Source: a virus (lineage: Duplodnaviria; Heunggongvirae; Uroviricota; Caudoviricetes). From it: a stretch of DNA of 64,000 nucleotides. Of the stretch, positions 1 to 64,000 are shown one piece after another (position 1 is the stretch's first letter; every line of letters begins with the position of its first letter). Under the pieces are notes generated by a model, which was given only the letters and a program-made list of their open reading frames with translations, searched no databases and had not been told where the DNA came from. The stretch is taken from IMG/VR virus record IMGVR_UViG_3300047202_000291. One strand, 5' to 3'. The position numbers and the translations under genes are program-made.

Positions 1-3000
1 ATTAGTCCAGCCGGTATTTCTCAGGTCTTTGCTCTAGGTGATGAAGTAGCATATTCAGCACAAGTTCCAATAATATCAAATATTACTGAATATGGTGAAA
101 CCGCAAATAGCATAAATATAAGTTGGTTTGTTGATCAGCCAGTAGATAATAGAATGCAGATTGCTAAGAATCCTTGGATACTTGATGCTGCTTGGGCTAG
201 CAGAATTATTAATTATACTGAAACTTTTGAGCACATATATGCTGACACAGATACTTCGGTTCGCCTTTATGTTAGGCCCCCGTATTATGGTGGGATAGTT
301 AGTGTTGTTTGCTCAAATCCAGCATATAGCGCAAATTATTTAATTAATGATAGCGCGAGTCCTGTCGAAATTACTTTCGGGGATGTTAATGAGACAGATT
401 ACTATGATTGGACTATAACTTATATTTTGAATGATACTATACAATGGAATACGGGTAGACCGGCTTTCATGGTAGATAATTTAGATGCGGACACAACTTA
501 TTATTATAGGCTTTGGGCATACGGCCTCGGTGGGCTCAATACAACTCAGGACGGAAGCTTCACTTTAGGAACTCCTCCGGCGACACCTTTATCTGAGATT
601 CACAACTATACTGAGAATAGGCCCGATGAGCAGGTTATAGTCTGTGGTGAACTTACAGATATGAATAGCGAATCTTCAATAGATTGTTCAATTCAATATT
701 GGAACGAGGAATCAACTACCTTCGGGGAAACAACCGCAGATACCATGACCTCAACAGGAACATTCTGTAAGACAATTGATGTTAACTATGGTCACACTTA
801 TGGCTATAGAGCTAAATGTGCTGCCTCAACCACCGGTTATAGTGACGCATACTTTAACGAATTCATGGCAATTCAACCATTCTTTGCCGGCAATCCGATA
901 GAGGATGATCAGGATTATGAAGATAGGCAATATTGTCCTGCGGGTCCTGGAATAGAGCCTTGTTATGAACAGAGAGGATACCGCGAAGGTTCATTGCAGG
1001 AGGAAGATTGGATATGGATAGAGACAAATATTACTGATCAAGGTACTTTAACAGTTCATTGGTGGGATGATGGTTGGTCAACCTATGATATGACAAATGA
1101 CACCGATTCAGATATGAGATATTTGGAATTAACAGGTCTAGATTCTGATTGGCAGACATTTTATATAACGGGATCAGCAGATAATTTGGTTTTGAATTGG
1201 ACAAAGCCATCTATGATTCATTTGGTAAATCAGAATAGGACCGACGAATCAAAATATGTTGCATTCGGAGGAACTCCAACTGCCATTGATTATCAATTAC
1301 TCTATATGGATTCTCAAATATATGATATAAGCGCATATAGGTGGTGCATTGCAGCCGGTGGTTCTCTGTATGATTGCATGGGAGTTCAGTATTGGGGTGG
1401 TGGCTACGAAACTGGGATTCCTCCGTCTTTAAGCGGAACTTCTTATGATAGAGGTCAGCTTTTCAGAGGCGGTGTGATTAATGGTGAAATGTACGACACC
1501 GGGATTCTTACAGAAATTAGGGACACCGGCAAATCTCTTGGGGATGATGTTTATAATCAAAGGTACTGCTTCGCATTCACAGATTACTGGTGGGATTATT
1601 CAATTGTTCCAAGTAACAATATAACTAATTATTATTATCATTATTGGACTGAGAATGAGAAATATTCAGATTATCTTGGTCATAATCAAGATAGGTTATT
1701 TGATTATATATATTTGATGAGATTTGAATATGATGAGTTTAGCATGACGAGGGACTGGAAAGCCATAACTGGAACCACCCAATATGATGAAAATGTGGTT
1801 AAGACTGCGAGTGGTTCTAATTGGGGTACCTCAGCAGATCAAAGTTTGCTTGTTGGCTATGTGGGTGGATTCAATGTAGCAACCGATAAGGATCAGATTT
1901 ACAACTTTGGATTCTATACTGATGGAAGGTGGACAAATCAACAGTTCGGTAAGTATCAGCAGGCCTTCGTTATATTCAACCTGCCGGATAATGCGACTCT
2001 TCAGAGCATGGACAGCGATTCTGATAATTTGACAGATTATGATGAGTTGTATATATATTATACTAACCCGAAGAGCAATGACACTGATGAAGATGGTAGA
2101 GTGGATACATATGAGATTTTATATGATTATGACCCTAATTTGCCAGATTCTTGTGGCGTTGATGATAATGCTTGTGATTATTGTCAGAAATGTGTTTTAG
2201 GAACGTGTACTTTTGAGGCCGCCGATGAGGATGTGAAAGATGATTGTGACTTATATTTTGATGATTGTACAAATGCTTATACCTTGTTAGGGTCTAGTGG
2301 ATTCTGTGATGGTGCCGGAGATTGCGCTTACCATGATTTCGAAGCCAATGTTTCTATAGGAAAGATTTGTGTTGCTGGGCAGAATGTTAGTCCTTCGAAC
2401 AGCGTAAATTGCGGAATTTGGGCTGATTGTGTTGCCGGAACTACAAATACTAGCAGTACATATTTTGTTGGTTATGCCGGCGATGGTACAGCTACTTGTG
2501 ATGATACTGGTTGGGTTTATAGGGGTTGGTCTAATTTCACTATGCCTGCAGGACCAAGAGAATCCTTTGCATCAGCAGTCTTCGATGGAAAAATGTGGCT
2601 TTTTGGTGGAATTGATGCTAATCCGTCATGGAACGCTTATAATGATGTTTGGTCTTCTACTGATGGGATTAATTGGACTCTCGTAACTGATAATGCTAGT
2701 TGGTCTAAGAGAGATAATATGGTGGCAATTGTTTATGACAATAAGATGTGGATCATGGGCGGTTACACTATAACCGGTGTTGAAAATGATGTTTGGTATT
2801 CGACAGATGGTGCTAATTGGATTCTTGCGACCGAACATGCAAATTGGTCTGATAGATATGCTTTTGGGTTAGTTGTATTTAATGGTGCAATGTGGCTCAT
2901 AAGCGGAACTCCAACTGGCTATGCGTGGGATACTGATATTTGGAATTCTACCGATGGAATAAGTTGGAATCACGTAACTGATCAAGCTTGGCCTTATTAT

Positions 3001-4140
3001 GGAAGAGAGTATTTTGAAGTTGTTGTATTTAATAATACAATGTGGTTAATCGGAGGTCATCGGTTAGCTGGTAGTAATTGGTATTCTACGGATGGGGTTT
3101 CTTGGGCCTCTTATGATCCGCCAACAAATTATTGGGGTCAGGGAACTGTGGTGCTTGATGATAAAATATGGGTCACTGGAGGATATGTGTGGGGTGTGGG
3201 AACAAGATCAGATATGTGGTATTCTTCAAATGGATTAAATTGGATTGAATCTGAGTCTAATGCTCCTTGGGGCCCGAGAGTTTATCATGAATCATTAGCA
3301 TATGATGATAAAATATGGCTTTTTGGAGGATCGCCAGACGGTGGGGATTGGGCATATGATGACCTTTGGACTAATGAGCCACCGACATTAGATGTTACTT
3401 CAGGGTATGTCATAAATGTTACCGAGCATGCCGAAGTGTGTCAGGAGATCCTTATTACGGTAAATGTTACTGGGGTTACAACAGATCAGTCAAGCGTAAG
3501 TCCACTAGAAGGATCAACAGTTGATGTATTTTTTAATGTATTTTTAGAGAAGGTTCTTGGGGGGATAACTTCTTACAATATATCCGCAGTGTCTCCTTCA
3601 GGTGCAAGATACGCAGCAACCTGTAACTATACTTTATTTAACATGTCTTGTGTAGTGCCGATGCAGTATTATTATGAGCCGGGATTATGTGATGTGGATG
3701 TATTTGTTAGCGATAATAATGGAAGCGGTGCCCTTTATAAGGATGATTTATTTGATTATGGGTCACTCTTGGCGATGAGAAAAGATAGAGATTATATGGC
3801 TTTGACCGGATCATTTATTGGATTGAATAATGTGTCATTTGATATGCCTATTGATATGACTAATTCTGGGAATGAGAATATTACGGCCATAAAGCTGACG
3901 GCATATGACATTCCTGGGGCCGTTGTTCCTTCAAAGAAGATATTGGCATCTTATTTTAGGGCGGGAATAAGCCTGTCTGATTCAGTGCAGCTTGAGAATA
4001 GTGTCGAGAAGAACATACCCTTTGCATTAACTCCAGGTCCAAATGCAACTGCTGCCTTCGGGATGTGGGTCTCAGTTCCAGCAGATGCTTATCCGCAGGC
4101 TTATGTTTCGGTTATTCCCTGGCAAATAATATTTGAATAA
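1..4140 (+). CDS. Large surface/adhesin-like protein, 5'-partial (frame open from nt 1). Repeated ~47-aa beta-propeller (Kelch/BNR-like) units, Cys-rich module, DxDxDG Ca-binding-like motif, many N-x-S/T sequons
   Basis: No stop in frame from nt 1. About 9 repeats of W.STDG.NW...W..R...VF...MW..GG (nt ~2560-3400). Cys-rich CGVDDNACDYCQKC...; NPKSNDTDEDGRVD. Confidence 0.8.
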   Translation: MSPAGISQVFALGDEVAYSAQVPIISNITEYGETANSINISWFVDQPVDNRMQIAKNPWILDAAWASRIINYTETFEHIYADTDTSVRLYVRPPYYGGIVSVVCSNPAYSANYLINDSASPVEITFGDVNETDYYDWTITYILNDTIQWNTGRPAFMVDNLDADTTYYYRLWAYGLGGLNTTQDGSFTLGTPPATPLSEIHNYTENRPDEQVIVCGELTDMNSESSIDCSIQYWNEESTTFGETTADTMTSTGTFCKTIDVNYGHTYGYRAKCAASTTGYSDAYFNEFMAIQPFFAGNPIEDDQDYEDRQYCPAGPGIEPCYEQRGYREGSLQEEDWIWIETNITDQGTLTVHWWDDGWSTYDMTNDTDSDMRYLELTGLDSDWQTFYITGSADNLVLNWTKPSMIHLVNQNRTDESKYVAFGGTPTAIDYQLLYMDSQIYDISAYRWCIAAGGSLYDCMGVQYWGGGYETGIPPSLSGTSYDRGQLFRGGVINGEMYDTGILTEIRDTGKSLGDDVYNQRYCFAFTDYWWDYSIVPSNNITNYYYHYWTENEKYSDYLGHNQDRLFDYIYLMRFEYDEFSMTRDWKAITGTTQYDENVVKTASGSNWGTSADQSLLVGYVGGFNVATDKDQIYNFGFYTDGRWTNQQFGKYQQAFVIFNLPDNATLQSMDSDSDNLTDYDELYIYYTNPKSNDTDEDGRVDTYEILYDYDPNLPDSCGVDDNACDYCQKCVLGTCTFEAADEDVKDDCDLYFDDCTNAYTLLGSSGFCDGAGDCAYHDFEANVSIGKICVAGQNVSPSNSVNCGIWADCVAGTTNTSSTYFVGYAGDGTATCDDTGWVYRGWSNFTMPAGPRESFASAVFDGKMWLFGGIDANPSWNAYNDVWSSTDGINWTLVTDNASWSKRDNMVAIVYDNKMWIMGGYTITGVENDVWYSTDGANWILATEHANWSDRYAFGLVVFNGAMWLISGTPTGYAWDTDIWNSTDGISWNHVTDQAWPYYGREYFEVVVFNNTMWLIGGHRLAGSNWYSTDGVSWASYDPPTNYWGQGTVVLDDKIWVTGGYVWGVGTRSDMWYSSNGLNWIESESNAPWGPRVYHESLAYDDKIWLFGGSPDGGDWAYDDLWTNEPPTLDVTSGYVINVTEHAEVCQEILITVNVTGVTTDQSSVSPLEGSTVDVFFNVFLEKVLGGITSYNISAVSPSGARYAATCNYTLFNMSCVVPMQYYYEPGLCDVDVFVSDNNGSGALYKDDLFDYGSLLAMRKDRDYMALTGSFIGLNNVSFDMPIDMTNSGNENITAIKLTAYDIPGAVVPSKKILASYFRAGISLSDSVQLENSVEKNIPFALTPGPNATAAFGMWVSVPADAYPQAYVSVIPWQIIFE

Positions 4141-4158
4141 AATTGAATGGGGTGTAAA

Positions 4159-4326
4159 ATGGCAAAATACATTAGGCATACTGTTATGTCTAAGGCGAAG
4201 TTTCAGCCAAAAAGCTTTAAGACCATAGATCCTGGTAGGCCCGGGCATACTAAGCTCGTCATTGGCAGGTTGAAATCAGGTATCCATAAAGGCAAAACTC
4301 GAGTGCATCAGATACTTTGGAAATAA
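4159..4326 (+). CDS. Small basic hypothetical protein (55 aa)
   Basis: ATG with upstream GGGGTG; below the ORF-track length cutoff. Confidence 0.3.
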   Translation: MAKYIRHTVMSKAKFQPKSFKTIDPGRPGHTKLVIGRLKSGIHKGKTRVHQILWK

Positions 4327-4339
4327 AGGGTGAGTTTTT

Positions 4340-5254
4340 ATGAGGGGTTGGCATTATGAATCTCATAGGCATAGTCTTGCAGCCAAAGGCATAAAGACTT
4401 CTCAGCCAAAGCTTGCCAAGGTTCTCAGATCAGAAAATATCATCTTTGAGCCAAAATACGATGGCACGCGCATGATTCTTGAGAAGAAGGGTTCTGAGCT
4501 TACATTCATCAATAGGCGCGGTGTCGTAAAGAATGATACTTATCCTGAATTATATAATATTAATAAGAGCATCAAGGGCGATGTAATTCTCGATGGTGAA
4601 GTTGTCGTTCTAGATAAGGAGCATCCCTTTGGCAATTTTGAAAAGCTCGCAATGAGAGATAGGCTAAAAGATAAAGAGGAAATAGAGAAAAGATCCAAAA
4701 CCCTTCCATTGACTTATGTTGTTTTTGATATTCTGGAAAAAGACAGGCAAAAGGTGGCAGATTTGCCATTGTCCGAGCGGAAGAAGATTCTTGATAATGT
4801 GATTGCACAAGGAAAGAACATCAGAGAAATAGAGTTCTCAAATAAATCAAGCGAGATGTTGTCTAAAGTTAAGCAGGCAAAAGGAGAAGGAATTGTGCAA
4901 AAAGACATCAATTCTAAATATGCACCAGGTTCCACGAGGTCCTGGGAAAAATACAAGCTTCTTAAGACAAATGATGTGGCAATAATTGGTATCACTTTAG
5001 GGACGGGAAGAAGAAAAGGTTATTTTGGTGCATTAAAGATTGCAGTTAATACTCCAAAAGGTTTAAAACCTGTTGGAAAAGTCGGCACCGGATTCTCAGA
5101 CGCTGATTTAAAGGAGATAAAAAGTAGATTGGATCAAGGTGAAAAACTCGTTGCTCGAATTCAATATAGAAAAATAGGTAGTGCTGATCATTATATTGAA
5201 CCTCGTTTTCAGGCAATTCGAACAGATATTTCTCAAAGTGATACGCACGAATGA
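4340..5254 (+). CDS. ATP-dependent DNA ligase (small, viral-type) carrying the shared N-terminal GW.YESYRHSLAAKGIKT module
   Basis: Motif I EPKYDGTRM (KxDGxR), motif III VILDGEVVV, motifs V/VI GIVQKD...WEKYKLLK. SD AGGGTGAG upstream. Confidence 0.85.
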   Translation: MRGWHYESHRHSLAAKGIKTSQPKLAKVLRSENIIFEPKYDGTRMILEKKGSELTFINRRGVVKNDTYPELYNINKSIKGDVILDGEVVVLDKEHPFGNFEKLAMRDRLKDKEEIEKRSKTLPLTYVVFDILEKDRQKVADLPLSERKKILDNVIAQGKNIREIEFSNKSSEMLSKVKQAKGEGIVQKDINSKYAPGSTRSWEKYKLLKTNDVAIIGITLGTGRRKGYFGALKIAVNTPKGLKPVGKVGTGFSDADLKEIKSRLDQGEKLVARIQYRKIGSADHYIEPRFQAIRTDISQSDTHE

Positions 5255-5268
5255 AGGAGGAGATAAAA

Positions 5269-5382
5269 ATGGGAAAATTGGAAAAAGCATTGAATAAATT
5301 TGCAAAATTCACTTTTGTGAAGGCACCAAAGGCAGGTGTTAAGGCAGGGAATGTAGTCAGGAAAGGCTGGAAAAAGAAGTGA
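5269..5382 (+). CDS. Small Lys-rich hypothetical protein (37 aa)
   Basis: Strong SD GAAGGAGG 8 nt upstream of the ATG. Confidence 0.3.
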   Translation: MGKLEKALNKFAKFTFVKAPKAGVKAGNVVRKGWKKK

Positions 5383-5522
5383 TTCAAAAGTAGATTTATG
5401 GCTAAAAAAAAGGAGAAGCCGATACTTGAGGAATGGATTGAAATGATTGAGGATGATATAAAAAATACAGTTAAGGAGATTAAATATTTTATTGAGCATC
5501 CAAAAAACGAGAGGAGATTAAA

Positions 5523-6359
5523 ATGAAGGGTTGGTATTACGAATCTTATCGTCATAGTCTTGCAGCCAAAGGTATAAGGACAAATTGGGTGTTAATCAAT
5601 GAGAATCCGAGCTATAAGCGCATAAGAATCAATCGCGGATATAAAGATGTCGTCCAGGTAGATGCAAAGACTCTTAAAGAGCGTTTTGAGAAGGATAATA
5701 ATACTCCTCTTGCTTGGAAGCAATTAAGATTCGATCTTCTGAAAAACTGTGAGGAGTTTGATCAATATCCTGAGGTTGATATTCTTTCTTCTGGCAAAAT
5801 AGATTTTAATGATGGTCGTCATAGGGTTGCTGTGGCCGCAGCTCGTGGCGAGACAATCGAAATAGCAGTTAAAAATAAAGATAAATTTCTTGAGGCTTTC
5901 AGTAAGCATTCTTTTGCTGCAAAGCAGGATCCTTATGAATTTCAGGATAGCAATCAGGAGAAGATAGTTCATGCTGATTGGTGGGGTGAGCAACAATATG
6001 ATGCGAATCATAGGCCTCTTCCTTTGCTCTGGAAAGATAATGAGCTCAGATTTGTTCTTGAGGGCTCTGGCGATATTTTCAGGGAGTTCTCAATACATAA
6101 AGCGGATAACTGGTGGTTTGCTCAGAATTATATTGATGAGAAGGCAGCCCGCATTAAGAAATATCTGACTGATCCTTCTTTGGCGAATCATTCCGTCGGA
6201 GAGATAAATAAAGCAAAGCTTGCAGAGATTAGAAGGCTTTGGACAATTCAGCCTTACGAAACAGAGTTGCAGAAGAAAGCTATTGATCTGAACCTTGCGA
6301 TAATTGATAAGGACAATGAGAAGGCACTTTCAATCTTAAAGGAGGTTTCGAAAGTATGA
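5523..6359 (+). CDS. ParB-like nuclease domain protein with the shared N-terminal module
   Basis: ParB/Srx motif FNDGRHRVAVAAARGE. N-terminus MKGWYYESYRHSLAAKGIRT. Confidence 0.7.
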   Translation: MKGWYYESYRHSLAAKGIRTNWVLINENPSYKRIRINRGYKDVVQVDAKTLKERFEKDNNTPLAWKQLRFDLLKNCEEFDQYPEVDILSSGKIDFNDGRHRVAVAAARGETIEIAVKNKDKFLEAFSKHSFAAKQDPYEFQDSNQEKIVHADWWGEQQYDANHRPLPLLWKDNELRFVLEGSGDIFREFSIHKADNWWFAQNYIDEKAARIKKYLTDPSLANHSVGEINKAKLAEIRRLWTIQPYETELQKKAIDLNLAIIDKDNEKALSILKEVSKV

Positions 6360-7105
6360 ATCGTTACAAACCCCTTGGTTGGCGTTATGAATCATACAGG
6401 CATTCCTTAGCAGCCAAAGGCATCAAAACAAGGTATAAGGTGCCTCCGGCATGGAGAAATGTTAAGTATTATAAGGATAAGCCGTATGTTGTAACTGGTG
6501 TTGATAAGAAAGGTAGGGTTCAATATATTTATCCTGAATCTTTTTCTTCTGCAAGCAGTGAAAAGAAGTTTAATAGGATTGAGCGCTTTGAGAAGCAAGC
6601 ACCGGCTATAATCGATTCTGTAATGAAGGATGTTAAAAAAGGAGATAATCCCGAGGCCGAAGTTGTTTATACGATGTACAAAACTGGATTTAGGCCAGGT
6701 TCGGAGAATGATACAATGGCGGAGAAGAAGGCGTTTGGTGCATCAACTTTGCTTAAGGATCACGTTTCTGTGCGAAAAGATGATGTTAAGTTTAAATTCA
6801 TTGCTAAGAAAGGCGTTCCTGTTGAAAAAGACGTTAAGGATAAGCTTCTTGCAGATATAATTAAGAGGCGCATGCAAAGTAGACGGCTCTTTGATACCTC
6901 TGAAGGTCGTTTAAGGGCTTATTTTGATAAAAAGACCCAAGGTAGGTTCCAATTAAAGGACCTGAGGACTTTGAAGGCCTATGAGGTCGCTAAGGAGGCT
7001 GGTGGCGATAAGAAGGAGATAGCTGAACGCGTTTCAGAGGAGCTCAGCAATACGCCCGCAGTCGCGATAAGTTCTTATGTTCATCCGAGGCTGATTAATG
7101 AATAG
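6356..7105 (+). CDS. Type IB topoisomerase-like catalytic-domain protein (compact) with the shared N-terminal module
   Basis: YKTGFRPGSENDTMAEKKAFGASTLLKDHVSVRKDDVKFKFIAKKGV resembles the poxvirus-type TopoIB core (GccsLr.eHv...v.F.F.GK). C-terminal LRTLKAY is a possible catalytic Tyr. N-terminus GWRYESYRHSLAAKGIKT. Confidence 0.5.
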   Translation: MNRYKPLGWRYESYRHSLAAKGIKTRYKVPPAWRNVKYYKDKPYVVTGVDKKGRVQYIYPESFSSASSEKKFNRIERFEKQAPAIIDSVMKDVKKGDNPEAEVVYTMYKTGFRPGSENDTMAEKKAFGASTLLKDHVSVRKDDVKFKFIAKKGVPVEKDVKDKLLADIIKRRMQSRRLFDTSEGRLRAYFDKKTQGRFQLKDLRTLKAYEVAKEAGGDKKEIAERVSEELSNTPAVAISSYVHPRLINE

Positions 7106-7760
7106 ATTAAAGCCAATCGGTTGGAAATACGAAGGATATAGGCATAGTTTAGCAGCTCGAGGTATCAAAACTTCTTTTAAATTAAAATATGGAAAAGACA
7201 TTCCCGCGCAGCTTCATACTGGTTCAAAGGAATTTAAGGATATTAGCGAAGTGAAACAGCACCTCCCTTTTAAGCCAAGGGGCGGTTTTTGGACTTCGAG
7301 CTATAGGCATGATGCAGAGCCTGGATCTAAAAGTGATTGGCTTGATTGGGCATCCTCAGAAATGCCTGGGAAAGCCAGTAGTGAACACATGATTCTTAGG
7401 CCAATTCCAAATGCAAAGATATTTGAGATCGATGATGAAGAAGATATGAGATATTTGTTTGATAAATATGGAACACTTGTGAGCGGTATGCCCGATATTG
7501 ACTGGCAGAAACTCTCGCAGGATTATGATGGATTGCGTGTGACTGAGAATGCTGCACGCAAGTTTCATTTGAATTACGTTTCTATGGAGGATTTGATTAA
7601 AAAGAAGGGATTGAAAAGTCCTTTTGGAAAAGATCATTTTTTATCAGGAGTTACCTTAAATGCTTGGGACTCTGAAAGTACAATTTGGTTTAGGGATGTT
7701 TTCAAGAAGAAAACTCCCGTTGATATGAAAATAAATGCTGAAATGGATACCGGATATTGA
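7098..7760 (+). CDS. Hypothetical protein with the shared N-terminal module
   Basis: N-terminus MNRLKPIGWKYEGYRHSLAARGIKT; no other recognisable domain. Confidence 0.65.
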   Translation: MNRLKPIGWKYEGYRHSLAARGIKTSFKLKYGKDIPAQLHTGSKEFKDISEVKQHLPFKPRGGFWTSSYRHDAEPGSKSDWLDWASSEMPGKASSEHMILRPIPNAKIFEIDDEEDMRYLFDKYGTLVSGMPDIDWQKLSQDYDGLRVTENAARKFHLNYVSMEDLIKKKGLKSPFGKDHFLSGVTLNAWDSESTIWFRDVFKKKTPVDMKINAEMDTGY

Positions 7761-8809
7761 TTGTCAATACTGTCATCGACTTACTTGGGCAAGCTGGGAG
7801 AAACTAAATCACCCTCAACCTCTTTTCCTCTAATTCTTTCTCCCAGCTGTTTGATATATAGTTTCCACTTCAACAAATTATATAAACTCCAAAATCAGAT
7901 TGATTCTTATGTCGTGGACCACTAAGCAGGGCGGTCTTCTCGTCGAAGAGGACGATGAGGAGCTCTGAGCAGTAATACCGTGTGCTTAGTGCCGTGAGGC
8001 TCCCAATTTATGGATGAAGAAAAAGTTATGCAAAGGATTGAGCATCTTGTTCTTGATATTTGCGGGTGCACAAGATCCGAAGCAATTCACATACTTAAAA
8101 AAACAAGCAAAAGGTTGAAAAATATGCAGAATAAGAATGGAACCTAAGCCCCATTGTTGATTTTTATAATCAACCGTGGGAGCTATGTTAAAAAACATAA
8201 AAGTCCAATGTGACTCTAAACCCAAATTGTTTATGATTGATGCGTTTTGCATCGATTTTTCAACGACAGTGACGGTATATGTGTTTGATTGCAAGAAAAG
8301 CATCAAGCAGTATTGCCGTGATGTAGAACTTCCTTTCGAAGAGGTATTTGAAAGATGGCTTTTATTTCAATAAGTAAGTGCATAGTTTCACTCAGTCGTT
8401 AAGCCCTAAAGGGCTTCTGTGCTTTGCTTGACAAGTGAAGTGCAGTTTGGACTGAGGTGGAACCTGTGAAGCATAAGGAGAGAAATAAGGGTGCTGGCAA
8501 GGCTGGCAAGTTTTTTCTGGACAGGATTGAATCCGGGAGGATTCGAACTCCTGAAAAATGGCAGAAGTATCAGCGAAAGCATATTAAGAAGGGGAAAAAG
8601 GGCAGGCGTCCTTATCCCTGGAGAAAAAAGAAAAAGAAAACATTTAAATAAGTAAACATCCACATCGATATATTGACGGGTGCGACGGAACACTATCTAT
8701 TGTATCCTCGGGTTGTATTAGTTGTTTTATAGCATATGGATTTATAAACTGGCTATGAAGTGCAGCGAGCTGGGGCGGGGGATAGGGGATTAATGGTTAT
8801 ACATTATGT

Positions 8810-9346
8810 TTGGTTAAGACATTCGGGGTGGTTACCATCGTAACCATCTCGGAAATAGCGACTGATTTTGGTTTCAAGGGCTCGAAATTTCATAAATACG
8901 CTGAAATTACTGGTTCTAGGCAGGTTACAATTGATGAGTCGACAGCTTCTGAAAACAACGTCGATACTTCTGTGGATTGCTATGTTGCAGGTACTTATAT
9001 TGGTCGAGATGGTGCAACCATAGAGGTTCGTCAAAGATATACGATCTATGTTTCTTACAGTCGTTCTACACAGAGGATTGCGATGACTAAAGTGCGTGCA
9101 GCAATTATCAATGACTTTGAGCATAATTTTCCAAATTTTCATATCATAGATGTTTTCCTTCCAGAGGAGAAGTTCATTATTCCTTTGGGTAAAGAAGGTC
9201 TGCGTGAATCAGAGGAGTTTTATTATGGGTCTGAGCTGTTTAAAGTGCTTTCACGTCGTGATGTTGGTCGATTCAGGGTCGGAACCGAAAAGGATATATT
9301 TAAGTCCCGTATTAGCCAGATAAAAAGAAGATTTAATTTGAGGTGA
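8810..9346 (+). CDS. Hypothetical protein (non-ATG start, TTG/GTG)
   Basis: 178-aa ORF. Start uncertain; overlaps a shorter minus-strand ORF. Confidence 0.4.
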   Translation: MVKTFGVVTIVTISEIATDFGFKGSKFHKYAEITGSRQVTIDESTASENNVDTSVDCYVAGTYIGRDGATIEVRQRYTIYVSYSRSTQRIAMTKVRAAIINDFEHNFPNFHIIDVFLPEEKFIIPLGKEGLRESEEFYYGSELFKVLSRRDVGRFRVGTEKDIFKSRISQIKRRFNLR

Positions 9347-9350
9347 TTAT

Positions 9351-9578
9351 ATGGTAAATAATATAAATGAAGATTTGAAGCAAAATCTTGAGACCTTGGC
9401 AAATTCCTACGTGTCTGCAAAAAGCGATCTCGAGCGTAAGACAGTTAAATTTAAGGCGAAGAAATATATTTGGGAAGCAATTATTCAGGTTTATGATTTT
9501 TATTCAGCTTATTTTAATCAAAAAGTTGAGCAAACAAGAAATCAGCATAAGCTGGACTTTAGAGACGGATCAAAGTAG
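9351..9578 (+). CDS. Hypothetical protein
   Basis: SD GAGGTG upstream. Confidence 0.55.
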   Translation: MVNNINEDLKQNLETLANSYVSAKSDLERKTVKFKAKKYIWEAIIQVYDFYSAYFNQKVEQTRNQHKLDFRDGSK

Positions 9579-9635
9579 TGGCACCTCAAGTTTGCTGCTT
9601 GTCCCCTGCTTAATCTGCTAAAAGGGTGATGTATT

Positions 9636-9743
9636 ATGAGAATCGGGTTGCTGTTATTGGCCATCGCTTGCATTGCAGGTTGGGCTTTATATAAAGCATA
9701 TCAAAAAGGATATAGGATTGATTGGTCGTTCTTTAGGAGGTAG
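9636..9743 (+). CDS. Small membrane protein (35 aa)
   Basis: SD AGGGTGATG. Hydrophobic MRIGLLLLAIACIAGWALY. Confidence 0.35.
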   Translation: MRIGLLLLAIACIAGWALYKAYQKGYRIDWSFFRR

Positions 9744-9748
9744 TTGAA

Positions 9749-10042
9749 ATGATGAAATATTATGATAGATGGACATTCATGCGCATTCTTCTTCATCTAT
9801 GGTCCACTGTTAACGGCGTCACTTTATCAGATTTGCGTAGGAAGATTGGTCTTAGGGTGACGATTGAGCACATTGATTGGCTTGAGAAGCACAAGTATGT
9901 GCGCAGAGTTCAGGATATTGATGATTTTCGAAAGCTCAATATTTATTTAACAGCGAAAGCAAAGCCAGTGTGCAAGGCATTAATGGATTTGAAATATTCC
10001 TTGCCAGAGGATTTGGGAAATGAATTTTTTAGGTCGCATTAA
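9749..10042 (+). CDS. Winged-helix DNA-binding protein (MarR/ArsR-like)
   Basis: GVTLSDLRRKIGL...HIDWLEKHKYVRR helix-turn-helix/wing pattern. SD TAGGAGG. Confidence 0.55.
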   Translation: MMKYYDRWTFMRILLHLWSTVNGVTLSDLRRKIGLRVTIEHIDWLEKHKYVRRVQDIDDFRKLNIYLTAKAKPVCKALMDLKYSLPEDLGNEFFRSH

Positions 10043-10547
10043 GCTTCTTTTTGAATATTTTAAAAAGAATGATATGACTCTACGCGAGTTTGCAATAGGT
10101 ATGAACTCAGAGGTCAGCATCAAGAAGGACCTTCATATTCTTTTCTTCGATTATGATGAAGTCTCCCAAGAAGATGTCGAGGAATCTGTATTGGAATGCC
10201 AGGTTTTTTGGAATCTTTCAGACTGTTTTCTCTATAAGACTGGGAATGGGTTTCATGCATATTTTTATTATGATATAATGCCCTACACAAGAGTGCGCAT
10301 GATTATCGACTTTGCTAAATATGTTGATCCAATGTTTAAGTTCATTGGCAGATTTTATGATTATAAAACCATACGCCAGGCAGGAAAATACAAAGTGCAG
10401 GACATTTCTTTCTTGAAAATGATCCCGGGCAAGAGAACGCCCACTCTGGGAGAGGCTGAATTAGGTGATCTGAAGCGCAGGGAACGTGAATATTTATCCC
10501 AGATGCACGGCATTTTGAAGCCAGAAGTATTAAAAGACAAGAAATAA
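10020..10547 (+). CDS. Archaeo-eukaryotic primase (AEP)/primase-polymerase-like small protein
   Basis: AEP motif I ILFFDYDE (hhhDxD) and motif II TGNGFHAYF (sGxGxHxY). Lies directly upstream of the iteron-rich ORF-free region. Confidence 0.55.
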   Translation: MNFLGRIKLLFEYFKKNDMTLREFAIGMNSEVSIKKDLHILFFDYDEVSQEDVEESVLECQVFWNLSDCFLYKTGNGFHAYFYYDIMPYTRVRMIIDFAKYVDPMFKFIGRFYDYKTIRQAGKYKVQDISFLKMIPGKRTPTLGEAELGDLKRREREYLSQMHGILKPEVLKDKK

Positions 10548-10759
10548 TTACTACTAAAAAGTGGGCATAAACATAAGCATTAACATAAACATCGACGATA
10601 ATGCATATGTCTCGTGCTTATGCCAAGAACATATGCTTGTGCTGGCTTAATGCTATATTTCTTGTTTTTGGGTGTCTTGAATTAGTTGATATTTTACTAC
10701 TTTTTAGTTATAAAATATTAAATTAACTACTGATTAGGAATTAAGAAAGGTTTAATAAT

Positions 10760-11035
10760 AGGGGTTGTTTTCTACTCTTGAAATAAGAGAAGGGGGGTTT
10801 TTAGCTATGAGTATTAAAGGGGGTTTATTTTTGTATGAAAGGGGGTTTAATAGGGCGATAAATAAAGGGCTATTTCTTGCGGTAATAAGGGCGATTAATA
10901 AGGGCGATATAAGGCGATATAAAAAGGCGATTTCTTGCGACTATTTAGGGCGACTAATAAGGGCGACTATTAAAGGGTTTTCTAAAAGGTTTTCTCTTGC
11001 GATTAAAGGGGTTTCTCATTATCTAATTTTTTAAT
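10760..11035. repeat. Iteron array (GGGGGTTT, TAATAAGGGCGA[TC], TTCTTGCG families)
   Basis: Direct repeats visible in sequence. The 89-aa ORF the track calls here has a translation that simply mirrors the repeats. Confidence 0.6.
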
Positions 11036-11234
11036 CACCTTTCGGTAATAACCACCACCACCAAAAAGTTTATATACTGAATATGCTTTTCTCCTTCTCA
11101 TATCGCCTATAACGGCGGTTTTGGTATTTAACCAAAAATAAGGTTTTAACCAATTAAAAGGGCAAAACGCAACCTTTAAGGCGAAAGTTTTAAAGGTTTA
11201 GGTTAAAGTTTAGTATCCTACCTTTTTGAATACT

Positions 11235-11256
11235 GCTCACTTACAGGGCTATTCGC
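11235..11256 (+). promoter_or_regulatory. 22-nt element GCTCACTTACAGGGCTATTCGC; reverse complement of the element at 52926-52948
   Basis: Near-exact (single 1-nt indel) inverted copy 41.7 kb away; sits ~120 nt upstream of the gene starting at 11373. Confidence 0.5.
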
Positions 11257-11372
11257 ACAGGAAAAACTACCTTTTCTTTTAAGGACTACGAGCATTAACA
11301 TTAAGTTCTTTTGTTAATTAAAAGGGCTTAATTTCGTTCTCCATTATTAAAACCAAATCGGAGGCGATAATA

Positions 11373-11834
11373 ATGGAAACAATAGAGAAAACAAAAATAG
11401 TAGTTCCAGAGAAAATACCTGCCCAAATCTCTAAAAAATTAGAGATGTTTGGAGAGGTTGTAGATGTAGATTTCGTTTTTGCTGGAGTAGGCAAAAATGG
11501 AACAAGGCATATATCTACAAAGTCATTTGTTCCTTCTAATGAGAAGGAAGCAAAGGCTTTTGTCATAAAGCCGTGTTTGAAGGGCTTTAAGACAGCAGAG
11601 GGATATAGAAATCCTTGGGTATGGTATTTAAACCACAAGGGTATTGTCTTTAATGACGACGGCACAATAGCCATAGTCTTAAAAGACCAAACAGAGCCAA
11701 CTATTTATAAGGTTGAGCATAAGATGATTCTCTATAATGGGGAATTATCGAATAGGAGTGGTATCACCACTTTTAGAAGGGCGGACAACGACAGCGAAAC
11801 CAGCGAACTACCATATTCGCTGGTAGAGGAATAA
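11373..11834 (+). CDS. Hypothetical protein
   Basis: Start context GGAGGCGATAATAATGG (shared with the genes at 18671 and 53187). Confidence 0.65.
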   Translation: METIEKTKIVVPEKIPAQISKKLEMFGEVVDVDFVFAGVGKNGTRHISTKSFVPSNEKEAKAFVIKPCLKGFKTAEGYRNPWVWYLNHKGIVFNDDGTIAIVLKDQTEPTIYKVEHKMILYNGELSNRSGITTFRRADNDSETSELPYSLVEE

Positions 11835-11913
11835 ATTTTTTGATGGAGAACGATTTTAAGCTTTCTATATTTTTTTGAGCAACGACAGATAGGACTTTCT
11901 GCGAGGTGTTTCT

Positions 11914-12099
11914 ATGAATGACACGCATATAGAAGAAGAAACCACAATAGGAGATTTTTTGCGTTCTCCTGATGTGATGTCCAAAGACGCATATTTGAAA
12001 CTGCGTAATTCGGGCAAATTAGACGGTAAGGTTAGTTTCCCATATGGGATAATTAAAGCCAGTAAAAAAGAGGGTGAGATGTATGGAAGAGGACTTTGA
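11914..12099 (+). CDS. Hypothetical protein
   Basis: ATG ORF on the + strand. Confidence 0.4.
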   Translation: MNDTHIEEETTIGDFLRSPDVMSKDAYLKLRNSGKLDGKVSFPYGIIKASKKEGEMYGRGL

Positions 12100-12290
12100 T
12101 GTTAAGTCTCCATTCTGTAATATCCTTTCTCCAAAGGCAGAGCATTTTGATAGATTAGAGGCGAGTTAAAATGCTTTTGCTCGATATAGAGGAGGATATT
12201 AATCAGGACTTACTTGATGGAGATGTTAAACTCATTAAGATAAATAAAAGAAAGGAATTAATCCCATTCCCAGAAGAATAGAGGTGTTCT

Positions 12291-12473
12291 ATGAAGCGAG
12301 GAACAGGATATGTAAATAACGCCAGAGGATTTACCAATACATTTCCCGACGGCGTTAAACTCGGGGCAGAAGATGTCAAAGCCAGATTGGTTTGCTATAA
12401 TTCGGCAAAGATAACTCCTGCGAAAAAAGAGAGTAGTATCGGTAGAATAATTGCCGATAGTCAAGAGCAATAA
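12291..12473 (+). CDS. Hypothetical protein
   Basis: ATG ORF on the + strand. Confidence 0.45.
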   Translation: MKRGTGYVNNARGFTNTFPDGVKLGAEDVKARLVCYNSAKITPAKKESSIGRIIADSQEQ

Positions 12474-12545
12474 AGGAATGGAATAATGTCAGGCAGGCTT
12501 ATTTCATTCCAAACTTTTTTAAATAAGATAAGCGAGGTGATTTAA

Positions 12546-12674
12546 ATGGGAGAACCAGACCAGCAGATAATATGTTCCTGCTGTGGTGAGCCAATTGGAG
12601 ATGCAGGTTTGCACGCATTACAAACAGGACATACTGCTTTTAGGTTCAATAGTTCAGCAATATACGGGGTGTAA
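12546..12674 (+). CDS. Small Cys-rich/zinc-ribbon-like protein (42 aa)
   Basis: SD GAGGTG. CSCCGEP motif. Confidence 0.4.
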   Translation: MGEPDQQIICSCCGEPIGDAGLHALQTGHTAFRFNSSAIYGV

Positions 12675-12678
12675 TCCT

Positions 12679-12792
12679 ATGAGTGACAAATGTAGTATTA
12701 AGCATTGTCGAAAAGAGAAAGAGATTACATTACCAGATGGTAGAGGACTATGTTGGGAACACTGGGAAAAGCATTGTGAGGATAAGGAATGA
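12679..12792 (+). CDS. Small Cys/His-rich protein (37 aa)
   Basis: CSIKHC...CWEHWEKHC. The track's 12583 ORF looks like a composite of this and the preceding gene. Confidence 0.35.
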   Translation: MSDKCSIKHCRKEKEITLPDGRGLCWEHWEKHCEDKE

Positions 12793-13067
12793 ACCAAAGC
12801 GAAGCTTTTAAGGACTTGGAGAATTGGTGTGCTAAATTACAGCAGAACCGATTTAAAGAGGAATTAAGGAACGAGATGAGGCGGGATGTCCATAAGCTCG
12901 TATTTACTAAGATAAATCAAGGGCTTACAATAAGCCAATTATTTGATTGGGTTGTTGAGCATGAAATGTTATTTGCAGGTTCAACTATGCAAGGACCATA
13001 TTGGGCTTACCAAGAATATGTTTCTGTTAGGCAGAAGCTTTGGGGCTTGAAGCAAAAGGTGAAATGA
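12789..13067 (+). CDS. Hypothetical protein
   Basis: ATGA start/stop overlap with the upstream gene. Confidence 0.55.
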   Translation: MNQSEAFKDLENWCAKLQQNRFKEELRNEMRRDVHKLVFTKINQGLTISQLFDWVVEHEMLFAGSTMQGPYWAYQEYVSVRQKLWGLKQKVK

Positions 13068-13203
13068 TGAAATATCTTATTAACCCAACAGATAGAGGAT
13101 GTATCGGTGTCGTGGACGCTGATGATGACGATGAGGCTAAGGAGATAGCTACGAGAAGATTCGGGCTGAGTAAAGTATGGCTTAAACAAATAAGGTGATT
13201 AAT

Positions 13204-13359
13204 ATGGTTGTTCAAAAGAAAGTTAACGCAAGGCACGGCAAAAGCTTTGCTGTATGCTTAAAATGTGGAGCTCAATTTAAACTCCGAAGAAACACCAAGC
13301 ACAGCAAACAGAAAGTGATAAAAGCCATTTGTTCAAAATGTTCAGGTGAGAAAAAATGA
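13204..13359 (+). CDS. Zinc-ribbon mini-protein (51 aa)
   Basis: CLKCG...CSKCSG (2x CxxC). Confidence 0.45.
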   Translation: MVVQKKVNARHGKSFAVCLKCGAQFKLRRNTKHSKQKVIKAICSKCSGEKK

Positions 13360-13535
13360 CTGAATTAACACCAGAGCAGGAAAACTATTTGGAAGAGCAG
13401 GCTCGGGAGAAATATCTTGAGGAGAAGCACAAGAAGGGGCTTGTCGAGTGTAAGTTCTGTGGCTTCGAGCATTCCAAAGATATTTCTTGTCCAGAGTGCG
13501 AAAGGCAATTATTTGAATATAACAAGGAGAAATAA
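13356..13535 (+). CDS. Zinc-ribbon mini-protein (59 aa)
   Basis: CKFCG...CPEC; ATGA overlap with the previous gene. Confidence 0.45.
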   Translation: MTELTPEQENYLEEQAREKYLEEKHKKGLVECKFCGFEHSKDISCPECERQLFEYNKEK

Positions 13536-13632
13536 TTTTATGTTCGACTGCACAAAAGAAAGACGGAGTGAGCGGGTGCAATTCCCGATTAAGTATTAGA
13601 AAACTCTATCAATCTGTGCATGAGGTGAAATA

Positions 13633-13770
13633 ATGAGAAAATATAGGTGCTTTCCTTGCAATAAATACTTTCCGTTAAAGGAATTAATTAAGAGAAATGA
13701 CGGAAGGCATATCGACTATGTTTGTCCGATATGCGAAAAGGTTATCATTTGTAGTGAGGGAACAAAATGA
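13633..13770 (+). CDS. Zinc-ribbon mini-protein (45 aa)
   Basis: CFPC...CPIC. Confidence 0.4.
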   Translation: MRKYRCFPCNKYFPLKELIKRNDGRHIDYVCPICEKVIICSEGTK

Positions 13771-14042
13771 AGAAGCTTGGTTTTAAGATAGGCAAGCAGT
13801 TTCTTGAATCGACCAAGAATCTTGAAGAAGGGCAGATATGGGCTACATTTAGTCCCGTTGGTTATCAGCTTGTGAAGATACGCCACATTGACAATAAAAG
13901 CGTAACTGCGAGCAGTCCATATATTGATGCCAAATTGCTTAATAACAAGCTTGAGTTCGTTAAGGATGTAATCGTCGAAATGTATTCCTTGCGTGAAGTA
14001 AGGATATACACAAAACGAAAACGGAAGAAGGTGAAGAAATGA
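13767..14042 (+). CDS. Hypothetical protein
   Basis: ATGA overlap chain. Confidence 0.55.
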   Translation: MKKLGFKIGKQFLESTKNLEEGQIWATFSPVGYQLVKIRHIDNKSVTASSPYIDAKLLNNKLEFVKDVIVEMYSLREVRIYTKRKRKKVKK

Positions 14043-14263
14043 AACTATTTTTGGCTCTGTTGATATTGTCAGTCATTGTTTTGGCTGGATGTCAAGAGGC
14101 AGATAATGGTAGCCAAAGGGTCGGAACCCATAGTTTAGGCAATGATTTAGTTATTTACACTCTTTGTGTAGATAATGTTATCTGTTATTATCATCCTGGC
14201 GGTTACGCGGGCGGTATGGATTGCTTTAGGGATGATGATTTAGTGACAAAATATTGCGGGTGA
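14039..14263 (+). CDS. Putative lipoprotein/secreted small protein
   Basis: Signal peptide with lipobox-like LAGC. Confidence 0.5.
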   Translation: MKLFLALLILSVIVLAGCQEADNGSQRVGTHSLGNDLVIYTLCVDNVICYYHPGGYAGGMDCFRDDDLVTKYCG

Positions 14264-14481
14264 AAACAATGGAGATTAATGTGAGACAAGGTTTAAATTC
14301 CTTTCTAAGCGATAGAAAGGATAGATTTCCTAATGTGACTGAGAACCAGAAGAATGAATGGGTTAAGGAAATTGAAGAGGCTCTCGTAGAATGTGTGGAT
14401 GACAATGACATTTACTATGACCACAAGCCAGATAATGTAAAGGAGATAGATGAAGAAGTGGAAGACGAGGATGAGTTATAA
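14254..14481 (+). CDS. Acidic hypothetical protein
   Basis: ATG ORF on the + strand. Confidence 0.5.
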   Translation: MRVKTMEINVRQGLNSFLSDRKDRFPNVTENQKNEWVKEIEEALVECVDDNDIYYDHKPDNVKEIDEEVEDEDEL

Positions 14482-14684
14482 TGGAACTCCATGCTTGTTC
14501 TAATTGCGGAATTGTCTTGAGCATAGAGGAGTTTTCATTTAAGGAGATGCCAAAGGATGAATATGATTCTGAGAAAGTCTTGCTTCGTGATTGCAAAGGT
14601 AAATTCGGTGTCGGCGTTAAGACTCATTATGATAGGAGTTTCATTTGTCCAGTTTGTAAAAATATAATTCGATTGGACAATTAA
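14481..14684 (+). CDS. Zinc-ribbon protein
   Basis: CSNCG...CPVC. Confidence 0.5.
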   Translation: MELHACSNCGIVLSIEEFSFKEMPKDEYDSEKVLLRDCKGKFGVGVKTHYDRSFICPVCKNIIRLDN

Positions 14685-14735
14685 TGTTCTTTAGGGGTTG
14701 TTCCCGATTTTTAAGTTAGCTACGAGGTGTTAGCT

Positions 14736-14900
14736 ATGCGAAGAAAAAAATTCTATATTTCGCAAAGGCTACGCAATGGCAATGAGAATGTTCCGATTGT
14801 CATTGGACGTTTCCAGAGCAGAGAGGATAGGAACAGGGCATTTACTGACAATAGGCTCTGGGAAAAGAATTGTTTTTGTGGGATAAGCAAAGAGGAATAA
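14736..14900 (+). CDS. Small basic hypothetical protein (54 aa)
   Basis: SD GAGGTG upstream. Confidence 0.35.
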   Translation: MRRKKFYISQRLRNGNENVPIVIGRFQSREDRNRAFTDNRLWEKNCFCGISKEE

Positions 14901-14901
14901 G

Positions 14902-15129
14902 ATGTCGTATTTTCAGGTTGGGACTGGTAGAGCCACTTGTTGCGAGTGTTATAAAAGGATTTCAAAGGGTGAGCTCGATATAGTGTTTAATTTCTATCAT
15001 GGAGAAAGGCATACTCATTGGAGATGTCTTGTTATCAAGGCAAGGAAATTTATTGATTCAACGCCACTGAATAATTCAACAGCTTTGCACACGGCGGTAG
15101 TTCAGATTCATGGGGAAAAATATGTATGA
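14902..15129 (+). CDS. Cys/His-rich small protein
   Basis: CCECYKRISKGE...HTHWRC. Confidence 0.5.
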   Translation: MSYFQVGTGRATCCECYKRISKGELDIVFNFYHGERHTHWRCLVIKARKFIDSTPLNNSTALHTAVVQIHGEKYV

Positions 15130-15138
15130 GGTGAAAAT

Positions 15139-15507
15139 ATGGAACAAATAAGAGATGCAAAAGATTTGGAGCTTAAAGAGCTTAATCAGTTTATTGGAAC
15201 TGAATGCTATCATCAGGTATATTTCGATAAAAGTATATCTGGGACGGACGGCATAGTTTACATAATGGAAAGTGGTTATAGCTGGCTTGTGACCGATATG
15301 CTTGCGGTGGTTTGCACAAAGCCAGAAATCAGGAAGCAAGAGTTCCTTGCTATTAAGCTGAAGGTTAAAGATAAGGCGGCAATAGCGACCATAGAGGACG
15401 GAAACAATCATGTTCTTTATCAGCAGGATTATAAATATACGGATGCAAAGAAAGACCTGACTTTGTTTTTAACAAACGATGTGCTGATGTTGTCGGGTGA
15501 ATATTGA
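15139..15507 (+). CDS. Hypothetical protein
   Basis: ATG ORF on the + strand. Confidence 0.55.
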   Translation: MEQIRDAKDLELKELNQFIGTECYHQVYFDKSISGTDGIVYIMESGYSWLVTDMLAVVCTKPEIRKQEFLAIKLKVKDKAAIATIEDGNNHVLYQQDYKYTDAKKDLTLFLTNDVLMLSGEY

Positions 15508-15525
15508 AGTAAAGGAGGCGTAAAT

Positions 15526-15963
15526 ATGCCAGAAGATGAAAAGATAGACTTAACTAAATTGAAGAAAGGAGATAGAATTCTCCTGAAGAAAGCCTGTAAT
15601 GTGGCAATAATGAACGAGGGCAAGATGTTTGAAATAGTGAGTAGATGCTCAAATTATTATACTGCTAAATTAGCAGATAATAGTAGTTGTAGTATTATAA
15701 GCATTTACTTTGCCGGTAGCCCGAATGACGAGTTCTGTTTAGCAGACAGAAAAGAACAGGCAAAATATCTTCGCCAGAAGATAGCTGATTTGAAAGTAGA
15801 TATGGCTGAGATGGAGCAAGAGGCTTTCAGGCTTGAAAAGTTCGAGTCAGAAGAGGCTTATGTTGCCTATAAGCTCGATGAGATTATGAAGGCAAATAAG
15901 AAAGGTGGAGCAGAGGCTATGACTAAAGTGTTGAAAACACTTAAGGAAAGCCATATGTTGTAA
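15526..15963 (+). CDS. Hypothetical protein
   Basis: SD AGGAGG upstream. Confidence 0.6.
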   Translation: MPEDEKIDLTKLKKGDRILLKKACNVAIMNEGKMFEIVSRCSNYYTAKLADNSSCSIISIYFAGSPNDEFCLADRKEQAKYLRQKIADLKVDMAEMEQEAFRLEKFESEEAYVAYKLDEIMKANKKGGAEAMTKVLKTLKESHML

Positions 15964-15983
15964 GTAAAGGGTGATTAACCTTG

Positions 15984-16571
15984 ATGAAGAGAATAGAACT
16001 GGAAGGTTTTGGTTCTGTTGTTCTTTGTCCGATAAAGTTCAGAATGCCAGAAGCCCATTGGATTGATAACAAAGGCAAGGAAGCCAAATATACAATTCAA
16101 GGTAAGGGTAAAGGCGTTTATCTGGACTCTGAAGGCAAAGAAGTCAAGAGAGCGGAACTGAAGAGAAAATATTTGATTAACGGGAAGGAAATCCTTACCG
16201 AGAGGCTGAAGCAAACAGATGTTGTTCGTGCCAAGAAGATAAGTCTTATGGATGGGGCGAATGCACCGCTTGCTTTGATTGGCTCAATTGAAGCTGAGAA
16301 ATTTGGGCTTGTGACAGATAACACTAAGATAAAGGAAGCCTTTGATGGTGGCTCTGCAATTCTTGCTAAAGATGTTGTTCTTACAACTGGCGGGATGCCC
16401 TTTAATCTTATAATGTCTAAATTAACTACTCCTTCAGGTAAGGAGAAGTTAGTCGCATATGCAGTCCGTGGCGATTTCTTCGGGACATTAGAGAAATTCC
16501 AAGATGAGCCAATAGACATTCCATTTGAAGAGCAGAATGTTTCTGAACTGAGCGAAGCTCTTGGTGTTTAA
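15984..16571 (+). CDS. Hypothetical protein (immediately upstream of ligase 2)
   Basis: ATG at 15984; the track start at 15981 is TTG. Confidence 0.6.
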   Translation: MKRIELEGFGSVVLCPIKFRMPEAHWIDNKGKEAKYTIQGKGKGVYLDSEGKEVKRAELKRKYLINGKEILTERLKQTDVVRAKKISLMDGANAPLALIGSIEAEKFGLVTDNTKIKEAFDGGSAILAKDVVLTTGGMPFNLIMSKLTTPSGKEKLVAYAVRGDFFGTLEKFQDEPIDIPFEEQNVSELSEALGV

Positions 16572-16598
16572 ATTATTTAGAGCATTTGAGGTGATAAT

Positions 16599-17450
16599 AT
16601 GCCAGAACTAATGCCGATGCTCTTGCAGGAAGTGGAATTCTCAGAGGATGTCTTTGAGAAATATAAAGACTATGTTTGGCAAGAGAAGGAAAATGGCGTG
16701 CGGGTTATGGTTCATATAAAAGACGGGAAGATTTCTGCAGTAAGAAATAGGCGAAATAATCCTGTCTTGCATTTGTATCCAGAACTAACTGCACTTGATT
16801 TTGGGAAAATTAGTGCTATCTTGGACGGCGAACTTGTTGTCTTTAAAAATAACAAGAGTGTTTTCTATGGTGGTATTAATCAAAGGGATAAGCTTTATTC
16901 AAAGGATTCTGTGGAGAAATTTCCAGTTACATTTGTGGCTTTTGATATGATTTTTCTTAATAAGGAAATTCTATTAGGTAAGCCACATAATGAGAGGTAT
17001 GAACTTTTGAATACTGGATTTCTTTCATATACTGGAAAGCACTTTGTAATCTCTGATAATATTGCTGACCCAAAGAAATACTGGGCTGAGCACGTTATTC
17101 CGGAAGGAAGAGAAGGCTTGGTGCTTAAGGATCCCAAAAGCAAATATGAGCCAAGCCAAAGGTCTTGGTCTTGGCTGAAGCTTAAGAATTATAAGGTTGC
17201 TGAAGTGATTGTCGATAGCATTGATGTCAATGTTAAGGGCAATAAGATTACTGGAAAGGCAACTATTAATTCAGAAGTGTGTATTGTTGAGTGCCAATAC
17301 GGCGGCGTGTATAATATTCAGTTAGGCGATAAGCTTCCTGTCGAATATCTTGATATTGTCGGCGGGAAACTTATTCAGCCACATAAGCCAAGAAAATGGA
17401 AGCCAGAGGTGATTCAAAATGCCAGTGAAAATGAAAGTTCCAAAGATTGA
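16599..17450 (+). CDS. ATP-dependent DNA/RNA ligase (second copy; KxNG motif-I variant)
   Basis: Motif I KENGVR, motif III ILDGELVVF, motifs V/VI LVLKDPKSKY...WLKLK. Confidence 0.7.
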   Translation: MPELMPMLLQEVEFSEDVFEKYKDYVWQEKENGVRVMVHIKDGKISAVRNRRNNPVLHLYPELTALDFGKISAILDGELVVFKNNKSVFYGGINQRDKLYSKDSVEKFPVTFVAFDMIFLNKEILLGKPHNERYELLNTGFLSYTGKHFVISDNIADPKKYWAEHVIPEGREGLVLKDPKSKYEPSQRSWSWLKLKNYKVAEVIVDSIDVNVKGNKITGKATINSEVCIVECQYGGVYNIQLGDKLPVEYLDIVGGKLIQPHKPRKWKPEVIQNASENESSKD

Positions 17451-17628
17451 TTTAGAGGATATGCGTGAGTATTATGCAGAGCTCTGTAAGGAAAAACAGG
17501 AGCTTCTAAAGGAGCGGAACTATACAGCAATTCGTATGAATAGTCTTGAAGAGGAAATCGATAAGATTGAAATCCTGCTTGAAAATGAAGAACTCAAGCA
17601 AAATAATAAGGATATTGAGGTGAAATAA
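17419..17628 (+). CDS. Small coiled-coil protein
   Basis: ATG ORF on the + strand. Confidence 0.45.
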   Translation: MPVKMKVPKIDLEDMREYYAELCKEKQELLKERNYTAIRMNSLEEEIDKIEILLENEELKQNNKDIEVK

Positions 17629-17936
17629 TGGGTTTCTTAACTTGGTTTCATTATAGGACTGGAGAGGTGAGTTTTACAAGTTCATTTTGGCGAGCAATTC
17701 ATTTTAGGAAAACAAGGCGTGAGAGGCAGTGTTATATTTGCAAAGGTAAAATTAAGGTCGGCGATAAATATTCTAATACTACTTGGAGCCCTATTTGTTC
17801 CAAATGTTCTATGGTTCATTATGCTAATATTATAAGGTCGTTTTATACGACTATTCAAAGCATTAATGCTGAACGAATCAAATGTGAAGCTTCTAATTTG
17901 AAGCAAGTTGAGATAAGAAAAGAAGTGTATGTATGA
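17628..17936 (+). CDS. Zinc-finger protein
   Basis: CYICKG...CSKCS. Confidence 0.5.
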   Translation: MGFLTWFHYRTGEVSFTSSFWRAIHFRKTRRERQCYICKGKIKVGDKYSNTTWSPICSKCSMVHYANIIRSFYTTIQSINAERIKCEASNLKQVEIRKEVYV

Positions 17937-18583
17937 GGTGGTATCCTAAAATGGATAACGCACAACAGATAGCGCAAGCGCAAAGCAGCGAAAGCAGGAA
18001 GATTGCTCAGAATAGGGCAATCGATTTGCGTTTGAGAAAAGAGAATAGAGCTTTTCTCGAAAAGGCAACTGCGGTAAAGAAGCAAGCCGTGAAAGACCCT
18101 AGAACAAAGGCTCTTTCGAAGACTCTTGTGCAGAAGAAAGCCCTGAATAAAGAGCTTTCTAAAGCCAATGAGCTTCATCAGAAGGAGTATAACAAGCGTT
18201 CTGAGGAATTTCAGAAGAAGATAGCCAAGCTTGAAAAGGAGCATGGAAAGGTAATGGATAAAGTCAGCAAGGACTTTGCCAGGAAACAAGCTCCCAAGCA
18301 AAAGCTGTTTGAGCAGTTAGGGACTAAATGCCAAAAGTTCCAGGACGAGCTCAACAACAAGTATCAGGAATGCTTCATTACCTATAGTGCAGAGGTAAGG
18401 AGAATACTTACTCCATATGTCAGAGTTGACAAAGGGGTAGTATTAAAGGCCTTGCCTGTTGACAAGACAAAGCTTGTCTTGCAGGTGGAGAAGCTCCAGA
18501 ATAGTGTTGATGGGTTTATCATTAACACTGAGACTTTGAACGACGAGGAACTCTCTAAAGCCATAGAAGAGTTTATTGATTAA
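17933..18583 (+). CDS. Lys/Glu-rich coiled-coil protein
   Basis: ATG ORF on the + strand. Confidence 0.55.
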   Translation: MRWYPKMDNAQQIAQAQSSESRKIAQNRAIDLRLRKENRAFLEKATAVKKQAVKDPRTKALSKTLVQKKALNKELSKANELHQKEYNKRSEEFQKKIAKLEKEHGKVMDKVSKDFARKQAPKQKLFEQLGTKCQKFQDELNNKYQECFITYSAEVRRILTPYVRVDKGVVLKALPVDKTKLVLQVEKLQNSVDGFIINTETLNDEELSKAIEEFID

Positions 18584-18670
18584 GAAAAGATAGGGTTGGT
18601 AGCCTGCGGTGTCCCGTGTATGGTGGGCCAGCCCATTCTTTTCTTTTTAAAGAAAATTGGAGGCGATAAG

Positions 18671-19111
18671 ATGCCAGATGTTGAAATGCAACCAGCAGAG
18701 CAACAGACAAAGTTGAAGGAGATGGGAGTTCATCAGATAAAGCTTGAGAAATATCTTTCTGAGGACGGGGAAGAGCTCATATGCAAAATGAGCCTGAATG
18801 ATAGCTTGAAGAACTTGCTTTCTGCTTTTATTGTTAAGGGTCAATATTCGACTGAAGATTATGATGGGCAGAAAATCAAGAGGTTTAAGATAAAATCTGT
18901 CTTGAGGAACTCTCAGAATTGGAACGGCTCGTTTGTTTATTTCTTCACAAAAGAGTGTGTCGAAGACGGCGCATATGAGATGAAATTTACAAATGTAAGT
19001 GCATTCCAGAACTTTGTTTCGGGTCTTAAGTATTTTAAGGATTTGATTAGGATAATGGAAGAGCTCAAGCGAAAGGAAACTATGGTTGTTTCATATAAGC
19101 TTGAAAGGTGA
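18671..19111 (+). CDS. Hypothetical protein
   Basis: Internal ATG with GGAGGCGATAAGATG context; the track start at 18596 is non-ATG. Confidence 0.6.
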   Translation: MPDVEMQPAEQQTKLKEMGVHQIKLEKYLSEDGEELICKMSLNDSLKNLLSAFIVKGQYSTEDYDGQKIKRFKIKSVLRNSQNWNGSFVYFFTKECVEDGAYEMKFTNVSAFQNFVSGLKYFKDLIRIMEELKRKETMVVSYKLER

Positions 19112-20166
19112 TTAGATTGAAGCCATCAATTGTATGTGGGATTGAAATTGAGATGGAGTATGATGCTCACCTGATGAAAATCAAGAAATCCAATTATCAT
19201 GAGGAATATGATGATAAGGAGGATTATTTTTGGGTCGGTGATAGCGAGAAGTTTATTGCCGAACGGGATGGTTCGCTTGGAGTCTACAAGTTTGCTGAGG
19301 GGGATTGTGTTGAGTTGATTAGTATTCCGTTTCTTATTGAAGACGGAATGCATATCGTTAAGGATTTTGCCAAGCAATTTGGAGCAATGATTGGAAATAA
19401 ACTTGACGAGGTAATCTGCTTTAATGATAGCACAGGAGCTCACATTCATCTAAGTTTGCTTAATCCGGAGAAAGAAGGATATACGAATATTGATTTAAGA
19501 GACCACATTAGGCATAAGTTCAAGGGAAAGCCGATGTTCTTTAGGGATATTATTGGTATATCTATTCTTAACAAGATTAAGGAGAGGCTTATTGAACGTG
19601 CGAAAGCGATTCTTTCAGATGATGCATTTGCTAAATGGTCTTCTGCTTTGGTTAGAGGTTTTGCTGCAAAGATTGAGGAAGAAAATCAGATGTACGAGGA
19701 TAGGCGAAGCGAATGGAATTTGACTTTGCATAATAGGATCGAATATCGGGGATTCAATCTGCGTGGGATTACTACTTGGGGGGAATTCTTTAAAATATAT
19801 GAACTCTTATTTTTAATAATTAAGGAAGTCATATATGAAGAGTTCGAAAGCAAAAAACCTTTCTTTAATCAATCGGTATATGAGCTTTTACCAGATGATT
19901 GCGCTGGTTTGTTTCCAAATGCATTACTTAATTATACAATTGTAGGTGGAAAAATACTTTCAGAGAATGCTGCCGTCTTTGATGTAGGGTTGGAACAATC
20001 ACATAAGAGAAGAAGATATGAAATTGAACTTCCTAATGCTCTTGAACCAGAGGTGAATTTTGTGATTGATATGAATTCATCGCCAGAATGGAATGCAGAT
20101 TGGATTGATGACAGGCCATATTGGGATGAAGATAAGGAACCAGATGAGGACGAAGGAGGTAATTAA
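19108..20166 (+). CDS. Amidoligase-like enzyme (Amidoligase_2/GCS2-like)
   Basis: GIEIEMEY, RDGSLG, ELISIP, STGAHIHLSL. Same motif order as the paralog at 21407. Confidence 0.45.
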   Translation: MIRLKPSIVCGIEIEMEYDAHLMKIKKSNYHEEYDDKEDYFWVGDSEKFIAERDGSLGVYKFAEGDCVELISIPFLIEDGMHIVKDFAKQFGAMIGNKLDEVICFNDSTGAHIHLSLLNPEKEGYTNIDLRDHIRHKFKGKPMFFRDIIGISILNKIKERLIERAKAILSDDAFAKWSSALVRGFAAKIEEENQMYEDRRSEWNLTLHNRIEYRGFNLRGITTWGEFFKIYELLFLIIKEVIYEEFESKKPFFNQSVYELLPDDCAGLFPNALLNYTIVGGKILSENAAVFDVGLEQSHKRRRYEIELPNALEPEVNFVIDMNSSPEWNADWIDDRPYWDEDKEPDEDEGGN

Positions 20167-21042
20167 ATGTGTCATATAAATGTAATTTTTAAGAAAGATA
20201 AGGTGCCAGATAAGAAATTAAGTAGGTATATGAATGTAGTGAGTTATTATAGTTATTTGGCTAATGATGACGGCGAAGGGTATGTTGGTATCGACGCTGA
20301 GAAAGGAAAAGAGATTTCTTTTGGGAAGGGATTTAACAAGTTTTACTTTGTGAATCCATATTGGTTTCTTGCAACGCACCAAAGGATTGCTACTTCTGGA
20401 AAAGGGGTCGGTAACACCCATCCGCACGAAACAAAGGACTTTATTTTGATGCACAATGGGATCATAAGTTCTCTTGGTTCAGATGAGAAATCAGATTCAA
20501 AAGTCTTTGCCGATATGTTGCAGGAGGCTTTTGATAAGCAGGAAGAGGATAAGAAGGACTTGACTTTGGCAATAAGGGAAGTCACCAAGCAGGTAAATGG
20601 AACCTATTCTATTCTTATAGTTGAGAAGGCGACTATGCGTGTTCTTTACTTTAAGGAGCGCATTACAGATATGTATAAGATTGAGAACAAGGATTGGTTA
20701 GTCATGAGTACAGATGAGAAGAATGTCAAGTTTGCAAAATTCTGGTTAGGTATAAAAGGGAAAGTAAAATCAGTTGGGGAGCTTTATATTTATGATGTCT
20801 TGGATAATTTCAAAAAGATAAGGAAATTCGAGGAGCAGCCATATGTTTACGCAGAGTCGAAATCTTCCTCAATTTCAGGATATGGGCGAACTTATTATTA
20901 TGATGAGGATTATCATTATACTGGCAAAATCGTTAAGTCAGCATATGATGAGGAATGGATTAAGGACGATAGGGTAAGTGGCATAGAGAAATCTATTGAG
21001 GATGAGCGAAGGGAAAGATTTGAAAAGTATGACTTCTTTTAA
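20167..21042 (+). CDS. Class-II (Ntn) glutamine amidotransferase domain protein
   Basis: N-terminal MC (Cys nucleophile). RIATSGKGVGNTHPH...LMHNGIIS matches GlmS/PurF R.ATHG....N.HPH...HNGII. Confidence 0.7.
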   Translation: MCHINVIFKKDKVPDKKLSRYMNVVSYYSYLANDDGEGYVGIDAEKGKEISFGKGFNKFYFVNPYWFLATHQRIATSGKGVGNTHPHETKDFILMHNGIISSLGSDEKSDSKVFADMLQEAFDKQEEDKKDLTLAIREVTKQVNGTYSILIVEKATMRVLYFKERITDMYKIENKDWLVMSTDEKNVKFAKFWLGIKGKVKSVGELYIYDVLDNFKKIRKFEEQPYVYAESKSSSISGYGRTYYYDEDYHYTGKIVKSAYDEEWIKDDRVSGIEKSIEDERRERFEKYDFF

Positions 21043-21062
21043 GTAAGAGGTCGGGGTAGAAA

Positions 21063-21395
21063 ATGGAGCCGATAATCTTTGATGAGGGTGATGGTTATCG
21101 TACCAAGGCATACAGGCTTGAAGGTTCTTATGCAAAATTCTTTGGTAACGCTTTTGAATTTGTAGTTATCGAATGGTCACATCCAAATTATGGCTATTGG
21201 GCTGATGCTATGTTCTGGTGGCGTTCAATGCACACTGGTAAATGGCAGCCAGTGCCGATTGTTTCTTGGTGTGCTGGATACGATACACCAGAAGAATTTC
21301 TGGAGGATTTTCCTGTCTTTAAGAAACTCTTTAAGGGCATTGAGGAACGAGATTCGAGTGCAATAAAAAGGGCACTCGATAAGATAATTAAGTAA
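21063..21395 (+). CDS. Hypothetical protein within the amidoligase cluster
   Basis: ATG ORF on the + strand. Confidence 0.55.
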   Translation: MEPIIFDEGDGYRTKAYRLEGSYAKFFGNAFEFVVIEWSHPNYGYWADAMFWWRSMHTGKWQPVPIVSWCAGYDTPEEFLEDFPVFKKLFKGIEERDSSAIKRALDKIIK

Positions 21396-21406
21396 GAGGT
21401 TTTGTA

Positions 21407-22129
21407 ATGGATGTATCTGAAATGGCAATCGGGTATGAGCTTGAGGCTGGGTTAAAGGAGAATAGCAGCGTTAGGAATGTTGCGAGGCAACTTGGATTTC
21501 GTATCGGGGACGATGGTAGCGTATGTTGTGATGATATGGATACTTGGGAAGCTGAGCTTAATTCTCCCATTTATCAGGGGCAGAAAGGCAAAAAGCTGTT
21601 ATTTTTTGAGCTAAAGAAGCCAGATGTGGATAATAAGATTTTTTCAGACTTTGAGCAGTTGTCGCATTATGTGAAGGAGATAAATGATTCTATGGGTCTT
21701 CATATTCATGTTTCTTTCAAGAATAAAAAATATTATCAGTATTTATTCTCTTTCGCTTTCGTGAAATTCTTTCAGAAGGAATATATGAGGCATTTTAAGA
21801 AGCCTGTTGAACGAAATCGAGCAAATAATGAATATTGTGAGTTCTATGATGATGGGGATATTTATGAGTTCAAGGATATAAAGGATGAGGCTCTTGGTTC
21901 TCACGATAAATGTGATGCAAGAAATCACTCGGTTAATTTTAATTCTTATCCCGTTCATAAGACAATTGAGTTCAGGATTTTTCCAGCGACTAAGCGGTCG
22001 AAAGACTTTAAGAGATATGTTAATTTTGTGACTGGTTGTGTCACCAGTTTTATTTCTGAGGTCGAGAAGGAAAAAGTCTTTGAGCAGTTGATGGAACAAA
22101 GGATGAAGAAGATTAAAGTGAATATATAA
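21407..22129 (+). CDS. Amidoligase-like enzyme, paralog of the 19108 gene
   Basis: GYELEAG, GDDGSV, AELNSP, MGLHIHVS. Confidence 0.45.
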   Translation: MDVSEMAIGYELEAGLKENSSVRNVARQLGFRIGDDGSVCCDDMDTWEAELNSPIYQGQKGKKLLFFELKKPDVDNKIFSDFEQLSHYVKEINDSMGLHIHVSFKNKKYYQYLFSFAFVKFFQKEYMRHFKKPVERNRANNEYCEFYDDGDIYEFKDIKDEALGSHDKCDARNHSVNFNSYPVHKTIEFRIFPATKRSKDFKRYVNFVTGCVTSFISEVEKEKVFEQLMEQRMKKIKVNI

Positions 22130-22152
22130 GCACTGGACAAAAATAAAAAACT

Positions 22153-22161
22153 TTATAAATC
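22153..22161 (+). promoter_or_regulatory. TATA-box-like TTTATAAAT ~33 nt upstream of the ATG at 22194
   Basis: Spacing matches an archaeal-type promoter. Confidence 0.3.
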
Positions 22162-22193
22162 ACGCTCTTTTCTTTTAGATAGGGGGTTTGCTA

Positions 22194-22472
22194 ATGAAAC
22201 GTATAAAGATTGTTGCTCTGGCAAATGATTTTACAGATAAGAGTTCTGTTAAGCCTTTGTTTTTGGAACTTGAACACTATGAGGAGAAGCCAATCCCAAA
22301 AGAGCAGGATATATTTTCAGCACATTCTTTTGATACTTTACAGCAGTCAGCTAAGGACCTTGTGAATAGTATCTGGACTGCTTTTAATTCATTTCTTAAA
22401 ATGTCTATGTGGGCAATCATTGTTATTGCGGAAGCCTTAAAATGGCTATGGAATAAAGCGTTTAAAAAATAA
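22194..22472 (+). CDS. Hypothetical protein
   Basis: ATG at 22194. Confidence 0.5.
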   Translation: MKRIKIVALANDFTDKSSVKPLFLELEHYEEKPIPKEQDIFSAHSFDTLQQSAKDLVNSIWTAFNSFLKMSMWAIIVIAEALKWLWNKAFKK

Positions 22473-22485
22473 TAGGGGGTGTATT

Positions 22486-22740
22486 ATGGAAACTTGGGAA
22501 TGGATTATGGCTTGTTTGGTTGGATTTTGTTTTCTGTTGATTTTTGGTGTTATTATTGACCAATGTTGTTGTAGTCCAGTTGCAGCAGATAGAGCAAACG
22601 AACATTGCAAAGCTTCAGGTTTTGATCAGTATAAATCTTTTAGTAGGATTGGCTTTTTTTCAGAAACTCCAGTCGCTATTCAATGCGAATATGCTGAGAA
22701 ATATACTGATTTAGGTGTCAGGGCTTCGACAGGAGGCTGA
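22486..22740 (+). CDS. Small membrane protein with a CCC motif
   Basis: TM helix; SD GGGGGTG upstream. Confidence 0.5.
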   Translation: METWEWIMACLVGFCFLLIFGVIIDQCCCSPVAADRANEHCKASGFDQYKSFSRIGFFSETPVAIQCEYAEKYTDLGVRASTGG

Positions 22741-22744
22741 AAAG

Positions 22745-22918
22745 ATGGTATTTAAATGGAAGATGAACGATGCTATTGAAATTGAACTTTTGGAACCGAC
22801 TTTGGAGGCTCTTGAAAAATTGCTTTCTGATAGTGGATTTTCAATTTTCACTGACGAAGAGAGTAAGGAAATTATTAGGGCTAAGTTCAAAAAGGATGTG
22901 CTAAAAAATGGTAAGTGA
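22745..22918 (+). CDS. Hypothetical protein
   Basis: ATG at 22745. Confidence 0.45.
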   Translation: MVFKWKMNDAIEIELLEPTLEALEKLLSDSGFSIFTDEESKEIIRAKFKKDVLKNGK

Positions 22919-23228
22919 TGAGGAAAGGAAAGTCATAGATGCAGAAGCCAATAAATTCAAAGATGAAATTCCAAAAGAAATTGAGTTTGTTGTCTCAGGA
23001 ATGGTTACTGTTATCGGACCCGTATGTGGCTTGATTGCTAAGGCTAGGCAATTAGATCCGAAAATGGGTCGAGAATTGGCTCGCATGATTATGTGTGTCA
23101 TTGATTTGTTTGCTTGTTCTAATCTTGATGATGGCATTACTCTTCTAAAAGAAACCGAGGAGTTCATTCAGAAGACAGACAAGCACATTATGGAGCAACT
23201 GAGAAAGCAGTATGGGGTGGACAAATGA
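22908..23228 (+). CDS. Hypothetical protein
   Basis: ATG ORF on the + strand. Confidence 0.55.
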   Translation: MVSDEERKVIDAEANKFKDEIPKEIEFVVSGMVTVIGPVCGLIAKARQLDPKMGRELARMIMCVIDLFACSNLDDGITLLKETEEFIQKTDKHIMEQLRKQYGVDK

Positions 23229-23512
23229 AAGCAAAAGAAAATCGTGTAAAGATTTCAGATTTTTTTAATCTTGGGACGGTCGCATTGGTATTTGCTTCCG
23301 CCTATTTTGCCAGTAAAGGGAATAACCTTTGGGCATTTATATTTCTTGGAGTTCTTGTCTTTTTTGAGCTGTTGACATTCTTGATTTTGCTTCTTATTGG
23401 TATAGGTGCAAAGATGATTCTGAAAGAAGCTACAAAGGCACTTGTTAAGCTAAGTAAGCTTAGGAAAGGCATTGATGATTCTGAAGAGAAAGACGAGGGA
23501 ACATATTATTGA
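23225..23512 (+). CDS. Membrane protein
   Basis: Two TM helices. Confidence 0.55.
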   Translation: MKAKENRVKISDFFNLGTVALVFASAYFASKGNNLWAFIFLGVLVFFELLTFLILLLIGIGAKMILKEATKALVKLSKLRKGIDDSEEKDEGTYY

Positions 23513-23529
23513 ATTTAGGAGGTGTCTAT

Positions 23530-23640
23530 ATGGCAGAAAAAGCAAAGAAGAGAAATATCATTAAGGAATCAGCTGAAGATGTTATTGGTGCAGTGAAAGA
23601 TGCAGCCAGTATCTTTACGGAAGAAGAAAGCGAGGATTAA
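23530..23640 (+). CDS. Small acidic protein (36 aa)
   Basis: Strong SD TAGGAGGTG upstream. Confidence 0.45.
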   Translation: MAEKAKKRNIIKESAEDVIGAVKDAASIFTEEESED

Positions 23641-23644
23641 GATT

Positions 23645-23785
23645 ATGGATAAAATCCATGTGGAGAAGCTGACAGAGGACGCCTGGGACTGGTGGCTTTC
23701 AAGCGACATATATTTTATGGAGCAGATAATTGTCCGTGAGTATATGCACTTTAAGAGCCTCAAGCAAGAGGATGTGAGCTGGTGA
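23645..23785 (+). CDS. Small Trp-rich protein
   Basis: Internal ATG of the track ORF 23600. Confidence 0.4.
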   Translation: MDKIHVEKLTEDAWDWWLSSDIYFMEQIIVREYMHFKSLKQEDVSW

Positions 23786-23789
23786 TGAA

Positions 23790-24269
23790 ATGGTAATCTG
23801 GTTCATTGCGGACACTCATTTCTCTCACGAGAATATAATCCGTTATTGTAATCGTCCTTTTAAGGATGTCGATGAGATGAATGAGAAAATCATAAAAAAT
23901 TGGAACTCTATTGTTCAGCCAGAGGATACTGTATTTCATATCGGTGATTTTAGTATGCGAAACCTATTTAAGAAATTTAGGGATCGGCTGAGCGGCAATA
24001 TTATTTTAATTTCAGGGAATCACGATGGCGAGAGTCCGATACAAAGCATATTTATAGAGAATTATGGTAAAGTTTGGCACTTGGTTCATAATCCTGAGGA
24101 AGCTGAGCTTGATTTCAATATATGTGGGCACGTTCATGGATTATGGAAACTCAATAAAATAGATGATAAAATTATTTATAATTGTGGTGTGGATGTTAAT
24201 TCATTCACGCCAGTGTCTATGAAGCAGATTGTTAAGGCAATAAGAAAGGAATATGGAGTTATACTTTAA
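23790..24269 (+). CDS. Calcineurin-like metallophosphoesterase
   Basis: IADTHFSH, GDF, GNHD, GHVHG motifs. Confidence 0.8.
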   Translation: MVIWFIADTHFSHENIIRYCNRPFKDVDEMNEKIIKNWNSIVQPEDTVFHIGDFSMRNLFKKFRDRLSGNIILISGNHDGESPIQSIFIENYGKVWHLVHNPEEAELDFNICGHVHGLWKLNKIDDKIIYNCGVDVNSFTPVSMKQIVKAIRKEYGVIL

Positions 24270-24539
24270 ATGGCTAACTATGCTCGAGGCGCAAAGGTAG
24301 AGTATCATGTGCGTGATCTCTATAAATCAAAGGGCTATTTTGTTATGAGGAGTGCAGGATCACGAGGTGCCTTTGACCTCCTCGCCTACAATAGGCTTAA
24401 TATTATTTTTATTCAATGTAAGAATCATAAGCCCACGAAGGAAGAGCTGAATGATTTCCATAGTGCGATGATTCCAATTGGTTGTAAAAAGGAGCTTTGG
24501 TTTAAGCCATGTCGAGGAAAAGTTGAGGTGCATAAATGA
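24270..24539 (+). CDS. hjc: Holliday junction resolvase, archaeal Hjc-like
   Basis: GYFVMRSAGSRGAFDLLAY...IQCK parallels Hjc GFAVVRSAGSKKVDLVA...IEVK (E-D-K nuclease core). Confidence 0.7.
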   Translation: MANYARGAKVEYHVRDLYKSKGYFVMRSAGSRGAFDLLAYNRLNIIFIQCKNHKPTKEELNDFHSAMIPIGCKKELWFKPCRGKVEVHK

Positions 24540-24632
24540 AGAAGTTATTTTATTTTAAGAATCCGGAACTGATATTGGCGTGCTATAAGGAAGCACCATC
24601 TTCCTAATAGATGGCTGTTTTAGAGGGATAAA

Positions 24633-24899
24633 ATGAAAAAGATGAAAATAACTTTGAGTGTTCCTAAGGGCGAAGAGCTATTTTATTCCGAGGAAGTTGA
24701 GGATAGGCTTTCAATTATTCTCGGTATGCTTGGCTTTCATGGAAAAATCGAAAACGAGGTCACTGGAAACTCTACTGGTATTATGGATAAGTTCGATCCT
24801 AAACAGGAATGTTCGGAGTTCAGTTGGGTCGACGGTAATGTGAAAATCAAGCGACAGATTTTTTCAGGTTCGATAAGTCGACCAGTAAAATTACATTGA
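24633..24899 (+). CDS. Hypothetical protein
   Basis: ATG ORF on the + strand. Confidence 0.5.
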   Translation: MKKMKITLSVPKGEELFYSEEVEDRLSIILGMLGFHGKIENEVTGNSTGIMDKFDPKQECSEFSWVDGNVKIKRQIFSGSISRPVKLH

Positions 24900-25004
24900 G
24901 GTGTGGCATGATTTATGGGATGGAATACATTAATATAATTATTTTGGGAATATGTTTTATATTTATTATTTGTTTGATGCTTGATAAAAAGAAGGGTGGT
25001 GCAA

Positions 25005-25169
25005 ATGAGTAAGAAGACTTGCACAAGTTGGATAGTCAGGGCTGAGCTGTCAGATGGGAAAACCTACAATGTGGATGTTCCAGATGACATTGCTCAGCAC
25101 GTGGATGACTTTTTTGCTCTTGTCGAAAAGGAGCAGAATTGGGACGAATGGATTGTGGATGAGGTGTAA
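25005..25169 (+). CDS. Hypothetical protein
   Basis: ATG with GGGTGGTG SD upstream. Confidence 0.45.
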   Translation: MSKKTCTSWIVRAELSDGKTYNVDVPDDIAQHVDDFFALVEKEQNWDEWIVDEV

Positions 25170-25171
25170 AA

Positions 25172-25393
25172 ATGAAAATAAACAAATCGTTTTTTATATT
25201 GTTTTTGTTTGCTTGGTCGATAGGTGTTATAGCGATTAACTATTATAGTTGGATTTGGTTAGCGGATTTGTCTTTCATAGCCCTTTTATTTATTTATGTG
25301 GTTCGAGCAGAGTGTTCTGTTAATAGAGCACTTGATAAGCAAATAAAAAATACGGGAATTAAAAATGAAAAAGAAAAAAGGATTTACAGATAA
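25172..25393 (+). CDS. Membrane protein
   Basis: Two TM segments. Confidence 0.5.
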   Translation: MKINKSFFILFLFAWSIGVIAINYYSWIWLADLSFIALLFIYVVRAECSVNRALDKQIKNTGIKNEKEKRIYR

Positions 25394-25637
25394 GCAGATT
25401 AATCAGATGCGTGAAGAGCTTAGGCAATGGCTCATAAAATGGACTGGTTGCACTGTTCAGGGCGGTTATGATGAGAAAGGTAAGTATCGGGACTATGGCT
25501 GGCCTTGTGGAACTTGCACTTGTTATTTGATCGGTTGCCTCGGGGTGCATGAGAACAAACAACATAATAAGCCAATCGACAAGGTTAATGAGATGTGGCG
25601 TGCGATATTGCAAATTAGGGGAGAAGAAGATGCCTAA
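25365..25637 (+). CDS. Cys-rich hypothetical protein
   Basis: ATG ORF on the + strand. Confidence 0.5.
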   Translation: MKKKKGFTDKQINQMREELRQWLIKWTGCTVQGGYDEKGKYRDYGWPCGTCTCYLIGCLGVHENKQHNKPIDKVNEMWRAILQIRGEEDA

Positions 25638-25827
25638 GAAAAAGAAAATGGTGCTTGTGCCTGAAGAAGAAATCTCGGAGAATGTAGGGACTATGCTTGA
25701 GGCTTTGAATGACTATATTCTTTGGTGGGATCAGAAGAGCGCAAGCGATAAGGAGATAAGAAAAGCGATCGAGAAGGCCATTGTCTTCGCGCAGAGGCTT
25801 GAAGCAAATATATGGGGTGACGCATGA
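25630..25827 (+). CDS. Hypothetical protein
   Basis: ATG with GGGGAG SD upstream. Confidence 0.5.
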   Translation: MPKKKKMVLVPEEEISENVGTMLEALNDYILWWDQKSASDKEIRKAIEKAIVFAQRLEANIWGDA

Positions 25828-26069
25828 ATAATTTAGTTGGACGAAAGATAGTTAATATGAGGCAGTTGACCAAATGGGAGATGGATGATGAGGGTTGGGA
25901 TGAGCAATATGCTGCTGAAGTTGTAGCTCTTGTTTTAGATGATGGGTCTCTTGTTTATGCAAGCCAAGACGAGGAAGGTAATGGGCCTGGCGAGCTGTTT
26001 ACGAGGGAAAAGGACGGTAAGACAGGTATGTTGTTTATTCAGCATAAGAAAGATGGCAAAAGCAACTAA
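25824..26069 (+). CDS. Hypothetical protein
   Basis: ATGA overlap with the upstream gene. Confidence 0.5.
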   Translation: MNNLVGRKIVNMRQLTKWEMDDEGWDEQYAAEVVALVLDDGSLVYASQDEEGNGPGELFTREKDGKTGMLFIQHKKDGKSN

Positions 26070-26181
26070 GATAAAGGGAACTAATCGCTATGTTGATGAA
26101 CATGGCAATATATTTATCTATGTGGATGAATGTGGCTCTAAGAAGAAGAGAAGGCATATTTTAAATGGGAACGAGGTATGA
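26053..26181 (+). CDS. Small hypothetical protein (42 aa)
   Basis: ATG ORF on the + strand. Confidence 0.4.
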   Translation: MAKATKIKGTNRYVDEHGNIFIYVDECGSKKKRRHILNGNEV

Positions 26182-26182
26182 T

Positions 26183-26782
26183 ATGAAACCGAAACTCAGT
26201 ATAAAGTATTATCAGAACGCAGACAAGAATCATCAGGATTCTTTTTGGTATGATGGAGATATTGCATTGCTTAAATATAAGAATCGAGAAGTGCTTGTAG
26301 TCGCTGCAGGCGACATAAGGATTCACAATAAAAGAGGTGAGTTGGTCTATGATTGTAAGCCCCGCAATTCAGGATTTTCATTCAAGCTTGAGCAAGATAA
26401 AGATTTGTATAAGATAGGTAATAATTATGATGATGATTTCTATTGGGAAAATAACAACTGGTTCGAGCTCTTTTATAAGAACAAAGGAGATTCTAATTGG
26501 AATGATATTTTAGGTGATGTTTATTTTGACTATGGTGTTGTAATAAAAGCGGCGAAAGATGCAATTAAGGATGATAAATGGTGGAATGAAACCTGGAATA
26601 AAGCTACCTGTCTTGAGTGTAAGAAGGAGTTTATTCAGGAAAGGGACATTCAGCTTTGTGATGTTTGCATAAAGAAGTTCAATCTTGACAAGCTCTGGAA
26701 AGACCACGACAATAATAAAATTGATGCTCTTGATTTTAATGAGTCTAAAAAGATACGAGAAAAATATAGGGTGAAGAAATAA
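26183..26782 (+). CDS. Hypothetical protein with a C-terminal CxxC...CxxC motif
   Basis: ATG after GAGGT. Confidence 0.55.
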   Translation: MKPKLSIKYYQNADKNHQDSFWYDGDIALLKYKNREVLVVAAGDIRIHNKRGELVYDCKPRNSGFSFKLEQDKDLYKIGNNYDDDFYWENNNWFELFYKNKGDSNWNDILGDVYFDYGVVIKAAKDAIKDDKWWNETWNKATCLECKKEFIQERDIQLCDVCIKKFNLDKLWKDHDNNKIDALDFNESKKIREKYRVKK

Positions 26783-27933
26783 TGGAAGTAACACACGAAC
26801 AGTTGGCTATGCTTATTGAAGAGCACCGAAGGGCAGGGCTTCCTTTGTTTGTTGATGGTGCAACAGGCATCGGTAAATCTGAAGCTGGTATTAAGAGCAG
26901 TAAGATGTATGCTGATAGAATAAGTAGGCAATGGGTTGCTTGGGTTGATCTATCTAATTTAGATAGGCATAAGTTTCTTGATGACAAGGAGATTGTGAAG
27001 GTTCATTTATTCGTTGACATAAGGACGGCTCTTTTGGAACCGACTGACCTTCTTGGTTTGCCGTTTAAGGATGAGCGTGGTTATGTTGCTTGGTTGCCGA
27101 CTCTTCTTTTCAAGATTCTGAGTTTGCCTTCAGTTTCAGCTACTATATTCTTTGACGAATTCAATTTAGGCAGTTTGATGGTCATGAAATCCAGTTATCA
27201 GCTTATTCTTGATAAGGCCATAGGGGAAGTCAAGCTTGGTAAGGATGTTACAATTCTTGCAGCAGGAAACAGGATTGAGGATCGTGCTCACGTTACAGAG
27301 TCTCCAGCTCCATTAAACAATAGGTTTAGCCATTGCACTTTGCTTTGTCCAACTCCAGATGAGTGGATTATGTATAATCTTAAATCAGAATATCCTGAGC
27401 CAAGGCTCGTTTCTTTCATTAAGTTCAAGCCTAAATATATCTTTGACTTTAAGCCTAACCAAAAGGAGAAAGCATTTCCTACTCCGAGGGCGATTCAGCA
27501 GTTGGCTATGTTGCTTAAGGGAAAAGATGAGATGAATGAGCTCGATAATATGACCATGCTCGCCCAGGCGAAATGTGGTGATGCTTTCGGTGCAGAGTTT
27601 CAATCCTTCTTGCGTCTTACGAGGAAGGTTAATGTTGATGAGATTCTAGAGCATCCTGAAAAGGTGCATGAATTTGAAAAACAGCTTGACTTGAAATATT
27701 CATTAATCTCTGGGGTTGCCGTAAGGGTGAAGCAGGACTTCAATAAGATGGAACAGGCCCTCAAAGTTATAGCCGAGCTTGAAGATGAGTATGGTGTCTT
27801 TTTATTGAGAATGATTATTGATATTTGCGGTATGAAGGTGTTGTCCGTCCTTGAGCATAGTAAGACTTGGGAAACCAGGCTCTATGATAAGTTTAAGGAC
27901 ATATTAAGCACGAGATTTGCGCAGGTGAGTTAA
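26782..27933 (+). CDS. MoxR-family AAA+ ATPase
   Basis: Walker A DGATGIGKSE, Walker B IFFDEFN, sensor AAGNR, PLNNRF arginine-finger motif. Confidence 0.8.
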   Translation: MEVTHEQLAMLIEEHRRAGLPLFVDGATGIGKSEAGIKSSKMYADRISRQWVAWVDLSNLDRHKFLDDKEIVKVHLFVDIRTALLEPTDLLGLPFKDERGYVAWLPTLLFKILSLPSVSATIFFDEFNLGSLMVMKSSYQLILDKAIGEVKLGKDVTILAAGNRIEDRAHVTESPAPLNNRFSHCTLLCPTPDEWIMYNLKSEYPEPRLVSFIKFKPKYIFDFKPNQKEKAFPTPRAIQQLAMLLKGKDEMNELDNMTMLAQAKCGDAFGAEFQSFLRLTRKVNVDEILEHPEKVHEFEKQLDLKYSLISGVAVRVKQDFNKMEQALKVIAELEDEYGVFLLRMIIDICGMKVLSVLEHSKTWETRLYDKFKDILSTRFAQVS

Positions 27934-28174
27934 ATGGATAAAAATAAGCAGTATGCTTTGAAGATAAAACGGCGTTATGAAAACATATGTGAAAAGCTCG
28001 AGCAGTTGAATGCAGAAGCATTTGAGCTTGAGCAGGAGATGATGATGTGGTGAGATTAAAATGAAATTTTATAACTTTAAAGTTGAGGGAATAAGCGAAG
28101 AAATGGTGAAATTATTGATGAAACCATGTGATGAAGAAGGATTAGAATTTATAGTGGAGGAGGTGAAATAGAAA

Positions 28175-28906
28175 ATGTCGCACTTTGTAATGGGTGTAGT
28201 TGTGCCTGGAGATGAGCCATTGACTTTTGTTGATGATGCTCTTGCTCCTTTTGACGAGGCTCTTGTTGTAAAGCCTTATAAAAGGAAGTGTTGGTGTATT
28301 GGTAAGGAGGCAGAAGCGGCAATCGCAAAAGAAGGCACCGAAATATATGGATCTTGGGATGACCTGAGGACTAAGTTCCATGCACAGGAACAGATAAGGC
28401 AGGTAAAAAAAGAACAGGAAAAACTTTATAATAAGCCAAAAGAGGCCAAAAGATATTCTGAAATCGAGGCTTCAATTCAGAAGCAATGGGAAGCTTTCAT
28501 TAAGCCAAAATTAGATTTCGAAAAAAAGTGTTTGAGAGACCATCCTGGAAAAAATTCTCCGATGAAAAATTGTGAATCTTGCAAAGGGACAGGTAAGGAG
28601 ACCGTGACCTATAATCCGAAGTCAAAATGGGATTGGTATGAAGTCGGCGGTCGTTGGGATGGCTTCTTAAGTAAGACCAATGTGACGACTGTGAAGGAAC
28701 ACCTTAAGCAGTTGAAGAAAGCCTTTGACGCTAAAGTTTGTTTCGGCTATTTGGTTGATGGTGAATGGATTGAAAAAGGAGATATGGGTTACTGGGGTAT
28801 GGTTGCTAATGAAAAAAGTGAGCAGGTAATTCGTAAGAAATTCCTTTCATTGCTTGAGGGGTTAAATCCAGATGATAGGATAGTGGCAGTTGATTGTCAC
28901 ATATAG
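28175..28906 (+). CDS. Hypothetical protein
   Basis: SD GGAGGAGGTG upstream. Confidence 0.6.
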   Translation: MSHFVMGVVVPGDEPLTFVDDALAPFDEALVVKPYKRKCWCIGKEAEAAIAKEGTEIYGSWDDLRTKFHAQEQIRQVKKEQEKLYNKPKEAKRYSEIEASIQKQWEAFIKPKLDFEKKCLRDHPGKNSPMKNCESCKGTGKETVTYNPKSKWDWYEVGGRWDGFLSKTNVTTVKEHLKQLKKAFDAKVCFGYLVDGEWIEKGDMGYWGMVANEKSEQVIRKKFLSLLEGLNPDDRIVAVDCHI

Positions 28907-28916
28907 AGGTGAAGCT

Positions 28917-29123
28917 ATGCCTAAATTGTTGTTAGTTTTGGAAGCTCCGATAAAAATCTTTAAAGAACGAGATGTCTATCAGGTTTATAGGGTTTGGGCT
29001 AATGGCGTGCTTGCTCGATACGGATACGGTAAGACCAGAAAAGAAGCCATAGAAGTTGCTAAGAAGTTATTCATAGAATCGAAAAGAGGCAAAGCCGTCT
29101 CTTGTAAATATGTGGGTGATTGA
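28917..29123 (+). CDS. Hypothetical protein
   Basis: ATG at 28917. Confidence 0.5.
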   Translation: MPKLLLVLEAPIKIFKERDVYQVYRVWANGVLARYGYGKTRKEAIEVAKKLFIESKRGKAVSCKYVGD

Positions 29124-29276
29124 ATGATAAAGCCAAAGATAAACTATGCGAAGCTGATACTTGAGATACCGATATATTGGGGTATTGATGACGATGGCAA
29201 TATATTTGATGAAGAGGAGATGACAGAGGACTTTCAGCAGTTGCTGAAAAAGTTAAATCCAAAGAAGGTGAAATAG
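29124..29276 (+). CDS. Small acidic protein (50 aa)
   Basis: ATG ORF on the + strand. Confidence 0.35.
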   Translation: MIKPKINYAKLILEIPIYWGIDDDGNIFDEEEMTEDFQQLLKKLNPKKVK

Positions 29277-29419
29277 TGCCGACTTATGTGTATGTTGAGA
29301 AGAATGGAAATGCTTCATTAATACTTAGTGCAGATGCTGAAGAAGAAGCCGAAGCTTATCTTGGGGCTGTTGTTAAGCTTCCTGTTGAGTGGCGGCTCGA
29401 ATCAGTTGAGGTGGAATAG

Positions 29420-29650
29420 ATGTGCAATCGATACGAGACAAATCTTGAATCTTGGGAATCGAGTTTGAGCGATAGGCTCGATAAGCTTCTGGATGAAGAG
29501 ACTTTGGCTTTCATCAAGGCTTGTAAAGCTGACGGTGGAGAATCTGAGCCAGATGCTTTTGTTAATCCAGATATGGAGGCGGCTCAAAAAGATACTCTTG
29601 TAGCCATACAGCGATGGTTCGACGATAAAAAGGATGTCTTGCAAGTGTGA
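29420..29650 (+). CDS. Hypothetical protein
   Basis: ATG ORF on the + strand. Confidence 0.5.
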   Translation: MCNRYETNLESWESSLSDRLDKLLDEETLAFIKACKADGGESEPDAFVNPDMEAAQKDTLVAIQRWFDDKKDVLQV

Positions 29651-29659
29651 GGTGGAAAT

Positions 29660-29932
29660 ATGAACTTTATGAATATAAATGGCTTGGCAATTAAGTTCGA
29701 TGGAGATAGGCTTACTATTGAGGGCTTAAAGAAAGGCTCAGGTAAATCTATTAAGATTGATAAGGATGGGATAATCACTGGTGATGTCACTGGCGATGTT
29801 CAGGTCATAGGTAATAATGTTATTTTGAATATCGAAGGAGATGTGACTGGGAATATTGTCGGAGCGCGTGAAGTGAAGGTTCACGGTGACGTGACTGGGA
29901 ATATCTCTGCTGGAAAAGTTAGCAAATGGTGA
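29660..29932 (+). CDS. Bactofilin-like beta-helix repeat protein
   Basis: Repeated GDVTGDV / GDVTGNI / GDVTGNIS units. Confidence 0.55.
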   Translation: MNFMNINGLAIKFDGDRLTIEGLKKGSGKSIKIDKDGIITGDVTGDVQVIGNNVILNIEGDVTGNIVGAREVKVHGDVTGNISAGKVSKW

Positions 29933-29941
29933 GGCGAAATA

Positions 29942-30208
29942 ATGTGTAAAAGAAGTTCTTGGAAAGAAGTTCGCGGCGTATTAGTAAAGAAAGTAAAGGT
30001 TGCAGGATATGGAATGGTGTTGGTAAAACTTCCTTCCAGATATATGAGCCTCCACATACCTATGGGCGATGGAGAAGACAAAAAGATGTTCGATGAATTA
30101 GTATATTATAATCAAAGACTATATAATGGAAAAGATGAACAAACAATAAAAGGAAATGTTACAAAATTCATAAAAGAATACAAAGCAAGAAAGTGTGAGG
30201 TGGTATGA
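29942..30208 (+). CDS. Hypothetical protein
   Basis: ATG ORF on the + strand. Confidence 0.5.
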   Translation: MCKRSSWKEVRGVLVKKVKVAGYGMVLVKLPSRYMSLHIPMGDGEDKKMFDELVYYNQRLYNGKDEQTIKGNVTKFIKEYKARKCEVV

Positions 30209-30444
30209 TGAGGGAAATAAAATCAAAAGGCGAATTGGCCGTGTTCATTAACACGTCGAACTGCACTCAGCCTACAAGGCTGTTTTGTTGCGATAGGGTT
30301 GAGCTTGCAGGTAACCACTTGTTCTTTTATAGCAAGGAAACTTTATTGATGAAAGTCTGGTTAAAGGATGAGCTTGTTAGGATAGATGATGCTCTTGTGC
30401 GTGTTGGAATATTTGTAAATGATTTTGGTGAGAAGCTTGGATGA
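30205..30444 (+). CDS. Hypothetical protein
   Basis: ATGA overlap with the upstream gene. Confidence 0.5.
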   Translation: MMREIKSKGELAVFINTSNCTQPTRLFCCDRVELAGNHLFFYSKETLLMKVWLKDELVRIDDALVRVGIFVNDFGEKLG

Positions 30445-30610
30445 AGAAAAATATGTCGCAGTTTTGTGGCTGTTTGAGCAAGGAGAACTTAGTGATATAA
30501 AAAAGCATATGGGTAAAACTCCTTCAAGAGAAGATTTAATTACTCTTGTTGAGGATATACTTGAGCGGTATGGTAATATGGAATATTACGATTTAGAGGT
30601 GTTAGATTGA
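30419..30610 (+). CDS. Hypothetical protein
   Basis: ATG ORF on the + strand. Confidence 0.4.
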   Translation: MILVRSLDEEKYVAVLWLFEQGELSDIKKHMGKTPSREDLITLVEDILERYGNMEYYDLEVLD

Positions 30611-30795
30611 ATTGTCCAAAATGCAGAAAGAAGTTGTCTCGGGTTAATGTCATTTCCCAATGCTGGCAGAAGGCTTGGGTTGATGATAAAGGGAAGATAA
30701 CAGAGTATGGTTCTGTCGAGGAAATTACAGACACTCTTTTTATAGAGTGTCCAGATTGCTTTGCAAAACTTGATAAGGTGGTCAAGGAAGATTGA
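30607..30795 (+). CDS. Zinc-ribbon protein
   Basis: CPKC...CPDC; TTG start. Confidence 0.5.
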   Translation: MNCPKCRKKLSRVNVISQCWQKAWVDDKGKITEYGSVEEITDTLFIECPDCFAKLDKVVKED

Positions 30796-30805
30796 GGTGG
30801 TTTTG

Positions 30806-30964
30806 ATGAAAGGAAGGCTGACTTTTGATGATGTTGTTAATAATATTCGTGAAGCATTAACCGGGATGGATGGTGATGAAGTGGCTGATGCGAATAACTA
30901 TATTTCTTCAGAGATTGAGTATGTTGAAGATAATGTTTGGAGATATAAAGTGAGAGAGGAATAA
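30806..30964 (+). CDS. Hypothetical protein
   Basis: ATG after GAGGTGG. Confidence 0.45.
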   Translation: MKGRLTFDDVVNNIREALTGMDGDEVADANNYISSEIEYVEDNVWRYKVREE

Positions 30965-30967
30965 GAA

Positions 30968-32218
30968 ATGGTTGACGAAAATCTCCTTAAAAGCATCAAG
31001 CGTTGTAAGATTGCTTTGCAAAGAGACTATCCTTTTTTCTCAGATCTGCTTTTCTTTATTACTGTGAAAGAGGGTAATGATGAAGTTCCGACAGCTAAGA
31101 TTGATATTCATGGTAACTTGACTTATAATTCGAAGTTTATGGCAGGTCTGAATGATGATGAGAAGAAAGTAGTGATTTGTCATGAAACACTTCATTCGGG
31201 TCTTTTGCATCTCGCAAGGGGTCACAGTATTGTGCAGTCCCCAGAATATTGGGAAATATATAATATTGCCGCAGATGCCGTGACTAATTATATTCTTGCC
31301 GAGAATGGCTTTATGTTTTCTAAGAAGATAACTTCAATCATTCCAGATGTATATGGGAATAATGTTCAGCTCAAGACAGAAAGTGGGACTCTACTCTATA
31401 CTGTTGAAAAGATTAAGGAGAAGACCGTTGAGAAGGTATTTCATGAATTGTGTAAGAATCTCCCGATTACTTATATTAAGGTTCATATAGTCGGTGCTAA
31501 AGGAGATGGATCCGGCATAAAGAGATTCGATATTCATGGCTTTGGCGAAGGCAAAGAGGCTTCTCAAAAAGCAGAAAAGGAATGGAAGCAAAGGCTCATA
31601 AATGCAGTTGCCCGTGCAAAAAGTATAGGTAAGCTTCCTTCAGGAATAGATCGATATGTCGATAAGATTCTTGAGCCGAAAGTTAGATGGCAGGATATTC
31701 TTTATAGGTTCATTACAGAGCAGATGCCTCATGATTATACATATAGGCGCCCTCATAAGCGTTCAGAAGTTCTTGGCTATTATGTTCCGAGTTATGTCAA
31801 GGAGATGCTCAGGGTTGCTTCATTTATAGATACCTCAGGCTCTATTTCACAGCAAGCTATTGCTGAGTTTAAGGCAGAGAATGTCGGCATAGCTCGTGCC
31901 TTTGAGTCCGTCCAGATTCACCTTGGCTATATTGATGTTCAAGTTCACGATGTTCTTGAGGTCACCAATGGCAATACAGATAAGATTGTTGATTTTGTGC
32001 CAAAAGGTGGCGGTGGAACAGACATGCGTAATGTATTTACCTGGCTCGATAGGAATCTTCCAGATGCCGAGCTTGTTGTTATTTTCACAGATGGTTACAC
32101 GCCTTGGCCTAAGCCAGAGCAAATCTGTCAAAGAAAAGTCCTTTGGCTAGTTAATACTAATGAAAAAGTTCCTTCGGGAATCGGTGAGGTGATTCGATAT
32201 GACAGTGAACAGCTTTGA
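30968..32218 (+). CDS. VWA-domain protein with an N-terminal HExxH putative metallopeptidase domain (DUF2201-like); MoxR partner
   Basis: HETLHSGLLH (HExxH). MIDAS DTSGS...GGGTD...TDGY. Confidence 0.75.
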   Translation: MVDENLLKSIKRCKIALQRDYPFFSDLLFFITVKEGNDEVPTAKIDIHGNLTYNSKFMAGLNDDEKKVVICHETLHSGLLHLARGHSIVQSPEYWEIYNIAADAVTNYILAENGFMFSKKITSIIPDVYGNNVQLKTESGTLLYTVEKIKEKTVEKVFHELCKNLPITYIKVHIVGAKGDGSGIKRFDIHGFGEGKEASQKAEKEWKQRLINAVARAKSIGKLPSGIDRYVDKILEPKVRWQDILYRFITEQMPHDYTYRRPHKRSEVLGYYVPSYVKEMLRVASFIDTSGSISQQAIAEFKAENVGIARAFESVQIHLGYIDVQVHDVLEVTNGNTDKIVDFVPKGGGGTDMRNVFTWLDRNLPDAELVVIFTDGYTPWPKPEQICQRKVLWLVNTNEKVPSGIGEVIRYDSEQL

Positions 32219-32348
32219 TGAATTGAAGAAGCATATAGGCCATGCAGTTTGCATTGTCGGTTACGGAAAGAAGGGCAAGCAGCCTTGGCAAAGCGTGTGT
32301 GTTGAATGCGAGACTTGCCAGGAAGTTTTAATGGAGATGAAGAAATGA
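32199..32348 (+). CDS. Small Cys-rich protein (49 aa)
   Basis: SD GAGGTGA upstream. CVEC..C. Confidence 0.45.
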   Translation: MTVNSFDELKKHIGHAVCIVGYGKKGKQPWQSVCVECETCQEVLMEMKK

Positions 32349-32587
32349 AAATACACTTTTTAAGACCAGAAGTTAAAATTGTTAAACGTAAAATCGTTAA
32401 ACTCGACACATATATAAATATGTGTGGACAACCAGTTTCTTATCCCGGAACTAAGAATGAAATGGAAGTGACTTGTAAAATGTGTTTGAAAATGATAGCA
32501 CATAGAGCACGATATAAACCAATTTTTGATTGGGCTATTGTAGAATATGGGTCTATTGAAAATGCTCTTGATGCAGTTATGAGGTGA
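32345..32587 (+). CDS. Zinc-ribbon-like protein
   Basis: ATG at 32345. CGQP...CKMC. Confidence 0.5.
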   Translation: MKIHFLRPEVKIVKRKIVKLDTYINMCGQPVSYPGTKNEMEVTCKMCLKMIAHRARYKPIFDWAIVEYGSIENALDAVMR

Positions 32588-32861
32588 CGAAGATGAGGGT
32601 CTGTGAGATTTGCGGAAAGACACCAGCTCTTATTTATTACAAGAAGAGTGTGTCTCTGGTTCCTTTAAAGCAAGTGTATCGTTGTTGAGGAGCATAATGG
32701 TGGTGATGATTTATGAGTTGTGATGATTGCGAGGAGTTTCAGAAAACGGGCGATGTCTATTACTTTCGTTGGGGTGTTGCTAATATAGGTATAATTTGTT
32801 GCGACAAACATTTTAGGGAAATAAGGGATGTGTTAATTAAAGCACAAAAGAGGGATGGAAG

Positions 32862-33173
32862 ATGCCATTGAAATTATCAGATGAGGATAAGAAGTCAATT
32901 AGGGCTGAGTTTTTGAAGAGTGATTATGCAGTTCGCAAGACCTTTATAGGTAGCGAAGCGACCAAGCTTTATTCATTGGAGCATCAAAGAAACGAGATTA
33001 TTCATGCGTGTGCTAACGAATGGTTGCGTGTGTGTAAGATAGATAAGGCTTTCTTCTGGAAGGTCGGCATTAGCACAGCCTTGTATGACTTGCTTGGTGG
33101 TTATGATCATAATGCAAGTTTGGCTGCGGCAAAGGCTTTCCTTGAGGAATATGGCTTCGAGGTGAAAGGATGA
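32862..33173 (+). CDS. Hypothetical protein
   Basis: ATG ORF on the + strand. Confidence 0.55.
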   Translation: MPLKLSDEDKKSIRAEFLKSDYAVRKTFIGSEATKLYSLEHQRNEIIHACANEWLRVCKIDKAFFWKVGISTALYDLLGGYDHNASLAAAKAFLEEYGFEVKG

Positions 33174-33340
33174 GGCAAGATAAAAAAGGAAATTTTATTA
33201 CTTTGGAAGAAGATATTCAAAGGATATGGGGTTTGCATGCATGGTCTGGTCGTGAAGCAATGGGAAGTTTCGAGCCATAGATTGCTTAGTTCTGATGAAA
33301 CGACTTGGATAATTAAAGCAAAACCAGCAAAGGTGAAGAA

Positions 33341-33670
33341 ATGAGCAAGTTCAATCCGGGGGATGTGCTCGTTGGGCTTCCATCTTCGGACTTTGAGTAT
33401 CAGAAAACCAATAGCCATACGCTTTTGAAAGTGGAGTTTATTCCTTTAATTGTTGATCGTGATAAGGAGATAATAAAGAATAAGATGTTTGTTTCAATCA
33501 TTATGTTTGAGGATCGTGAGCCATCTGGCGAAGAAAAGAAGACTCACTATCCTGTGGACGATTCATTTTTCCGTTTTGCAACTAAATCAGATAGGGCGAG
33601 ATTCTTGATCAGTCAGCTTGTGAGTTCAGAAAGAAGACAGAGTAGCAGGTTCGCTGCTTTATTTGGGTGA
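33341..33670 (+). CDS. Hypothetical protein
   Basis: ATG ORF on the + strand. Confidence 0.55.
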   Translation: MSKFNPGDVLVGLPSSDFEYQKTNSHTLLKVEFIPLIVDRDKEIIKNKMFVSIIMFEDREPSGEEKKTHYPVDDSFFRFATKSDRARFLISQLVSSERRQSSRFAALFG

Positions 33671-33674
33671 TTAA

Positions 33675-34070
33675 ATGAAAGTCGGAAAGCTTGAAAATGT
33701 CAGCAAAGGTGATTTCCTGAAAATAACTTGGCTCGGCCTTGATGAGAAAGTCGGTCCCGGAAAGAAGTCCAGAAAAATGAGCACCTTTTATATTATAGGG
33801 CAAGTCCGCGATATTGGGATTAAAACTGTGCATAGGGCTACGAGTTTTGCAGCCGTGCCGATGCTTTCTTTTGAGATTCTTTTTTCAAGCTACGGATATG
33901 TTAAGAAAGGTGATGAAGTTGAGATGAATATCCTTAAGATAAATCGTGACCTTTTATTGAGGCCACTTCAAAGGCTTCAAAATCTTGTCGGTAGATTTCC
34001 AGATTGGAGGTTTTATTATGTTGATGTTGAGTTAATCTCGAAAAAGCAGGCTCTGATTTATGAATTATAA
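33675..34070 (+). CDS. Hypothetical protein
   Basis: ATG ORF on the + strand. Confidence 0.6.
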   Translation: MKVGKLENVSKGDFLKITWLGLDEKVGPGKKSRKMSTFYIIGQVRDIGIKTVHRATSFAAVPMLSFEILFSSYGYVKKGDEVEMNILKINRDLLLRPLQRLQNLVGRFPDWRFYYVDVELISKKQALIYEL

Positions 34071-34088
34071 AAAAGATAAAAAGCAAAA

Positions 34089-34107
34089 AGCGAAACATTT
34101 ATATATG
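34089..34107 (+). promoter_or_regulatory. Archaeal-type BRE/TATA promoter AGCGAAACATTTATATATG; near-leaderless start at ATG 34132
   Basis: BRE-like GCGAAA plus TATA TTTATATA sit 27 nt before the ATG. The same 17-mer recurs at 52879. Confidence 0.5.
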
Positions 34108-34131
34108 TTATAGCATTTAGTGAGGTTTAAG

Positions 34132-34500
34132 ATGACAAAGATTTTTGAATTTAAAAAAAAGAAGAAGCTGTCGGGAGAAGAAATGAAGACACTCGTTCAA
34201 GAAAATTTGGATAAGATGTCTCGGGACGAAATTGAAAAGATTCTCGTCGAGGATTTTAATTCTATATTTTCAAATTTCAAGGAATTTACCTGCGTTTGGT
34301 CTTTCTTTAATTTCTTGATCGACAAGCGTAAGGAAAAAGTATTTGCTACGACAAGAGATTCTCTTGTCGGAAAGCATAAGGCTAATTTTGAGAAGCAGTA
34401 TGGTATTAAGATTATTTTCATAGAGGTGGATAAAAATGGAAATAAAAAAGAAAATAACTCTAAGCTTGACGAAAAGGAAAGGCCGTTTTATTGCTCATAG
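34132..34500 (+). CDS. Lys-rich hypothetical protein
   Basis: ATG at 34132 downstream of the TATA element. Confidence 0.55.
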   Translation: MTKIFEFKKKKKLSGEEMKTLVQENLDKMSRDEIEKILVEDFNSIFSNFKEFTCVWSFFNFLIDKRKEKVFATTRDSLVGKHKANFEKQYGIKIIFIEVDKNGNKKENNSKLDEKERPFYCS

Positions 34501-34696
34501 TGCGATGGCTTTGTCAATGATGCTTGGTACTTCGGCCGCAGGTGGTAATCAGCATTTATATAAGGTTGAGAAAGTCAAGGGCGGTTGGGCTGTTCCAAAA
34601 GAAATTGTTCAGGACAGGTTGCGTGAGCTTAGGCAAAGGCGTGTGGAAATCAATGATAAAATTGACATCATTGAGCAGATATTGAAAGGTGAATAA
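34436..34696 (+). CDS. Hypothetical protein
   Basis: SD GAGGTGG upstream; overlaps the upstream gene by 65 nt. Confidence 0.5.
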   Translation: MEIKKKITLSLTKRKGRFIAHSAMALSMMLGTSAAGGNQHLYKVEKVKGGWAVPKEIVQDRLRELRQRRVEINDKIDIIEQILKGE

Positions 34697-34705
34697 GGTG
34701 AAATT

Positions 34706-35098
34706 ATGAAAGGGGCTGTTGTTTTGGCGTTGATTGCATTGGTTGTTGCATTATTGGCTTTATGTAATCCTCATTTTGAAAAGCAAAGGCTTTCAGTCAC
34801 AAAGACTTTAGAAGCAGGAGAATATTTGTGTGTATCTGACTGGTGTTCAAGAATAGCTTACAGATATGAAATAGAGTCTTTTGATTGCGTTCAAAATTCA
34901 GTGGTTGGGTATTATTATGATCCCTTGGGTCCTTTAATCCCTAAACATTGTTCTTCTTATTGGGAGAAACAGCATAGTGGTTATTCTCCTCGATACGATC
35001 CAATGATAGCTTGTAATTATGGGAAGCAGTTTAGAGTAGAGTTTGGCGTATGTGTTGTTAAGGCTTATAGAAACTCATATGTGTTAAGGTGGTTCTAA
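34706..35098 (+). CDS. Secreted Cys-rich protein
   Basis: Signal peptide; six Cys. Confidence 0.55.
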   Translation: MKGAVVLALIALVVALLALCNPHFEKQRLSVTKTLEAGEYLCVSDWCSRIAYRYEIESFDCVQNSVVGYYYDPLGPLIPKHCSSYWEKQHSGYSPRYDPMIACNYGKQFRVEFGVCVVKAYRNSYVLRWF

Positions 35099-35296
35099 AA
35101 GTGATACGAGGAAATTTTATAGGGGTCGCAATTGTGGCGGCAGTGAATGTTATTATAATAGATTTGGGCGGATTCAGGAACTTATCTCGAGTGCATTTAA
35201 TAATATTGAATGTAGTCTTGGATTTTTTGATAATCCTATTTATGGCATTAGCATTTAAGTAAAAAAATAATGGGGGTGAACTGAGAGATGGGATTG

Positions 35297-35446
35297 ATGA
35301 AACAGCTTGATGAGCTAAATAAAATCAAGAAAGATATTGGGGATAAATGGTTAACTAACGTCAAGGAAGATTCTGAGAAGCTGAAAAAGCTGAAAGAGAA
35401 GACTAGCGATAAGGCAACAGAAGTAATCATTAAGGTGATAAAATGA
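35297..35446 (+). CDS. Small Lys-rich coiled-coil protein (49 aa)
   Basis: ATGA overlap with the next gene. Confidence 0.45.
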   Translation: MKQLDELNKIKKDIGDKWLTNVKEDSEKLKKLKEKTSDKATEVIIKVIK

Positions 35447-36120
35447 ATAAATTGACTTTGCAGAAAGTCGAACAGATGGCAGTCGAGTGCCTTGAGAAAA
35501 CAGGGAAGCATTCACCGCAGATTATGGTGGAAACTCCGCAGGGCGTGGTGATGGTTGTTCTTTGTTTTCGGACTATTGGCGAGAAAAAGCAGATACACGA
35601 ATCAATTAGGACTTTGGTTCAGAGAAGTGGAGTAAATAACTATTTTTATGTGACGGAGGCCTGGATGACGAAACAGACAAAGGACAATCCCGTAATGAGC
35701 CCATCAAGATCCGTTGATAGAAAAGAAGTCCTTATGATTGCTGAATTCAAACGGGATGGTTTCGGTAAGAGTATAATGCGTGAATTCAAGCGAAAGGACG
35801 ATAAAATAATCTGGCAAGAGCGTGCAGTTCAAAAGAATAATGAGGCATCATCCTTCGTGGATTTCTTTTCAGATCCGGATGCAGTCCGTAGCAAGATGAA
35901 CGAAGGTGCGTTTCAGCATAATAAGGAATATATGGAGAATTTCTCTAAGCAGCTTTTCAAGAAATATGGTGCTGAATTTGAGAAATGTGTAAATAAGGAA
36001 GATGAAGCTGGATTCAAAGAATTAATGAAAAAGATTATGAGTGAAATGGATAAGGAAGTAACGAGAATAAATTTAATGAAATTAGAAGATCCGGAGGTTA
36101 ATCAAGATGATGAGAACTAA
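35443..36120 (+). CDS. Hypothetical protein
   Basis: ATG ORF on the + strand. Confidence 0.6.
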   Translation: MNKLTLQKVEQMAVECLEKTGKHSPQIMVETPQGVVMVVLCFRTIGEKKQIHESIRTLVQRSGVNNYFYVTEAWMTKQTKDNPVMSPSRSVDRKEVLMIAEFKRDGFGKSIMREFKRKDDKIIWQERAVQKNNEASSFVDFFSDPDAVRSKMNEGAFQHNKEYMENFSKQLFKKYGAEFEKCVNKEDEAGFKELMKKIMSEMDKEVTRINLMKLEDPEVNQDDEN

Positions 36121-36331
36121 GATAGAGGTTGATGGAATTATCATCACCAATCGAAAAGATATTCGAAAAGTCTTTAAAGCAATCGAGCAAACAGGAATGG
36201 ATTTTAATTATTCTGCCATCGCCAAGAAGCTTGATAAGTCAGTTAGCACAATTTATGATGTCTTGAAAAAATTCAAAGAAAGAAATGACATTGAGCTCTT
36301 AATAAAAGTCAAGGGCGCATTTGTGAGGTAA
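36107..36331 (+). CDS. HTH DNA-binding protein
   Basis: YSAIAKKLDKSVSTIYDVLKKF helix-turn-helix. Confidence 0.55.
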   Translation: MMRTKIEVDGIIITNRKDIRKVFKAIEQTGMDFNYSAIAKKLDKSVSTIYDVLKKFKERNDIELLIKVKGAFVR

Positions 36332-36335
36332 AACT

Positions 36336-36659
36336 ATGGAAAAGTGCCAAATTTGTGCAGATCGAAGGCATCTTGTAAAAGAGCTTATTAGTCAGGGGAA
36401 GAAGCAATCATATGAAAGGCGCAATGCTGGTAAGGATGCTTTTGATTCGCAAAGGGGTTGTCCGATTCCAGGATCCGGGGTAAGGAGCCAGCTCAAGGAA
36501 TGTTGTGATGGTGTGGTCGGCAGTTTTTCAGATCATTTCCTTGGAGACAGAGTAAAGAAGCACCATCATGTTTGTGTCAAGTGCGGGAAGCGTTTTCCTA
36601 TTCAAGGAAGCTACGATGGTGATTTCGTGAACGATGATTTAACAGGTGAGGCCCAATGA
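36336..36659 (+). CDS. Cys/His-rich zinc-binding protein
   Basis: CQIC...C...CVKCG. Confidence 0.5.
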   Translation: MEKCQICADRRHLVKELISQGKKQSYERRNAGKDAFDSQRGCPIPGSGVRSQLKECCDGVVGSFSDHFLGDRVKKHHHVCVKCGKRFPIQGSYDGDFVNDDLTGEAQ

Positions 36660-36829
36660 AGACAGATTTCAATAAACAGGACTTTGTAGACTGGCTCAGC
36701 AACGAGTGTGACTATTATAAAGATAAGGCAGATGATAGTGAAGAGAGTTTTGAAGAAAGAAAATTTGCGAAGAATGTTCTCTATGGGATAAATAAAGTTC
36801 TTGGTCTAATAGCCAAAGGGAGATTTTGA
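36656..36829 (+). CDS. Small acidic protein (57 aa)
   Basis: ATGA overlap with the upstream gene. Confidence 0.45.
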   Translation: MKTDFNKQDFVDWLSNECDYYKDKADDSEESFEERKFAKNVLYGINKVLGLIAKGRF

Positions 36830-36830
36830 A

Positions 36831-37067
36831 ATGATACCGTTTAAATTGCCAAAGTTGCCAAGGGGCGTTCAGATAATAGAAGTCGAGAGCATGAATCTCA
36901 TTGAGAAGGATGTTATCTTCGTGAAGAATATAGATGACTTTCTTTTCCTGTTAGGGGATAGTATGACCGTGTTTAGGCTCAATAATCTGCTTTATGCTAT
37001 GAGCGCTCATGTCGCATATGTGTATGATGCGGCCGGTAATAAAAAAAATGATAAAAATATGTCCTGA
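36831..37067 (+). CDS. Hypothetical protein
   Basis: ATG ORF on the + strand. Confidence 0.5.
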   Translation: MIPFKLPKLPRGVQIIEVESMNLIEKDVIFVKNIDDFLFLLGDSMTVFRLNNLLYAMSAHVAYVYDAAGNKKNDKNMS

Positions 37068-37075
37068 GGTAGAAG

Positions 37076-37633
37076 ATGACGAAGAGGAAAAATAAAGAAG
37101 ATTGGATCGACCTGAGTTATAAAATAGCAAAGATAGTTGATAGAAAAACAGGCAGAATGTATAATGAATATCAGTTTGCCTTGAAGATGTATAAAGGGGG
37201 TGCGATTCTTTATGCTGATTTGGAGGGAATTTCTCTTTGTACTAATGGGGAATATTATCTCATAGATAAGTGTGGTAATTCAGTTTATATAGATAGGGCC
37301 AAATATAAGCTTTGGATTAATTATGGTGAATGTGCCGAGATGAGTAGGGATGACCTGGCTTTTAGATGTAGGTGTCTTTCTGTTAATGTTGGTGCTCTTG
37401 GAAGTATTAATTTTGATCTGAAAAGTCAGATAAGACTTCTTCAGCGAAAGGTAACTAAATTGGAAGCTAGGAATAATTATCTCGTTCAGCAGTCTGGCCA
37501 TAAGGAGAAACAGGGCTATGAGAAAATGAAGATTCCCGGGAGATTTTCTGCTTCAAAGTCAAGAAGAGATTATGGTGTTAGGAAATATAATGAGCGGGAA
37601 AAAGAAAGAAAAGTAAAGGAAATGGTGGAATGA
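37076..37633 (+). CDS. Hypothetical protein
   Basis: ATG ORF on the + strand. Confidence 0.6.
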   Translation: MTKRKNKEDWIDLSYKIAKIVDRKTGRMYNEYQFALKMYKGGAILYADLEGISLCTNGEYYLIDKCGNSVYIDRAKYKLWINYGECAEMSRDDLAFRCRCLSVNVGALGSINFDLKSQIRLLQRKVTKLEARNNYLVQQSGHKEKQGYEKMKIPGRFSASKSRRDYGVRKYNEREKERKVKEMVE

Positions 37634-37634
37634 T

Positions 37635-38225
37635 ATGGGAACTAGAGGCTTAATTGGATTTAGATCAAAAGATAAAGACTATTTGACCTATAATCACTTT
37701 GATAGCTATCCGGAATCTCTTGGTGTTGCTATCCTCGAAGAGCTTGAAACCATGGATTTTAACAAGCTGAAAAAGGCAATCGAAAAGCTCGTATTAGTTA
37801 ATGAGGATACAAAACCGACTTTTGAGCAGAGGCTTGATGTAGCTAAGGAGTTTTGGGATCTATCTGTTGGCAATCAAACACCAGAGAGTTGGTATTGTCT
37901 ATTGCGTAATGCCCAGGGAAAATTGTATCCTTATTACTCTGGCGAACTGAAATATATGATAGATAGCCATAATTTTATTACAGATAGTTTGTTCTGTGAA
38001 TGGGTATATATAGTTAATCTTGATACGATGAAGCTCGAGGTATGGCGTGGCTTCCAGAAAGCACCGCAGAAGGATAATCGTTACATTAAGGATGTGCCGT
38101 TGATTAAGGGAGAATATAAAAAACCCGAATATTATCCTTGCGCTCTTGTGAAAGAATATTCTTTGAAGAAGTTGCCTTCTAAGGATAAGTTTCTAAAGGA
38201 TTTGGAGGAAAAAGACGATGAATAA
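37635..38225 (+). CDS. Hypothetical protein
   Basis: ATG ORF on the + strand. Confidence 0.6.
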   Translation: MGTRGLIGFRSKDKDYLTYNHFDSYPESLGVAILEELETMDFNKLKKAIEKLVLVNEDTKPTFEQRLDVAKEFWDLSVGNQTPESWYCLLRNAQGKLYPYYSGELKYMIDSHNFITDSLFCEWVYIVNLDTMKLEVWRGFQKAPQKDNRYIKDVPLIKGEYKKPEYYPCALVKEYSLKKLPSKDKFLKDLEEKDDE

Positions 38226-38601
38226 GCAACAGCAAGCACAAAAGAAGAGATCTTATCAGCAAAGTGACCGTGATTTGAGGATTCTTATTAAGCGCGGGGT
38301 TCTTGTTAAGTCAAAGACCTCAAAAGGCTTTCTTCATTTGAGCGACAAGTTTATCCAAAAGCGAGCGAGGGCTATGATTAAGCTTTCCAGAGACAATAAG
38401 TTTAATCTTAATACTTTCAAAGGTTTCAAGGAATGGATTTGCGCAGCAAATTATCTAACTATTTTATCTATATTTGAGAAAGGTCTTCGAGAGGATATTC
38501 TTGATAGGTATTCTGATGTGGTCGAGGTCTTTGATAAGCCGATGATAAAGGAAGCAAAATTGCGTTTATATAAAAGAAAGGTGAACAAAAATGATAAGTG
38601 A
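38218..38601 (+). CDS. Basic hypothetical protein
   Basis: ATG ORF on the + strand. Confidence 0.55.
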   Translation: MNKQQQAQKKRSYQQSDRDLRILIKRGVLVKSKTSKGFLHLSDKFIQKRARAMIKLSRDNKFNLNTFKGFKEWICAANYLTILSIFEKGLREDILDRYSDVVEVFDKPMIKEAKLRLYKRKVNKNDK

Positions 38602-38776
38602 ATTTTTAACCACGGATAATATGGTTAAATTTACTCTCGCCCCTTATGGAGAATTTGGGAGTGTAACTTGGAATATAGCAATGAGTGTTGTGTTGATTAT
38701 AGCGATTATCCTATTGATTTCTGTGATCAAGGACGCGAAATTAAAAAAGAAGAAAGAAAAATTAGGGGTGATGTAA
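38591..38776 (+). CDS. Small membrane protein
   Basis: TM helix. Confidence 0.45.
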   Translation: MISEFLTTDNMVKFTLAPYGEFGSVTWNIAMSVVLIIAIILLISVIKDAKLKKKKEKLGVM

Positions 38777-38778
38777 AA

Positions 38779-38973
38779 ATGACAGATGCAGTATATGTCG
38801 GGCAGGGAGCTTGCAAGAAAGTCTATAGCGTGACTATAAGGGAACGCCAGGTTAATGAGAAAGGTAGGGTTACACAGAAGAGCCTTAACTCCATGAGTTT
38901 CCAGATTAAGGACGTTCTTGGCACAACTTCTCTTGGGGAAATCAAAGAGAAGCTGATGAGGTGCGTGAAGTGA
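38779..38973 (+). CDS. Hypothetical protein
   Basis: ATG with GGGGTGA SD upstream. Confidence 0.5.
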   Translation: MTDAVYVGQGACKKVYSVTIRERQVNEKGRVTQKSLNSMSFQIKDVLGTTSLGEIKEKLMRCVK

Positions 38974-38999
38974 GGCCAATAAAGAAAACTGTGAATCTT

Positions 39000-39113
39000 A
39001 TGCCTGAACTTTTAAAGGAGATTGAAACCTTCTGTCAAAAGGAAGATAGAAATTTCAGTCAATTGGTGCGGTGTGCCATTAGGGAATATTTAGATAAGCG
39101 GGGTGTCAAATGA
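39000..39113 (+). CDS. Ribbon-helix-helix (CopG/Arc-like) mini-protein (37 aa)
   Basis: RNFSQLVRCAIREYL. Confidence 0.45.
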   Translation: MPELLKEIETFCQKEDRNFSQLVRCAIREYLDKRGVK

Positions 39114-39230
39114 GCAATTGGAGTTGTTTTAAATGTGGCTTTGAGGCACAAGAAAACAGGTTGAAGATCACAAATGCCCCGGTCTTATTTTGGTGAAGGA
39201 TAAGCAAGGGAAATTACACAAGGTGATAAG

Positions 39231-39569
39231 ATGAAAATAGTCGAAGAAGATAGCTGGAAGAGAAGCGTATCATTAGATAAGGATTATGATTATTTCACAA
39301 AACATAGGAAGATTATTCGTGATATTGCTTTAAATCATAATTTGAGGTTTAGATGGTTTTGTTCATTTGAGAAGAAGCTGAAGCAAGGAAATAGTGTTTT
39401 TATAGACGAGGCCGTGATTAATTTCACAGATAACCAATTTAAAATATTTGTTCATTATGATATGGTAATATATGATACACCTCGTTTCAAAAGAAGTATT
39501 CTTGGTTTTGCAAAGGATCTTGAGTTAAGGACAAAACGAAAAGTGAATGTAATATTTAGTAATATTTAG
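39231..39569 (+). CDS. Hypothetical protein
   Basis: ATG ORF on the + strand. Confidence 0.55.
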   Translation: MKIVEEDSWKRSVSLDKDYDYFTKHRKIIRDIALNHNLRFRWFCSFEKKLKQGNSVFIDEAVINFTDNQFKIFVHYDMVIYDTPRFKRSILGFAKDLELRTKRKVNVIFSNI

Positions 39570-39581
39570 AAGGTGACTATA

Positions 39582-40100
39582 ATGGCACTTTCAAACTCAA
39601 AAAATAAATCGAGCGAATTTGGTCGTGGTTTATGTATTTGTTTGGTAAAATTCGCAGAGCATTGTGAGAGGGATCAATCTCTTGGTGTTATTTACAAATG
39701 GATGAAGGAAACTCCGGAGAATCAGAAGGCTATGCTCTTAGAAAATCCCCCGGATAAGCTTAATTTTGGATCAATTTTGCATAATCTTAAGTCTTTTGTA
39801 GATATTGCCAATAAGATTTATGAGGGCGATTTCAAAAAAGCCATGTCTCATAGGATTGAGATGGTGATGAATGGCGCATCAGATCATTTATATGAGATTC
39901 AAGTTCCTGGTGAGCCTTTCTGGGATGATATTAGGATTGCAGTTGACTTGTTAAGGACTAAGGCTCTTGCAATGGGTCACGGGTTTACTGGTCAGATTTG
40001 GACAATTGAGGATTTAATTGAAGTGAGGCAGGCAACGAGGGATGTTGCGATGATGATAGATAAGAGGCTTTATTTAGAGCCGGAGGAAGGTGAGTGGTAA
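39582..40100 (+). CDS. Hypothetical protein
   Basis: ATG after AGGTGA. Confidence 0.55.
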   Translation: MALSNSKNKSSEFGRGLCICLVKFAEHCERDQSLGVIYKWMKETPENQKAMLLENPPDKLNFGSILHNLKSFVDIANKIYEGDFKKAMSHRIEMVMNGASDHLYEIQVPGEPFWDDIRIAVDLLRTKALAMGHGFTGQIWTIEDLIEVRQATRDVAMMIDKRLYLEPEEGEW

Positions 40101-40813
40101 TGGCAAATGTGAGGCGAATATTGGCGTGGCTTTATTGGCTGGCTCTTTTTATAGCTGTGTTTAAGGGCATCTGGTGGGCTTTTGGCTTTGCAGTTGGTCT
40201 AAGCTTGGTAATTACAGCTCTGTCCTTATTCTATGAGAGAAAGCCTTTGAAGCATCCTTCTTTTGTTGAGAAGGTTCAGCGTAGGCTTGGTCTTTCATTT
40301 GTTAAGGTGTCTATTGCCCAGGCAAAGCCAAAGAGAATCATAGCTGGGTTTGTTATCCCTATTTTTCCTGCTTTTGTCAAGATTCGTTACCAAAATGAAA
40401 AGATAAAGCTTGAGGCAATCATTCATGAGCTTTGTCATCTGCATTACTTTATTTATGGTTTCCAGATCGCTGGTTTCCTGTTGCTTGTTCAATTAGGTAT
40501 CGGCATTAACCCATTGATCAAATGGTCTATCTTTGTTCTGTTCTTGTTGTTCCAGGAATTTCTTGCATTTAATCATGCTCATAAAATCGGCAAGGAGTTT
40601 GGTATCGATACGAGGAAATTCAATAATAAGATTCTCTTTAAGTATGTTTTAGTTTATTCGACAGTTGCTGCACTCGCCTATATAACTATGTATGTCTTGC
40701 GGTCATCGGTTGGCTTTCTATTTGGGGTTCTATTGTTCTTTATCGCAGTTAAGATTATTGATATGAGTTTTTGGTATTTATTTAAATTCATAGATGGAGT
40801 AATTGGAAAATGA
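40100..40813 (+). CDS. Polytopic membrane protein with an HExxH motif (putative intramembrane metalloprotease)
   Basis: IIHELCHLHY embedded among TM helices. Confidence 0.55.
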   Translation: MANVRRILAWLYWLALFIAVFKGIWWAFGFAVGLSLVITALSLFYERKPLKHPSFVEKVQRRLGLSFVKVSIAQAKPKRIIAGFVIPIFPAFVKIRYQNEKIKLEAIIHELCHLHYFIYGFQIAGFLLLVQLGIGINPLIKWSIFVLFLLFQEFLAFNHAHKIGKEFGIDTRKFNNKILFKYVLVYSTVAALAYITMYVLRSSVGFLFGVLLFFIAVKIIDMSFWYLFKFIDGVIGK

Positions 40814-40983
40814 TGAAGGGGATATGTTACTGTAATGTGAGCGGTTGTCGAAACCTCGTCTTGATTAGAATATTTAGTCAGACTGGGAAAACAATTGTAG
40901 CTCAATATTGTGAGGAGCACACCCTTTGGGCATTGGAGCAAATTGCCCACTCATATCATATAATAAGGAAGGTGAAACCATGA
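40810..40983 (+). CDS. Cys/His small protein (57 aa)
   Basis: CYC..C...CEEH. Confidence 0.4.
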   Translation: MMKGICYCNVSGCRNLVLIRIFSQTGKTIVAQYCEEHTLWALEQIAHSYHIIRKVKP

Positions 40984-41198
40984 AGAGTGAAATGAAGCCA
41001 GGGGATTTTGAGCCGAGAATCGTAAAAAAGGGCATTGAGGAAACTTCTCTTAAAGTTAAGGAAGGCGGGACTTATTGGTATGTTGCGGCAGCAGAGGGCG
41101 GTGGTTATGATGTTAAGGAAGAGATCGATGCTATTATTTTATCTCATCTTATCAGGATAGAGATCATATTGAAGAAGAATTTCAGGAGGCTTTCTTAA
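40980..41198 (+). CDS. Hypothetical protein
   Basis: ATG at 40980. Confidence 0.5.
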   Translation: MKSEMKPGDFEPRIVKKGIEETSLKVKEGGTYWYVAAAEGGGYDVKEEIDAIILSHLIRIEIILKKNFRRLS

Positions 41199-41590
41199 TG
41201 AACATAGATATAGATAAGGTATTTTTGACATTGAAGCTGGAGTTCAGTAATCTTGAAGAAGCTTTATTGGCTAAGCAAAGGCTTGGTGAATACTTTAGAA
41301 ATATCCGGCTTAATGTTGAAAAAGTAAATTATAAGAGGAAGCTTGTAAGGCAAAAGCTAATTTTGGAAAGGCTTAATGCGCATCATGAGCCTGTTTTGAT
41401 AGGCTATCTTTGGAGGCTTGTTCGTCCAGGTATGAATATATCATATAAGCAATTCTCAAGGGACATCAGCGAGCTTCTATTGAAAGGGGATATTTGTGGA
41501 AAGAGGCAGAAAGGCTACGGTGGAAATACAACAATATTGTGGGTGAAAGGCTATGAAAGTGCTACGGATAAATATAAACGGAAATTTTAA
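41198..41590 (+). CDS. Hypothetical protein
   Basis: ATG ORF on the + strand. Confidence 0.55.
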   Translation: MNIDIDKVFLTLKLEFSNLEEALLAKQRLGEYFRNIRLNVEKVNYKRKLVRQKLILERLNAHHEPVLIGYLWRLVRPGMNISYKQFSRDISELLLKGDICGKRQKGYGGNTTILWVKGYESATDKYKRKF

Positions 41591-41674
41591 GTTTGCGCGC
41601 GAAATTGTAGGAGATATCGAAGAATTGGAGATTGCAATTCTTCCGGGTAAGCTGACGAAAAGAGGAGTTAAAAA

Positions 41675-42001
41675 ATGAGATATGAAAATTTATTTGTTAA
41701 ATCAATCGAAGGGGGAAAAAATCACATGGAGCATTTTGGTAAATCTAGGAAAATTAGGACAGATGAGTTTTTGGATTCTGCGGGATATATAAGGAGGCTT
41801 CGGCACGATCCCGGACCATCTTTTTTGTCGATTTTATTCATGGTCTTGGTTGTTGCTTTAGTGTTCCTTATTGTTTCCTTTTGGAAAATTATTCTTATGG
41901 TGCTTATGGGCATTATACTTTTAATCGGTGCAATTTTCCTGCTTGTTCGTTTAGTTAAAAAGAACAAGGAAAAGCGAAGGCAAGTATTGATATGGAGATA
42001 A
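41675..42001 (+). CDS. Membrane protein
   Basis: Two TM helices. Confidence 0.5.
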   Translation: MRYENLFVKSIEGGKNHMEHFGKSRKIRTDEFLDSAGYIRRLRHDPGPSFLSILFMVLVVALVFLIVSFWKIILMVLMGIILLIGAIFLLVRLVKKNKEKRRQVLIWR

Positions 42002-42002
42002 G

Positions 42003-42443
42003 ATGAAGAAAGGAGCTCATCATTCAGAGAAGACAAAAGCCAGATTGGCTGAGGCAACTCATTTGGCTTATAAACGAGGAAAATTAAAGGCCGGTAAGAA
42101 ATATCAGTTTAAGAAAGGCGAAATTCCTTGGAATAAAGGTCTCGAGGGATTCAATCCAAGTCCGGAAACCTGCTTTAAGGAAGGTCAGTTTGTTGGCAAA
42201 GAGCATCCAAGCTGGAAAGGTGGTATTCAGCATATAACTAACGATTGTGTGCATCTCTGGGCTGGTTGCAATAAGCGTGTCCGTCGTCCAAGGATAATTT
42301 ATAAAAAATACTTCGGTAAGATACCGAAAGGTTTTATTGTCTTCCATAAGGATGGCGATAAGGAAAATGATGATCCTAATAATCTCATAGCGATAAGTCG
42401 CGCTGAGCTTTTGGAAATAAATAACAAAAAACGGAGGAAATAA
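42003..42443 (+). CDS. HNH endonuclease with a NUMOD3-like motif
   Basis: HHSEKTKARLAEA (NUMOD3-like). FHKDGDKENDDPNNL (HNH). Confidence 0.65.
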   Translation: MKKGAHHSEKTKARLAEATHLAYKRGKLKAGKKYQFKKGEIPWNKGLEGFNPSPETCFKEGQFVGKEHPSWKGGIQHITNDCVHLWAGCNKRVRRPRIIYKKYFGKIPKGFIVFHKDGDKENDDPNNLIAISRAELLEINNKKRRK

Positions 42444-42445
42444 AA

Positions 42446-42646
42446 ATGGTTGAAGAAACAATATATGTAGAAAGATATCAAGGACAGAACATCGTGGATA
42501 AAGGAACTTTTAAGACGATGGATGAAGTAAAGACAAAAGTTCTTGCTTGGATTATGGCCGGAGCACAGCCAGCAGAGATTGTTTGCTATGCAGTTAGGGA
42601 TATTAAGTTCAATATAGTCCGAAAAGTAGATATTGAATTTATTTGA
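42446..42646 (+). CDS. Hypothetical protein
   Basis: ATG ORF on the + strand. Confidence 0.45.
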   Translation: MVEETIYVERYQGQNIVDKGTFKTMDEVKTKVLAWIMAGAQPAEIVCYAVRDIKFNIVRKVDIEFI

Positions 42647-42654
42647 GGCGCAAT

Positions 42655-42915
42655 ATGCAGTTTAAGACGAAAGCCTGCTTAAGGATAGAGAAATTTTTGA
42701 GGAAGGAATGTGTTGGCTGTTTCTTTTCTACTTGGCGGCCTTATGAGCCTTTTAGTGCTGTGCTTTGTGATATTTCTGGGAAGCAAAAGAAGCCAACCGA
42801 TTCCTGTAAAAAATTTAAGTGTTCTGAGTTTAGGAAAAAGGAGATGCATAGGCTCCTTTTGCAGTGTTCTCCGAGGGAGAAAAAAGAGCTTTCAAAATTC
42901 ATTGGACAAAAATAA
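42655..42915 (+). CDS. Cys-rich hypothetical protein
   Basis: ATG at 42655. Confidence 0.45.
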   Translation: MQFKTKACLRIEKFLRKECVGCFFSTWRPYEPFSAVLCDISGKQKKPTDSCKKFKCSEFRKKEMHRLLLQCSPREKKELSKFIGQK

Positions 42916-42965
42916 CGAAACATTTATAAACTTAATAACTTTAGTGGGTTTGATAAGGTGATAAA

Positions 42966-43292
42966 ATGGCAGCAACTTTGTTTTGGATGGATATGATTCG
43001 GGACAGGTTGATTTCTTATCCTTATAAAAATAAGGAAGAAAAGAAACTTATCAGTAATTTTATGGCTCCGGTTATTTTAATGGGGGTCGAAGCAGAGCGC
43101 GATCTTAACAAAAGCCTCAAACAGTCTTTACGTGAAACCAAGCATGATTGTGGGGCAGCCTCAAAGATTCTGATTAAGGAATTAATGCATGTTGATAAAT
43201 CTATAATTGCTAAAAAGCCTAATTGTATTTTCTGTGGAAAGCCTCTTGATAAGCATAGTGGAAATTGCAAGGTGAAGCCTAGTGACTTATAA
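42966..43292 (+). CDS. Hypothetical protein with a CxxC...C motif
   Basis: ATG ORF on the + strand. Confidence 0.5.
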   Translation: MAATLFWMDMIRDRLISYPYKNKEEKKLISNFMAPVILMGVEAERDLNKSLKQSLRETKHDCGAASKILIKELMHVDKSIIAKKPNCIFCGKPLDKHSGNCKVKPSDL

Positions 43293-43596
43293 ATCTGATT
43301 TGAACTGGGAAGTTATGTTGGCAGCATTTATGTTAGGTTCAGCTTTTATCCAAGGAATTGTAAATGGCTCTTTGACAATATTTATTTTCTTTTTTATGCC
43401 TTCTTTGGCGTTGGTGATTTTACAATATCGAAGAACTGTCATTCTTCCTTCAAGGCAAGCACATCTGGAGTTAAAATCAGCCTTAGATGAAATCGATAAG
43501 ATTAAAAGAAGCCAAAGCGATGCGCCAAAGCATAGCTTAGCCGATATGAAGAAAATAACCAAAAGAGCAAAATCAAAAAGGGTGAAGTCAAAATGA
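43282..43596 (+). CDS. Membrane protein
   Basis: TM helices. Confidence 0.5.
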   Translation: MTYKSDLNWEVMLAAFMLGSAFIQGIVNGSLTIFIFFFMPSLALVILQYRRTVILPSRQAHLELKSALDEIDKIKRSQSDAPKHSLADMKKITKRAKSKRVKSK

Positions 43597-43931
43597 ACAT
43601 CTTATTTTTGGTGGCATTGGCTGTTGTTATAATTGTCTATGTTCTCATTAGTCGAAAGGAGACAAAGGAAGCCATTAAAAAGACAACCCCAAAGGAAGAC
43701 GCCGGAAAATTCTTCCATCATTTTTCTCAAACTTTAATTTATCTATTTATATTAATGATATGGGGTTTGCGTTGGATCTTCGGCATTTTCAAGGTCTTCA
43801 TTAATTGGTATAAGTCTAAACCAAAAAAAGAAGAGGAGAAAAAGCCAAATAAGCAGCCAAAAGGAACTTTATGGTGTCCTCGATGCCAGAAGTTTTTCAA
43901 AAAAGATCATGCTTGTTTCAAAGGGGGATAA
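43593..43931 (+). CDS. Membrane protein with a C-terminal CxxC
   Basis: TM helices. Confidence 0.5.
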   Translation: MNILFLVALAVVIIVYVLISRKETKEAIKKTTPKEDAGKFFHHFSQTLIYLFILMIWGLRWIFGIFKVFINWYKSKPKKEEEKKPNKQPKGTLWCPRCQKFFKKDHACFKGG

Positions 43932-43932
43932 A

Positions 43933-44358
43933 ATGGAAAAAACAAATATTAAGAAAAAAAGAAAAGAACTTGTTGTTCCAAAGCCTCCAGTCATACATTC
44001 AGGGACAACTCCTCTGAGCGTAGCAAATTCTTCGCAAATAAAATCATCTAATCGATTAACCGTGGGTCAATGGGCTTTTGTGTTTTTGATTGCAGCTTGT
44101 ATTCTATTGTTATATTTAGTGGTTACTGGCGGGTTCATTCATATGAAAGAAGCTTCGGCTAATAAGAGGGTGTCTGTTTATGGCGAGAATGGGGCGCTCA
44201 ATGAAATTTCATGTGCAGATATTTGCGATAGCCATAATTATGTTACTATTGGAGTTGCACACGGTGTCGAGACTAATCGTAATCCAGTATGCTTTTGTGT
44301 TGAGAGTATAGCATATGAAAAGAAAACAGAAAATAAAATATGGACATTTACCATATAA
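43933..44358 (+). CDS. Membrane-anchored Cys-containing protein
   Basis: ATG at 43933. Confidence 0.5.
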   Translation: MEKTNIKKKRKELVVPKPPVIHSGTTPLSVANSSQIKSSNRLTVGQWAFVFLIAACILLLYLVVTGGFIHMKEASANKRVSVYGENGALNEISCADICDSHNYVTIGVAHGVETNRNPVCFCVESIAYEKKTENKIWTFTI

Positions 44359-44371
44359 GCGAGGTGGAAAA

Positions 44372-44965
44372 ATGGAAGTAAGCAAAGGTTGGGTTGTTGG
44401 AATAACTATAACGGCCATATTGTTGTTTCTTATATTTACATCAATAGGCTGGGTCGTCGGCTTCTATAATAAGATGGTTGTAGCAAGGCAGGACATTGAT
44501 ACGCAGTTCAGCAACATAAAGACAGAGTATCAGAGAAGGGCAGATCTCTTTGTCAATCTTGTTGAAGTCGCGAAAGGTTATGCAAATTTCGAGCAGGATA
44601 CATTAGTTGAAGTTACCAAGATGCGTAATCTTAATTTCGCAGGGCTTCAAGGAACAAAGGAAGAGCAGATGGCTCAGCTTAATGGCATAGAAGGCACTTT
44701 GTCAAGGTTGTTGGTTGTGCTTGAGAAATATCCCGAATTGAAGACGGTTGAGCTTTATACTAAGCTCCACGACCAAATTCGTTCAACAGAGGATAGGATA
44801 CAGATTGCTCGTTCGGACTACAACGGCATTGTTAGGAGCTATAACATTCAGAGACAAAGATTCCCGAATGTTCTGCTTGCAAATATAATGGGCTTTGCTC
44901 AGGAGAAATACTTTGAGAACCAGCCCGGAACAGAGCAGGCACCCGTAATAAATGCAACAATTTAG
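44372..44965 (+). CDS. lemA: LemA-family protein
   Basis: N-terminal TM then YQRRADLFVNLVEVAKGYANFEQ...R. SD GAGGTGG upstream. Confidence 0.7.
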   Translation: MEVSKGWVVGITITAILLFLIFTSIGWVVGFYNKMVVARQDIDTQFSNIKTEYQRRADLFVNLVEVAKGYANFEQDTLVEVTKMRNLNFAGLQGTKEEQMAQLNGIEGTLSRLLVVLEKYPELKTVELYTKLHDQIRSTEDRIQIARSDYNGIVRSYNIQRQRFPNVLLANIMGFAQEKYFENQPGTEQAPVINATI

Positions 44966-44972
44966 GATTAAA

Positions 44973-45365
44973 ATGAAAGGAACTTACTTTGCAGTTTATT
45001 GTGCAGTATTGGGTTTCATCCTATTTTTAAGCCTGATGTATATGATTTCGAGTTTTAGCGCAACAGGCTATTATGTGGTTGAAACCCATACAACTCCTTT
45101 CGCATTGCCGACAACACAGGTTGTTTCCCAGGTTCCAGAAAAGCCGCAGGAAATCCAGCATTATGAGCAGATGCGTGATGACATTGTGAAGCAAGAGGAA
45201 GGGATTTCTGCAAATATCAGCCAGGAATTTAATGTGACACAGAACATTATTGAGTTTTATAATCAGATGGCTGGGAAATTTTCTGGTTGGATTACTGTAA
45301 CCACGATAATATTATTCATATTGGTCTTTTTCAAAGGTTTTGCGAAAGGAATATGGCGTTGGTGA
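44973..45365 (+). CDS. Small membrane protein, paralog A
   Basis: Shares PEKPQEIQHYEQMRDDIVKQEEGIS with the next gene. Confidence 0.55.
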   Translation: MKGTYFAVYCAVLGFILFLSLMYMISSFSATGYYVVETHTTPFALPTTQVVSQVPEKPQEIQHYEQMRDDIVKQEEGISANISQEFNVTQNIIEFYNQMAGKFSGWITVTTIILFILVFFKGFAKGIWRW

Positions 45366-45369
45366 AATT

Positions 45370-45750
45370 ATGAAAAAGAAAAACTTCATTTTATATTGCA
45401 GTGGCCTTGGAGTCCTTGTTTTAATAGGTTTCATAATGATGTTAGTCGGCCTTAACTCCACTTATTATGTTAAGGGAACTTACACGACAGTTAAATATGT
45501 TCCAGATAAGCCTCAGGACATGCAGCATTATGAGGCTGCGCGTGACAGCATCGTTAAACAGGAAGAGGGCATTAATCAAGATATAAATAATTGGAATACT
45601 TCAAGCGTCACTTCTATGAGTGAGATGTTTAGTGTGACTATGGCGACGGTAGTAACCGGAGTTGGTTCTTTTGCAAGCTTGATAGTCTTGCTGATTGTCC
45701 TTGGATTTATAGTTGGATTATTCATAAAATTATCAACATTGTTTAAATAA
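45370..45750 (+). CDS. Small membrane protein, paralog B
   Basis: PDKPQDMQHYEAARDSIVKQEEGIN. Confidence 0.55.
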   Translation: MKKKNFILYCSGLGVLVLIGFIMMLVGLNSTYYVKGTYTTVKYVPDKPQDMQHYEAARDSIVKQEEGINQDINNWNTSSVTSMSEMFSVTMATVVTGVGSFASLIVLLIVLGFIVGLFIKLSTLFK

Positions 45751-45765
45751 AACGGAGGGTGTAAA

Positions 45766-46734
45766 ATGGAAGAAGATTTAAGGAAAGTAATGAAGATTGT
45801 CCTTACGGGAGGAGTGATTTTGATATTTATAATCCTGTTTTTTGGGACATTCTATACAATACAGTCGGGTCAGGAGGGTATTCTTTTGACTTTCAATAAG
45901 GCAGCGCCAGCAGGTATTCAGCCAGGGCTTCATCTGAAGTTTCCATTGATCCAGAGAATTGTGAAATTCAATGTCAGGACGCAGGCTTACGGCGCTAGCG
46001 GAACTGAAAACACATTGGAAAGTGCAGCATCATCAGATCTTCAGCAAGTGAAGATGCAGTTGGTTGTGAATTACCATTTAACTGCGGGTAGAGTTCCCGA
46101 GTTGTTCACAAACGTAGGGCCTGCTTATGAAGATACTGTTATTAGGCCAACAGTTCATGAAGCAACAAAGGCTTGTACAGCGAAATTTGCGGCAGTGGAG
46201 CTAATTAATAAGAGAGAGGACGTAAGTGTTTGTATGAGCGATTTGTTGAAGGGGAAACTAGGTATATATAATATAGTGGTTGAGCAGGTATCAATCACGG
46301 CCTTTGATTTCAGTGAGCAATTCAACAACGCTATCGAACAAAAAGTAACAGCAGAGCAGGATGCATTGAAAGCAAGGAATAAGCTTGAGCAGATTAAGAT
46401 GGAAGCTGAGCAAGTTCGTGCGGCTGCAGCAGGGCAAAGGGACGCTAAGATAGCTACTGCTGAGGGAGAGGCTCAATATATCAAGCTCATTCAGGAGCAG
46501 CTTATAAGGAGTCCTCAATACATTGAGTATGTGAAAGCAAAGCAGTGGAATGGTGTGTTGCCTCAATTTTATATGAGTGGCAGCAGTAATCCGTTGATCA
46601 TGCAGTTGCCTAGCTTGACATCGAGTAGCTTGACTGCTTCGAGCAGCGGGTATGTGCCGGTGGAGGTTCCATTGACTATGCCTGGTGAGATTATTGCACA
46701 TGGTACGAATGCGACAAATTCAACCAAAGCTTGA
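45766..46734 (+). CDS. SPFH/band-7 (prohibitin/HflK-like) membrane protein
   Basis: N-terminal TM; GQEGILLTFNK...PGLHLKFPLIQ...VQLVVNYHL; C-terminal coiled coil. Confidence 0.75.
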   Translation: MEEDLRKVMKIVLTGGVILIFIILFFGTFYTIQSGQEGILLTFNKAAPAGIQPGLHLKFPLIQRIVKFNVRTQAYGASGTENTLESAASSDLQQVKMQLVVNYHLTAGRVPELFTNVGPAYEDTVIRPTVHEATKACTAKFAAVELINKREDVSVCMSDLLKGKLGIYNIVVEQVSITAFDFSEQFNNAIEQKVTAEQDALKARNKLEQIKMEAEQVRAAAAGQRDAKIATAEGEAQYIKLIQEQLIRSPQYIEYVKAKQWNGVLPQFYMSGSSNPLIMQLPSLTSSSLTASSSGYVPVEVPLTMPGEIIAHGTNATNSTKA

Positions 46735-46819
46735 ACTTAATCAAGAGCAGTCAATATTTGAAACTTTTTTTTCAATTTTTCCAGTTTTTCTTTTATCTGG
46801 GTTGATCGGGGTGATAATT

Positions 46820-47011
46820 ATGGTAGCTGAGCGAGTTAAGAGGAAAGTCAGTCAAGCGACAAATGTAGCTGGGAAAATCTTGGCTGATTGGAAAATTGGA
46901 GAGCCAAAGCAACAGGAGGATTTTGTTGCCTATTTGTTTAAGCAATGGCAATTTTGGGTAATCCTCATAGTCTTGCTTTTGGTATTTGTCCTGGCAATAT
47001 TAAACAGTTAA
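46820..47011 (+). CDS. Small membrane protein
   Basis: ATG after GGGGTGATAATT; the start could lie upstream (TTG/GTG). Confidence 0.4.
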   Translation: MVAERVKRKVSQATNVAGKILADWKIGEPKQQEDFVAYLFKQWQFWVILIVLLLVFVLAILNS

Positions 47012-47024
47012 ACGAGGTGTTTAA

Positions 47025-47570
47025 ATGAAAGCTAGAATAGGAAATGTGGAATTTGAAGTATATAGTGAAGAAGATTTGAAGCTTCTTTCTAAATTTACTG
47101 AAGACAAAAAATTATTCGAAAAGATAGAGAAAACAAAAGAGACAGAAAAAGCAAGAAAAACGCATATCGTCCCTCACTTAATAACAGGAAAGTTGCTTAG
47201 TAGGGATAATAGAATTGCTCAAGCAGTAAAACTTTCAGAGAAAGAAGGCATTGCGCTTGGTCCAGCTTGCCAAAAGCTTGGTTTCTATGCTTGCGGGATA
47301 GACTATAAACGAGCAGTAGAAAAGTTTGGTTATAAAAAAGGACATTATAGGAAAAGGAAACCTAAGCTGGTTATTCTCGATAGTTTGCCTAATATAAAAG
47401 GCAGGCGAAAGAGTAAATGGTGGACTAAAAAGGAAAAGGCTTTTCTTGATAAGGCAAGGCACGATTTGCCCGTAGGTAAGATTGCCAAGCTCTTGAAAAG
47501 GTCTTCAGCAGCAGTAAGGTGTCAGATATGGCTTTTGCAGCATCCAGAAATGCCAAAGAGTAGAAAATGA
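47025..47570 (+). CDS. Basic hypothetical protein
   Basis: ATG ORF on the + strand. Confidence 0.6.
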   Translation: MKARIGNVEFEVYSEEDLKLLSKFTEDKKLFEKIEKTKETEKARKTHIVPHLITGKLLSRDNRIAQAVKLSEKEGIALGPACQKLGFYACGIDYKRAVEKFGYKKGHYRKRKPKLVILDSLPNIKGRRKSKWWTKKEKAFLDKARHDLPVGKIAKLLKRSSAAVRCQIWLLQHPEMPKSRK

Positions 47571-47851
47571 AACAAGGACAGGTAGTTGTTGATTTTTTAG
47601 TTACCTATGGTTGGGCTATTTTAGTGATCCTTATAGCGATAGGGGCCCTGGTTTATTTCGGAGTTTTAGGTCCGCATCCAAAACAACCAGAAAAAACAGG
47701 TTTATTTGACACAAAATTCGGAGTGCTTAACTGCAGTGATTCGTATTACGTTCAGGATTGTGGTGTGTTCCTGAGTAGATGTAGGAACAATGATTCAACC
47801 ATAGATAATTCGACCCATGTGTGTTTGGTTGATGTAAAGATAATCAAATAG
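47567..47851 (+). CDS. Type-IV pilin-like protein with an archaeal class-III signal peptide
   Basis: MKQG|QVVVDFLVTYGWAILVILIAIGALVYF follows the KG|Q...(E/D)FL hydrophobic-stretch pattern. Confidence 0.5.
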   Translation: MKQGQVVVDFLVTYGWAILVILIAIGALVYFGVLGPHPKQPEKTGLFDTKFGVLNCSDSYYVQDCGVFLSRCRNNDSTIDNSTHVCLVDVKIIK

Positions 47852-47888
47852 ATGGTGGTGACTTTATGCAGAGTCTTATGAGGTAAAT

Positions 47889-48134
47889 ATGGCTAAAAAA
47901 AAACAGCAGAGCATCTGGAGATTTTGGTGGGTGGCTTTAATTGTCATTCTGATTCTTGCCGGAATCTCTGAAATATCGAATCGTATGTCTAGGCATACTC
48001 GGTGTGTGCAGGAAGAGAATGTATGCTATAAAACTGAATGCTCTTTTTGGGGCTGTGGAAAAATCAAGGTAGATATTAACTCTTCGGCCTGTGAGATAAA
48101 GGCAAAAGAATGCACACTTTTTGAGGTGAAATAA
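47889..48134 (+). CDS. Membrane-anchored Cys-rich protein
   Basis: TM helix plus six Cys. Confidence 0.5.
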   Translation: MAKKKQQSIWRFWWVALIVILILAGISEISNRMSRHTRCVQEENVCYKTECSFWGCGKIKVDINSSACEIKAKECTLFEVK

Positions 48135-48355
48135 TGGCTATGAAATGCAAAAAATGTAATGGAATAATTCCAGACATTATGCCGCTTGGCGAGGATAGGG
48201 GCGATTGTAAGAATCATAGAAAGCGAAAGCCAGATATTAATTTTTTTAAACCAACTAAGATTGAAAGAGAATGTATTTGGATAGGAACTGGTTTGAGTGC
48301 TTTTATAATATTTTTGTCAATAATTTGTATGATTATATTGACTTCGGGAGGTTGA
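48134..48355 (+). CDS. Small protein with a CxxC and a C-terminal TM
   Basis: ATG ORF on the + strand. Confidence 0.45.
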   Translation: MAMKCKKCNGIIPDIMPLGEDRGDCKNHRKRKPDINFFKPTKIERECIWIGTGLSAFIIFLSIICMIILTSGG

Positions 48356-48359
48356 TTTT

Positions 48360-48719
48360 ATGATAAGGTGGGAAATAATAATATTATTGGGGCTTGTAGT
48401 TATAGATGTTGCGATGACCTATATTTTGATGTATTTCCTTAAGGAAAAGCTTCATGTTAAGGACTATTATAAGTATGAGCGTAACCCGATTGTGAAGAGG
48501 TTTGTCGCAAAACATGGGCTGCATAAAGGCATCAGGCTTTCCTTTGTCTGGTCTATTGTAATGTGGTTTATCGTTATAATATATCTTAGTATTAGGGTCA
48601 ACTGGTTTGACTTTTCGAGGATGATCTTTCTTGCTATTGGTATTTATGTGATGATGAACACAATACATTTTTATACTTTGCAGGAAGTCCTTGCTCAAGT
48701 TAAGAAGAAAAAAAGGTGA
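48360..48719 (+). CDS. Membrane protein
   Basis: Three TM helices. Confidence 0.55.
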   Translation: MIRWEIIILLGLVVIDVAMTYILMYFLKEKLHVKDYYKYERNPIVKRFVAKHGLHKGIRLSFVWSIVMWFIVIIYLSIRVNWFDFSRMIFLAIGIYVMMNTIHFYTLQEVLAQVKKKKR

Positions 48720-48723
48720 ACTT

Positions 48724-48945
48724 ATGTGGGCCTATTGCTTTAAGCATAAGAACATCTCGGTCACTTGTCATTGTCCTCCGGAGGACTTTGAGCTTGAGTG
48801 TGGCTGTAGGATCAAGGCAAAGGACATAGACAAGCATAGGGTAAAGAGAGTTATGATGGTTGGCAATTTTCTTCTAATTAAGAAGAAGTTTCAGCCTCAG
48901 TATGATTTGGTGGAGGTTGACAAAGATGACATCGGAAAGCGTTAA
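48724..48945 (+). CDS. Cys-rich small protein
   Basis: ATG after AGGTGA. Confidence 0.45.
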   Translation: MWAYCFKHKNISVTCHCPPEDFELECGCRIKAKDIDKHRVKRVMMVGNFLLIKKKFQPQYDLVEVDKDDIGKR

Positions 48946-49255
48946 GAGGGCAATGCATCGTTATCTCCAGACGGAAAAGGGAAAGGTAACTAGGAAGAAA
49001 TGGCTTGATGCTAATAAGGAGAAGATGTCTAGTTATTACAGTAAATATAACAAGAGGCTTCGGGAAAGATGCCGTTTTCATGGGCTGTGCATTCGTTGTC
49101 ATAATAATAAGGTTAAGAAAGGCTATGCTCAGTGCGATGAGTGCCTTGTTAGATTTAAGACAAAGCCGAAAGAGACATGCGAGAAGTGTGGTAATCCTTC
49201 TCGGTCTTTGTTCGATGTAGATGGCGTTTGGCTTTGTGGAGCATGCAAAAAATGA
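48926..49255 (+). CDS. Multi-CxxC zinc-finger protein
   Basis: SD GGAGGT upstream. CRFHGLCIRC...CDEC...CEKCG...CGAC. Confidence 0.55.
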   Translation: MTSESVKRAMHRYLQTEKGKVTRKKWLDANKEKMSSYYSKYNKRLRERCRFHGLCIRCHNNKVKKGYAQCDECLVRFKTKPKETCEKCGNPSRSLFDVDGVWLCGACKK

Positions 49256-49524
49256 TCTCGGCTAAAAAGGCAGAAGAAATCTGGAATAGGGTCCTTAACC
49301 ATTGGAAGGATAAATTTAAGCAGGAAGATTCTCTTGATCCCATAACACTCGCAGCAGTAAGATTGTTGATATTCATGTTCCCTCACGAGGACGGCAACCA
49401 AAGAGTTGTCGATATGCGCACTGGATTTACCCATCTTGTTCCTTTAGAGGAGATAATTCTCAATGGTTTGCATGGCACAGACCTCCATAAATTTCCGATA
49501 GAATATAAACCAAAAAAAAGGTGA
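49252..49524 (+). CDS. Hypothetical protein
   Basis: ATG at 49252. Confidence 0.5.
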   Translation: MISAKKAEEIWNRVLNHWKDKFKQEDSLDPITLAAVRLLIFMFPHEDGNQRVVDMRTGFTHLVPLEEIILNGLHGTDLHKFPIEYKPKKR

Positions 49525-49545
49525 ATCAAATGACCTCAGTAGAAG

Positions 49546-49746
49546 GTGATTAAATTGTATTGTGTTGAATGTGAGAAAAGAATTAAAAAAGGGTATAAAT
49601 TTATGGCAGATGTATTCTGTTCAAAAAGGTGTCTGATTAAATCAGTCATGGAAAATATGGATGTGGAATTTGGTAAACAAACTGAAAAAGAACTTTTTGA
49701 GGATGAAGCAATCAGAGATTCCCAAAAAGAATTATTTGGAAAATGA
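49546..49746 (+). CDS. Zinc-ribbon-like small protein (non-ATG start)
   Basis: CVECEK...C..C. Confidence 0.4.
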   Translation: MIKLYCVECEKRIKKGYKFMADVFCSKRCLIKSVMENMDVEFGKQTEKELFEDEAIRDSQKELFGK

Positions 49747-49755
49747 GGCGATTTT

Positions 49756-49989
49756 ATGAGAAAGACAATAACTGTAATTAAAAGGGAGTTTTGGATCGTT
49801 TCAGCAATTCTCGGTGCAATTGCTTTTTTGACTGCTCTTTATTCTGAGCGGTTTTGGCTTAAGCTTTGTCTTATTCCATTGAGCTTACTCCTTATATTTA
49901 TCGGCGCAATGAAACTTAAGGAAAATGAGCATACAATTATAGTGAGATTTTTAGAGGTTAAAAAGCTCCATGGTAGAAAAGATTTATGA
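49756..49989 (+). CDS. Membrane protein
   Basis: Two TM helices. Confidence 0.5.
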   Translation: MRKTITVIKREFWIVSAILGAIAFLTALYSERFWLKLCLIPLSLLLIFIGAMKLKENEHTIIVRFLEVKKLHGRKDL

Positions 49990-50362
49990 ATGGAATCAGA
50001 TACAAGAAGGCGATTTTATCAGAGTCTCTTGGGAAGAGGCAAAATATGTCGAGAACCACTGGACAATCAAGCCACAGTTCCTTGTTGCTAAAATCATTGA
50101 GAAGACGTTTCGTCACTTGGATTGTGAGGTTTATTTCCCAAGTGATAAGGAGTTTTACCGTGACGTCATAGATTTGATGGTTAAAAAAGGCAATGTTGAG
50201 CTTAATATTCGGAATAAGATTGTCATCCCGAGATCAGCTTTTACTCATTTAACGTGGTCAAAGAAGAAGCGCATGGACGCCTTGATCAGGGATAAGGAGC
50301 CCTTGGTCTATACCAAGGTTCAGAAGCTCAAGCCATCAGATGTGCTTATTTATGAAATATAG
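49970..50362 (+). CDS. Hypothetical protein
   Basis: ATG ORF on the + strand. Confidence 0.55.
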   Translation: MVEKIYEWNQIQEGDFIRVSWEEAKYVENHWTIKPQFLVAKIIEKTFRHLDCEVYFPSDKEFYRDVIDLMVKKGNVELNIRNKIVIPRSAFTHLTWSKKKRMDALIRDKEPLVYTKVQKLKPSDVLIYEI

Positions 50363-50370
50363 GTGGGTGA

Positions 50371-50664
50371 ATGATTAATTGTCCGGTTTGTAAAAATCAG
50401 ATTCCAGAAATAATTGTCAATTGTCATTTTTGTGGAAAGGAATTAAATGCTACAGCAAAGATAAGAAAGCTCGTTGCTGAATTAGAAGATTCAAAAGCAA
50501 AAGGTAAGATTTTTCATAAGCGGCTGAATGAGATGAATTTGTTGTTCAGCAAGGTTGTGAAATGGAATTATAATCAGAGATTTCGCTTTAGGAGAAAATC
50601 ATTTAAAGAGCTGAATGATTTGATTCATGAATGGCAGAAGGAGAAGCAACATGGCAAAACATAA
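50371..50664 (+). CDS. Zinc-ribbon protein
   Basis: CPVC...CHFCG. Confidence 0.5.
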   Translation: MINCPVCKNQIPEIIVNCHFCGKELNATAKIRKLVAELEDSKAKGKIFHKRLNEMNLLFSKVVKWNYNQRFRFRRKSFKELNDLIHEWQKEKQHGKT

Positions 50665-50968
50665 ATGTGAAATCTGTGGAAAAGACCACGGAAAGAATGC
50701 GAAGAAAAAACATCTGAAATATTGCGTGAAGCATGATTTCTGGCATGAAGGAGATAAGTGCCCTCGGCACGTTTTGGCTGCTAAACGGGCTTATAATTAT
50801 GATCGAAAGATTGATAAAACGAGGAGGATAATAATGGTGGAAGACAAGAATAAAACAAGTGAGTATGATTTAAGGCAGACGAAAGTAATATGCGCATGGC
50901 TTTTTGGGACAGCAATCTTGATAGCCTTGCTTGTATTTATTTATCAAATTGTTTGTAGATGTCATTAA
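50651..50968 (+). CDS. Zinc-ribbon protein with a C-terminal TM
   Basis: CEICGK...C..H...C. Confidence 0.5.
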   Translation: MAKHKCEICGKDHGKNAKKKHLKYCVKHDFWHEGDKCPRHVLAAKRAYNYDRKIDKTRRIIMVEDKNKTSEYDLRQTKVICAWLFGTAILIALLVFIYQIVCRCH

Positions 50969-50985
50969 ACTATAAAGGTGAAAAA

Positions 50986-51462
50986 ATGAAACTGAATGAA
51001 GTTTTAGGGGAGTTGAAGAAGCTCGATGGGGATTTGAATAAGCTGTATTCGAAGAGAGAGCGTACCTTGAAATCAAATCCTGTGACGCATGTTGATAAGA
51101 TGACCTTGCAGGAAATTAAGGATGCTGAGGCAAAGTTCTCCGCAGAAAGGGCTAAGAAATATATTGAGATTGATGCAGAGATAGAGCGCGTTAAGCAGAG
51201 GATAATTGGTCTTAAGGTCTTGCTTATGGCGCGTAATCATGAGCTTGGCCTGAATGAGAAAATCATCAGGCTCAAGATGATCAGGATTGAGCTCTCTAAA
51301 TTGATGGGCTTAGTTGATACTGATAGGTATTTCCTGTCTTCATCTGCTCTCGATTCGGCTGTTGATGACCTTCAGATCAATGAGAAGATAAAGAATCTTG
51401 AAGCAGAGAAAAGAAAGATTGATGCTGAAATCCAGGCAATTAACTGGAATAATTCAGCTTGA
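50986..51462 (+). CDS. Coiled-coil protein
   Basis: ATG after AGGTGA. Confidence 0.55.
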   Translation: MKLNEVLGELKKLDGDLNKLYSKRERTLKSNPVTHVDKMTLQEIKDAEAKFSAERAKKYIEIDAEIERVKQRIIGLKVLLMARNHELGLNEKIIRLKMIRIELSKLMGLVDTDRYFLSSSALDSAVDDLQINEKIKNLEAEKRKIDAEIQAINWNNSA

Positions 51463-51709
51463 TGCTCCTTACTTGTTGTGACTAACCAGTTAGGAGATTG
51501 TGGATTGTTGAATGAAGCTGTCTCGTAATTAATTATGGACACCACTTCCCTTCGCGGGGAGGACGCGGCTTTTCAATTCGGTGCATCGTTTGCCTCAAGA
51601 ATCAAGCACCTGCGAACTTTCAACTTATCAAGAATCATTATGCTGACTATGCTAATGTTGGCAGCTAATTTAGCAATCCACAATTTTTTAATAATAGGAG
51701 GTAATAAAA

Positions 51710-51901
51710 ATGCCATATGAATATGAGCTTATAATAGATGGAAAAATTAGAAGAAGGGACAACAGCGAGTTTAGGCCGAATGTCATCGCCATTATGGTCG
51801 AGGATATGGTGAAACTATCTAGTAAGAATAGATCATTCGAGATGAAAATAAAGATGGTTGAGCATTGGCAAGACCTGCAGAAGAAAATGCCTTTTAGGTG
51901 A
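51710..51901 (+). CDS. Hypothetical protein
   Basis: SD AGGAGGT upstream. Confidence 0.5.
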   Translation: MPYEYELIIDGKIRRRDNSEFRPNVIAIMVEDMVKLSSKNRSFEMKIKMVEHWQDLQKKMPFR

Positions 51902-51905
51902 GCCG

Positions 51906-52235
51906 ATGAATTTTATTGAATACCAGCATTATAGCAGAAAAACTGCCATATATCCCGAACTCGGTAAAAATTTCTTATATCCGACAATAGGCTTATTCGG
52001 TGAATGTGGCGAAATCGCTGAAAAGATAAAGAAAATAATCAGGGATAAGCATAATAAGGTTTCTAAAGCTGATAAGATGGAAATAAAGAAAGAGCTTGGC
52101 GATGTCCTTTGGTACATCTCAGCATTATGCTCAGAATTAAAATTATCATTGAATGATGTTGCGGAATCAAATATAAGTAAGCTTCAATCAAGAAAGAATA
52201 GAAGTCTTCTGCACGGAGATGGCGATAACAGATGA
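51906..52235 (+). CDS. mazG: MazG-like nucleotide pyrophosphohydrolase
   Basis: FGECGEIAEK...ELGDVLWYISALC...NISKLQSR (EExxE/D metal-binding helices). Confidence 0.7.
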   Translation: MNFIEYQHYSRKTAIYPELGKNFLYPTIGLFGECGEIAEKIKKIIRDKHNKVSKADKMEIKKELGDVLWYISALCSELKLSLNDVAESNISKLQSRKNRSLLHGDGDNR

Positions 52236-52408
52236 TTCCAAATTGTATTGGTTGTAGATGGGAGCTTGACGAAGCTTATCGTGCGCAGGAGCAGGATGGC
52301 TTGTACTTGGCTACTTGCAAAGATTGGCCAAGTTCAGAGAATATTGGTCATCGTGGTCATTTCGCACTTGTGCTTGTAAATGATGATGGCAAAGTGATTA
52401 TGAGGTAA
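52232..52408 (+). CDS. Small Cys-containing protein (58 aa)
   Basis: ATGA overlap with the upstream gene. Confidence 0.45.
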   Translation: MIPNCIGCRWELDEAYRAQEQDGLYLATCKDWPSSENIGHRGHFALVLVNDDGKVIMR

Positions 52409-52410
52409 GC

Positions 52411-52674
52411 ATGGATATTGAAAAATTAAGTGCTAAGCACAAGCTCGAGGAACTTGGGCTTAAGGCTTGGGACGAAAACGGATTGATGCTTTTACCGGAG
52501 AAGCTGTTGAAATTTATTCCCGATAATATGATTATGACATCCATAAATAAACATCGTCGGTACAAGAAACAAATCGATACGGATACGAGGGGCGGAATCC
52601 TAGCTTATGGATTTATAGAAGATCAATATGAGAAGATAGCTAGTTTATTAATGAGGAAAGCGAAGAATGAATGA
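52411..52674 (+). CDS. Hypothetical protein
   Basis: ATG ORF on the + strand. Confidence 0.5.
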   Translation: MDIEKLSAKHKLEELGLKAWDENGLMLLPEKLLKFIPDNMIMTSINKHRRYKKQIDTDTRGGILAYGFIEDQYEKIASLLMRKAKNE

Positions 52675-52879
52675 TTTTAAATTCAAAGTGGATAATGGGG
52701 ACGATCTTATTTTTTTTATTTCCGGTTTATTGATGGCAGGAATGTTCCTTTATAAGAATAATTTTAACTTGTCGTGGCCATTAGGATTTCCACTTATCTT
52801 CCTCTTGATCGTCTCGATTATAATTTTTTATGCCTCTTTTATATCTCTTAAATTGTTGAGGGCTAACAAAATTCTTTAA
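52667..52879 (+). CDS. Small membrane protein
   Basis: Two TM helices. Confidence 0.45.
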   Translation: MNDFKFKVDNGDDLIFFISGLLMAGMFLYKNNFNLSWPLGFPLIFLLIVSIIIFYASFISLKLLRANKIL

Positions 52880-52900
52880 AGCGAAACATTTAAATATATT
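52879..52900 (+). promoter_or_regulatory. BRE/TATA-like promoter AAAGCGAAACATTTAAATATAT
   Basis: Shares AAGCGAAACATTTA.ATAT with the 34087 promoter. Nothing but a 4-codon ORF follows before the terminator. Confidence 0.45.
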
Positions 52901-52911
52901 AAACTTACTTG

Positions 52912-52990
52912 ATTGATTATGTTTGCGAAATAGCCCTGTAAGTGAGCTGTGGCGGGATAATTAAACTTGTCCCGCCTTCATTTTTATAGG
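52912..52990 (+). ncRNA. Candidate ~80-nt small RNA (promoter, 23-nt element, intrinsic terminator), antisense-complementary to 11235-11256
   Basis: TATA at 52889-98. GCGAAATAGCCCTGTAAGTGAGC at 52926-48. Hairpin GGCGGGA-N12-TCCCGCC at 52952-77 followed by TTCATTTTT. Confidence 0.35.
52952..52990 (+). terminator. Hairpin plus T-tract terminator-like element
   Basis: GGCGGGATAATTAAACTTGTCCCGCC then TTCATTTTTA. Confidence 0.5.
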
Positions 52991-53007
52991 TCGGAGGAGG
53001 TTGGGTG

Positions 53008-53166
53008 ATGATGATGGACAAAGACTATCCTATTATGGTTAAGGCGGACACTAAAAAAGCTCTTTCTGATTTCAAGACGAGGAACGAAGTAAAGATCCTT
53101 ATGCATAAGAAGAGGCGGTATGCTTCTTGGGATGATGTCATTAAATTTTTGTTGAGGGATAAATAA
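53008..53166 (+). CDS. Small DNA-binding-like protein (52 aa; RHH/CopG-like?)
   Basis: Strong SD GGAGGAGGTTGGGTG upstream. Confidence 0.5.
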   Translation: MMMDKDYPIMVKADTKKALSDFKTRNEVKILMHKKRRYASWDDVIKFLLRDK

Positions 53167-53186
53167 AGGTTAAGGAGGCGATAGCT

Positions 53187-53648
53187 ATGGCAATTCCGCC
53201 AGTTATGATTTTAGGGATTAGGGCAAAGACAATAGTCTGGTTTTTTATAGCAGTTGTCCTCGGTCTGATCTTTTCAATGGTTATGTGGCCCCAATGGTGG
53301 AGGAAGTATTATCAGAAGAAGAAAGAAGAAGCTTTAAAGAAAGAAGCCCTGAAGAAAGGTACTAAGATAGAGCTTCCGAAGAAGAAATTTAACATATGGT
53401 TTTTAATTGCTATAATTTTGATTTTGTTATGTGGAATTATCATCGGTTCGATGTTGGGCTTTAAGCAGGCAGTTGATCATATACCTCAGCCAGTTTTGGC
53501 AACGAGTTGCATTGAGTATAATCAATGCTCTCAGATTAACTGTTCGGAACTGATGACTGCGGGATGCCCCGGGTGTGTGTGTTCTTATTGCGGTGATCCG
53601 AGCTATAATGGTGCCGTAAGGATCGAAATACCCTATCCGAGGCGATAA
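53187..53648 (+). CDS. Membrane protein with an extracellular Cys-rich domain
   Basis: GGAGGCGATAGCTATGG start context. CIEYNQCSQINCSELMTAGCPGCVCSYCGD. Confidence 0.55.
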   Translation: MAIPPVMILGIRAKTIVWFFIAVVLGLIFSMVMWPQWWRKYYQKKKEEALKKEALKKGTKIELPKKKFNIWFLIAIILILLCGIIIGSMLGFKQAVDHIPQPVLATSCIEYNQCSQINCSELMTAGCPGCVCSYCGDPSYNGAVRIEIPYPRR

Positions 53649-53656
53649 TCATTGTT

Positions 53657-53839
53657 ATGATAGTTGCAATAATCATCACCGTGATGGCTTTTTTAACGCT
53701 GTTCGGTTTTATGTATTGGTTAGCAGATAAGGTGGATAAGGAGCAGGAGCAAATTAACCAATACAACGAATGGTTGCGGCAGCAACAGCAGTATTATTTT
53801 GAAGGACAGGGGCAACATGGATATGGCAGTTGGCTTTAA
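53657..53839 (+). CDS. Small membrane protein
   Basis: TM helix. Confidence 0.45.
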   Translation: MIVAIIITVMAFLTLFGFMYWLADKVDKEQEQINQYNEWLRQQQQYYFEGQGQHGYGSWL

Positions 53840-54065
53840 GCTATCGAATGTCTTGGAAATCGAGATTGATCCTGAGGAGGATAATGCCCTCATTTTCACG
53901 ACAAAGGCAATCAGGTATAGGATTATTTTTGATGATGTTAAAAAAAGGGATAAGATGGTTCAGATGATTGCTGCCTTTAGGGAACCTAAGCAGGGATCAG
54001 TTCCAGAGAAGCCAAAGAAAACTTTTTATATAGAAGAGAGTAAGATGCATGAGAACAAACCTTAG
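53817..54065 (+). CDS. Hypothetical protein
   Basis: ATG at 53817. Confidence 0.45.
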   Translation: MDMAVGFKLSNVLEIEIDPEEDNALIFTTKAIRYRIIFDDVKKRDKMVQMIAAFREPKQGSVPEKPKKTFYIEESKMHENKP

Positions 54066-54142
54066 CAAAGCAGAATATGCTGAAAGACTGCATAAGATGA
54101 AAAAAGATTTATCTGTTCTCGGTTCAGTTATTCTCCAAGAAT

Positions 54143-54817
54143 ATGAGCAGTGGGGTGATGTATTTGAAGAAAAGAGAACCTGTAAGGGTGATAAAGCAAG
54201 AGAACATTAAATATATTTGTACCGAATGTGGCCATATTGAGAAAAGGACTTTATTCGACAGGGTTGTTTTCACAATTTGCCGTTTTGCTGGGATAACCGG
54301 ATTCCTATTCCTTATTTTTCTTATTATTTTTTCACATGGCGAGATTGGTGGGCTTTTGCCAATCTATGTGCAGACTTTAAAATACAATACGGCTTATGAG
54401 AAGAATTTTGATCTTAAGATCGCTGTTGCGCCCCCGGTTAAGTCCTGCATAACTAATGAGGATTGTATCATCATAAAGATGGCTGAGTTTTTGAAGAATG
54501 AAACAACATATGTTCTTCAAGGGGACAACATGGAGCAGGATCCGATGACCACTTTGCAAATCGGTGGAGGTAATTGTGAAGATCTGAGTATCTTGACCGC
54601 GGGAGCTCTCCGTCAATTTGGAATCATGGCCTTCGTGAACTGTAAGATAAAATATCGGCATTGTTTTGCAACAGCTTATCCTGCGGGAAAGGATTATTTT
54701 TATATTATTGATCTGACAAAAGATATTTCCTTTATCGAGAAATTAGATATTGGTGTTGATCCTTGGAGTGTTTATGATAAGCATATAGAATATGAATACA
54801 TCGAGCTTGAGGACTGA
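54143..54817 (+). CDS. Transglutaminase-like Cys-protease-fold protein with an N-terminal zinc ribbon and TM
   Basis: CTECGH; TM helix; GGGNCEDLSILTAGALRQFGI...H...D (Cys-His-Asp core). Confidence 0.55.
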   Translation: MSSGVMYLKKREPVRVIKQENIKYICTECGHIEKRTLFDRVVFTICRFAGITGFLFLIFLIIFSHGEIGGLLPIYVQTLKYNTAYEKNFDLKIAVAPPVKSCITNEDCIIIKMAEFLKNETTYVLQGDNMEQDPMTTLQIGGGNCEDLSILTAGALRQFGIMAFVNCKIKYRHCFATAYPAGKDYFYIIDLTKDISFIEKLDIGVDPWSVYDKHIEYEYIELED

Positions 54818-54920
54818 TGGGTGAATGATGACTTTCCTTTATTATTTAATTCCAATTTGTATGCTTATATTTGTTATTTGGCTGATTGTTAAAGTGCAGG
54901 GTTGGGATCCGGCGGGATAA

Positions 54921-55157
54921 ATGGTATCACTCTTCGCGTCCTTTTCAGGAATTGGAAAAATTATTTTTTATGGGCTGATGCTGTTCGCAGTCTTTTATGT
55001 TTACCTGTTGTTCACCCAGCCGCAGAATGCCTTGCACTATGCTGAGGTTATGTTCACGGCAATCTTTAAAATCATATCCGGAATATTTTATGTGGTTTAT
55101 AAGGTCTTAGAGGCCTTAGTTAAGCTCATAGCAAGATTGTTCAAAAGAAGACGATGA
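54921..55157 (+). CDS. Membrane protein
   Basis: Two TM helices. Confidence 0.5.
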   Translation: MVSLFASFSGIGKIIFYGLMLFAVFYVYLLFTQPQNALHYAEVMFTAIFKIISGIFYVVYKVLEALVKLIARLFKRRR

Positions 55158-55444
55158 TCAAAGCACCTAAGCAAAAAAGAATATCCTCATTGCGGTTCTG
55201 CACAGTCTGTAAGAAGAACACCATTTTTGTTTTCAACAATGTAATTGGTCACAGTGAATGCCAGGGGTGTGGCTTCAGATTTTCAGCCCCAGTCAGGGAT
55301 AATGTAATCGAAGTAATTAATAACAGGATTGTTGAATTGAAAAGGCATCTGGAAACAAATAGCTCGATCGAGAAGCGTCCTGTTGAAGCGAGGATTGATG
55401 AGCTATGTTGGTTAAGAAAAAAGATCACCGAGGTGAAAAAATGA
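55154..55444 (+). CDS. Zinc-ribbon protein
   Basis: CTVC...CQGCG. Confidence 0.55.
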   Translation: MIKAPKQKRISSLRFCTVCKKNTIFVFNNVIGHSECQGCGFRFSAPVRDNVIEVINNRIVELKRHLETNSSIEKRPVEARIDELCWLRKKITEVKK

Positions 55445-55593
55445 TAGATAAAGTTCAGATTACAATCAGCGCATGGAATTTTCAGAGGCTTTGCGAATTG
55501 CACGATAGGTTGCTAAAAGCCAAGGGCTCTGTTATGGTTGAGCAGGATATAAATTACATGATTGGTAGGTTATTAGATGGGGTGAAAAAATGA
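55441..55593 (+). CDS. Small hypothetical protein
   Basis: ATG after GAGGTGA. Confidence 0.5.
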   Translation: MIDKVQITISAWNFQRLCELHDRLLKAKGSVMVEQDINYMIGRLLDGVKK

Positions 55594-55883
55594 GATATAT
55601 CATTCAGACTGAAGACAGTGAAGGTATCATAGGGATGGCTTTGGCAAAATGGAATAAGGAGAAGAAGCTCGAGCTGATTGAGAAAGGAGAGCCAATAATT
55701 GAGCTTCAGGCTCATCTTGAGCGCGTTGCAAAAGCATTAGAGATATTAAAGAAAGCAGGGTACAATAGCGCAGTGATGAAGAACTGGATATATCAGCAGA
55801 CTAAGCTTCCGAAGTCAAAAGTCGATGCTGTGCTGTCAAGCCAGGAAGAGTTTTTCAAGCAAATTGGTATTATGAAAAGATAA
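55590..55883 (+). CDS. Hypothetical protein
   Basis: ATGA overlap with the upstream gene. Confidence 0.55.
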   Translation: MRYIIQTEDSEGIIGMALAKWNKEKKLELIEKGEPIIELQAHLERVAKALEILKKAGYNSAVMKNWIYQQTKLPKSKVDAVLSSQEEFFKQIGIMKR

Positions 55884-55893
55884 GGGTGTCAAA

Positions 55894-56136
55894 ATGGGCT
55901 TAGCATCTATAAATATGAATAGTAGTCCTTGGGGCTTGCCAAAAAGTTGGGATATGAAATTGTGGCTGGCATTTAAGAAACATCATTTAGATGCTGACTT
56001 CAATGAAACTGAAATAGAGGCTAATCTCAAAAAGGAACTTTTAATAATAGATAAATATGGAATAAAAGCAGTAAAGAAAAATTTAGAAAAATCTATTTTG
56101 GGGGAAGATAAAAATGCCAACTATGGAAGAGCTTAA
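55894..56136 (+). CDS. Hypothetical protein
   Basis: ATG ORF on the + strand. Confidence 0.5.
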   Translation: MGLASINMNSSPWGLPKSWDMKLWLAFKKHHLDADFNETEIEANLKKELLIIDKYGIKAVKKNLEKSILGEDKNANYGRA

Positions 56137-56458
56137 TGCGAAATTCAAGAACAATGCCTTTTTCTCTAAGATTAAGGGAGTCACTCAGGGTAATCGGCAG
56201 CAAAATCTTAAGGGTCTGCAGAAGGCCCAGAAGCTTTATCCTAAATTCGAGGACGACAATCCCGTGGATCCAAATGCCATAAAGCTTTTTGCAGATGAAA
56301 CGATGCTTATAGACCTTGGTTACATATCGAGAGATTTGGTTGCTGATCTTAGGGAGTTTAAGAAGCTCGGCATCGATTTTGAGATTCGGGTGACCGATGT
56401 GACTGGCCTCAACAAGCAGACTCAAGGCTGCAATATCCTTATTATGTTGAAAAGGTGA
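56114..56458 (+). CDS. Hypothetical protein
   Basis: ATG ORF on the + strand. Confidence 0.55.
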   Translation: MPTMEELNAKFKNNAFFSKIKGVTQGNRQQNLKGLQKAQKLYPKFEDDNPVDPNAIKLFADETMLIDLGYISRDLVADLREFKKLGIDFEIRVTDVTGLNKQTQGCNILIMLKR

Positions 56459-56462
56459 ACTG

Positions 56463-56951
56463 ATGAATGAAGAGAATGTGTTCCAAATCGTGTTTATGGT
56501 ATGCATAATATTTCTTTTTGGATTTGGGATTTTATATAGGGAGCCGGTAGCATATAGCATCGCAAAGGGCGAATTGCTTTCGGCATCAAAACAATATGAC
56601 GAGCTTGTGGTGCCTTATCTTTCCAATTGTAACCAGTTACAGGATGACGCGCAGGTGAGATGTATGATAGACGAACTTAGGCCGATCATAAAATATAATG
56701 GGACTGAAAAATCCTTAACAATTTTATCTCCGGAAAAATATCTTGAGCGTGGCGGAACCTGCAAAGAGATTGCAGCAATTTATGCTTCTGCATTTAGGCA
56801 GTTGAATTGGACGAGGGTTGATTTTAGGTCTCCGGTTCCAAGGCACATGTCAATTACCATAGCTAAAGCGATTGATAATAGTACCTGGATTTATTGTGAT
56901 GTGGAGATGAACAGAGCAAATTGTATCAACGTCCAAAATACACTATGGTAA
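56463..56951 (+). CDS. Transglutaminase-like protein (second copy) with an N-terminal TM
   Basis: ERGGTCKEIAAIYASAFRQLNW...H...D. Confidence 0.5.
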   Translation: MNEENVFQIVFMVCIIFLFGFGILYREPVAYSIAKGELLSASKQYDELVVPYLSNCNQLQDDAQVRCMIDELRPIIKYNGTEKSLTILSPEKYLERGGTCKEIAAIYASAFRQLNWTRVDFRSPVPRHMSITIAKAIDNSTWIYCDVEMNRANCINVQNTLW

Positions 56952-57832
56952 ATTTATCAAGTATTTCGAAGGTTATCCGTATATTTACTTATCCTATAAT
57001 ACTTTTGTTACTATTCCCTATATTGATTTCGGCGAATTGGGGTTTTTGTGAATTGCCGGATTATATTAATTGTGTTGAGAATAATTTTACTTATCAAGAT
57101 GAAATTATTCATAGCAAGATTGCGTGGACAATGATTGATGATCGTGGCTTGACTTACGAGCAATTTGCTCCGAGCTCTTTTGCAGTCGGCAATGTTTATG
57201 TCCACATATATTATGAAGGTGACGAGCTCTGGTATCTTTATAATCTCACTGATTGGAGCAATGAAACAATAGATAAATATACGACCCTTAGCGGTCCAGG
57301 AATTTTGCTTGATGGCTCTGGTTATTATAAGCTTGCTTCCCTTTTAGATGAATATGTTGGTTGTCCGGTTTTTGTAGCCTTGGCTTATAGCGATCAAACA
57401 TGGCTTGATGAAAATAATACAGAATGGATAACCTATGGCTGGGCCGGAGCAGGTTATTTGAAGCCAAAAAATAATACTTGTAGCCACATAAGAGTTGCGG
57501 AATGCTTGGCCGATGCGGATTGTCTTGAAAATGAATATTGCAATAGACCAGATAATCAGCTCTGGAAAAATTGGTCTTGTCAGCCAATTCCAGATGGCAT
57601 GAAAGTGGATAAGACTCCGATTGTCAAAAATTCTTTCATAGGAACAAATTATTTATCTAGAGCAGGTGGTGGATCTGGTTATACTCCGACCTACGAGAAA
57701 TCAGATGTTCGGAACATATTTATTGATATTGTGGCAACTCCCCTCGTATCTTTTATACAATGGATTGATTTGCTTGCACTCGCTATAATTATTGGAATTA
57801 TCGGGATATTTATTTTGAGGTTCAAAAAATGA
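56921..57832 (+). CDS. Secreted/membrane-anchored protein with N-x-S/T sequons and a C-terminal TM
   Basis: Signal peptide; C-terminal hydrophobic helix. Confidence 0.55.
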   Translation: MYQRPKYTMVNLSSISKVIRIFTYPIILLLLFPILISANWGFCELPDYINCVENNFTYQDEIIHSKIAWTMIDDRGLTYEQFAPSSFAVGNVYVHIYYEGDELWYLYNLTDWSNETIDKYTTLSGPGILLDGSGYYKLASLLDEYVGCPVFVALAYSDQTWLDENNTEWITYGWAGAGYLKPKNNTCSHIRVAECLADADCLENEYCNRPDNQLWKNWSCQPIPDGMKVDKTPIVKNSFIGTNYLSRAGGGSGYTPTYEKSDVRNIFIDIVATPLVSFIQWIDLLALAIIIGIIGIFILRFKK

Positions 57833-58032
57833 GCGCAGAGGATATTTTAGAAGTGCTGAAAAAACATAAGAGAAAATGGTTTACATCAAAGCAGCTTGCC
57901 GAAGAAACCGGATTGAGCCATCAAAGTATAATTAACAGCCTAAGGGGATTGCGGAAAGCCAACAGGCTTTATTATAAGGAGGATAATAGTGGGTATTTTA
58001 AATATCAGCACAAGCCTAACGGACTTTATTAG
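57829..58032 (+). CDS. Winged-helix DNA-binding protein
   Basis: FTSKQLAEETGLSHQSIINSLRGLRKANRLY. Confidence 0.55.
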   Translation: MSAEDILEVLKKHKRKWFTSKQLAEETGLSHQSIINSLRGLRKANRLYYKEDNSGYFKYQHKPNGLY

Positions 58033-58408
58033 GCAAGGAATTTGGTTCTTTGCAATCGGCGTAATTTCAACTTTATTCGATTGGGCTTTTTTTGCAATTG
58101 GCTACAAATGGGTTTATTTGCCATATTGGGTCGCCCTAATCATTTCGTTTTCAATAGGTGCTTTCATCAACTTTAATTTGAATAAGCATCTGACTTTCGG
58201 GAACAAATCAAAGAGCGTCCTTCAGCCAATTACATTTATTATCATTGCTGGCACGATGCTTGCTATAAGCCTCGCTTTGATGGCTTATTTTATAAAGGGC
58301 ATGGATGCGATCATCGCTAGGATGATTACCACCGGAATAGTTTTTATCTGCAATTTCTTTTTGCATAAGATAATTACATTCGGGAGGCTTTTTAAAGATG
58401 GGGGATAG
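57989..58408 (+). CDS. GtrA-like membrane protein (GTG start)
   Basis: Four TM helices; INFNLNKHLTFG motif. Confidence 0.6.
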   Translation: MGILNISTSLTDFIRQGIWFFAIGVISTLFDWAFFAIGYKWVYLPYWVALIISFSIGAFINFNLNKHLTFGNKSKSVLQPITFIIIAGTMLAISLALMAYFIKGMDAIIARMITTGIVFICNFFLHKIITFGRLFKDGG

Positions 58409-58730
58409 ATGTGATTGTAATGAATATAAGCTTTATCATAAGGCTAGTGTGATATGCTTAGTTGCATTGCTCCTTCTTTTAGCCGGATTAGGTGTATTTG
58501 CACACCATGAATTTAGTCAAAAAAAAGCAGATGAGAGTTATGATATTTGTAACGCCACGATGACCGAGCGGCCCGAAATCACCGGGTTGTGGTTTGCAGA
58601 AGGATATTATTGTGTTTGGGCTGCAGGCAGGAACATTAAAAAAATAAATAAAACAGATGTGCACGAGAGTTGTCATGCTTTGATTCATGACGATCCGCAG
58701 CATTTTTGCAAGAGCTATTGTGAAAAATAA
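58398..58730 (+). CDS. Membrane-anchored Cys/His-rich protein
   Basis: TM helix; C..C...C..H..C..C. Confidence 0.5.
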   Translation: MGDRCDCNEYKLYHKASVICLVALLLLLAGLGVFAHHEFSQKKADESYDICNATMTERPEITGLWFAEGYYCVWAAGRNIKKINKTDVHESCHALIHDDPQHFCKSYCEK

Positions 58731-58931
58731 AAATGGAAAATAGAAAAATTTATAAACGTCATTGCATCACTGGTGCTTTATGGTAAGAATTAAGGGACTC
58801 ATACTGTGGTTGAAATCCACGACATCGGCTACCTTAAATAGTTCAGCGACCAGTTGCTGATCCATTTGCCATAGTTTTCTTCAATCATTATTTGCTATGG
58901 ACTTAAGATTTCTATGGCAATTTTTCACATT

Positions 58932-59089
58932 GGTTCCGTAGCTTAGCAGTTAAAGCATCTGGCCGTTAGTGCGTCCGTCACAGACCCCAAATCTGTGCAG
59001 CATCGTGACCTGCGAATAATTGTTTTGACGCGGGACAACGCAAGACAACGGTGACCAGGCGAGCCTCGGTGCAAATCCGAGCGGAACCG
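58932..59089 (+). tRNA. tRNA with an ~85-nt intervening sequence (anticodon possibly GTT/Asn)
   Basis: Acceptor GGTTCCG/CGGAACC; D-arm GCTT-AGCAGTTA-AAGC; T-arm CTCGG-TGCAAAT-CCGAG. Anticodon stem TCTGG/CCAGG flanks an insertion at 37/38. Confidence 0.5.
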
Positions 59090-59109
59090 TTTTGGGTGCG
59101 TAGGTGCGT

Positions 59110-59198
59110 AGGTGCGTAGCTCAACAAAAGAGCACCAGGCCTTTTATCAATGAAAGAAACCTGCGAGGTTGCGAGTGAGAATCTCGTCGCGCCCACCA
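59110..59198 (+). tRNA. tRNA-like element with encoded 3' CCA, preceded by GGTGCGTA x3 (identity unresolved)
   Basis: 3' CGCGCCC-A-CCA; D-arm GCTC-AACAAAA-GAGC; T-arm GCGAG-TGAGAAT-CTCGT. Anticodon region irregular. Confidence 0.3.
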
Positions 59199-59200
59199 TT

Positions 59201-59274
59201 GGGGTTGTGGGGTCTTAACAGAAACCTGTCGGTCTCCAGAACCGAAGATCCGTGTGCGAATCACGGCAATCCCA
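59201..59274 (+). tRNA. tRNA-Trp (CCA)
   Basis: Acceptor GGGGTTG/CAATCCC; anticodon arm TCGGT-CTCCAGA-ACCGA; T-arm CCGTG-TGCGAAT-CACGG. Confidence 0.7.
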
Positions 59275-59284
59275 TTTTTTTAAA

Positions 59285-59356
59285 GGGCTCTGGGTAGGGA
59301 AGCGACACGCCTCGCTTGCAACGAGGAAACAGCGCGAGCATTACGCGCAGAGTCCA
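59285..59356 (+). tRNA. tRNA-Ala (TGC)-like
   Basis: Acceptor GGGCTCT/AGAGTCC; anticodon arm CCTCG-CTTGCAA-CGAGG; T-arm GCGCG-AGCATTA-CGCGC (atypical loop). Confidence 0.35.
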
Positions 59357-59416
59357 TTATTTGTAATCATTACAAAAAATAATGATTAATAATCATATCG
59401 CGAAAAAAAGTTATAT

Positions 59417-59499
59417 GCGCAGTTGGGGAAGCGGTCAAACCCGCTCCGCTTAGGACGGAGTGCCTAGCGCTACCACAGGTTCGAATCCTGTACTGCGCA
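59417..59499 (+). tRNA. tRNA-Leu (TAG), type II
   Basis: Acceptor GCGCAGT/ACTGCGC; anticodon arm CTCCG-CTTAGGA-CGGAG; 14-nt variable arm; T-arm ACAGG-TTCGAAT-CCTGT. Confidence 0.8.
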
Positions 59500-59501
59500 T
59501 C

Positions 59502-59617
59502 GCGGACGTGTCCGAGCGGCCGAAGGAGCCAGATTCAAATAAAGGCTAAACTTAAAGCCATCGGAGAAATCTGGTGCTAAGTGCATAACAACAGCGGTTC
59601 AACTCCGCTCGTCCGCA
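59502..59617 (+). tRNA. tRNA-Leu (CAA) with an ~30-nt intron at 37/38
   Basis: Acceptor GCGGACG/CGTCCGC; anticodon stem CCAGA...TCTGG flanks TTCAAA plus a hairpin-containing insert; long variable arm; T-arm AGCGG-TTCAACT-CCGCT. Confidence 0.7.
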
Positions 59618-59621
59618 GTTT

Positions 59622-59706
59622 GCTGTGGTAGGACAACAGTAGTCCAGCTGGCCTGTAAAAAAAATCAAGTAACCAGCCAATCCCGATGCAACTTCGGGCC
59701 GCAGCT
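59622..59706 (+). tRNA. tRNA with a ~14-nt intron (anticodon probably TGT/Thr)
   Basis: Acceptor GCTGTGG/CCGCAGC; D-arm GGAC-AACAGTA-GTCC; anticodon stem GCTGG/CCAGC flanks 21 nt; T-arm CCCGA-TGCAACT-TCGGG. Confidence 0.5.
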
Positions 59707-59764
59707 TATTAATATTTCAGGCTTAAAATGTTAATCAGAAATTCCTTATTAATATTAGTGATAT

Positions 59765-59836
59765 GGAACAGTGGCCAAGCAGTAAGGCGCGAAGCTGCAA
59801 TCTTCGTATGCGAGAGTGCAATCCTCTCCTGTTCCT
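59765..59836 (+). tRNA. tRNA-Cys (GCA)
   Basis: Acceptor GGAACAG/CTGTTCC; anticodon arm CGAAG-CTGCAAT-CTTCG; T-arm GAGAG-TGCAATC-CTCTC. Confidence 0.7.
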
Positions 59837-59838
59837 TT

Positions 59839-59983
59839 GCCCGGATGATTGGGGAATCTGGTAATCCCGCTGGTCCGCTAATGCCCAGAATCGAATGGCT
59901 TAGCCCAGAATTGAATTTTGGACTTGCCCAGAATGGAACACCAGGATCGAAAGGTCATCTCGGTTCGAATCCGAGTCCGGGCG
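59839..59983 (+). tRNA. tRNA with a ~65-nt intervening sequence containing 3x GCCCAGAAT (identity unresolved)
   Basis: Perfect acceptor GCCCGGA/TCCGGGC; canonical T-arm CTCGG-TTCGAAT-CCGAG; D-arm region with GG. Confidence 0.45.
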
Positions 59984-60506
59984 TATGATTCAGAGTAAAC
60001 CATATGTGAAGACAGTGAATTATCATTGCCTTAGATGTAAATCTTAATAAATCGCATTTTAAGAGAGACTCGACGGTGATCTGTAAGACCTGTGGTTCAG
60101 AGCGTCGATGGAACCAAAAAATTTAAATATAAGTGTATGCTACAACATAAAGGATACTTGGTTTCCTTCATGCTTTCGATGCAAGGCCCGGGGAGAGCCT
60201 CAATCTCCTCATTTATATTCATTGAATAGCGGCTTCGGAAAAGGGGCTGATAACAACAGGCGAGGCTGTTGATAACCCAGTCGCTCAAAAATTCAGGTGA
60301 TTTACTTTCAATGTTAAACATGGAACAGAACGGACTGAGCATCGGAAGAACCGGGCGAACTCAAAGGAGATATATCGCCGGTTGCTTTGGGCATCAAGTA
60401 GACCAGCCCATAGTCCAATAGGCCTCTTCTGTTCCATAACAGCTTCTAAAAATTTGTGGACATTCCATTGGTTGTTTTGGAACAGCCAGAGTTCTATTCG
60501 GATTAT

Positions 60507-60578
60507 ACGGACTTAGTAGAATAGCTAGCACGCAGGGCTCATAACCCTGAGAAGGTGGCGCAATTCCACCAGTCCGTA
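60507..60578 (+). tRNA. tRNA-Met/Ile2 (CAT)
   Basis: Acceptor ACGGACT/AGTCCGT; anticodon arm CAGGG-CTCATAA-CCCTG; T-arm GGTGG-CGCAATT-CCACC; weak D-stem. Confidence 0.55.
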
Positions 60579-60606
60579 GTTATTCACACTTAACTATGAT
60601 ATGTTC

Positions 60607-60679
60607 CTGCGCTTGGTGTAACAGCTTAGCACAATTGGCCGTAGCCCAATTAGAACCGGTGCAATTCCGGTAGCGCAGA
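60607..60679 (+). tRNA. tRNA-Tyr (GTA), short variable arm (archaeal/eukaryal type)
   Basis: Acceptor CTGCGCT/AGCGCAG; anticodon arm ATTGG-CCGTAGC-CCAAT; 4-nt variable region; T-arm ACCGG-TGCAATT-CCGGT. Confidence 0.65.
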
Positions 60680-60681
60680 TT

Positions 60682-60754
60682 GGCCTCATGGTGTAACAAG
60701 TCAACATGTAAGCCTGTCAAGCTTACGCTTCGGATGCAAGATCCGATGAGGCCG
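60682..60754 (+). tRNA. tRNA-Asp (GTC)
   Basis: Acceptor GGCCTCA/TGAGGCC; anticodon arm TAAGC-CTGTCAA-GCTTA; T-arm TCGGA-TGCAAGA-TCCGA. Confidence 0.75.
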
Positions 60755-60823
60755 TTGCAGGCGTAGCTAAGCAGTCACAGCACGCAGATATGCAAAATTA
60801 TTTAAATAAGCATCATATCACAT

Positions 60824-61285
60824 ATGAATATGATGTGGAAAACATGGAAAAGAATTAGTAGGGGAGAATATTGGTTTGCAAAGATTCCAGAGCATCCTAA
60901 TGCAGATAAGAATGGATATGTGCTCGAGCATAGGATTATTATGGAAAATTTGCTAAATAGAGTATTGCAATCATCAGAAATTGTTCATCATGAAAATAAA
61001 AATACAAAAGATAATCGACCTGAAAATTTAAAATTGATGAATAAAGGAATCCATGCTAGAGAACACAATTTAGAAAGGGGGAGGATTTTTGTAAAATTAA
61101 GATGTCCTAATTGTGGAAAACAATTTATAAAGGCAAAAAATCAAACCCATCTAACAGCAAAAAGAAATTCAGCCACTTTTTGTTCATTAAAGTGTTCTGG
61201 AAAGCACAAGCACAATTACGAGCCCAATATTATTGAAGTATTCAAAACAAAAAATTCCGGAACACGAGATAAAGCAAAAATATGA
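60824..61285 (+). CDS. HNH homing endonuclease (HNH_3 family), AT-rich insert within the tRNA array
   Basis: GYVLEHRIIMENLLNR...EIVHHENKNTKDNRPENLKLM...HAREH. Confidence 0.8.
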   Translation: MNMMWKTWKRISRGEYWFAKIPEHPNADKNGYVLEHRIIMENLLNRVLQSSEIVHHENKNTKDNRPENLKLMNKGIHAREHNLERGRIFVKLRCPNCGKQFIKAKNQTHLTAKRNSATFCSLKCSGKHKHNYEPNIIEVFKTKNSGTRDKAKI

Positions 61286-61294
61286 TTCTTTTCT

Positions 61295-61407
61295 GCAGGT
61301 GTGTCCAAGCGGTCAAGGAGCCCGACTGATACGTCAAGTGTCCGGGAATTATATGTCCCCTTGACTAAGAGTTCGGGAAAGCGCAGGTTCGATTCCTGCC
61401 ACCTGCA
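61295..61407 (+). tRNA. tRNA-Ile (GAT) with a 40-nt intron at 37/38
   Basis: Acceptor GCAGGTG/CACCTGC; CCCGA-CTGATA|intron|T-TCGGG; T-arm GCAGG-TTCGATT-CCTGC. Confidence 0.65.
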
Positions 61408-61411
61408 TTTT

Positions 61412-61484
61412 GCTCCTGTAGTTAGCCTGGTTAATCACACCGGACTTTCAATCCGGAGCTCGAGTCCAAATCTCGACAGGAGTA
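61412..61484 (+). tRNA. tRNA-Glu (TTC)
   Basis: Acceptor GCTCCTG/CAGGAGT; anticodon arm CCGGA-CTTTCAA-TCCGG; T-arm TCGAG-TCCAAAT-CTCGA. Confidence 0.6.
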
Positions 61485-61485
61485 T

Positions 61486-61559
61486 GGGGTCGTAGTGTAG
61501 TTTGGTATCATCCTTCGCTTGGGACGAAGTGATCCTGCGTTCGAATCGCAGCGACCCCA
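61486..61559 (+). tRNA. tRNA-Pro (TGG)
   Basis: Acceptor GGGGTCG/CGACCCC; anticodon arm CTTCG-CTTGGGA-CGAAG; T-arm CTGCG-TTCGAAT-CGCAG. Confidence 0.75.
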
Positions 61560-61611
61560 TTCAGTTGATTATAACAACAAATATGATGATTTCGGTTGAG
61601 AATAGAAATGC

Positions 61612-61683
61612 GCGGAGGTAATTTAGTAGTAAAATGCTTCGTTGCCAACGAAGATAGCGTGGGTGCGATCCCCACCTTCCGCA
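61612..61683 (+). tRNA. tRNA-Gly (GCC)
   Basis: Acceptor GCGGAGG/CTTCCGC; D-arm ATTT/AAAT; anticodon arm CTTCG-TTGCCAA-CGAAG; T-arm GTGGG-TGCGATC-CCCAC. Confidence 0.7.
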
Positions 61684-61728
61684 TTAGATAAAAAATATAT
61701 GAAGTATGGAAAAATCTCCATACATTAT

Positions 61729-61801
61729 TGGCGCGTAGTGAAACAGACGATCACGGCAGCCTTCTAAGCTGCAGTTCCGGATGCAACTTCCGGCGTGCCA
61801 A
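61729..61801 (+). tRNA. tRNA-Arg (TCT)
   Basis: D-arm GTGA/TCAC; anticodon arm GCAGC-CTTCTAA-GCTGC; T-arm CCGGA-TGCAACT-TCCGG; acceptor TGGCGCG/CGTGCCA (one GU pair). Confidence 0.65.
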
Positions 61802-61803
61802 TT

Positions 61804-61877
61804 GCGCGCATCGGCTAATCAGGATATGTCGTCCAGCTACGGACTGGAAGGTGTGGATTCAAATTCCACTGCGCGCT
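61804..61877 (+). tRNA. tRNA-Arg (ACG)-like
   Basis: Acceptor GCGCGCA/TGCGCGC; anticodon arm TCCAG-CTACGGA-CTGGA; T-arm GTGGA-TTCAAAT-TCCAC; D-arm irregular. Confidence 0.5.
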
Positions 61878-61878
61878 T

Positions 61879-62121
61879 ATGAAATTTGAACAGCATTGCA
61901 AAAAAAGTAAGAGGCTCTTCAACGAAGATGGAGCTCTCTTTCATAGATGGATTGATATGTTCGCAGCAGAGGAAGGATATGCGCACAGGCATATCTTGCA
62001 TACATTCAAAGGAATGATACTTGGAATAGAGATATTTGGAGAAGCTGCAGGAAAGCACCTTGAGCAGCACATAAGGGATGACTTGCAATTAAAGAAGAAA
62101 GATGAGCTTCCAATATTTTAA
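61879..62121 (+). CDS. Hypothetical protein (His-rich), abutting the tRNA 3' end
   Basis: ATG 2 nt after the tRNA; 80 aa. Confidence 0.4.
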   Translation: MKFEQHCKKSKRLFNEDGALFHRWIDMFAAEEGYAHRHILHTFKGMILGIEIFGEAAGKHLEQHIRDDLQLKKKDELPIF

Positions 62122-62168
62122 ACACCTCTGAACCTGGAAACACCAGCGCGCATCTGGTCGGCGGAATT

Positions 62169-62240
62169 GAGGTCTTAGCTTAGCTAGGAGAGCACATGAC
62201 TGAAGCTCATGCTACCTGGGTGCAATTCCCAGAGACCTCA
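62169..62240 (+). tRNA. tRNA-Phe (GAA)
   Basis: Acceptor GAGGTCT/AGACCTC; D-arm GCTT/GAGC; anticodon arm CATGA-CTGAAGC-TCATG; T-arm CTGGG-TGCAATT-CCCAG. Confidence 0.75.
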
Positions 62241-62244
62241 TCCA

Positions 62245-62736
62245 ATGTACGACAAATATAAAATAATAGCGACCAAGGAAGAGTATTATGCAACTTGGGA
62301 TCGGGAGAACGTAGATATGCTTAGCGAGAGCCTCAAGGAGATGATCTATCAAAAATATTTCCTTAAGTGCATCGTCTTCCAGCGTGACAATTTTAAATGC
62401 CAGAATGAGCATTGCAAGCACGCAGATAACAGATTAACTTTACATCATATCAAGTTCAAGAAGAATAATGGTAAGGATAAGCCAAAAAATGCAGTTACTC
62501 TTTGCAAGTCATGCCATAATGCATATCACCAAGGCAAGACCATGTTGACCTTTTGGGGAATGACTTATCGGATTCAGAAGCAGGAAGGAGAAATAAATTG
62601 GAAGGCCCAGAAGGCAAAAGGCAAAACCATCAGGACTGAAAACAGAGAACATTGTGGCTTCAAAATAAGTTGGAAGCTTTTAGCTATATTGATGAGATTC
62701 CTTGAAAGAGAATATACGGAGTTGGATGATGACTGA
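62245..62736 (+). CDS. HNH endonuclease (start trimmed to the first ATG after the tRNA)
   Basis: CQNEHCKHADNRLTLHHIKFKKNNGKDKPKNAVTLCKSCHNAYH. The track start at 62209 lies inside tRNA-Phe. Confidence 0.65.
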   Translation: MYDKYKIIATKEEYYATWDRENVDMLSESLKEMIYQKYFLKCIVFQRDNFKCQNEHCKHADNRLTLHHIKFKKNNGKDKPKNAVTLCKSCHNAYHQGKTMLTFWGMTYRIQKQEGEINWKAQKAKGKTIRTENREHCGFKISWKLLAILMRFLEREYTELDDD

Positions 62737-62832
62737 GACAATCAATGAGCTGTATGATAGGCTAGGCTTACATAAATGGTGGCAAGAGCCTTTGCCAGAA
62801 AATAGCATCATAAATGATTTACCACTATAGAC

Positions 62833-62903
62833 GCGCTGCAGATGTTGAAGTAGCATACCTGCCTTCCAAGCAGGGTGGATGGGTGCGATTCCCATGCGGC
62901 GCA
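62833..62903 (+). tRNA. tRNA-Gly (TCC)
   Basis: Acceptor GCGCTGC/GCGGCGC; D-arm ATGT/GCAT; anticodon arm CCTGC-CTTCCAA-GCAGG; T-arm ATGGG-TGCGATT-CCCAT. Confidence 0.7.
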
Positions 62904-62904
62904 T

Positions 62905-62978
62905 ATGCGAGTAGTGTAACAGTTTATGCACGACAGACTGTGACTCTGTAAGATTGGGTGCAACTCCCAGCTCGCATA
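62905..62978 (+). tRNA. tRNA-His (GTG)
   Basis: Anticodon arm ACAGA-CTGTGAC-TCTGT; T-arm TTGGG-TGCAACT-CCCAG; acceptor ATGCGAG/CTCGCAT. Confidence 0.55.
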
Positions 62979-62980
62979 TT

Positions 62981-63069
62981 GGGCGAATGGTCCAATCCGG
63001 AACACGACGCCTGGCTAACAAATATTTTTAGAATCCAGGAAGCTCAAGGTTCAAATCCTTGTTCGCCCA
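62981..63069 (+). tRNA. tRNA with a ~13-nt intron (anticodon unresolved, possibly AAC)
   Basis: Acceptor GGGCGAA/TTCGCCC; anticodon stem CCTGG/CCAGG flanks 20 nt; T-arm CAAGG-TTCAAAT-CCTTG. Confidence 0.45.
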
Positions 63070-63202
63070 TAAATAAAAGCAAAGCTTTATATATATGTTC
63101 CAACATACACCCTTTATCCGATAGGCGGTATAAAGCCAAATTCGGAATAAGCGGTAAGCAAAGCTTCGTGCGACGCTAAATCCGCAACAAGGAGAGAGAA
63201 AC

Positions 63203-64000
63203 ATGGATGTGAAATATAAATACCGTGTTGAGAAAAAGATAATTAAAGCAGCAGATCTCAACAACGGCTTCTTTCAGCAGCTGCAAAACAGAAGAAAAAT
63301 AAGGTCAGCGACAGTAAAGGCAATTCTTGAGCGCCTCAATGACGGCAAGCATTTTGGAACGCCATTGCACGTGAACAAGATAGAGCGGAATGCCTATATA
63401 ATAGACGGCAACCATCGTTGGGAAGCCATTAAGAGATTCTTGGCAGAAGACCCAAATAACACAGTAGAGGTTACCTTATTTATTTATGACAACCTCACTG
63501 GAGATGAAGAGAAGGACGTCTATACGACAGTGAACAAAGCCAACAAGCAAAACACCAATGATGTGGTGAAGCAGTATGAGGATGAGATCAACATCCTTAA
63601 GTTCTTCGCCAACGGCTGGCAAGAAGGTGGCACCTTGAAGCAATTCCCTGTGGATGTGACAATATACCCTCAGCCGAACACAGTGTCGTTCTACAGGCTT
63701 GTAGGGGCTTACCTTGCATGCAAGGCACAGAATTGGTACGGAGGCTATATGGGCACGCCTTGGGAGTTTGTTGATGAGGCAAAGGGCCTTAGGCTGCAGG
63801 ATGTAAAGGAGATGTCTGCATTTATGGCTGACTTTATGCAGGCATTCGGTGGCGTAGTGAAGAACAATAACTGGCTCAGAGGCACAGCTCTTACAGCAGT
63901 GATGAAGCTCTGGATTGACAACAGGGCAAACATACCTCCTAATAGGATGGTGTGGCTCTTCGAGAAAAGGCTTTATAACGATGCTAAGGCAGTTGACTTG
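63203..64000 (+). CDS. ParB/DUF262 (DGQHR-like) domain protein, 3'-partial; higher GC than the rest of the window
   Basis: SD AAGGAGAG upstream. TPLHVNKIERNAYIIDGNHRWEAIKRF. No stop before the window end. Confidence 0.6.
   Translation, partial: MDVKYKYRVEKKIIKAADLNNGFFQQLQNRRKIRSATVKAILERLNDGKHFGTPLHVNKIERNAYIIDGNHRWEAIKRFLAEDPNNTVEVTLFIYDNLTGDEEKDVYTTVNKANKQNTNDVVKQYEDEINILKFFANGWQEGGTLKQFPVDVTIYPQPNTVSFYRLVGAYLACKAQNWYGGYMGTPWEFVDEAKGLRLQDVKEMSAFMADFMQAFGGVVKNNNWLRGTALTAVMKLWIDNRANIPPNRMVWLFEKRLYNDAKAVDL

Follow-up and report, generated by a model that had tools for sequence, protein, structure and literature searches.

The 64,000-nt window, the stretch of DNA analysed here out of a 117-kb contig, carries an array of 22 tRNA genes, seven of which are interrupted by inserts with the position and pairing of archaeal introns. 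With a probability of roughly 0.7, we regard it as the accessory tRNA cassette of a large uncultivated mobile element, most likely a virus, that infects an archaeon or resides in one. The preliminary description had reported such an array and attributed it to an archaeal virus: its observation is confirmed and its interpretation supported. A viral decoding kit with archaeal-style introns is uncommon, yet it has precedent.

Content of the tRNA array

Hand parsing, with each stem checked by script, bears out the array of about 22 genes announced earlier: exactly 22, all on the + strand, lie within about 4.1 kb (58932-63069). All 22 cloverleaves have intact stems. Together they cover 19 amino acids plus an initiator-like tRNA-Met; tRNA-Gln is absent from the 22 hand-parsed genes. 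Automated counts are lower, with Rfam RF00005 reporting 16 tRNAs at the gathering score and 18 at E ≤ 1, and missing the Ala, Leu-CAA, Thr and Ser genes (4 of 22). The intron-aware search recommended in the preliminary description raises the ARAGORN yield from 12 tRNAs in default mode to 17-19. An independent assembly, Logan contig L131, is 100% identical to the window from 59390 to 64000. All features located below are on the + strand.

The head-to-tail packing first described holds in that the genes share one strand and many neighbours are separated by only 1-5 nt. It is not uniform along the array: the run is broken by two HNH endonuclease ORFs, an 80-aa ORF and a 523-nt structured non-coding spacer. 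The first HNH ORF (60824-61285, 153 aa) matches Pfam HNH_3 with E = 9e-7, the second (62246-62736) Pfam HNH with E = 5e-7; for the latter, ATG 62246 is a likelier start than the listed 62209, which falls inside tRNA-Phe. The 80-aa ORF (61879-62121) has a weak Pfam match to DUF6915, and the same protein is found on contig L131. The spacer (59984-60506, fold z = -3.0) matches no Rfam family and contains a 118-nt element (60320-60437, fold z = -3.6) closed by an 11-bp stem.

Among the uninterrupted genes, ARAGORN, Rfam and parsing agree on tRNA-Leu(TAG) (59417-59499, long variable arm), Cys(GCA) (59765-59836, U73), initiator-like Met(CAT) (60507-60578, with A1:U72 and, at the base of the anticodon stem, three G:C pairs), Tyr(GTA) (60607-60679), Asp(GTC) (60682-60754, G73), Glu(TTC) (61412-61484), Pro(TGG) (61486-61559), Gly(GCC) (61612-61683), Arg(TCT) (61729-61801), Arg(ACG) (61804-61877), Phe(GAA) (62169-62240) and His(GTG) (62905-62978). 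TCCA stands directly 3' of the Phe gene. tRNA-Trp(CCA) (59201-59274) is called by Rfam at 29.2 bits and by relaxed ARAGORN, and tRNA-Gly(TCC) (62833-62903) by Rfam at 29.7 bits, both with a supporting parse. The calls for Lys, Ala and Ser are weak. tRNA-Ala(TGC) (59285-59356), with a weak D-arm and the T-loop AGCATTA, is called by relaxed ARAGORN only and parsed by hand, though G3:U70 is present. An orphan tRNA-like 5' fragment, read from the sequence at 60757-60787, consists of an acceptor strand, a D-arm and an anticodon-stem strand; its 3' partner was not found, CGCCTGC being absent from the entire window. The fragment resembles the D/anticodon arm of tRNA-Met.

Introns at position 37/38

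All seven inserts lie exactly between nucleotides 37 and 38. They interrupt tRNA-Asn(GTT) (58932-59089; 85 nt, 58969-59053), Lys(TTT) (59110-59195; 13 nt, 59146-59158), Leu(CAA) (59502-59617; 29 nt, 59540-59568), Thr(TGT) (59622-59706; 14 nt, 59658-59671), Ser(GCT) (59839-59983; 58 nt, 59881-59938), Ile(GAT) (61295-61407; 40 nt, 61332-61371) and Val(AAC) (62981-63069; 13 nt, 63021-63033). The inserts of 40 and about 30, 14, 13, 65 and 85 nt listed in the preliminary description at this position correspond to those of 40, 29, 14, 13, 58 and 85 nt; one further 13-nt insert is added.

Archaeal splice sites sit in the 3-nt bulges of a bulge-helix-bulge (BHB) motif (PMC4090602). At the exon-intron junctions, which the preliminary description proposed to check for such motifs, nucleotides 32-35 of all seven tRNAs pair with a 4-nt intron segment, after which comes a 3-nt bulge. 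Of the 28 possible pairs, 23 form in this register; other registers give 7-19, and none of 20,000 shuffles reached 23. The central helix is a perfect 4-bp helix in Asn and Val and carries one mismatch in the other five of the seven. The Ile intron has the complete hBHBh' geometry, its 6-bp inner helix being set off from the anticodon stem by 7 + 7 nt; the 13-14-nt introns are without an inner helix. A strict-BHB endonuclease of the euryarchaeal type might fail to cut such relaxed motifs. Group I introns, the alternative raised earlier, are rejected: inserts of 13-85 nt are too short, and Rfam reports none.

Once spliced in silico, the Asn, Leu-CAA, Thr, Ile and Val genes are all called by ARAGORN. 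Before splicing, the intron mode of the program recovers Asn (Rfam 44.6 bits; C33, T-loop TGCAAAT), Leu-CAA (central helix 3/4), Ile (Rfam 56.7 bits, BHB helix checked) and Val (also found by Rfam), and Thr (C33, U73) was parsed by hand, its spliced form being a perfect cloverleaf. tRNA-Lys has an A1xC72 mismatch and degenerate D- and T-loops; it rests on the parse and an Rfam alignment at 31.3 bits, and ARAGORN gives no call even on its spliced form. A tandem repeat of its 5' end, (GGTGCGTA)x3, spans 59095-59119 (TRF, 100% matches). tRNA-Ser, with G73, a long variable arm and 3 extra nt ahead of the D-stem, was assigned by hand parsing and the minimum-free-energy fold of its spliced form, a cloverleaf; its intron contains three direct repeats of GCCCAGAAT-GAA. 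Relaxed ARAGORN mis-parses this gene as Ser-GGA.

Identity elements

Compared with the archaeal rows of a published table (PMC9976931), the acceptor-end identity elements of Tyr, Trp, Gly, Pro and Met are of the archaeal type. tRNA-Tyr has C1:G72, A73, C33 and the 4-nt variable arm already pointed out in the preliminary description. tRNA-Trp has G1:C72, G2:C71 and A73, and both tRNAs-Gly have A73, C2:G71 and G3:C70, matching the archaeal row (PMC9976931). In tRNA-Pro, G1-G3 paired with C70-C72 and A73 form the archaeal set, a combination that rules out the bacterial as well as the eukaryal one. A CCA is encoded after A73 in tRNA-Lys(TTT) alone, as first noticed; 21 of the 22 genes are without it.

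Some features are anomalous for archaea. Arg-ACG and Val-AAC have A34 anticodons, which Archaea are reported to use rarely or not at all (PMC8879553), and tRNA-His has U-1 and A73 without an encoded G-1, against the archaeal set of G-1 and C73 (PMC9976931). C33 occurs in five tRNAs, and 14 show a G55/non-GG elbow variant, which is also found in IMG/VR phage-like arrays that have bacterial features.

Expression signals and codon usage

GGAG or GAGG precedes 48% of the ORFs against a background of 9.5%, a Shine-Dalgarno signal, and the window has 17 four-nucleotide (ATGA-type) gene overlaps; both indicate a prokaryotic expression system and exclude a eukaryotic virus. The promoter motifs claimed earlier are indeed enriched: the BRE/TATA-like pattern RAAANNTTTAWA has 13 matches against 4.6 expected, and 12 of these lie on the + (coding) strand. 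The match GAAAAATTTATA at 58743-58754, some 180 nt ahead of the first tRNA, is a candidate archaeal promoter. Sigma-70 promoters and intrinsic terminators are not in excess in the window. The element is AT-rich (38% GC) and favours U-ending codons; GTT makes up 44% of Val codons and CGT is the commonest CGN codon, so that codon usage, when compared with the anticodon set, fits the A34 tRNAs Val-AAC and Arg-ACG.

The element, its relatives and its host

Coding sequence, all on one strand, makes up 82% of the window, mostly as small ORFans. Among the PHROG matches are an ATPase (phrog_1297), phrog_1314 and a ParB-like protein; further genes encode MazG, HNH proteins, two ligases (ATP-dependent), an amidoligase, LemA, SPFH and GtrA (membrane/housekeeping-like), topoisomerase IB and a Kelch-repeat protein. 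The Hjc-type resolvase of the preliminary description was not detected in a Pfam scan of about 77 window ORFs. Nor were capsid, portal, terminase or integrase genes found in the window or in the loci of relatives that were examined, with gene content read from 64 of the contig's 117 kb. The choice of a virus over another archaeal mobile element therefore rests on organisation and phage-type accessory genes.

No relatives were found in INPHARED or IMG/VR, and none of 50,697 phage records shows similarity. The nearest named relatives of the ligase belong to Thermoplasmata, Aenigmatarchaeota and Micrarchaeia. The ParB-like protein encoded downstream of the array has a relative on one 3.6-kb binned Woesearchaeota MAG contig, a weak lead to a possible woesearchaeal host. 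In a syntenic, collinear relative (L008), the array site holds a HAD hydrolase, two DNA methyltransferases and only tRNA-Val(AAC), which is intron-less and at the matching place. The array thus behaves as an accessory cassette, replaced in this relative.

Proposed mechanism and alternative explanations

We propose that archaeal BRE/TATA-type promoters drive transcription of the 22 genes, yielding several polycistronic precursors, which host RNase P and tRNase Z would cut. The host splicing endonuclease would remove the seven introns at their relaxed BHB motifs, and a host ligase would join the halves. As 21 of the genes encode no CCA, it would be added by the host, and the mature tRNAs would be charged by archaeal-type synthetases. 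The AT-rich element would thereby gain its own, nearly complete decoder set. The HNH genes would be selfish insertions of the homing type, like those found in phage tRNA arrays.

The same tRNA biology could belong to a large plasmid, another extrachromosomal element or an integrated island. The unrecognised virion and packaging genes, the ParB-like gene adjoining the array and the LemA, SPFH and GtrA genes favour this reading, which we nevertheless consider unlikely: the visible part of the contig resembles the early/accessory half of a large virus, with unidirectional small ORFans, HNH genes within a tRNA array, MazG, DNA ligases and PHROG-matching ATPase/VWA proteins, and neither a plasmid-typical replication/partition set nor cellular core genes were seen in the window. 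It is less probable still that some or all inserts go unspliced, the interrupted genes being pseudogenes decaying by slippage or insertion, for example, and only the 15 uninterrupted tRNAs functional. The tandem duplications at the 5' end of Lys and inside the Ser intron, the orphan 5' fragment, the poor Lys and Ser calls and the mismatch in most central helices would suit such decay. However, random damage would not yield inserts that share position and register in seven of seven cases; moreover, the exon stems are intact, and the interrupted Asn, Lys, Thr, Ser, Ile and Val genes are sole copies in an otherwise one-per-amino-acid set.

A bacteriophage, for instance of an unusual bacterial lineage, with merely odd-looking tRNAs would account for the bacterial/eukaryal form of Arg-ACG, for a tRNA-His with A73 and without G-1 as known in some alpha-proteobacteria, for the elbow variant and for HNH genes in the array, a typical phage feature. 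It is very improbable, being largely refuted by the non-bacterial Tyr, Trp, Gly, Pro and initiator (A1:U72, not C1xA72) sets; the size of the inserts, the lack of sigma-70 promoter/terminator excess and the absence of phage similarity also speak against it. The least probable source is a eukaryotic virus with a giant-virus-type tRNA cluster, its introns cut by the eukaryotic endonuclease. The A34 anticodons are eukaryote-style, the tRNA-His pattern is eukaryal, and topoisomerase IB, ATP-dependent ligases and Kelch-repeat proteins are common in large eukaryotic viruses; nonetheless, the translation signals contradict it, tRNA-Pro has A73 and not the eukaryal C73 (PMC9976931), the tiny genes are tightly packed on one strand, and the named protein relatives are archaeal. 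An archaeal virus stays our preferred reading: introns, identity elements, promoter motif and named relatives agree with the earlier attribution, whereas the lack of recognised capsid, portal and terminase genes in the window and the A34 and tRNA-His anomalies do not.

Comparison with known systems

The closest precedent is the tRNA set of HGTV-1 (Hagravirus capitaneum), a haloarchaeal myovirus of 143.9 kb with a record 34-36 tRNA genes, one amino acid missing and one intron; its proposed roles are bridging codon usage or sustaining translation (PMC13532342, PMC8651126). The literature found agrees that large intron-bearing arrays are rarely described in archaeal viruses, as had been stated. 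Both large genomes have a near-complete tRNA set of their own with at least one intron. The present array has fewer genes, but seven interrupted ones, A34 anticodons and interspersed HNH genes; its element, recovered from non-halophile metagenomes, has a GC content of 38% and no detectable sequence relation to known records of phages or archaeal viruses. Whereas HGTV-1 brings its own RtcB, CCA-adding enzyme and Rnl2 ligases, no tRNA-processing enzymes, these included, were seen in our window.

Cellular archaeal tRNA genes with BHB introns likewise have the insert one nucleotide 3' of the anticodon and 3-nt bulges at the splice sites (PMC4090602), on a chromosome and not on a mobile element; the motifs here are relaxed, in their mismatched helices and in the shortest introns. 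Introns also occur here in Asn, Lys, Thr, Ser, Ile, Val and Leu. The usual intron-bearing tRNAs of Euryarchaeota are instead Met and Trp.

With the arrays of large bacteriophages (T5-like, T4-like, huge phages) ours shares the head-to-tail order in one orientation, a complement of roughly one gene for each amino acid, HNH genes of the homing type between tRNAs and accessory-cassette behaviour, and with IMG/VR phage-like arrays the elbow variant. It differs in its archaeal identity elements and in introns that are BHB-type, predicted to be protein-spliced, and not group I; the phage-like arrays examined mostly encode CCA, and this one mostly does not. The tRNA clusters of chloroviruses and other eukaryotic giant viruses include some genes with small 37/38 introns. 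Clustering is common to both, whereas the array described here combines prokaryotic expression signals with an archaeal tRNA-Pro set.

A compact array of tRNA genes

The region 58932-63069 carries 22 tRNA genes, all on the + strand, as obtained by a hand parse with a script check of each stem. This agrees with the number of about 22 announced in the preliminary description. Automated calls are lower: ARAGORN finds 12 genes in default mode and 17-19 with its intron search, and the Rfam tRNA model finds 16 above the gathering score and 18 at E<=1. The first half of the array reads Asn-GTT, Lys-TTT, Trp-CCA, Ala-TGC, Leu-TAG, Leu-CAA, Thr-TGT, Cys-GCA, Ser-GCT, Met-CAT and Tyr-GTA; the second half reads Asp-GTC, Ile-GAT, Glu-TTC, Pro-TGG, Gly-GCC, Arg-TCT, Arg-ACG, Phe-GAA, Gly-TCC, His-GTG and Val-AAC. 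The set covers 19 amino acids with one initiator-like Met, and Gln is the sole amino acid left without a tRNA.

Nearly every gene has intact acceptor, anticodon and T stems, and many neighbours are separated by gaps of only 1-5 nt. Four genes (Ala, Leu-CAA, Thr and Ser) are missed by Rfam. The weak calls are Lys, with 31 bits in Rfam and a degenerate elbow; Ala, which is recovered by relaxed ARAGORN only and bears the G3:U70 alanine mark; and Ser, which results from the hand parse and whose spliced form is a cloverleaf fold with a long variable arm. Interspersed with the tRNAs are two HNH endonuclease ORFs (60824-61285 and about 62246-62736, + strand), an 80-aa ORF (61879-62121, + strand) and a non-coding spacer of 523 nt (59984-60506).

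The assembly of the region is reproduced by an independently assembled Logan contig of 4612 bp (SRR35914825_2971), which is 100% identical to 59390-64000 and ends one base beyond the end of the window. The same run also carries the window gene 26782-27933, on a 34-kb contig; as the two pieces lie in separate contigs, the genome is fragmented in that assembly.

Base -1 of the tRNA genes is T in 17 cases out of 22 (binomial p about 4e-6). It is able to pair with A73, which would give an 8-bp acceptor stem in the precursor. At 59095-59119, a tandem repeat (GGTGCGTA)x3 duplicates the 5' end of tRNA-Lys.

Identity elements of the tRNAs

We compared the acceptor-end identity elements with the table of Giegé and Eriani (PMC9976931). 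tRNA-Tyr (60607-60679) was said beforehand to be of the archaeal/eukaryal form because of its 4-nt variable arm; this region is indeed 4 nt long, and it is accompanied by C1:G72 and A73. Together these features are archaeal/eukaryal, the bacterial tRNA having G1:C72 and a long arm (PMC9976931). tRNA-Trp (59201-59274) has G1:C72, G2:C71 and A73, the bacterial counterpart being A1:U72 and G73; both tRNA-Gly (61612-61683 and 62833-62903) have A73, C2:G71 and G3:C70, where bacteria use U73 (PMC9976931).

tRNA-Pro (61486-61559) is the most discriminating. Its acceptor strand GGGGTCG pairs with CGACCCC, giving G1-G3:C70-C72, and is followed by A73. Archaea combine A73 with G1:C72, G2:C71 and G3:C70, bacteria have C1:G72 and eukaryotes C73 (PMC9976931). 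The Pro set is thus archaeal, ruling out the bacterial and the eukaryal sets both. The sole tRNA-Met (60507-60578) has A1:U72 and three G:C pairs adjoining the anticodon loop. This combination is the archaeal/eukaryal initiator pattern.

Seven predicted introns at position 37/38

Seven genes are interrupted: Asn by 85 nt (58969-59053), Lys by 13 nt (59146-59158), Leu-CAA by 29 nt (59540-59568), Thr by 14 nt (59658-59671), Ser by 58 nt (59881-59938), Ile by 40 nt (61332-61371) and Val by 13 nt (63021-63033). The inserts listed in the preliminary description are right, and the list grows by one. In every case a 5-bp anticodon stem encloses six loop nucleotides ahead of the insert and one behind it, which places the insert between nucleotides 37 and 38. 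Its removal in silico restores a 7-nt anticodon loop, and the spliced Asn, Leu-CAA, Thr, Ile and Val are called by default ARAGORN with the expected anticodons. Between position 9 and the D-stem, tRNA-Ser (59839-59983) contains three additional nucleotides, ATT, and for this reason ARAGORN mis-parses the gene as a Ser-GGA interrupted at position 26; we reject this call and parse it as Ser-GCT with a 37/38 intron. The Ser intron (59881-59938) is built mostly of three GCCCAGAAT-GAA copies.

The archaeal splice motif, named bulge-helix-bulge (BHB), is a 4-bp helix including the first two anticodon bases, with two flanking 3-nt bulges that contain the splice sites (PMC4090602). Its register was tested by pairing nucleotides 32-35 with the four intron bases preceding the 3-nt bulge, itself made of the last two intron bases and nucleotide 38. 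Out of 28 possible pairs 23 are formed, all four in Asn and Val and three of four in each of the remaining five genes. The 27 shifted registers give 7-19 pairs, and none of 20,000 intron shuffles reaches 23. The central helix and bulges, proposed for verification at the exon-intron junctions, are thus present in all seven genes, in a relaxed and not a strict form.

Beyond the central motif, the introns differ. Ile has a full hBHBh' arrangement, with 7 nt per strand between the anticodon stem and a 6-bp inner helix. The inner helix of Asn has 2 bp, or 5 bp if an extra bulge is allowed; Leu-CAA and Ser have internal hairpins that do not stack directly on the 5' bulge. The introns of Lys, Thr and Val (13-14 nt) have no inner helix and are too short to hold one. 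Given the mismatched central helices and the missing inner helices, the motifs are relaxed rather than strict. Splicing endonucleases comprise enzymes of broad specificity and the strict euryarchaeal homotetramer; we infer that relaxed motifs would suit the former better. Maturation of such a precursor would proceed through cutting by the splicing endonuclease and joining of the exons by RtcB. Neither a splicing endonuclease nor RtcB nor a CCA-adding enzyme was found by Pfam and PHROGs among about 77 ORFs of the window and 10 ORFs from related loci.

Expression signals and protein relatives

Of 133 ORFs, 48% have a GGAG or GAGG motif at a distance of 4-17 nt on their upstream side, compared with 9.5% at random positions, with a G-rich peak at -11 to -6, and 17 pairs of genes share 4-nt overlaps. 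The motif RAAANNTTTAWA resembles an archaeal BRE followed by a TATA box. We count 13 copies where 4.6 are expected, 12 of them on the coding strand. Copies of the form (C)GAAAnnTTTAWA are found at 34092-34103, 42917-42928, 52883-52894, 58743-58754 and elsewhere, nearly all on the coding strand, and the one at 58743-58754 stands about 180 nt upstream of the first tRNA. In the two copies checked (34092 and 42917), the motif ends some 30-40 nt upstream of the start codon, with the Shine-Dalgarno sequence in between. Across the window, neither sigma-70-type promoters (56 versus 52.6 expected) nor intrinsic terminators (19 versus 14.6 expected) are enriched.

The closest named relatives of the LigD-like ligase come from Thermoplasmata, Aenigmatarchaeota and Micrarchaeia. 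The ParB/DndB-like protein encoded directly downstream of the array is 46% identical to a protein on a 3.6-kb Candidatus Woesearchaeota MAG contig. This contig is the one match returned by a scan of genome collections and gives a weak lead to the host; a LemA search made for the same purpose returned no informative names.

Two other origins of such an array deserve consideration. The first is a tRNA cluster of a eukaryotic giant virus, for which neither ribosome-binding sites nor gene overlaps are expected; yet 48% of ORFs have Shine-Dalgarno sites and 17 overlaps are present, and these translation signals exclude a eukaryotic host. The other concerns the inserts, which could be taken for group I introns. 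The latter are built on a self-splicing ribozyme core that is about 200 nt long or longer. We reject this identification, the inserts being just 13-85 nt long and no intron family being detected by Rfam at E<=1 in 58000-64000.

Identity sets, translation signals, the BRE/TATA-like motif and the archaeal protein relatives, taken together, indicate with high confidence that the tRNAs are built for an archaeal cell. The archaeal origin put forward in the preliminary description is therefore upheld in its main points by the identity sets, the BHB register, the expression signals and the archaeal relatives. A Pfam scan of about 77 ORFs from the window did not detect the Hjc-type resolvase invoked alongside it.

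Nature of the element

The window has 38% GC with a strong positive GC skew and is 82% coding. Essentially all genes are on one strand, and most ORFs are small and without matches. Among the recognisable products, a MoxR-like ATPase and a DUF2201/VWA protein match PHROGs strongly; the others are two ATP-dependent ligases, a small topoisomerase IB, a 1328-aa Kelch-repeat protein, an amidoligase, MazG, HIRAN, LemA, SPFH and GtrA proteins, three HNH endonucleases and a ParB-like protein. Such a gene content is usual for the early or accessory half of large tailed virus genomes. The Kelch-repeat protein, the two ligases and the 249-aa topoisomerase IB (154-7105 and 16599-17450) recall large eukaryotic DNA viruses, and this gene set is placed in an element with clearly prokaryotic expression signals.

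Pfam and PHROGs searches with about 77 ORFs from the window and 10 from related loci found no capsid, portal or terminase, and no integrase gene is seen in the 64-kb window. The window is 64 kb of a source contig of 117,127 bp, and the search for virion genes covered the window and related loci; as no virion or packaging genes were recognised in these 64 of 117 kb, we hold the element to be a virus with moderate confidence. It has no match in INPHARED by blastn or tblastn. IMG/VR returned nothing for the upstream 303-aa protein, nor for the exact tRNA-Val and tRNA-Met strings. The relatives returned by a scan of metagenomes all came without the array, and homologues of the ParB-like neighbour are on short contigs without arrays.

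The array as an accessory cassette

One relative, contig Ga0315289_10003181, is collinear with the window in two blocks, one running from 44.5 kb up to GtrA at 58.4 kb and the other reaching from tRNA-Val as far as the ParB-like gene, whose product is 94-97% identical in the two genomes. Between these blocks, at 11500-15434 of the contig (58457-62964 of the window), a HAD hydrolase and two N6/N4 DNA methyltransferases replace 21 tRNAs and the HNH genes. The sole tRNA at this site is Val-AAC. Its acceptor stem is the same as in the window; the anticodon and T stems differ between the two genes and are fully paired in both. It has no intron, so the Val intron is variable between close relatives.

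With methyltransferases, a hydrolase and only Val-AAC at the corresponding site, the other 21 tRNAs and the HNH genes constitute an accessory block, recently gained or lost. The presence of two HNH ORFs and the variability between relatives are as for virus-encoded tRNA arrays. The exchange of the array for methyltransferases in a collinear relative illustrates the quick turnover of such arrays.

A variant tRNA elbow

G55 is found in 14 of the 22 tRNAs, where the T-loop is mostly TGC and otherwise CGC, AGC or TGA. In 12 of these 14 the D-loop GG is absent and replaced by AG. All eight tRNAs lacking G55 (seven with TTC, one with TCC) carry the D-loop GG. The hypergeometric p of this association is about 1.4e-4 over the 22 tRNAs, and the pattern looks as if the two partners of the G18:U55 tertiary pair had covaried.

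A pattern search of IMG/VR recovers the same elbow variant in five loci with other viral tRNA arrays (L036, L051, L103, L114 and L115), several of which have bacterial features such as an encoded CCA or a long-arm Tyr. Their 65 tRNAs include 29 with TTC and GG, 26 with TGC and no GG, and 3 exceptions. The variant is consequently not specific to this element; it seems tied to viral tRNA arrays across domains. We found no description of the G55/A18 elbow in the open-access literature searched.

Departures from archaeal tRNAs

Some features of the array are at odds with archaea. Arg-ACG (61804-61877) and Val-AAC (62981-63069) have A34 anticodons. In Archaea, A34 is reported as rare or never allowed, and tRNAs for pyrimidine-ending codons have G34 instead (PMC8879553). 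In the window, the cognate codon GTT makes up 44% of Val codons and CGT is the commonest CGN; both are the preferred codons in this AT-rich genome. Val-AAC is also found in the collinear relative (15435-15508), so its anticodon is probably under selection.

tRNA-His (62905-62978) has U at -1 and A73, with neither an encoded G-1 nor C73; the archaeal tRNA has an encoded extra residue at -1 and C73 (PMC9976931). The observed U-1/A73 pattern is eukaryal or alpha-proteobacterial, not archaeal. Lastly, U33, near-universal in tRNAs, is replaced by C33 in Asn (58932-59089), Lys (59110-59195), Thr (59622-59706), Ser (59839-59983) and Tyr (60607-60679), and also in tRNA-Val of the relative. These oddities do not move the array to another domain, against which Pro, the Shine-Dalgarno sites and the type of introns argue. 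They do mean that the array tRNAs are no plain copies of host genes.

Proposed origin and role of the array

We interpret the array, with a probability of about 0.7, as an accessory cassette of archaeal-type tRNAs carried by a large virus-like element; the interrupted tRNAs would be matured by the BHB splicing of the host and depend on it. To our knowledge, virus-encoded tRNAs in archaea are almost unstudied, the haloarchaeal myovirus HGTV-1 being the only well-known large set. With 143.9 kb, HGTV-1 has the largest known archaeal virus genome; it carries a record 34-36 tRNA genes, one of them with an intron, together with genes for Rnl2 ligases, for RtcB and for a CCA-adding enzyme (PMC13532342, PMC8651126). 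The present array is the same kind of thing, with seven of 22 genes interrupted instead of one. Unlike HGTV-1, it has A34 anticodons and no processing enzymes are seen in its 64-kb window; the element shows no sequence relationship to known viruses. An intron-rich tRNA array in an archaeal virus was not found described in the open-access literature.

With BHB-type introns in a third of the tRNA genes of an uncultivated, non-halophile element, it would appear that viral tRNA maturation can depend on host splicing machinery. The seven interrupted genes form a substrate set for comparing strict and relaxed endonuclease specificity. A34, the G-1-less tRNA-His and the G55 elbow shared with phages suggest that viral tRNAs may escape or bypass host systems. 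We also offer the domain-specific identity elements as a possible host-range marker for sequences without database relatives.

A bolder and rather improbable extension is that the array does more than supplement codon usage, and provides a large virus of DPANN (Woesearchaeota-like) archaea with a semi-independent pool of tRNAs that differ from those of the host by design. Were it true, the A18/G55 elbow of 14 tRNAs, C33 in five loops, an unmodifiable A34 matched to U-ending codons and the G-1-less tRNA-His would shield the viral tRNAs from host defences that target tRNAs, or free them from the need for host modification enzymes. The BHB introns would bind their maturation to a broad-specificity splicing endonuclease of the host, and the occurrence of this elbow in bacteriophage arrays would be the sign of a viral strategy that spans domains.

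Structured spacer and tRNA-like fragments

The 523-nt spacer (59984-60506) is more structured than its shuffles (z = -3.0). It contains a 118-nt element (60320-60437) closed by an 11-bp stem, the core of which, GGAACAG/CTGTTCC, is the acceptor stem of tRNA-Cys. The element also has a CTTTGGG loop, with the Gln anticodon UUG, on a 5-bp stem with a 12-nt insert. We considered it as the missing tRNA-Gln and rejected it, since it has no D- or T-arm, a poor BHB register and no Rfam match.

Just upstream of the first HNH ORF, at 60757-60787, lies an orphan tRNA-like 5' fragment with an acceptor strand, a D-arm and one strand of the anticodon stem. Because the window contains no matching 3' half, we reject its reading as one part of a split tRNA. 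The fragment is similar to a portion of tRNA-Met and to a stretch within the second HNH ORF (62408-62452).
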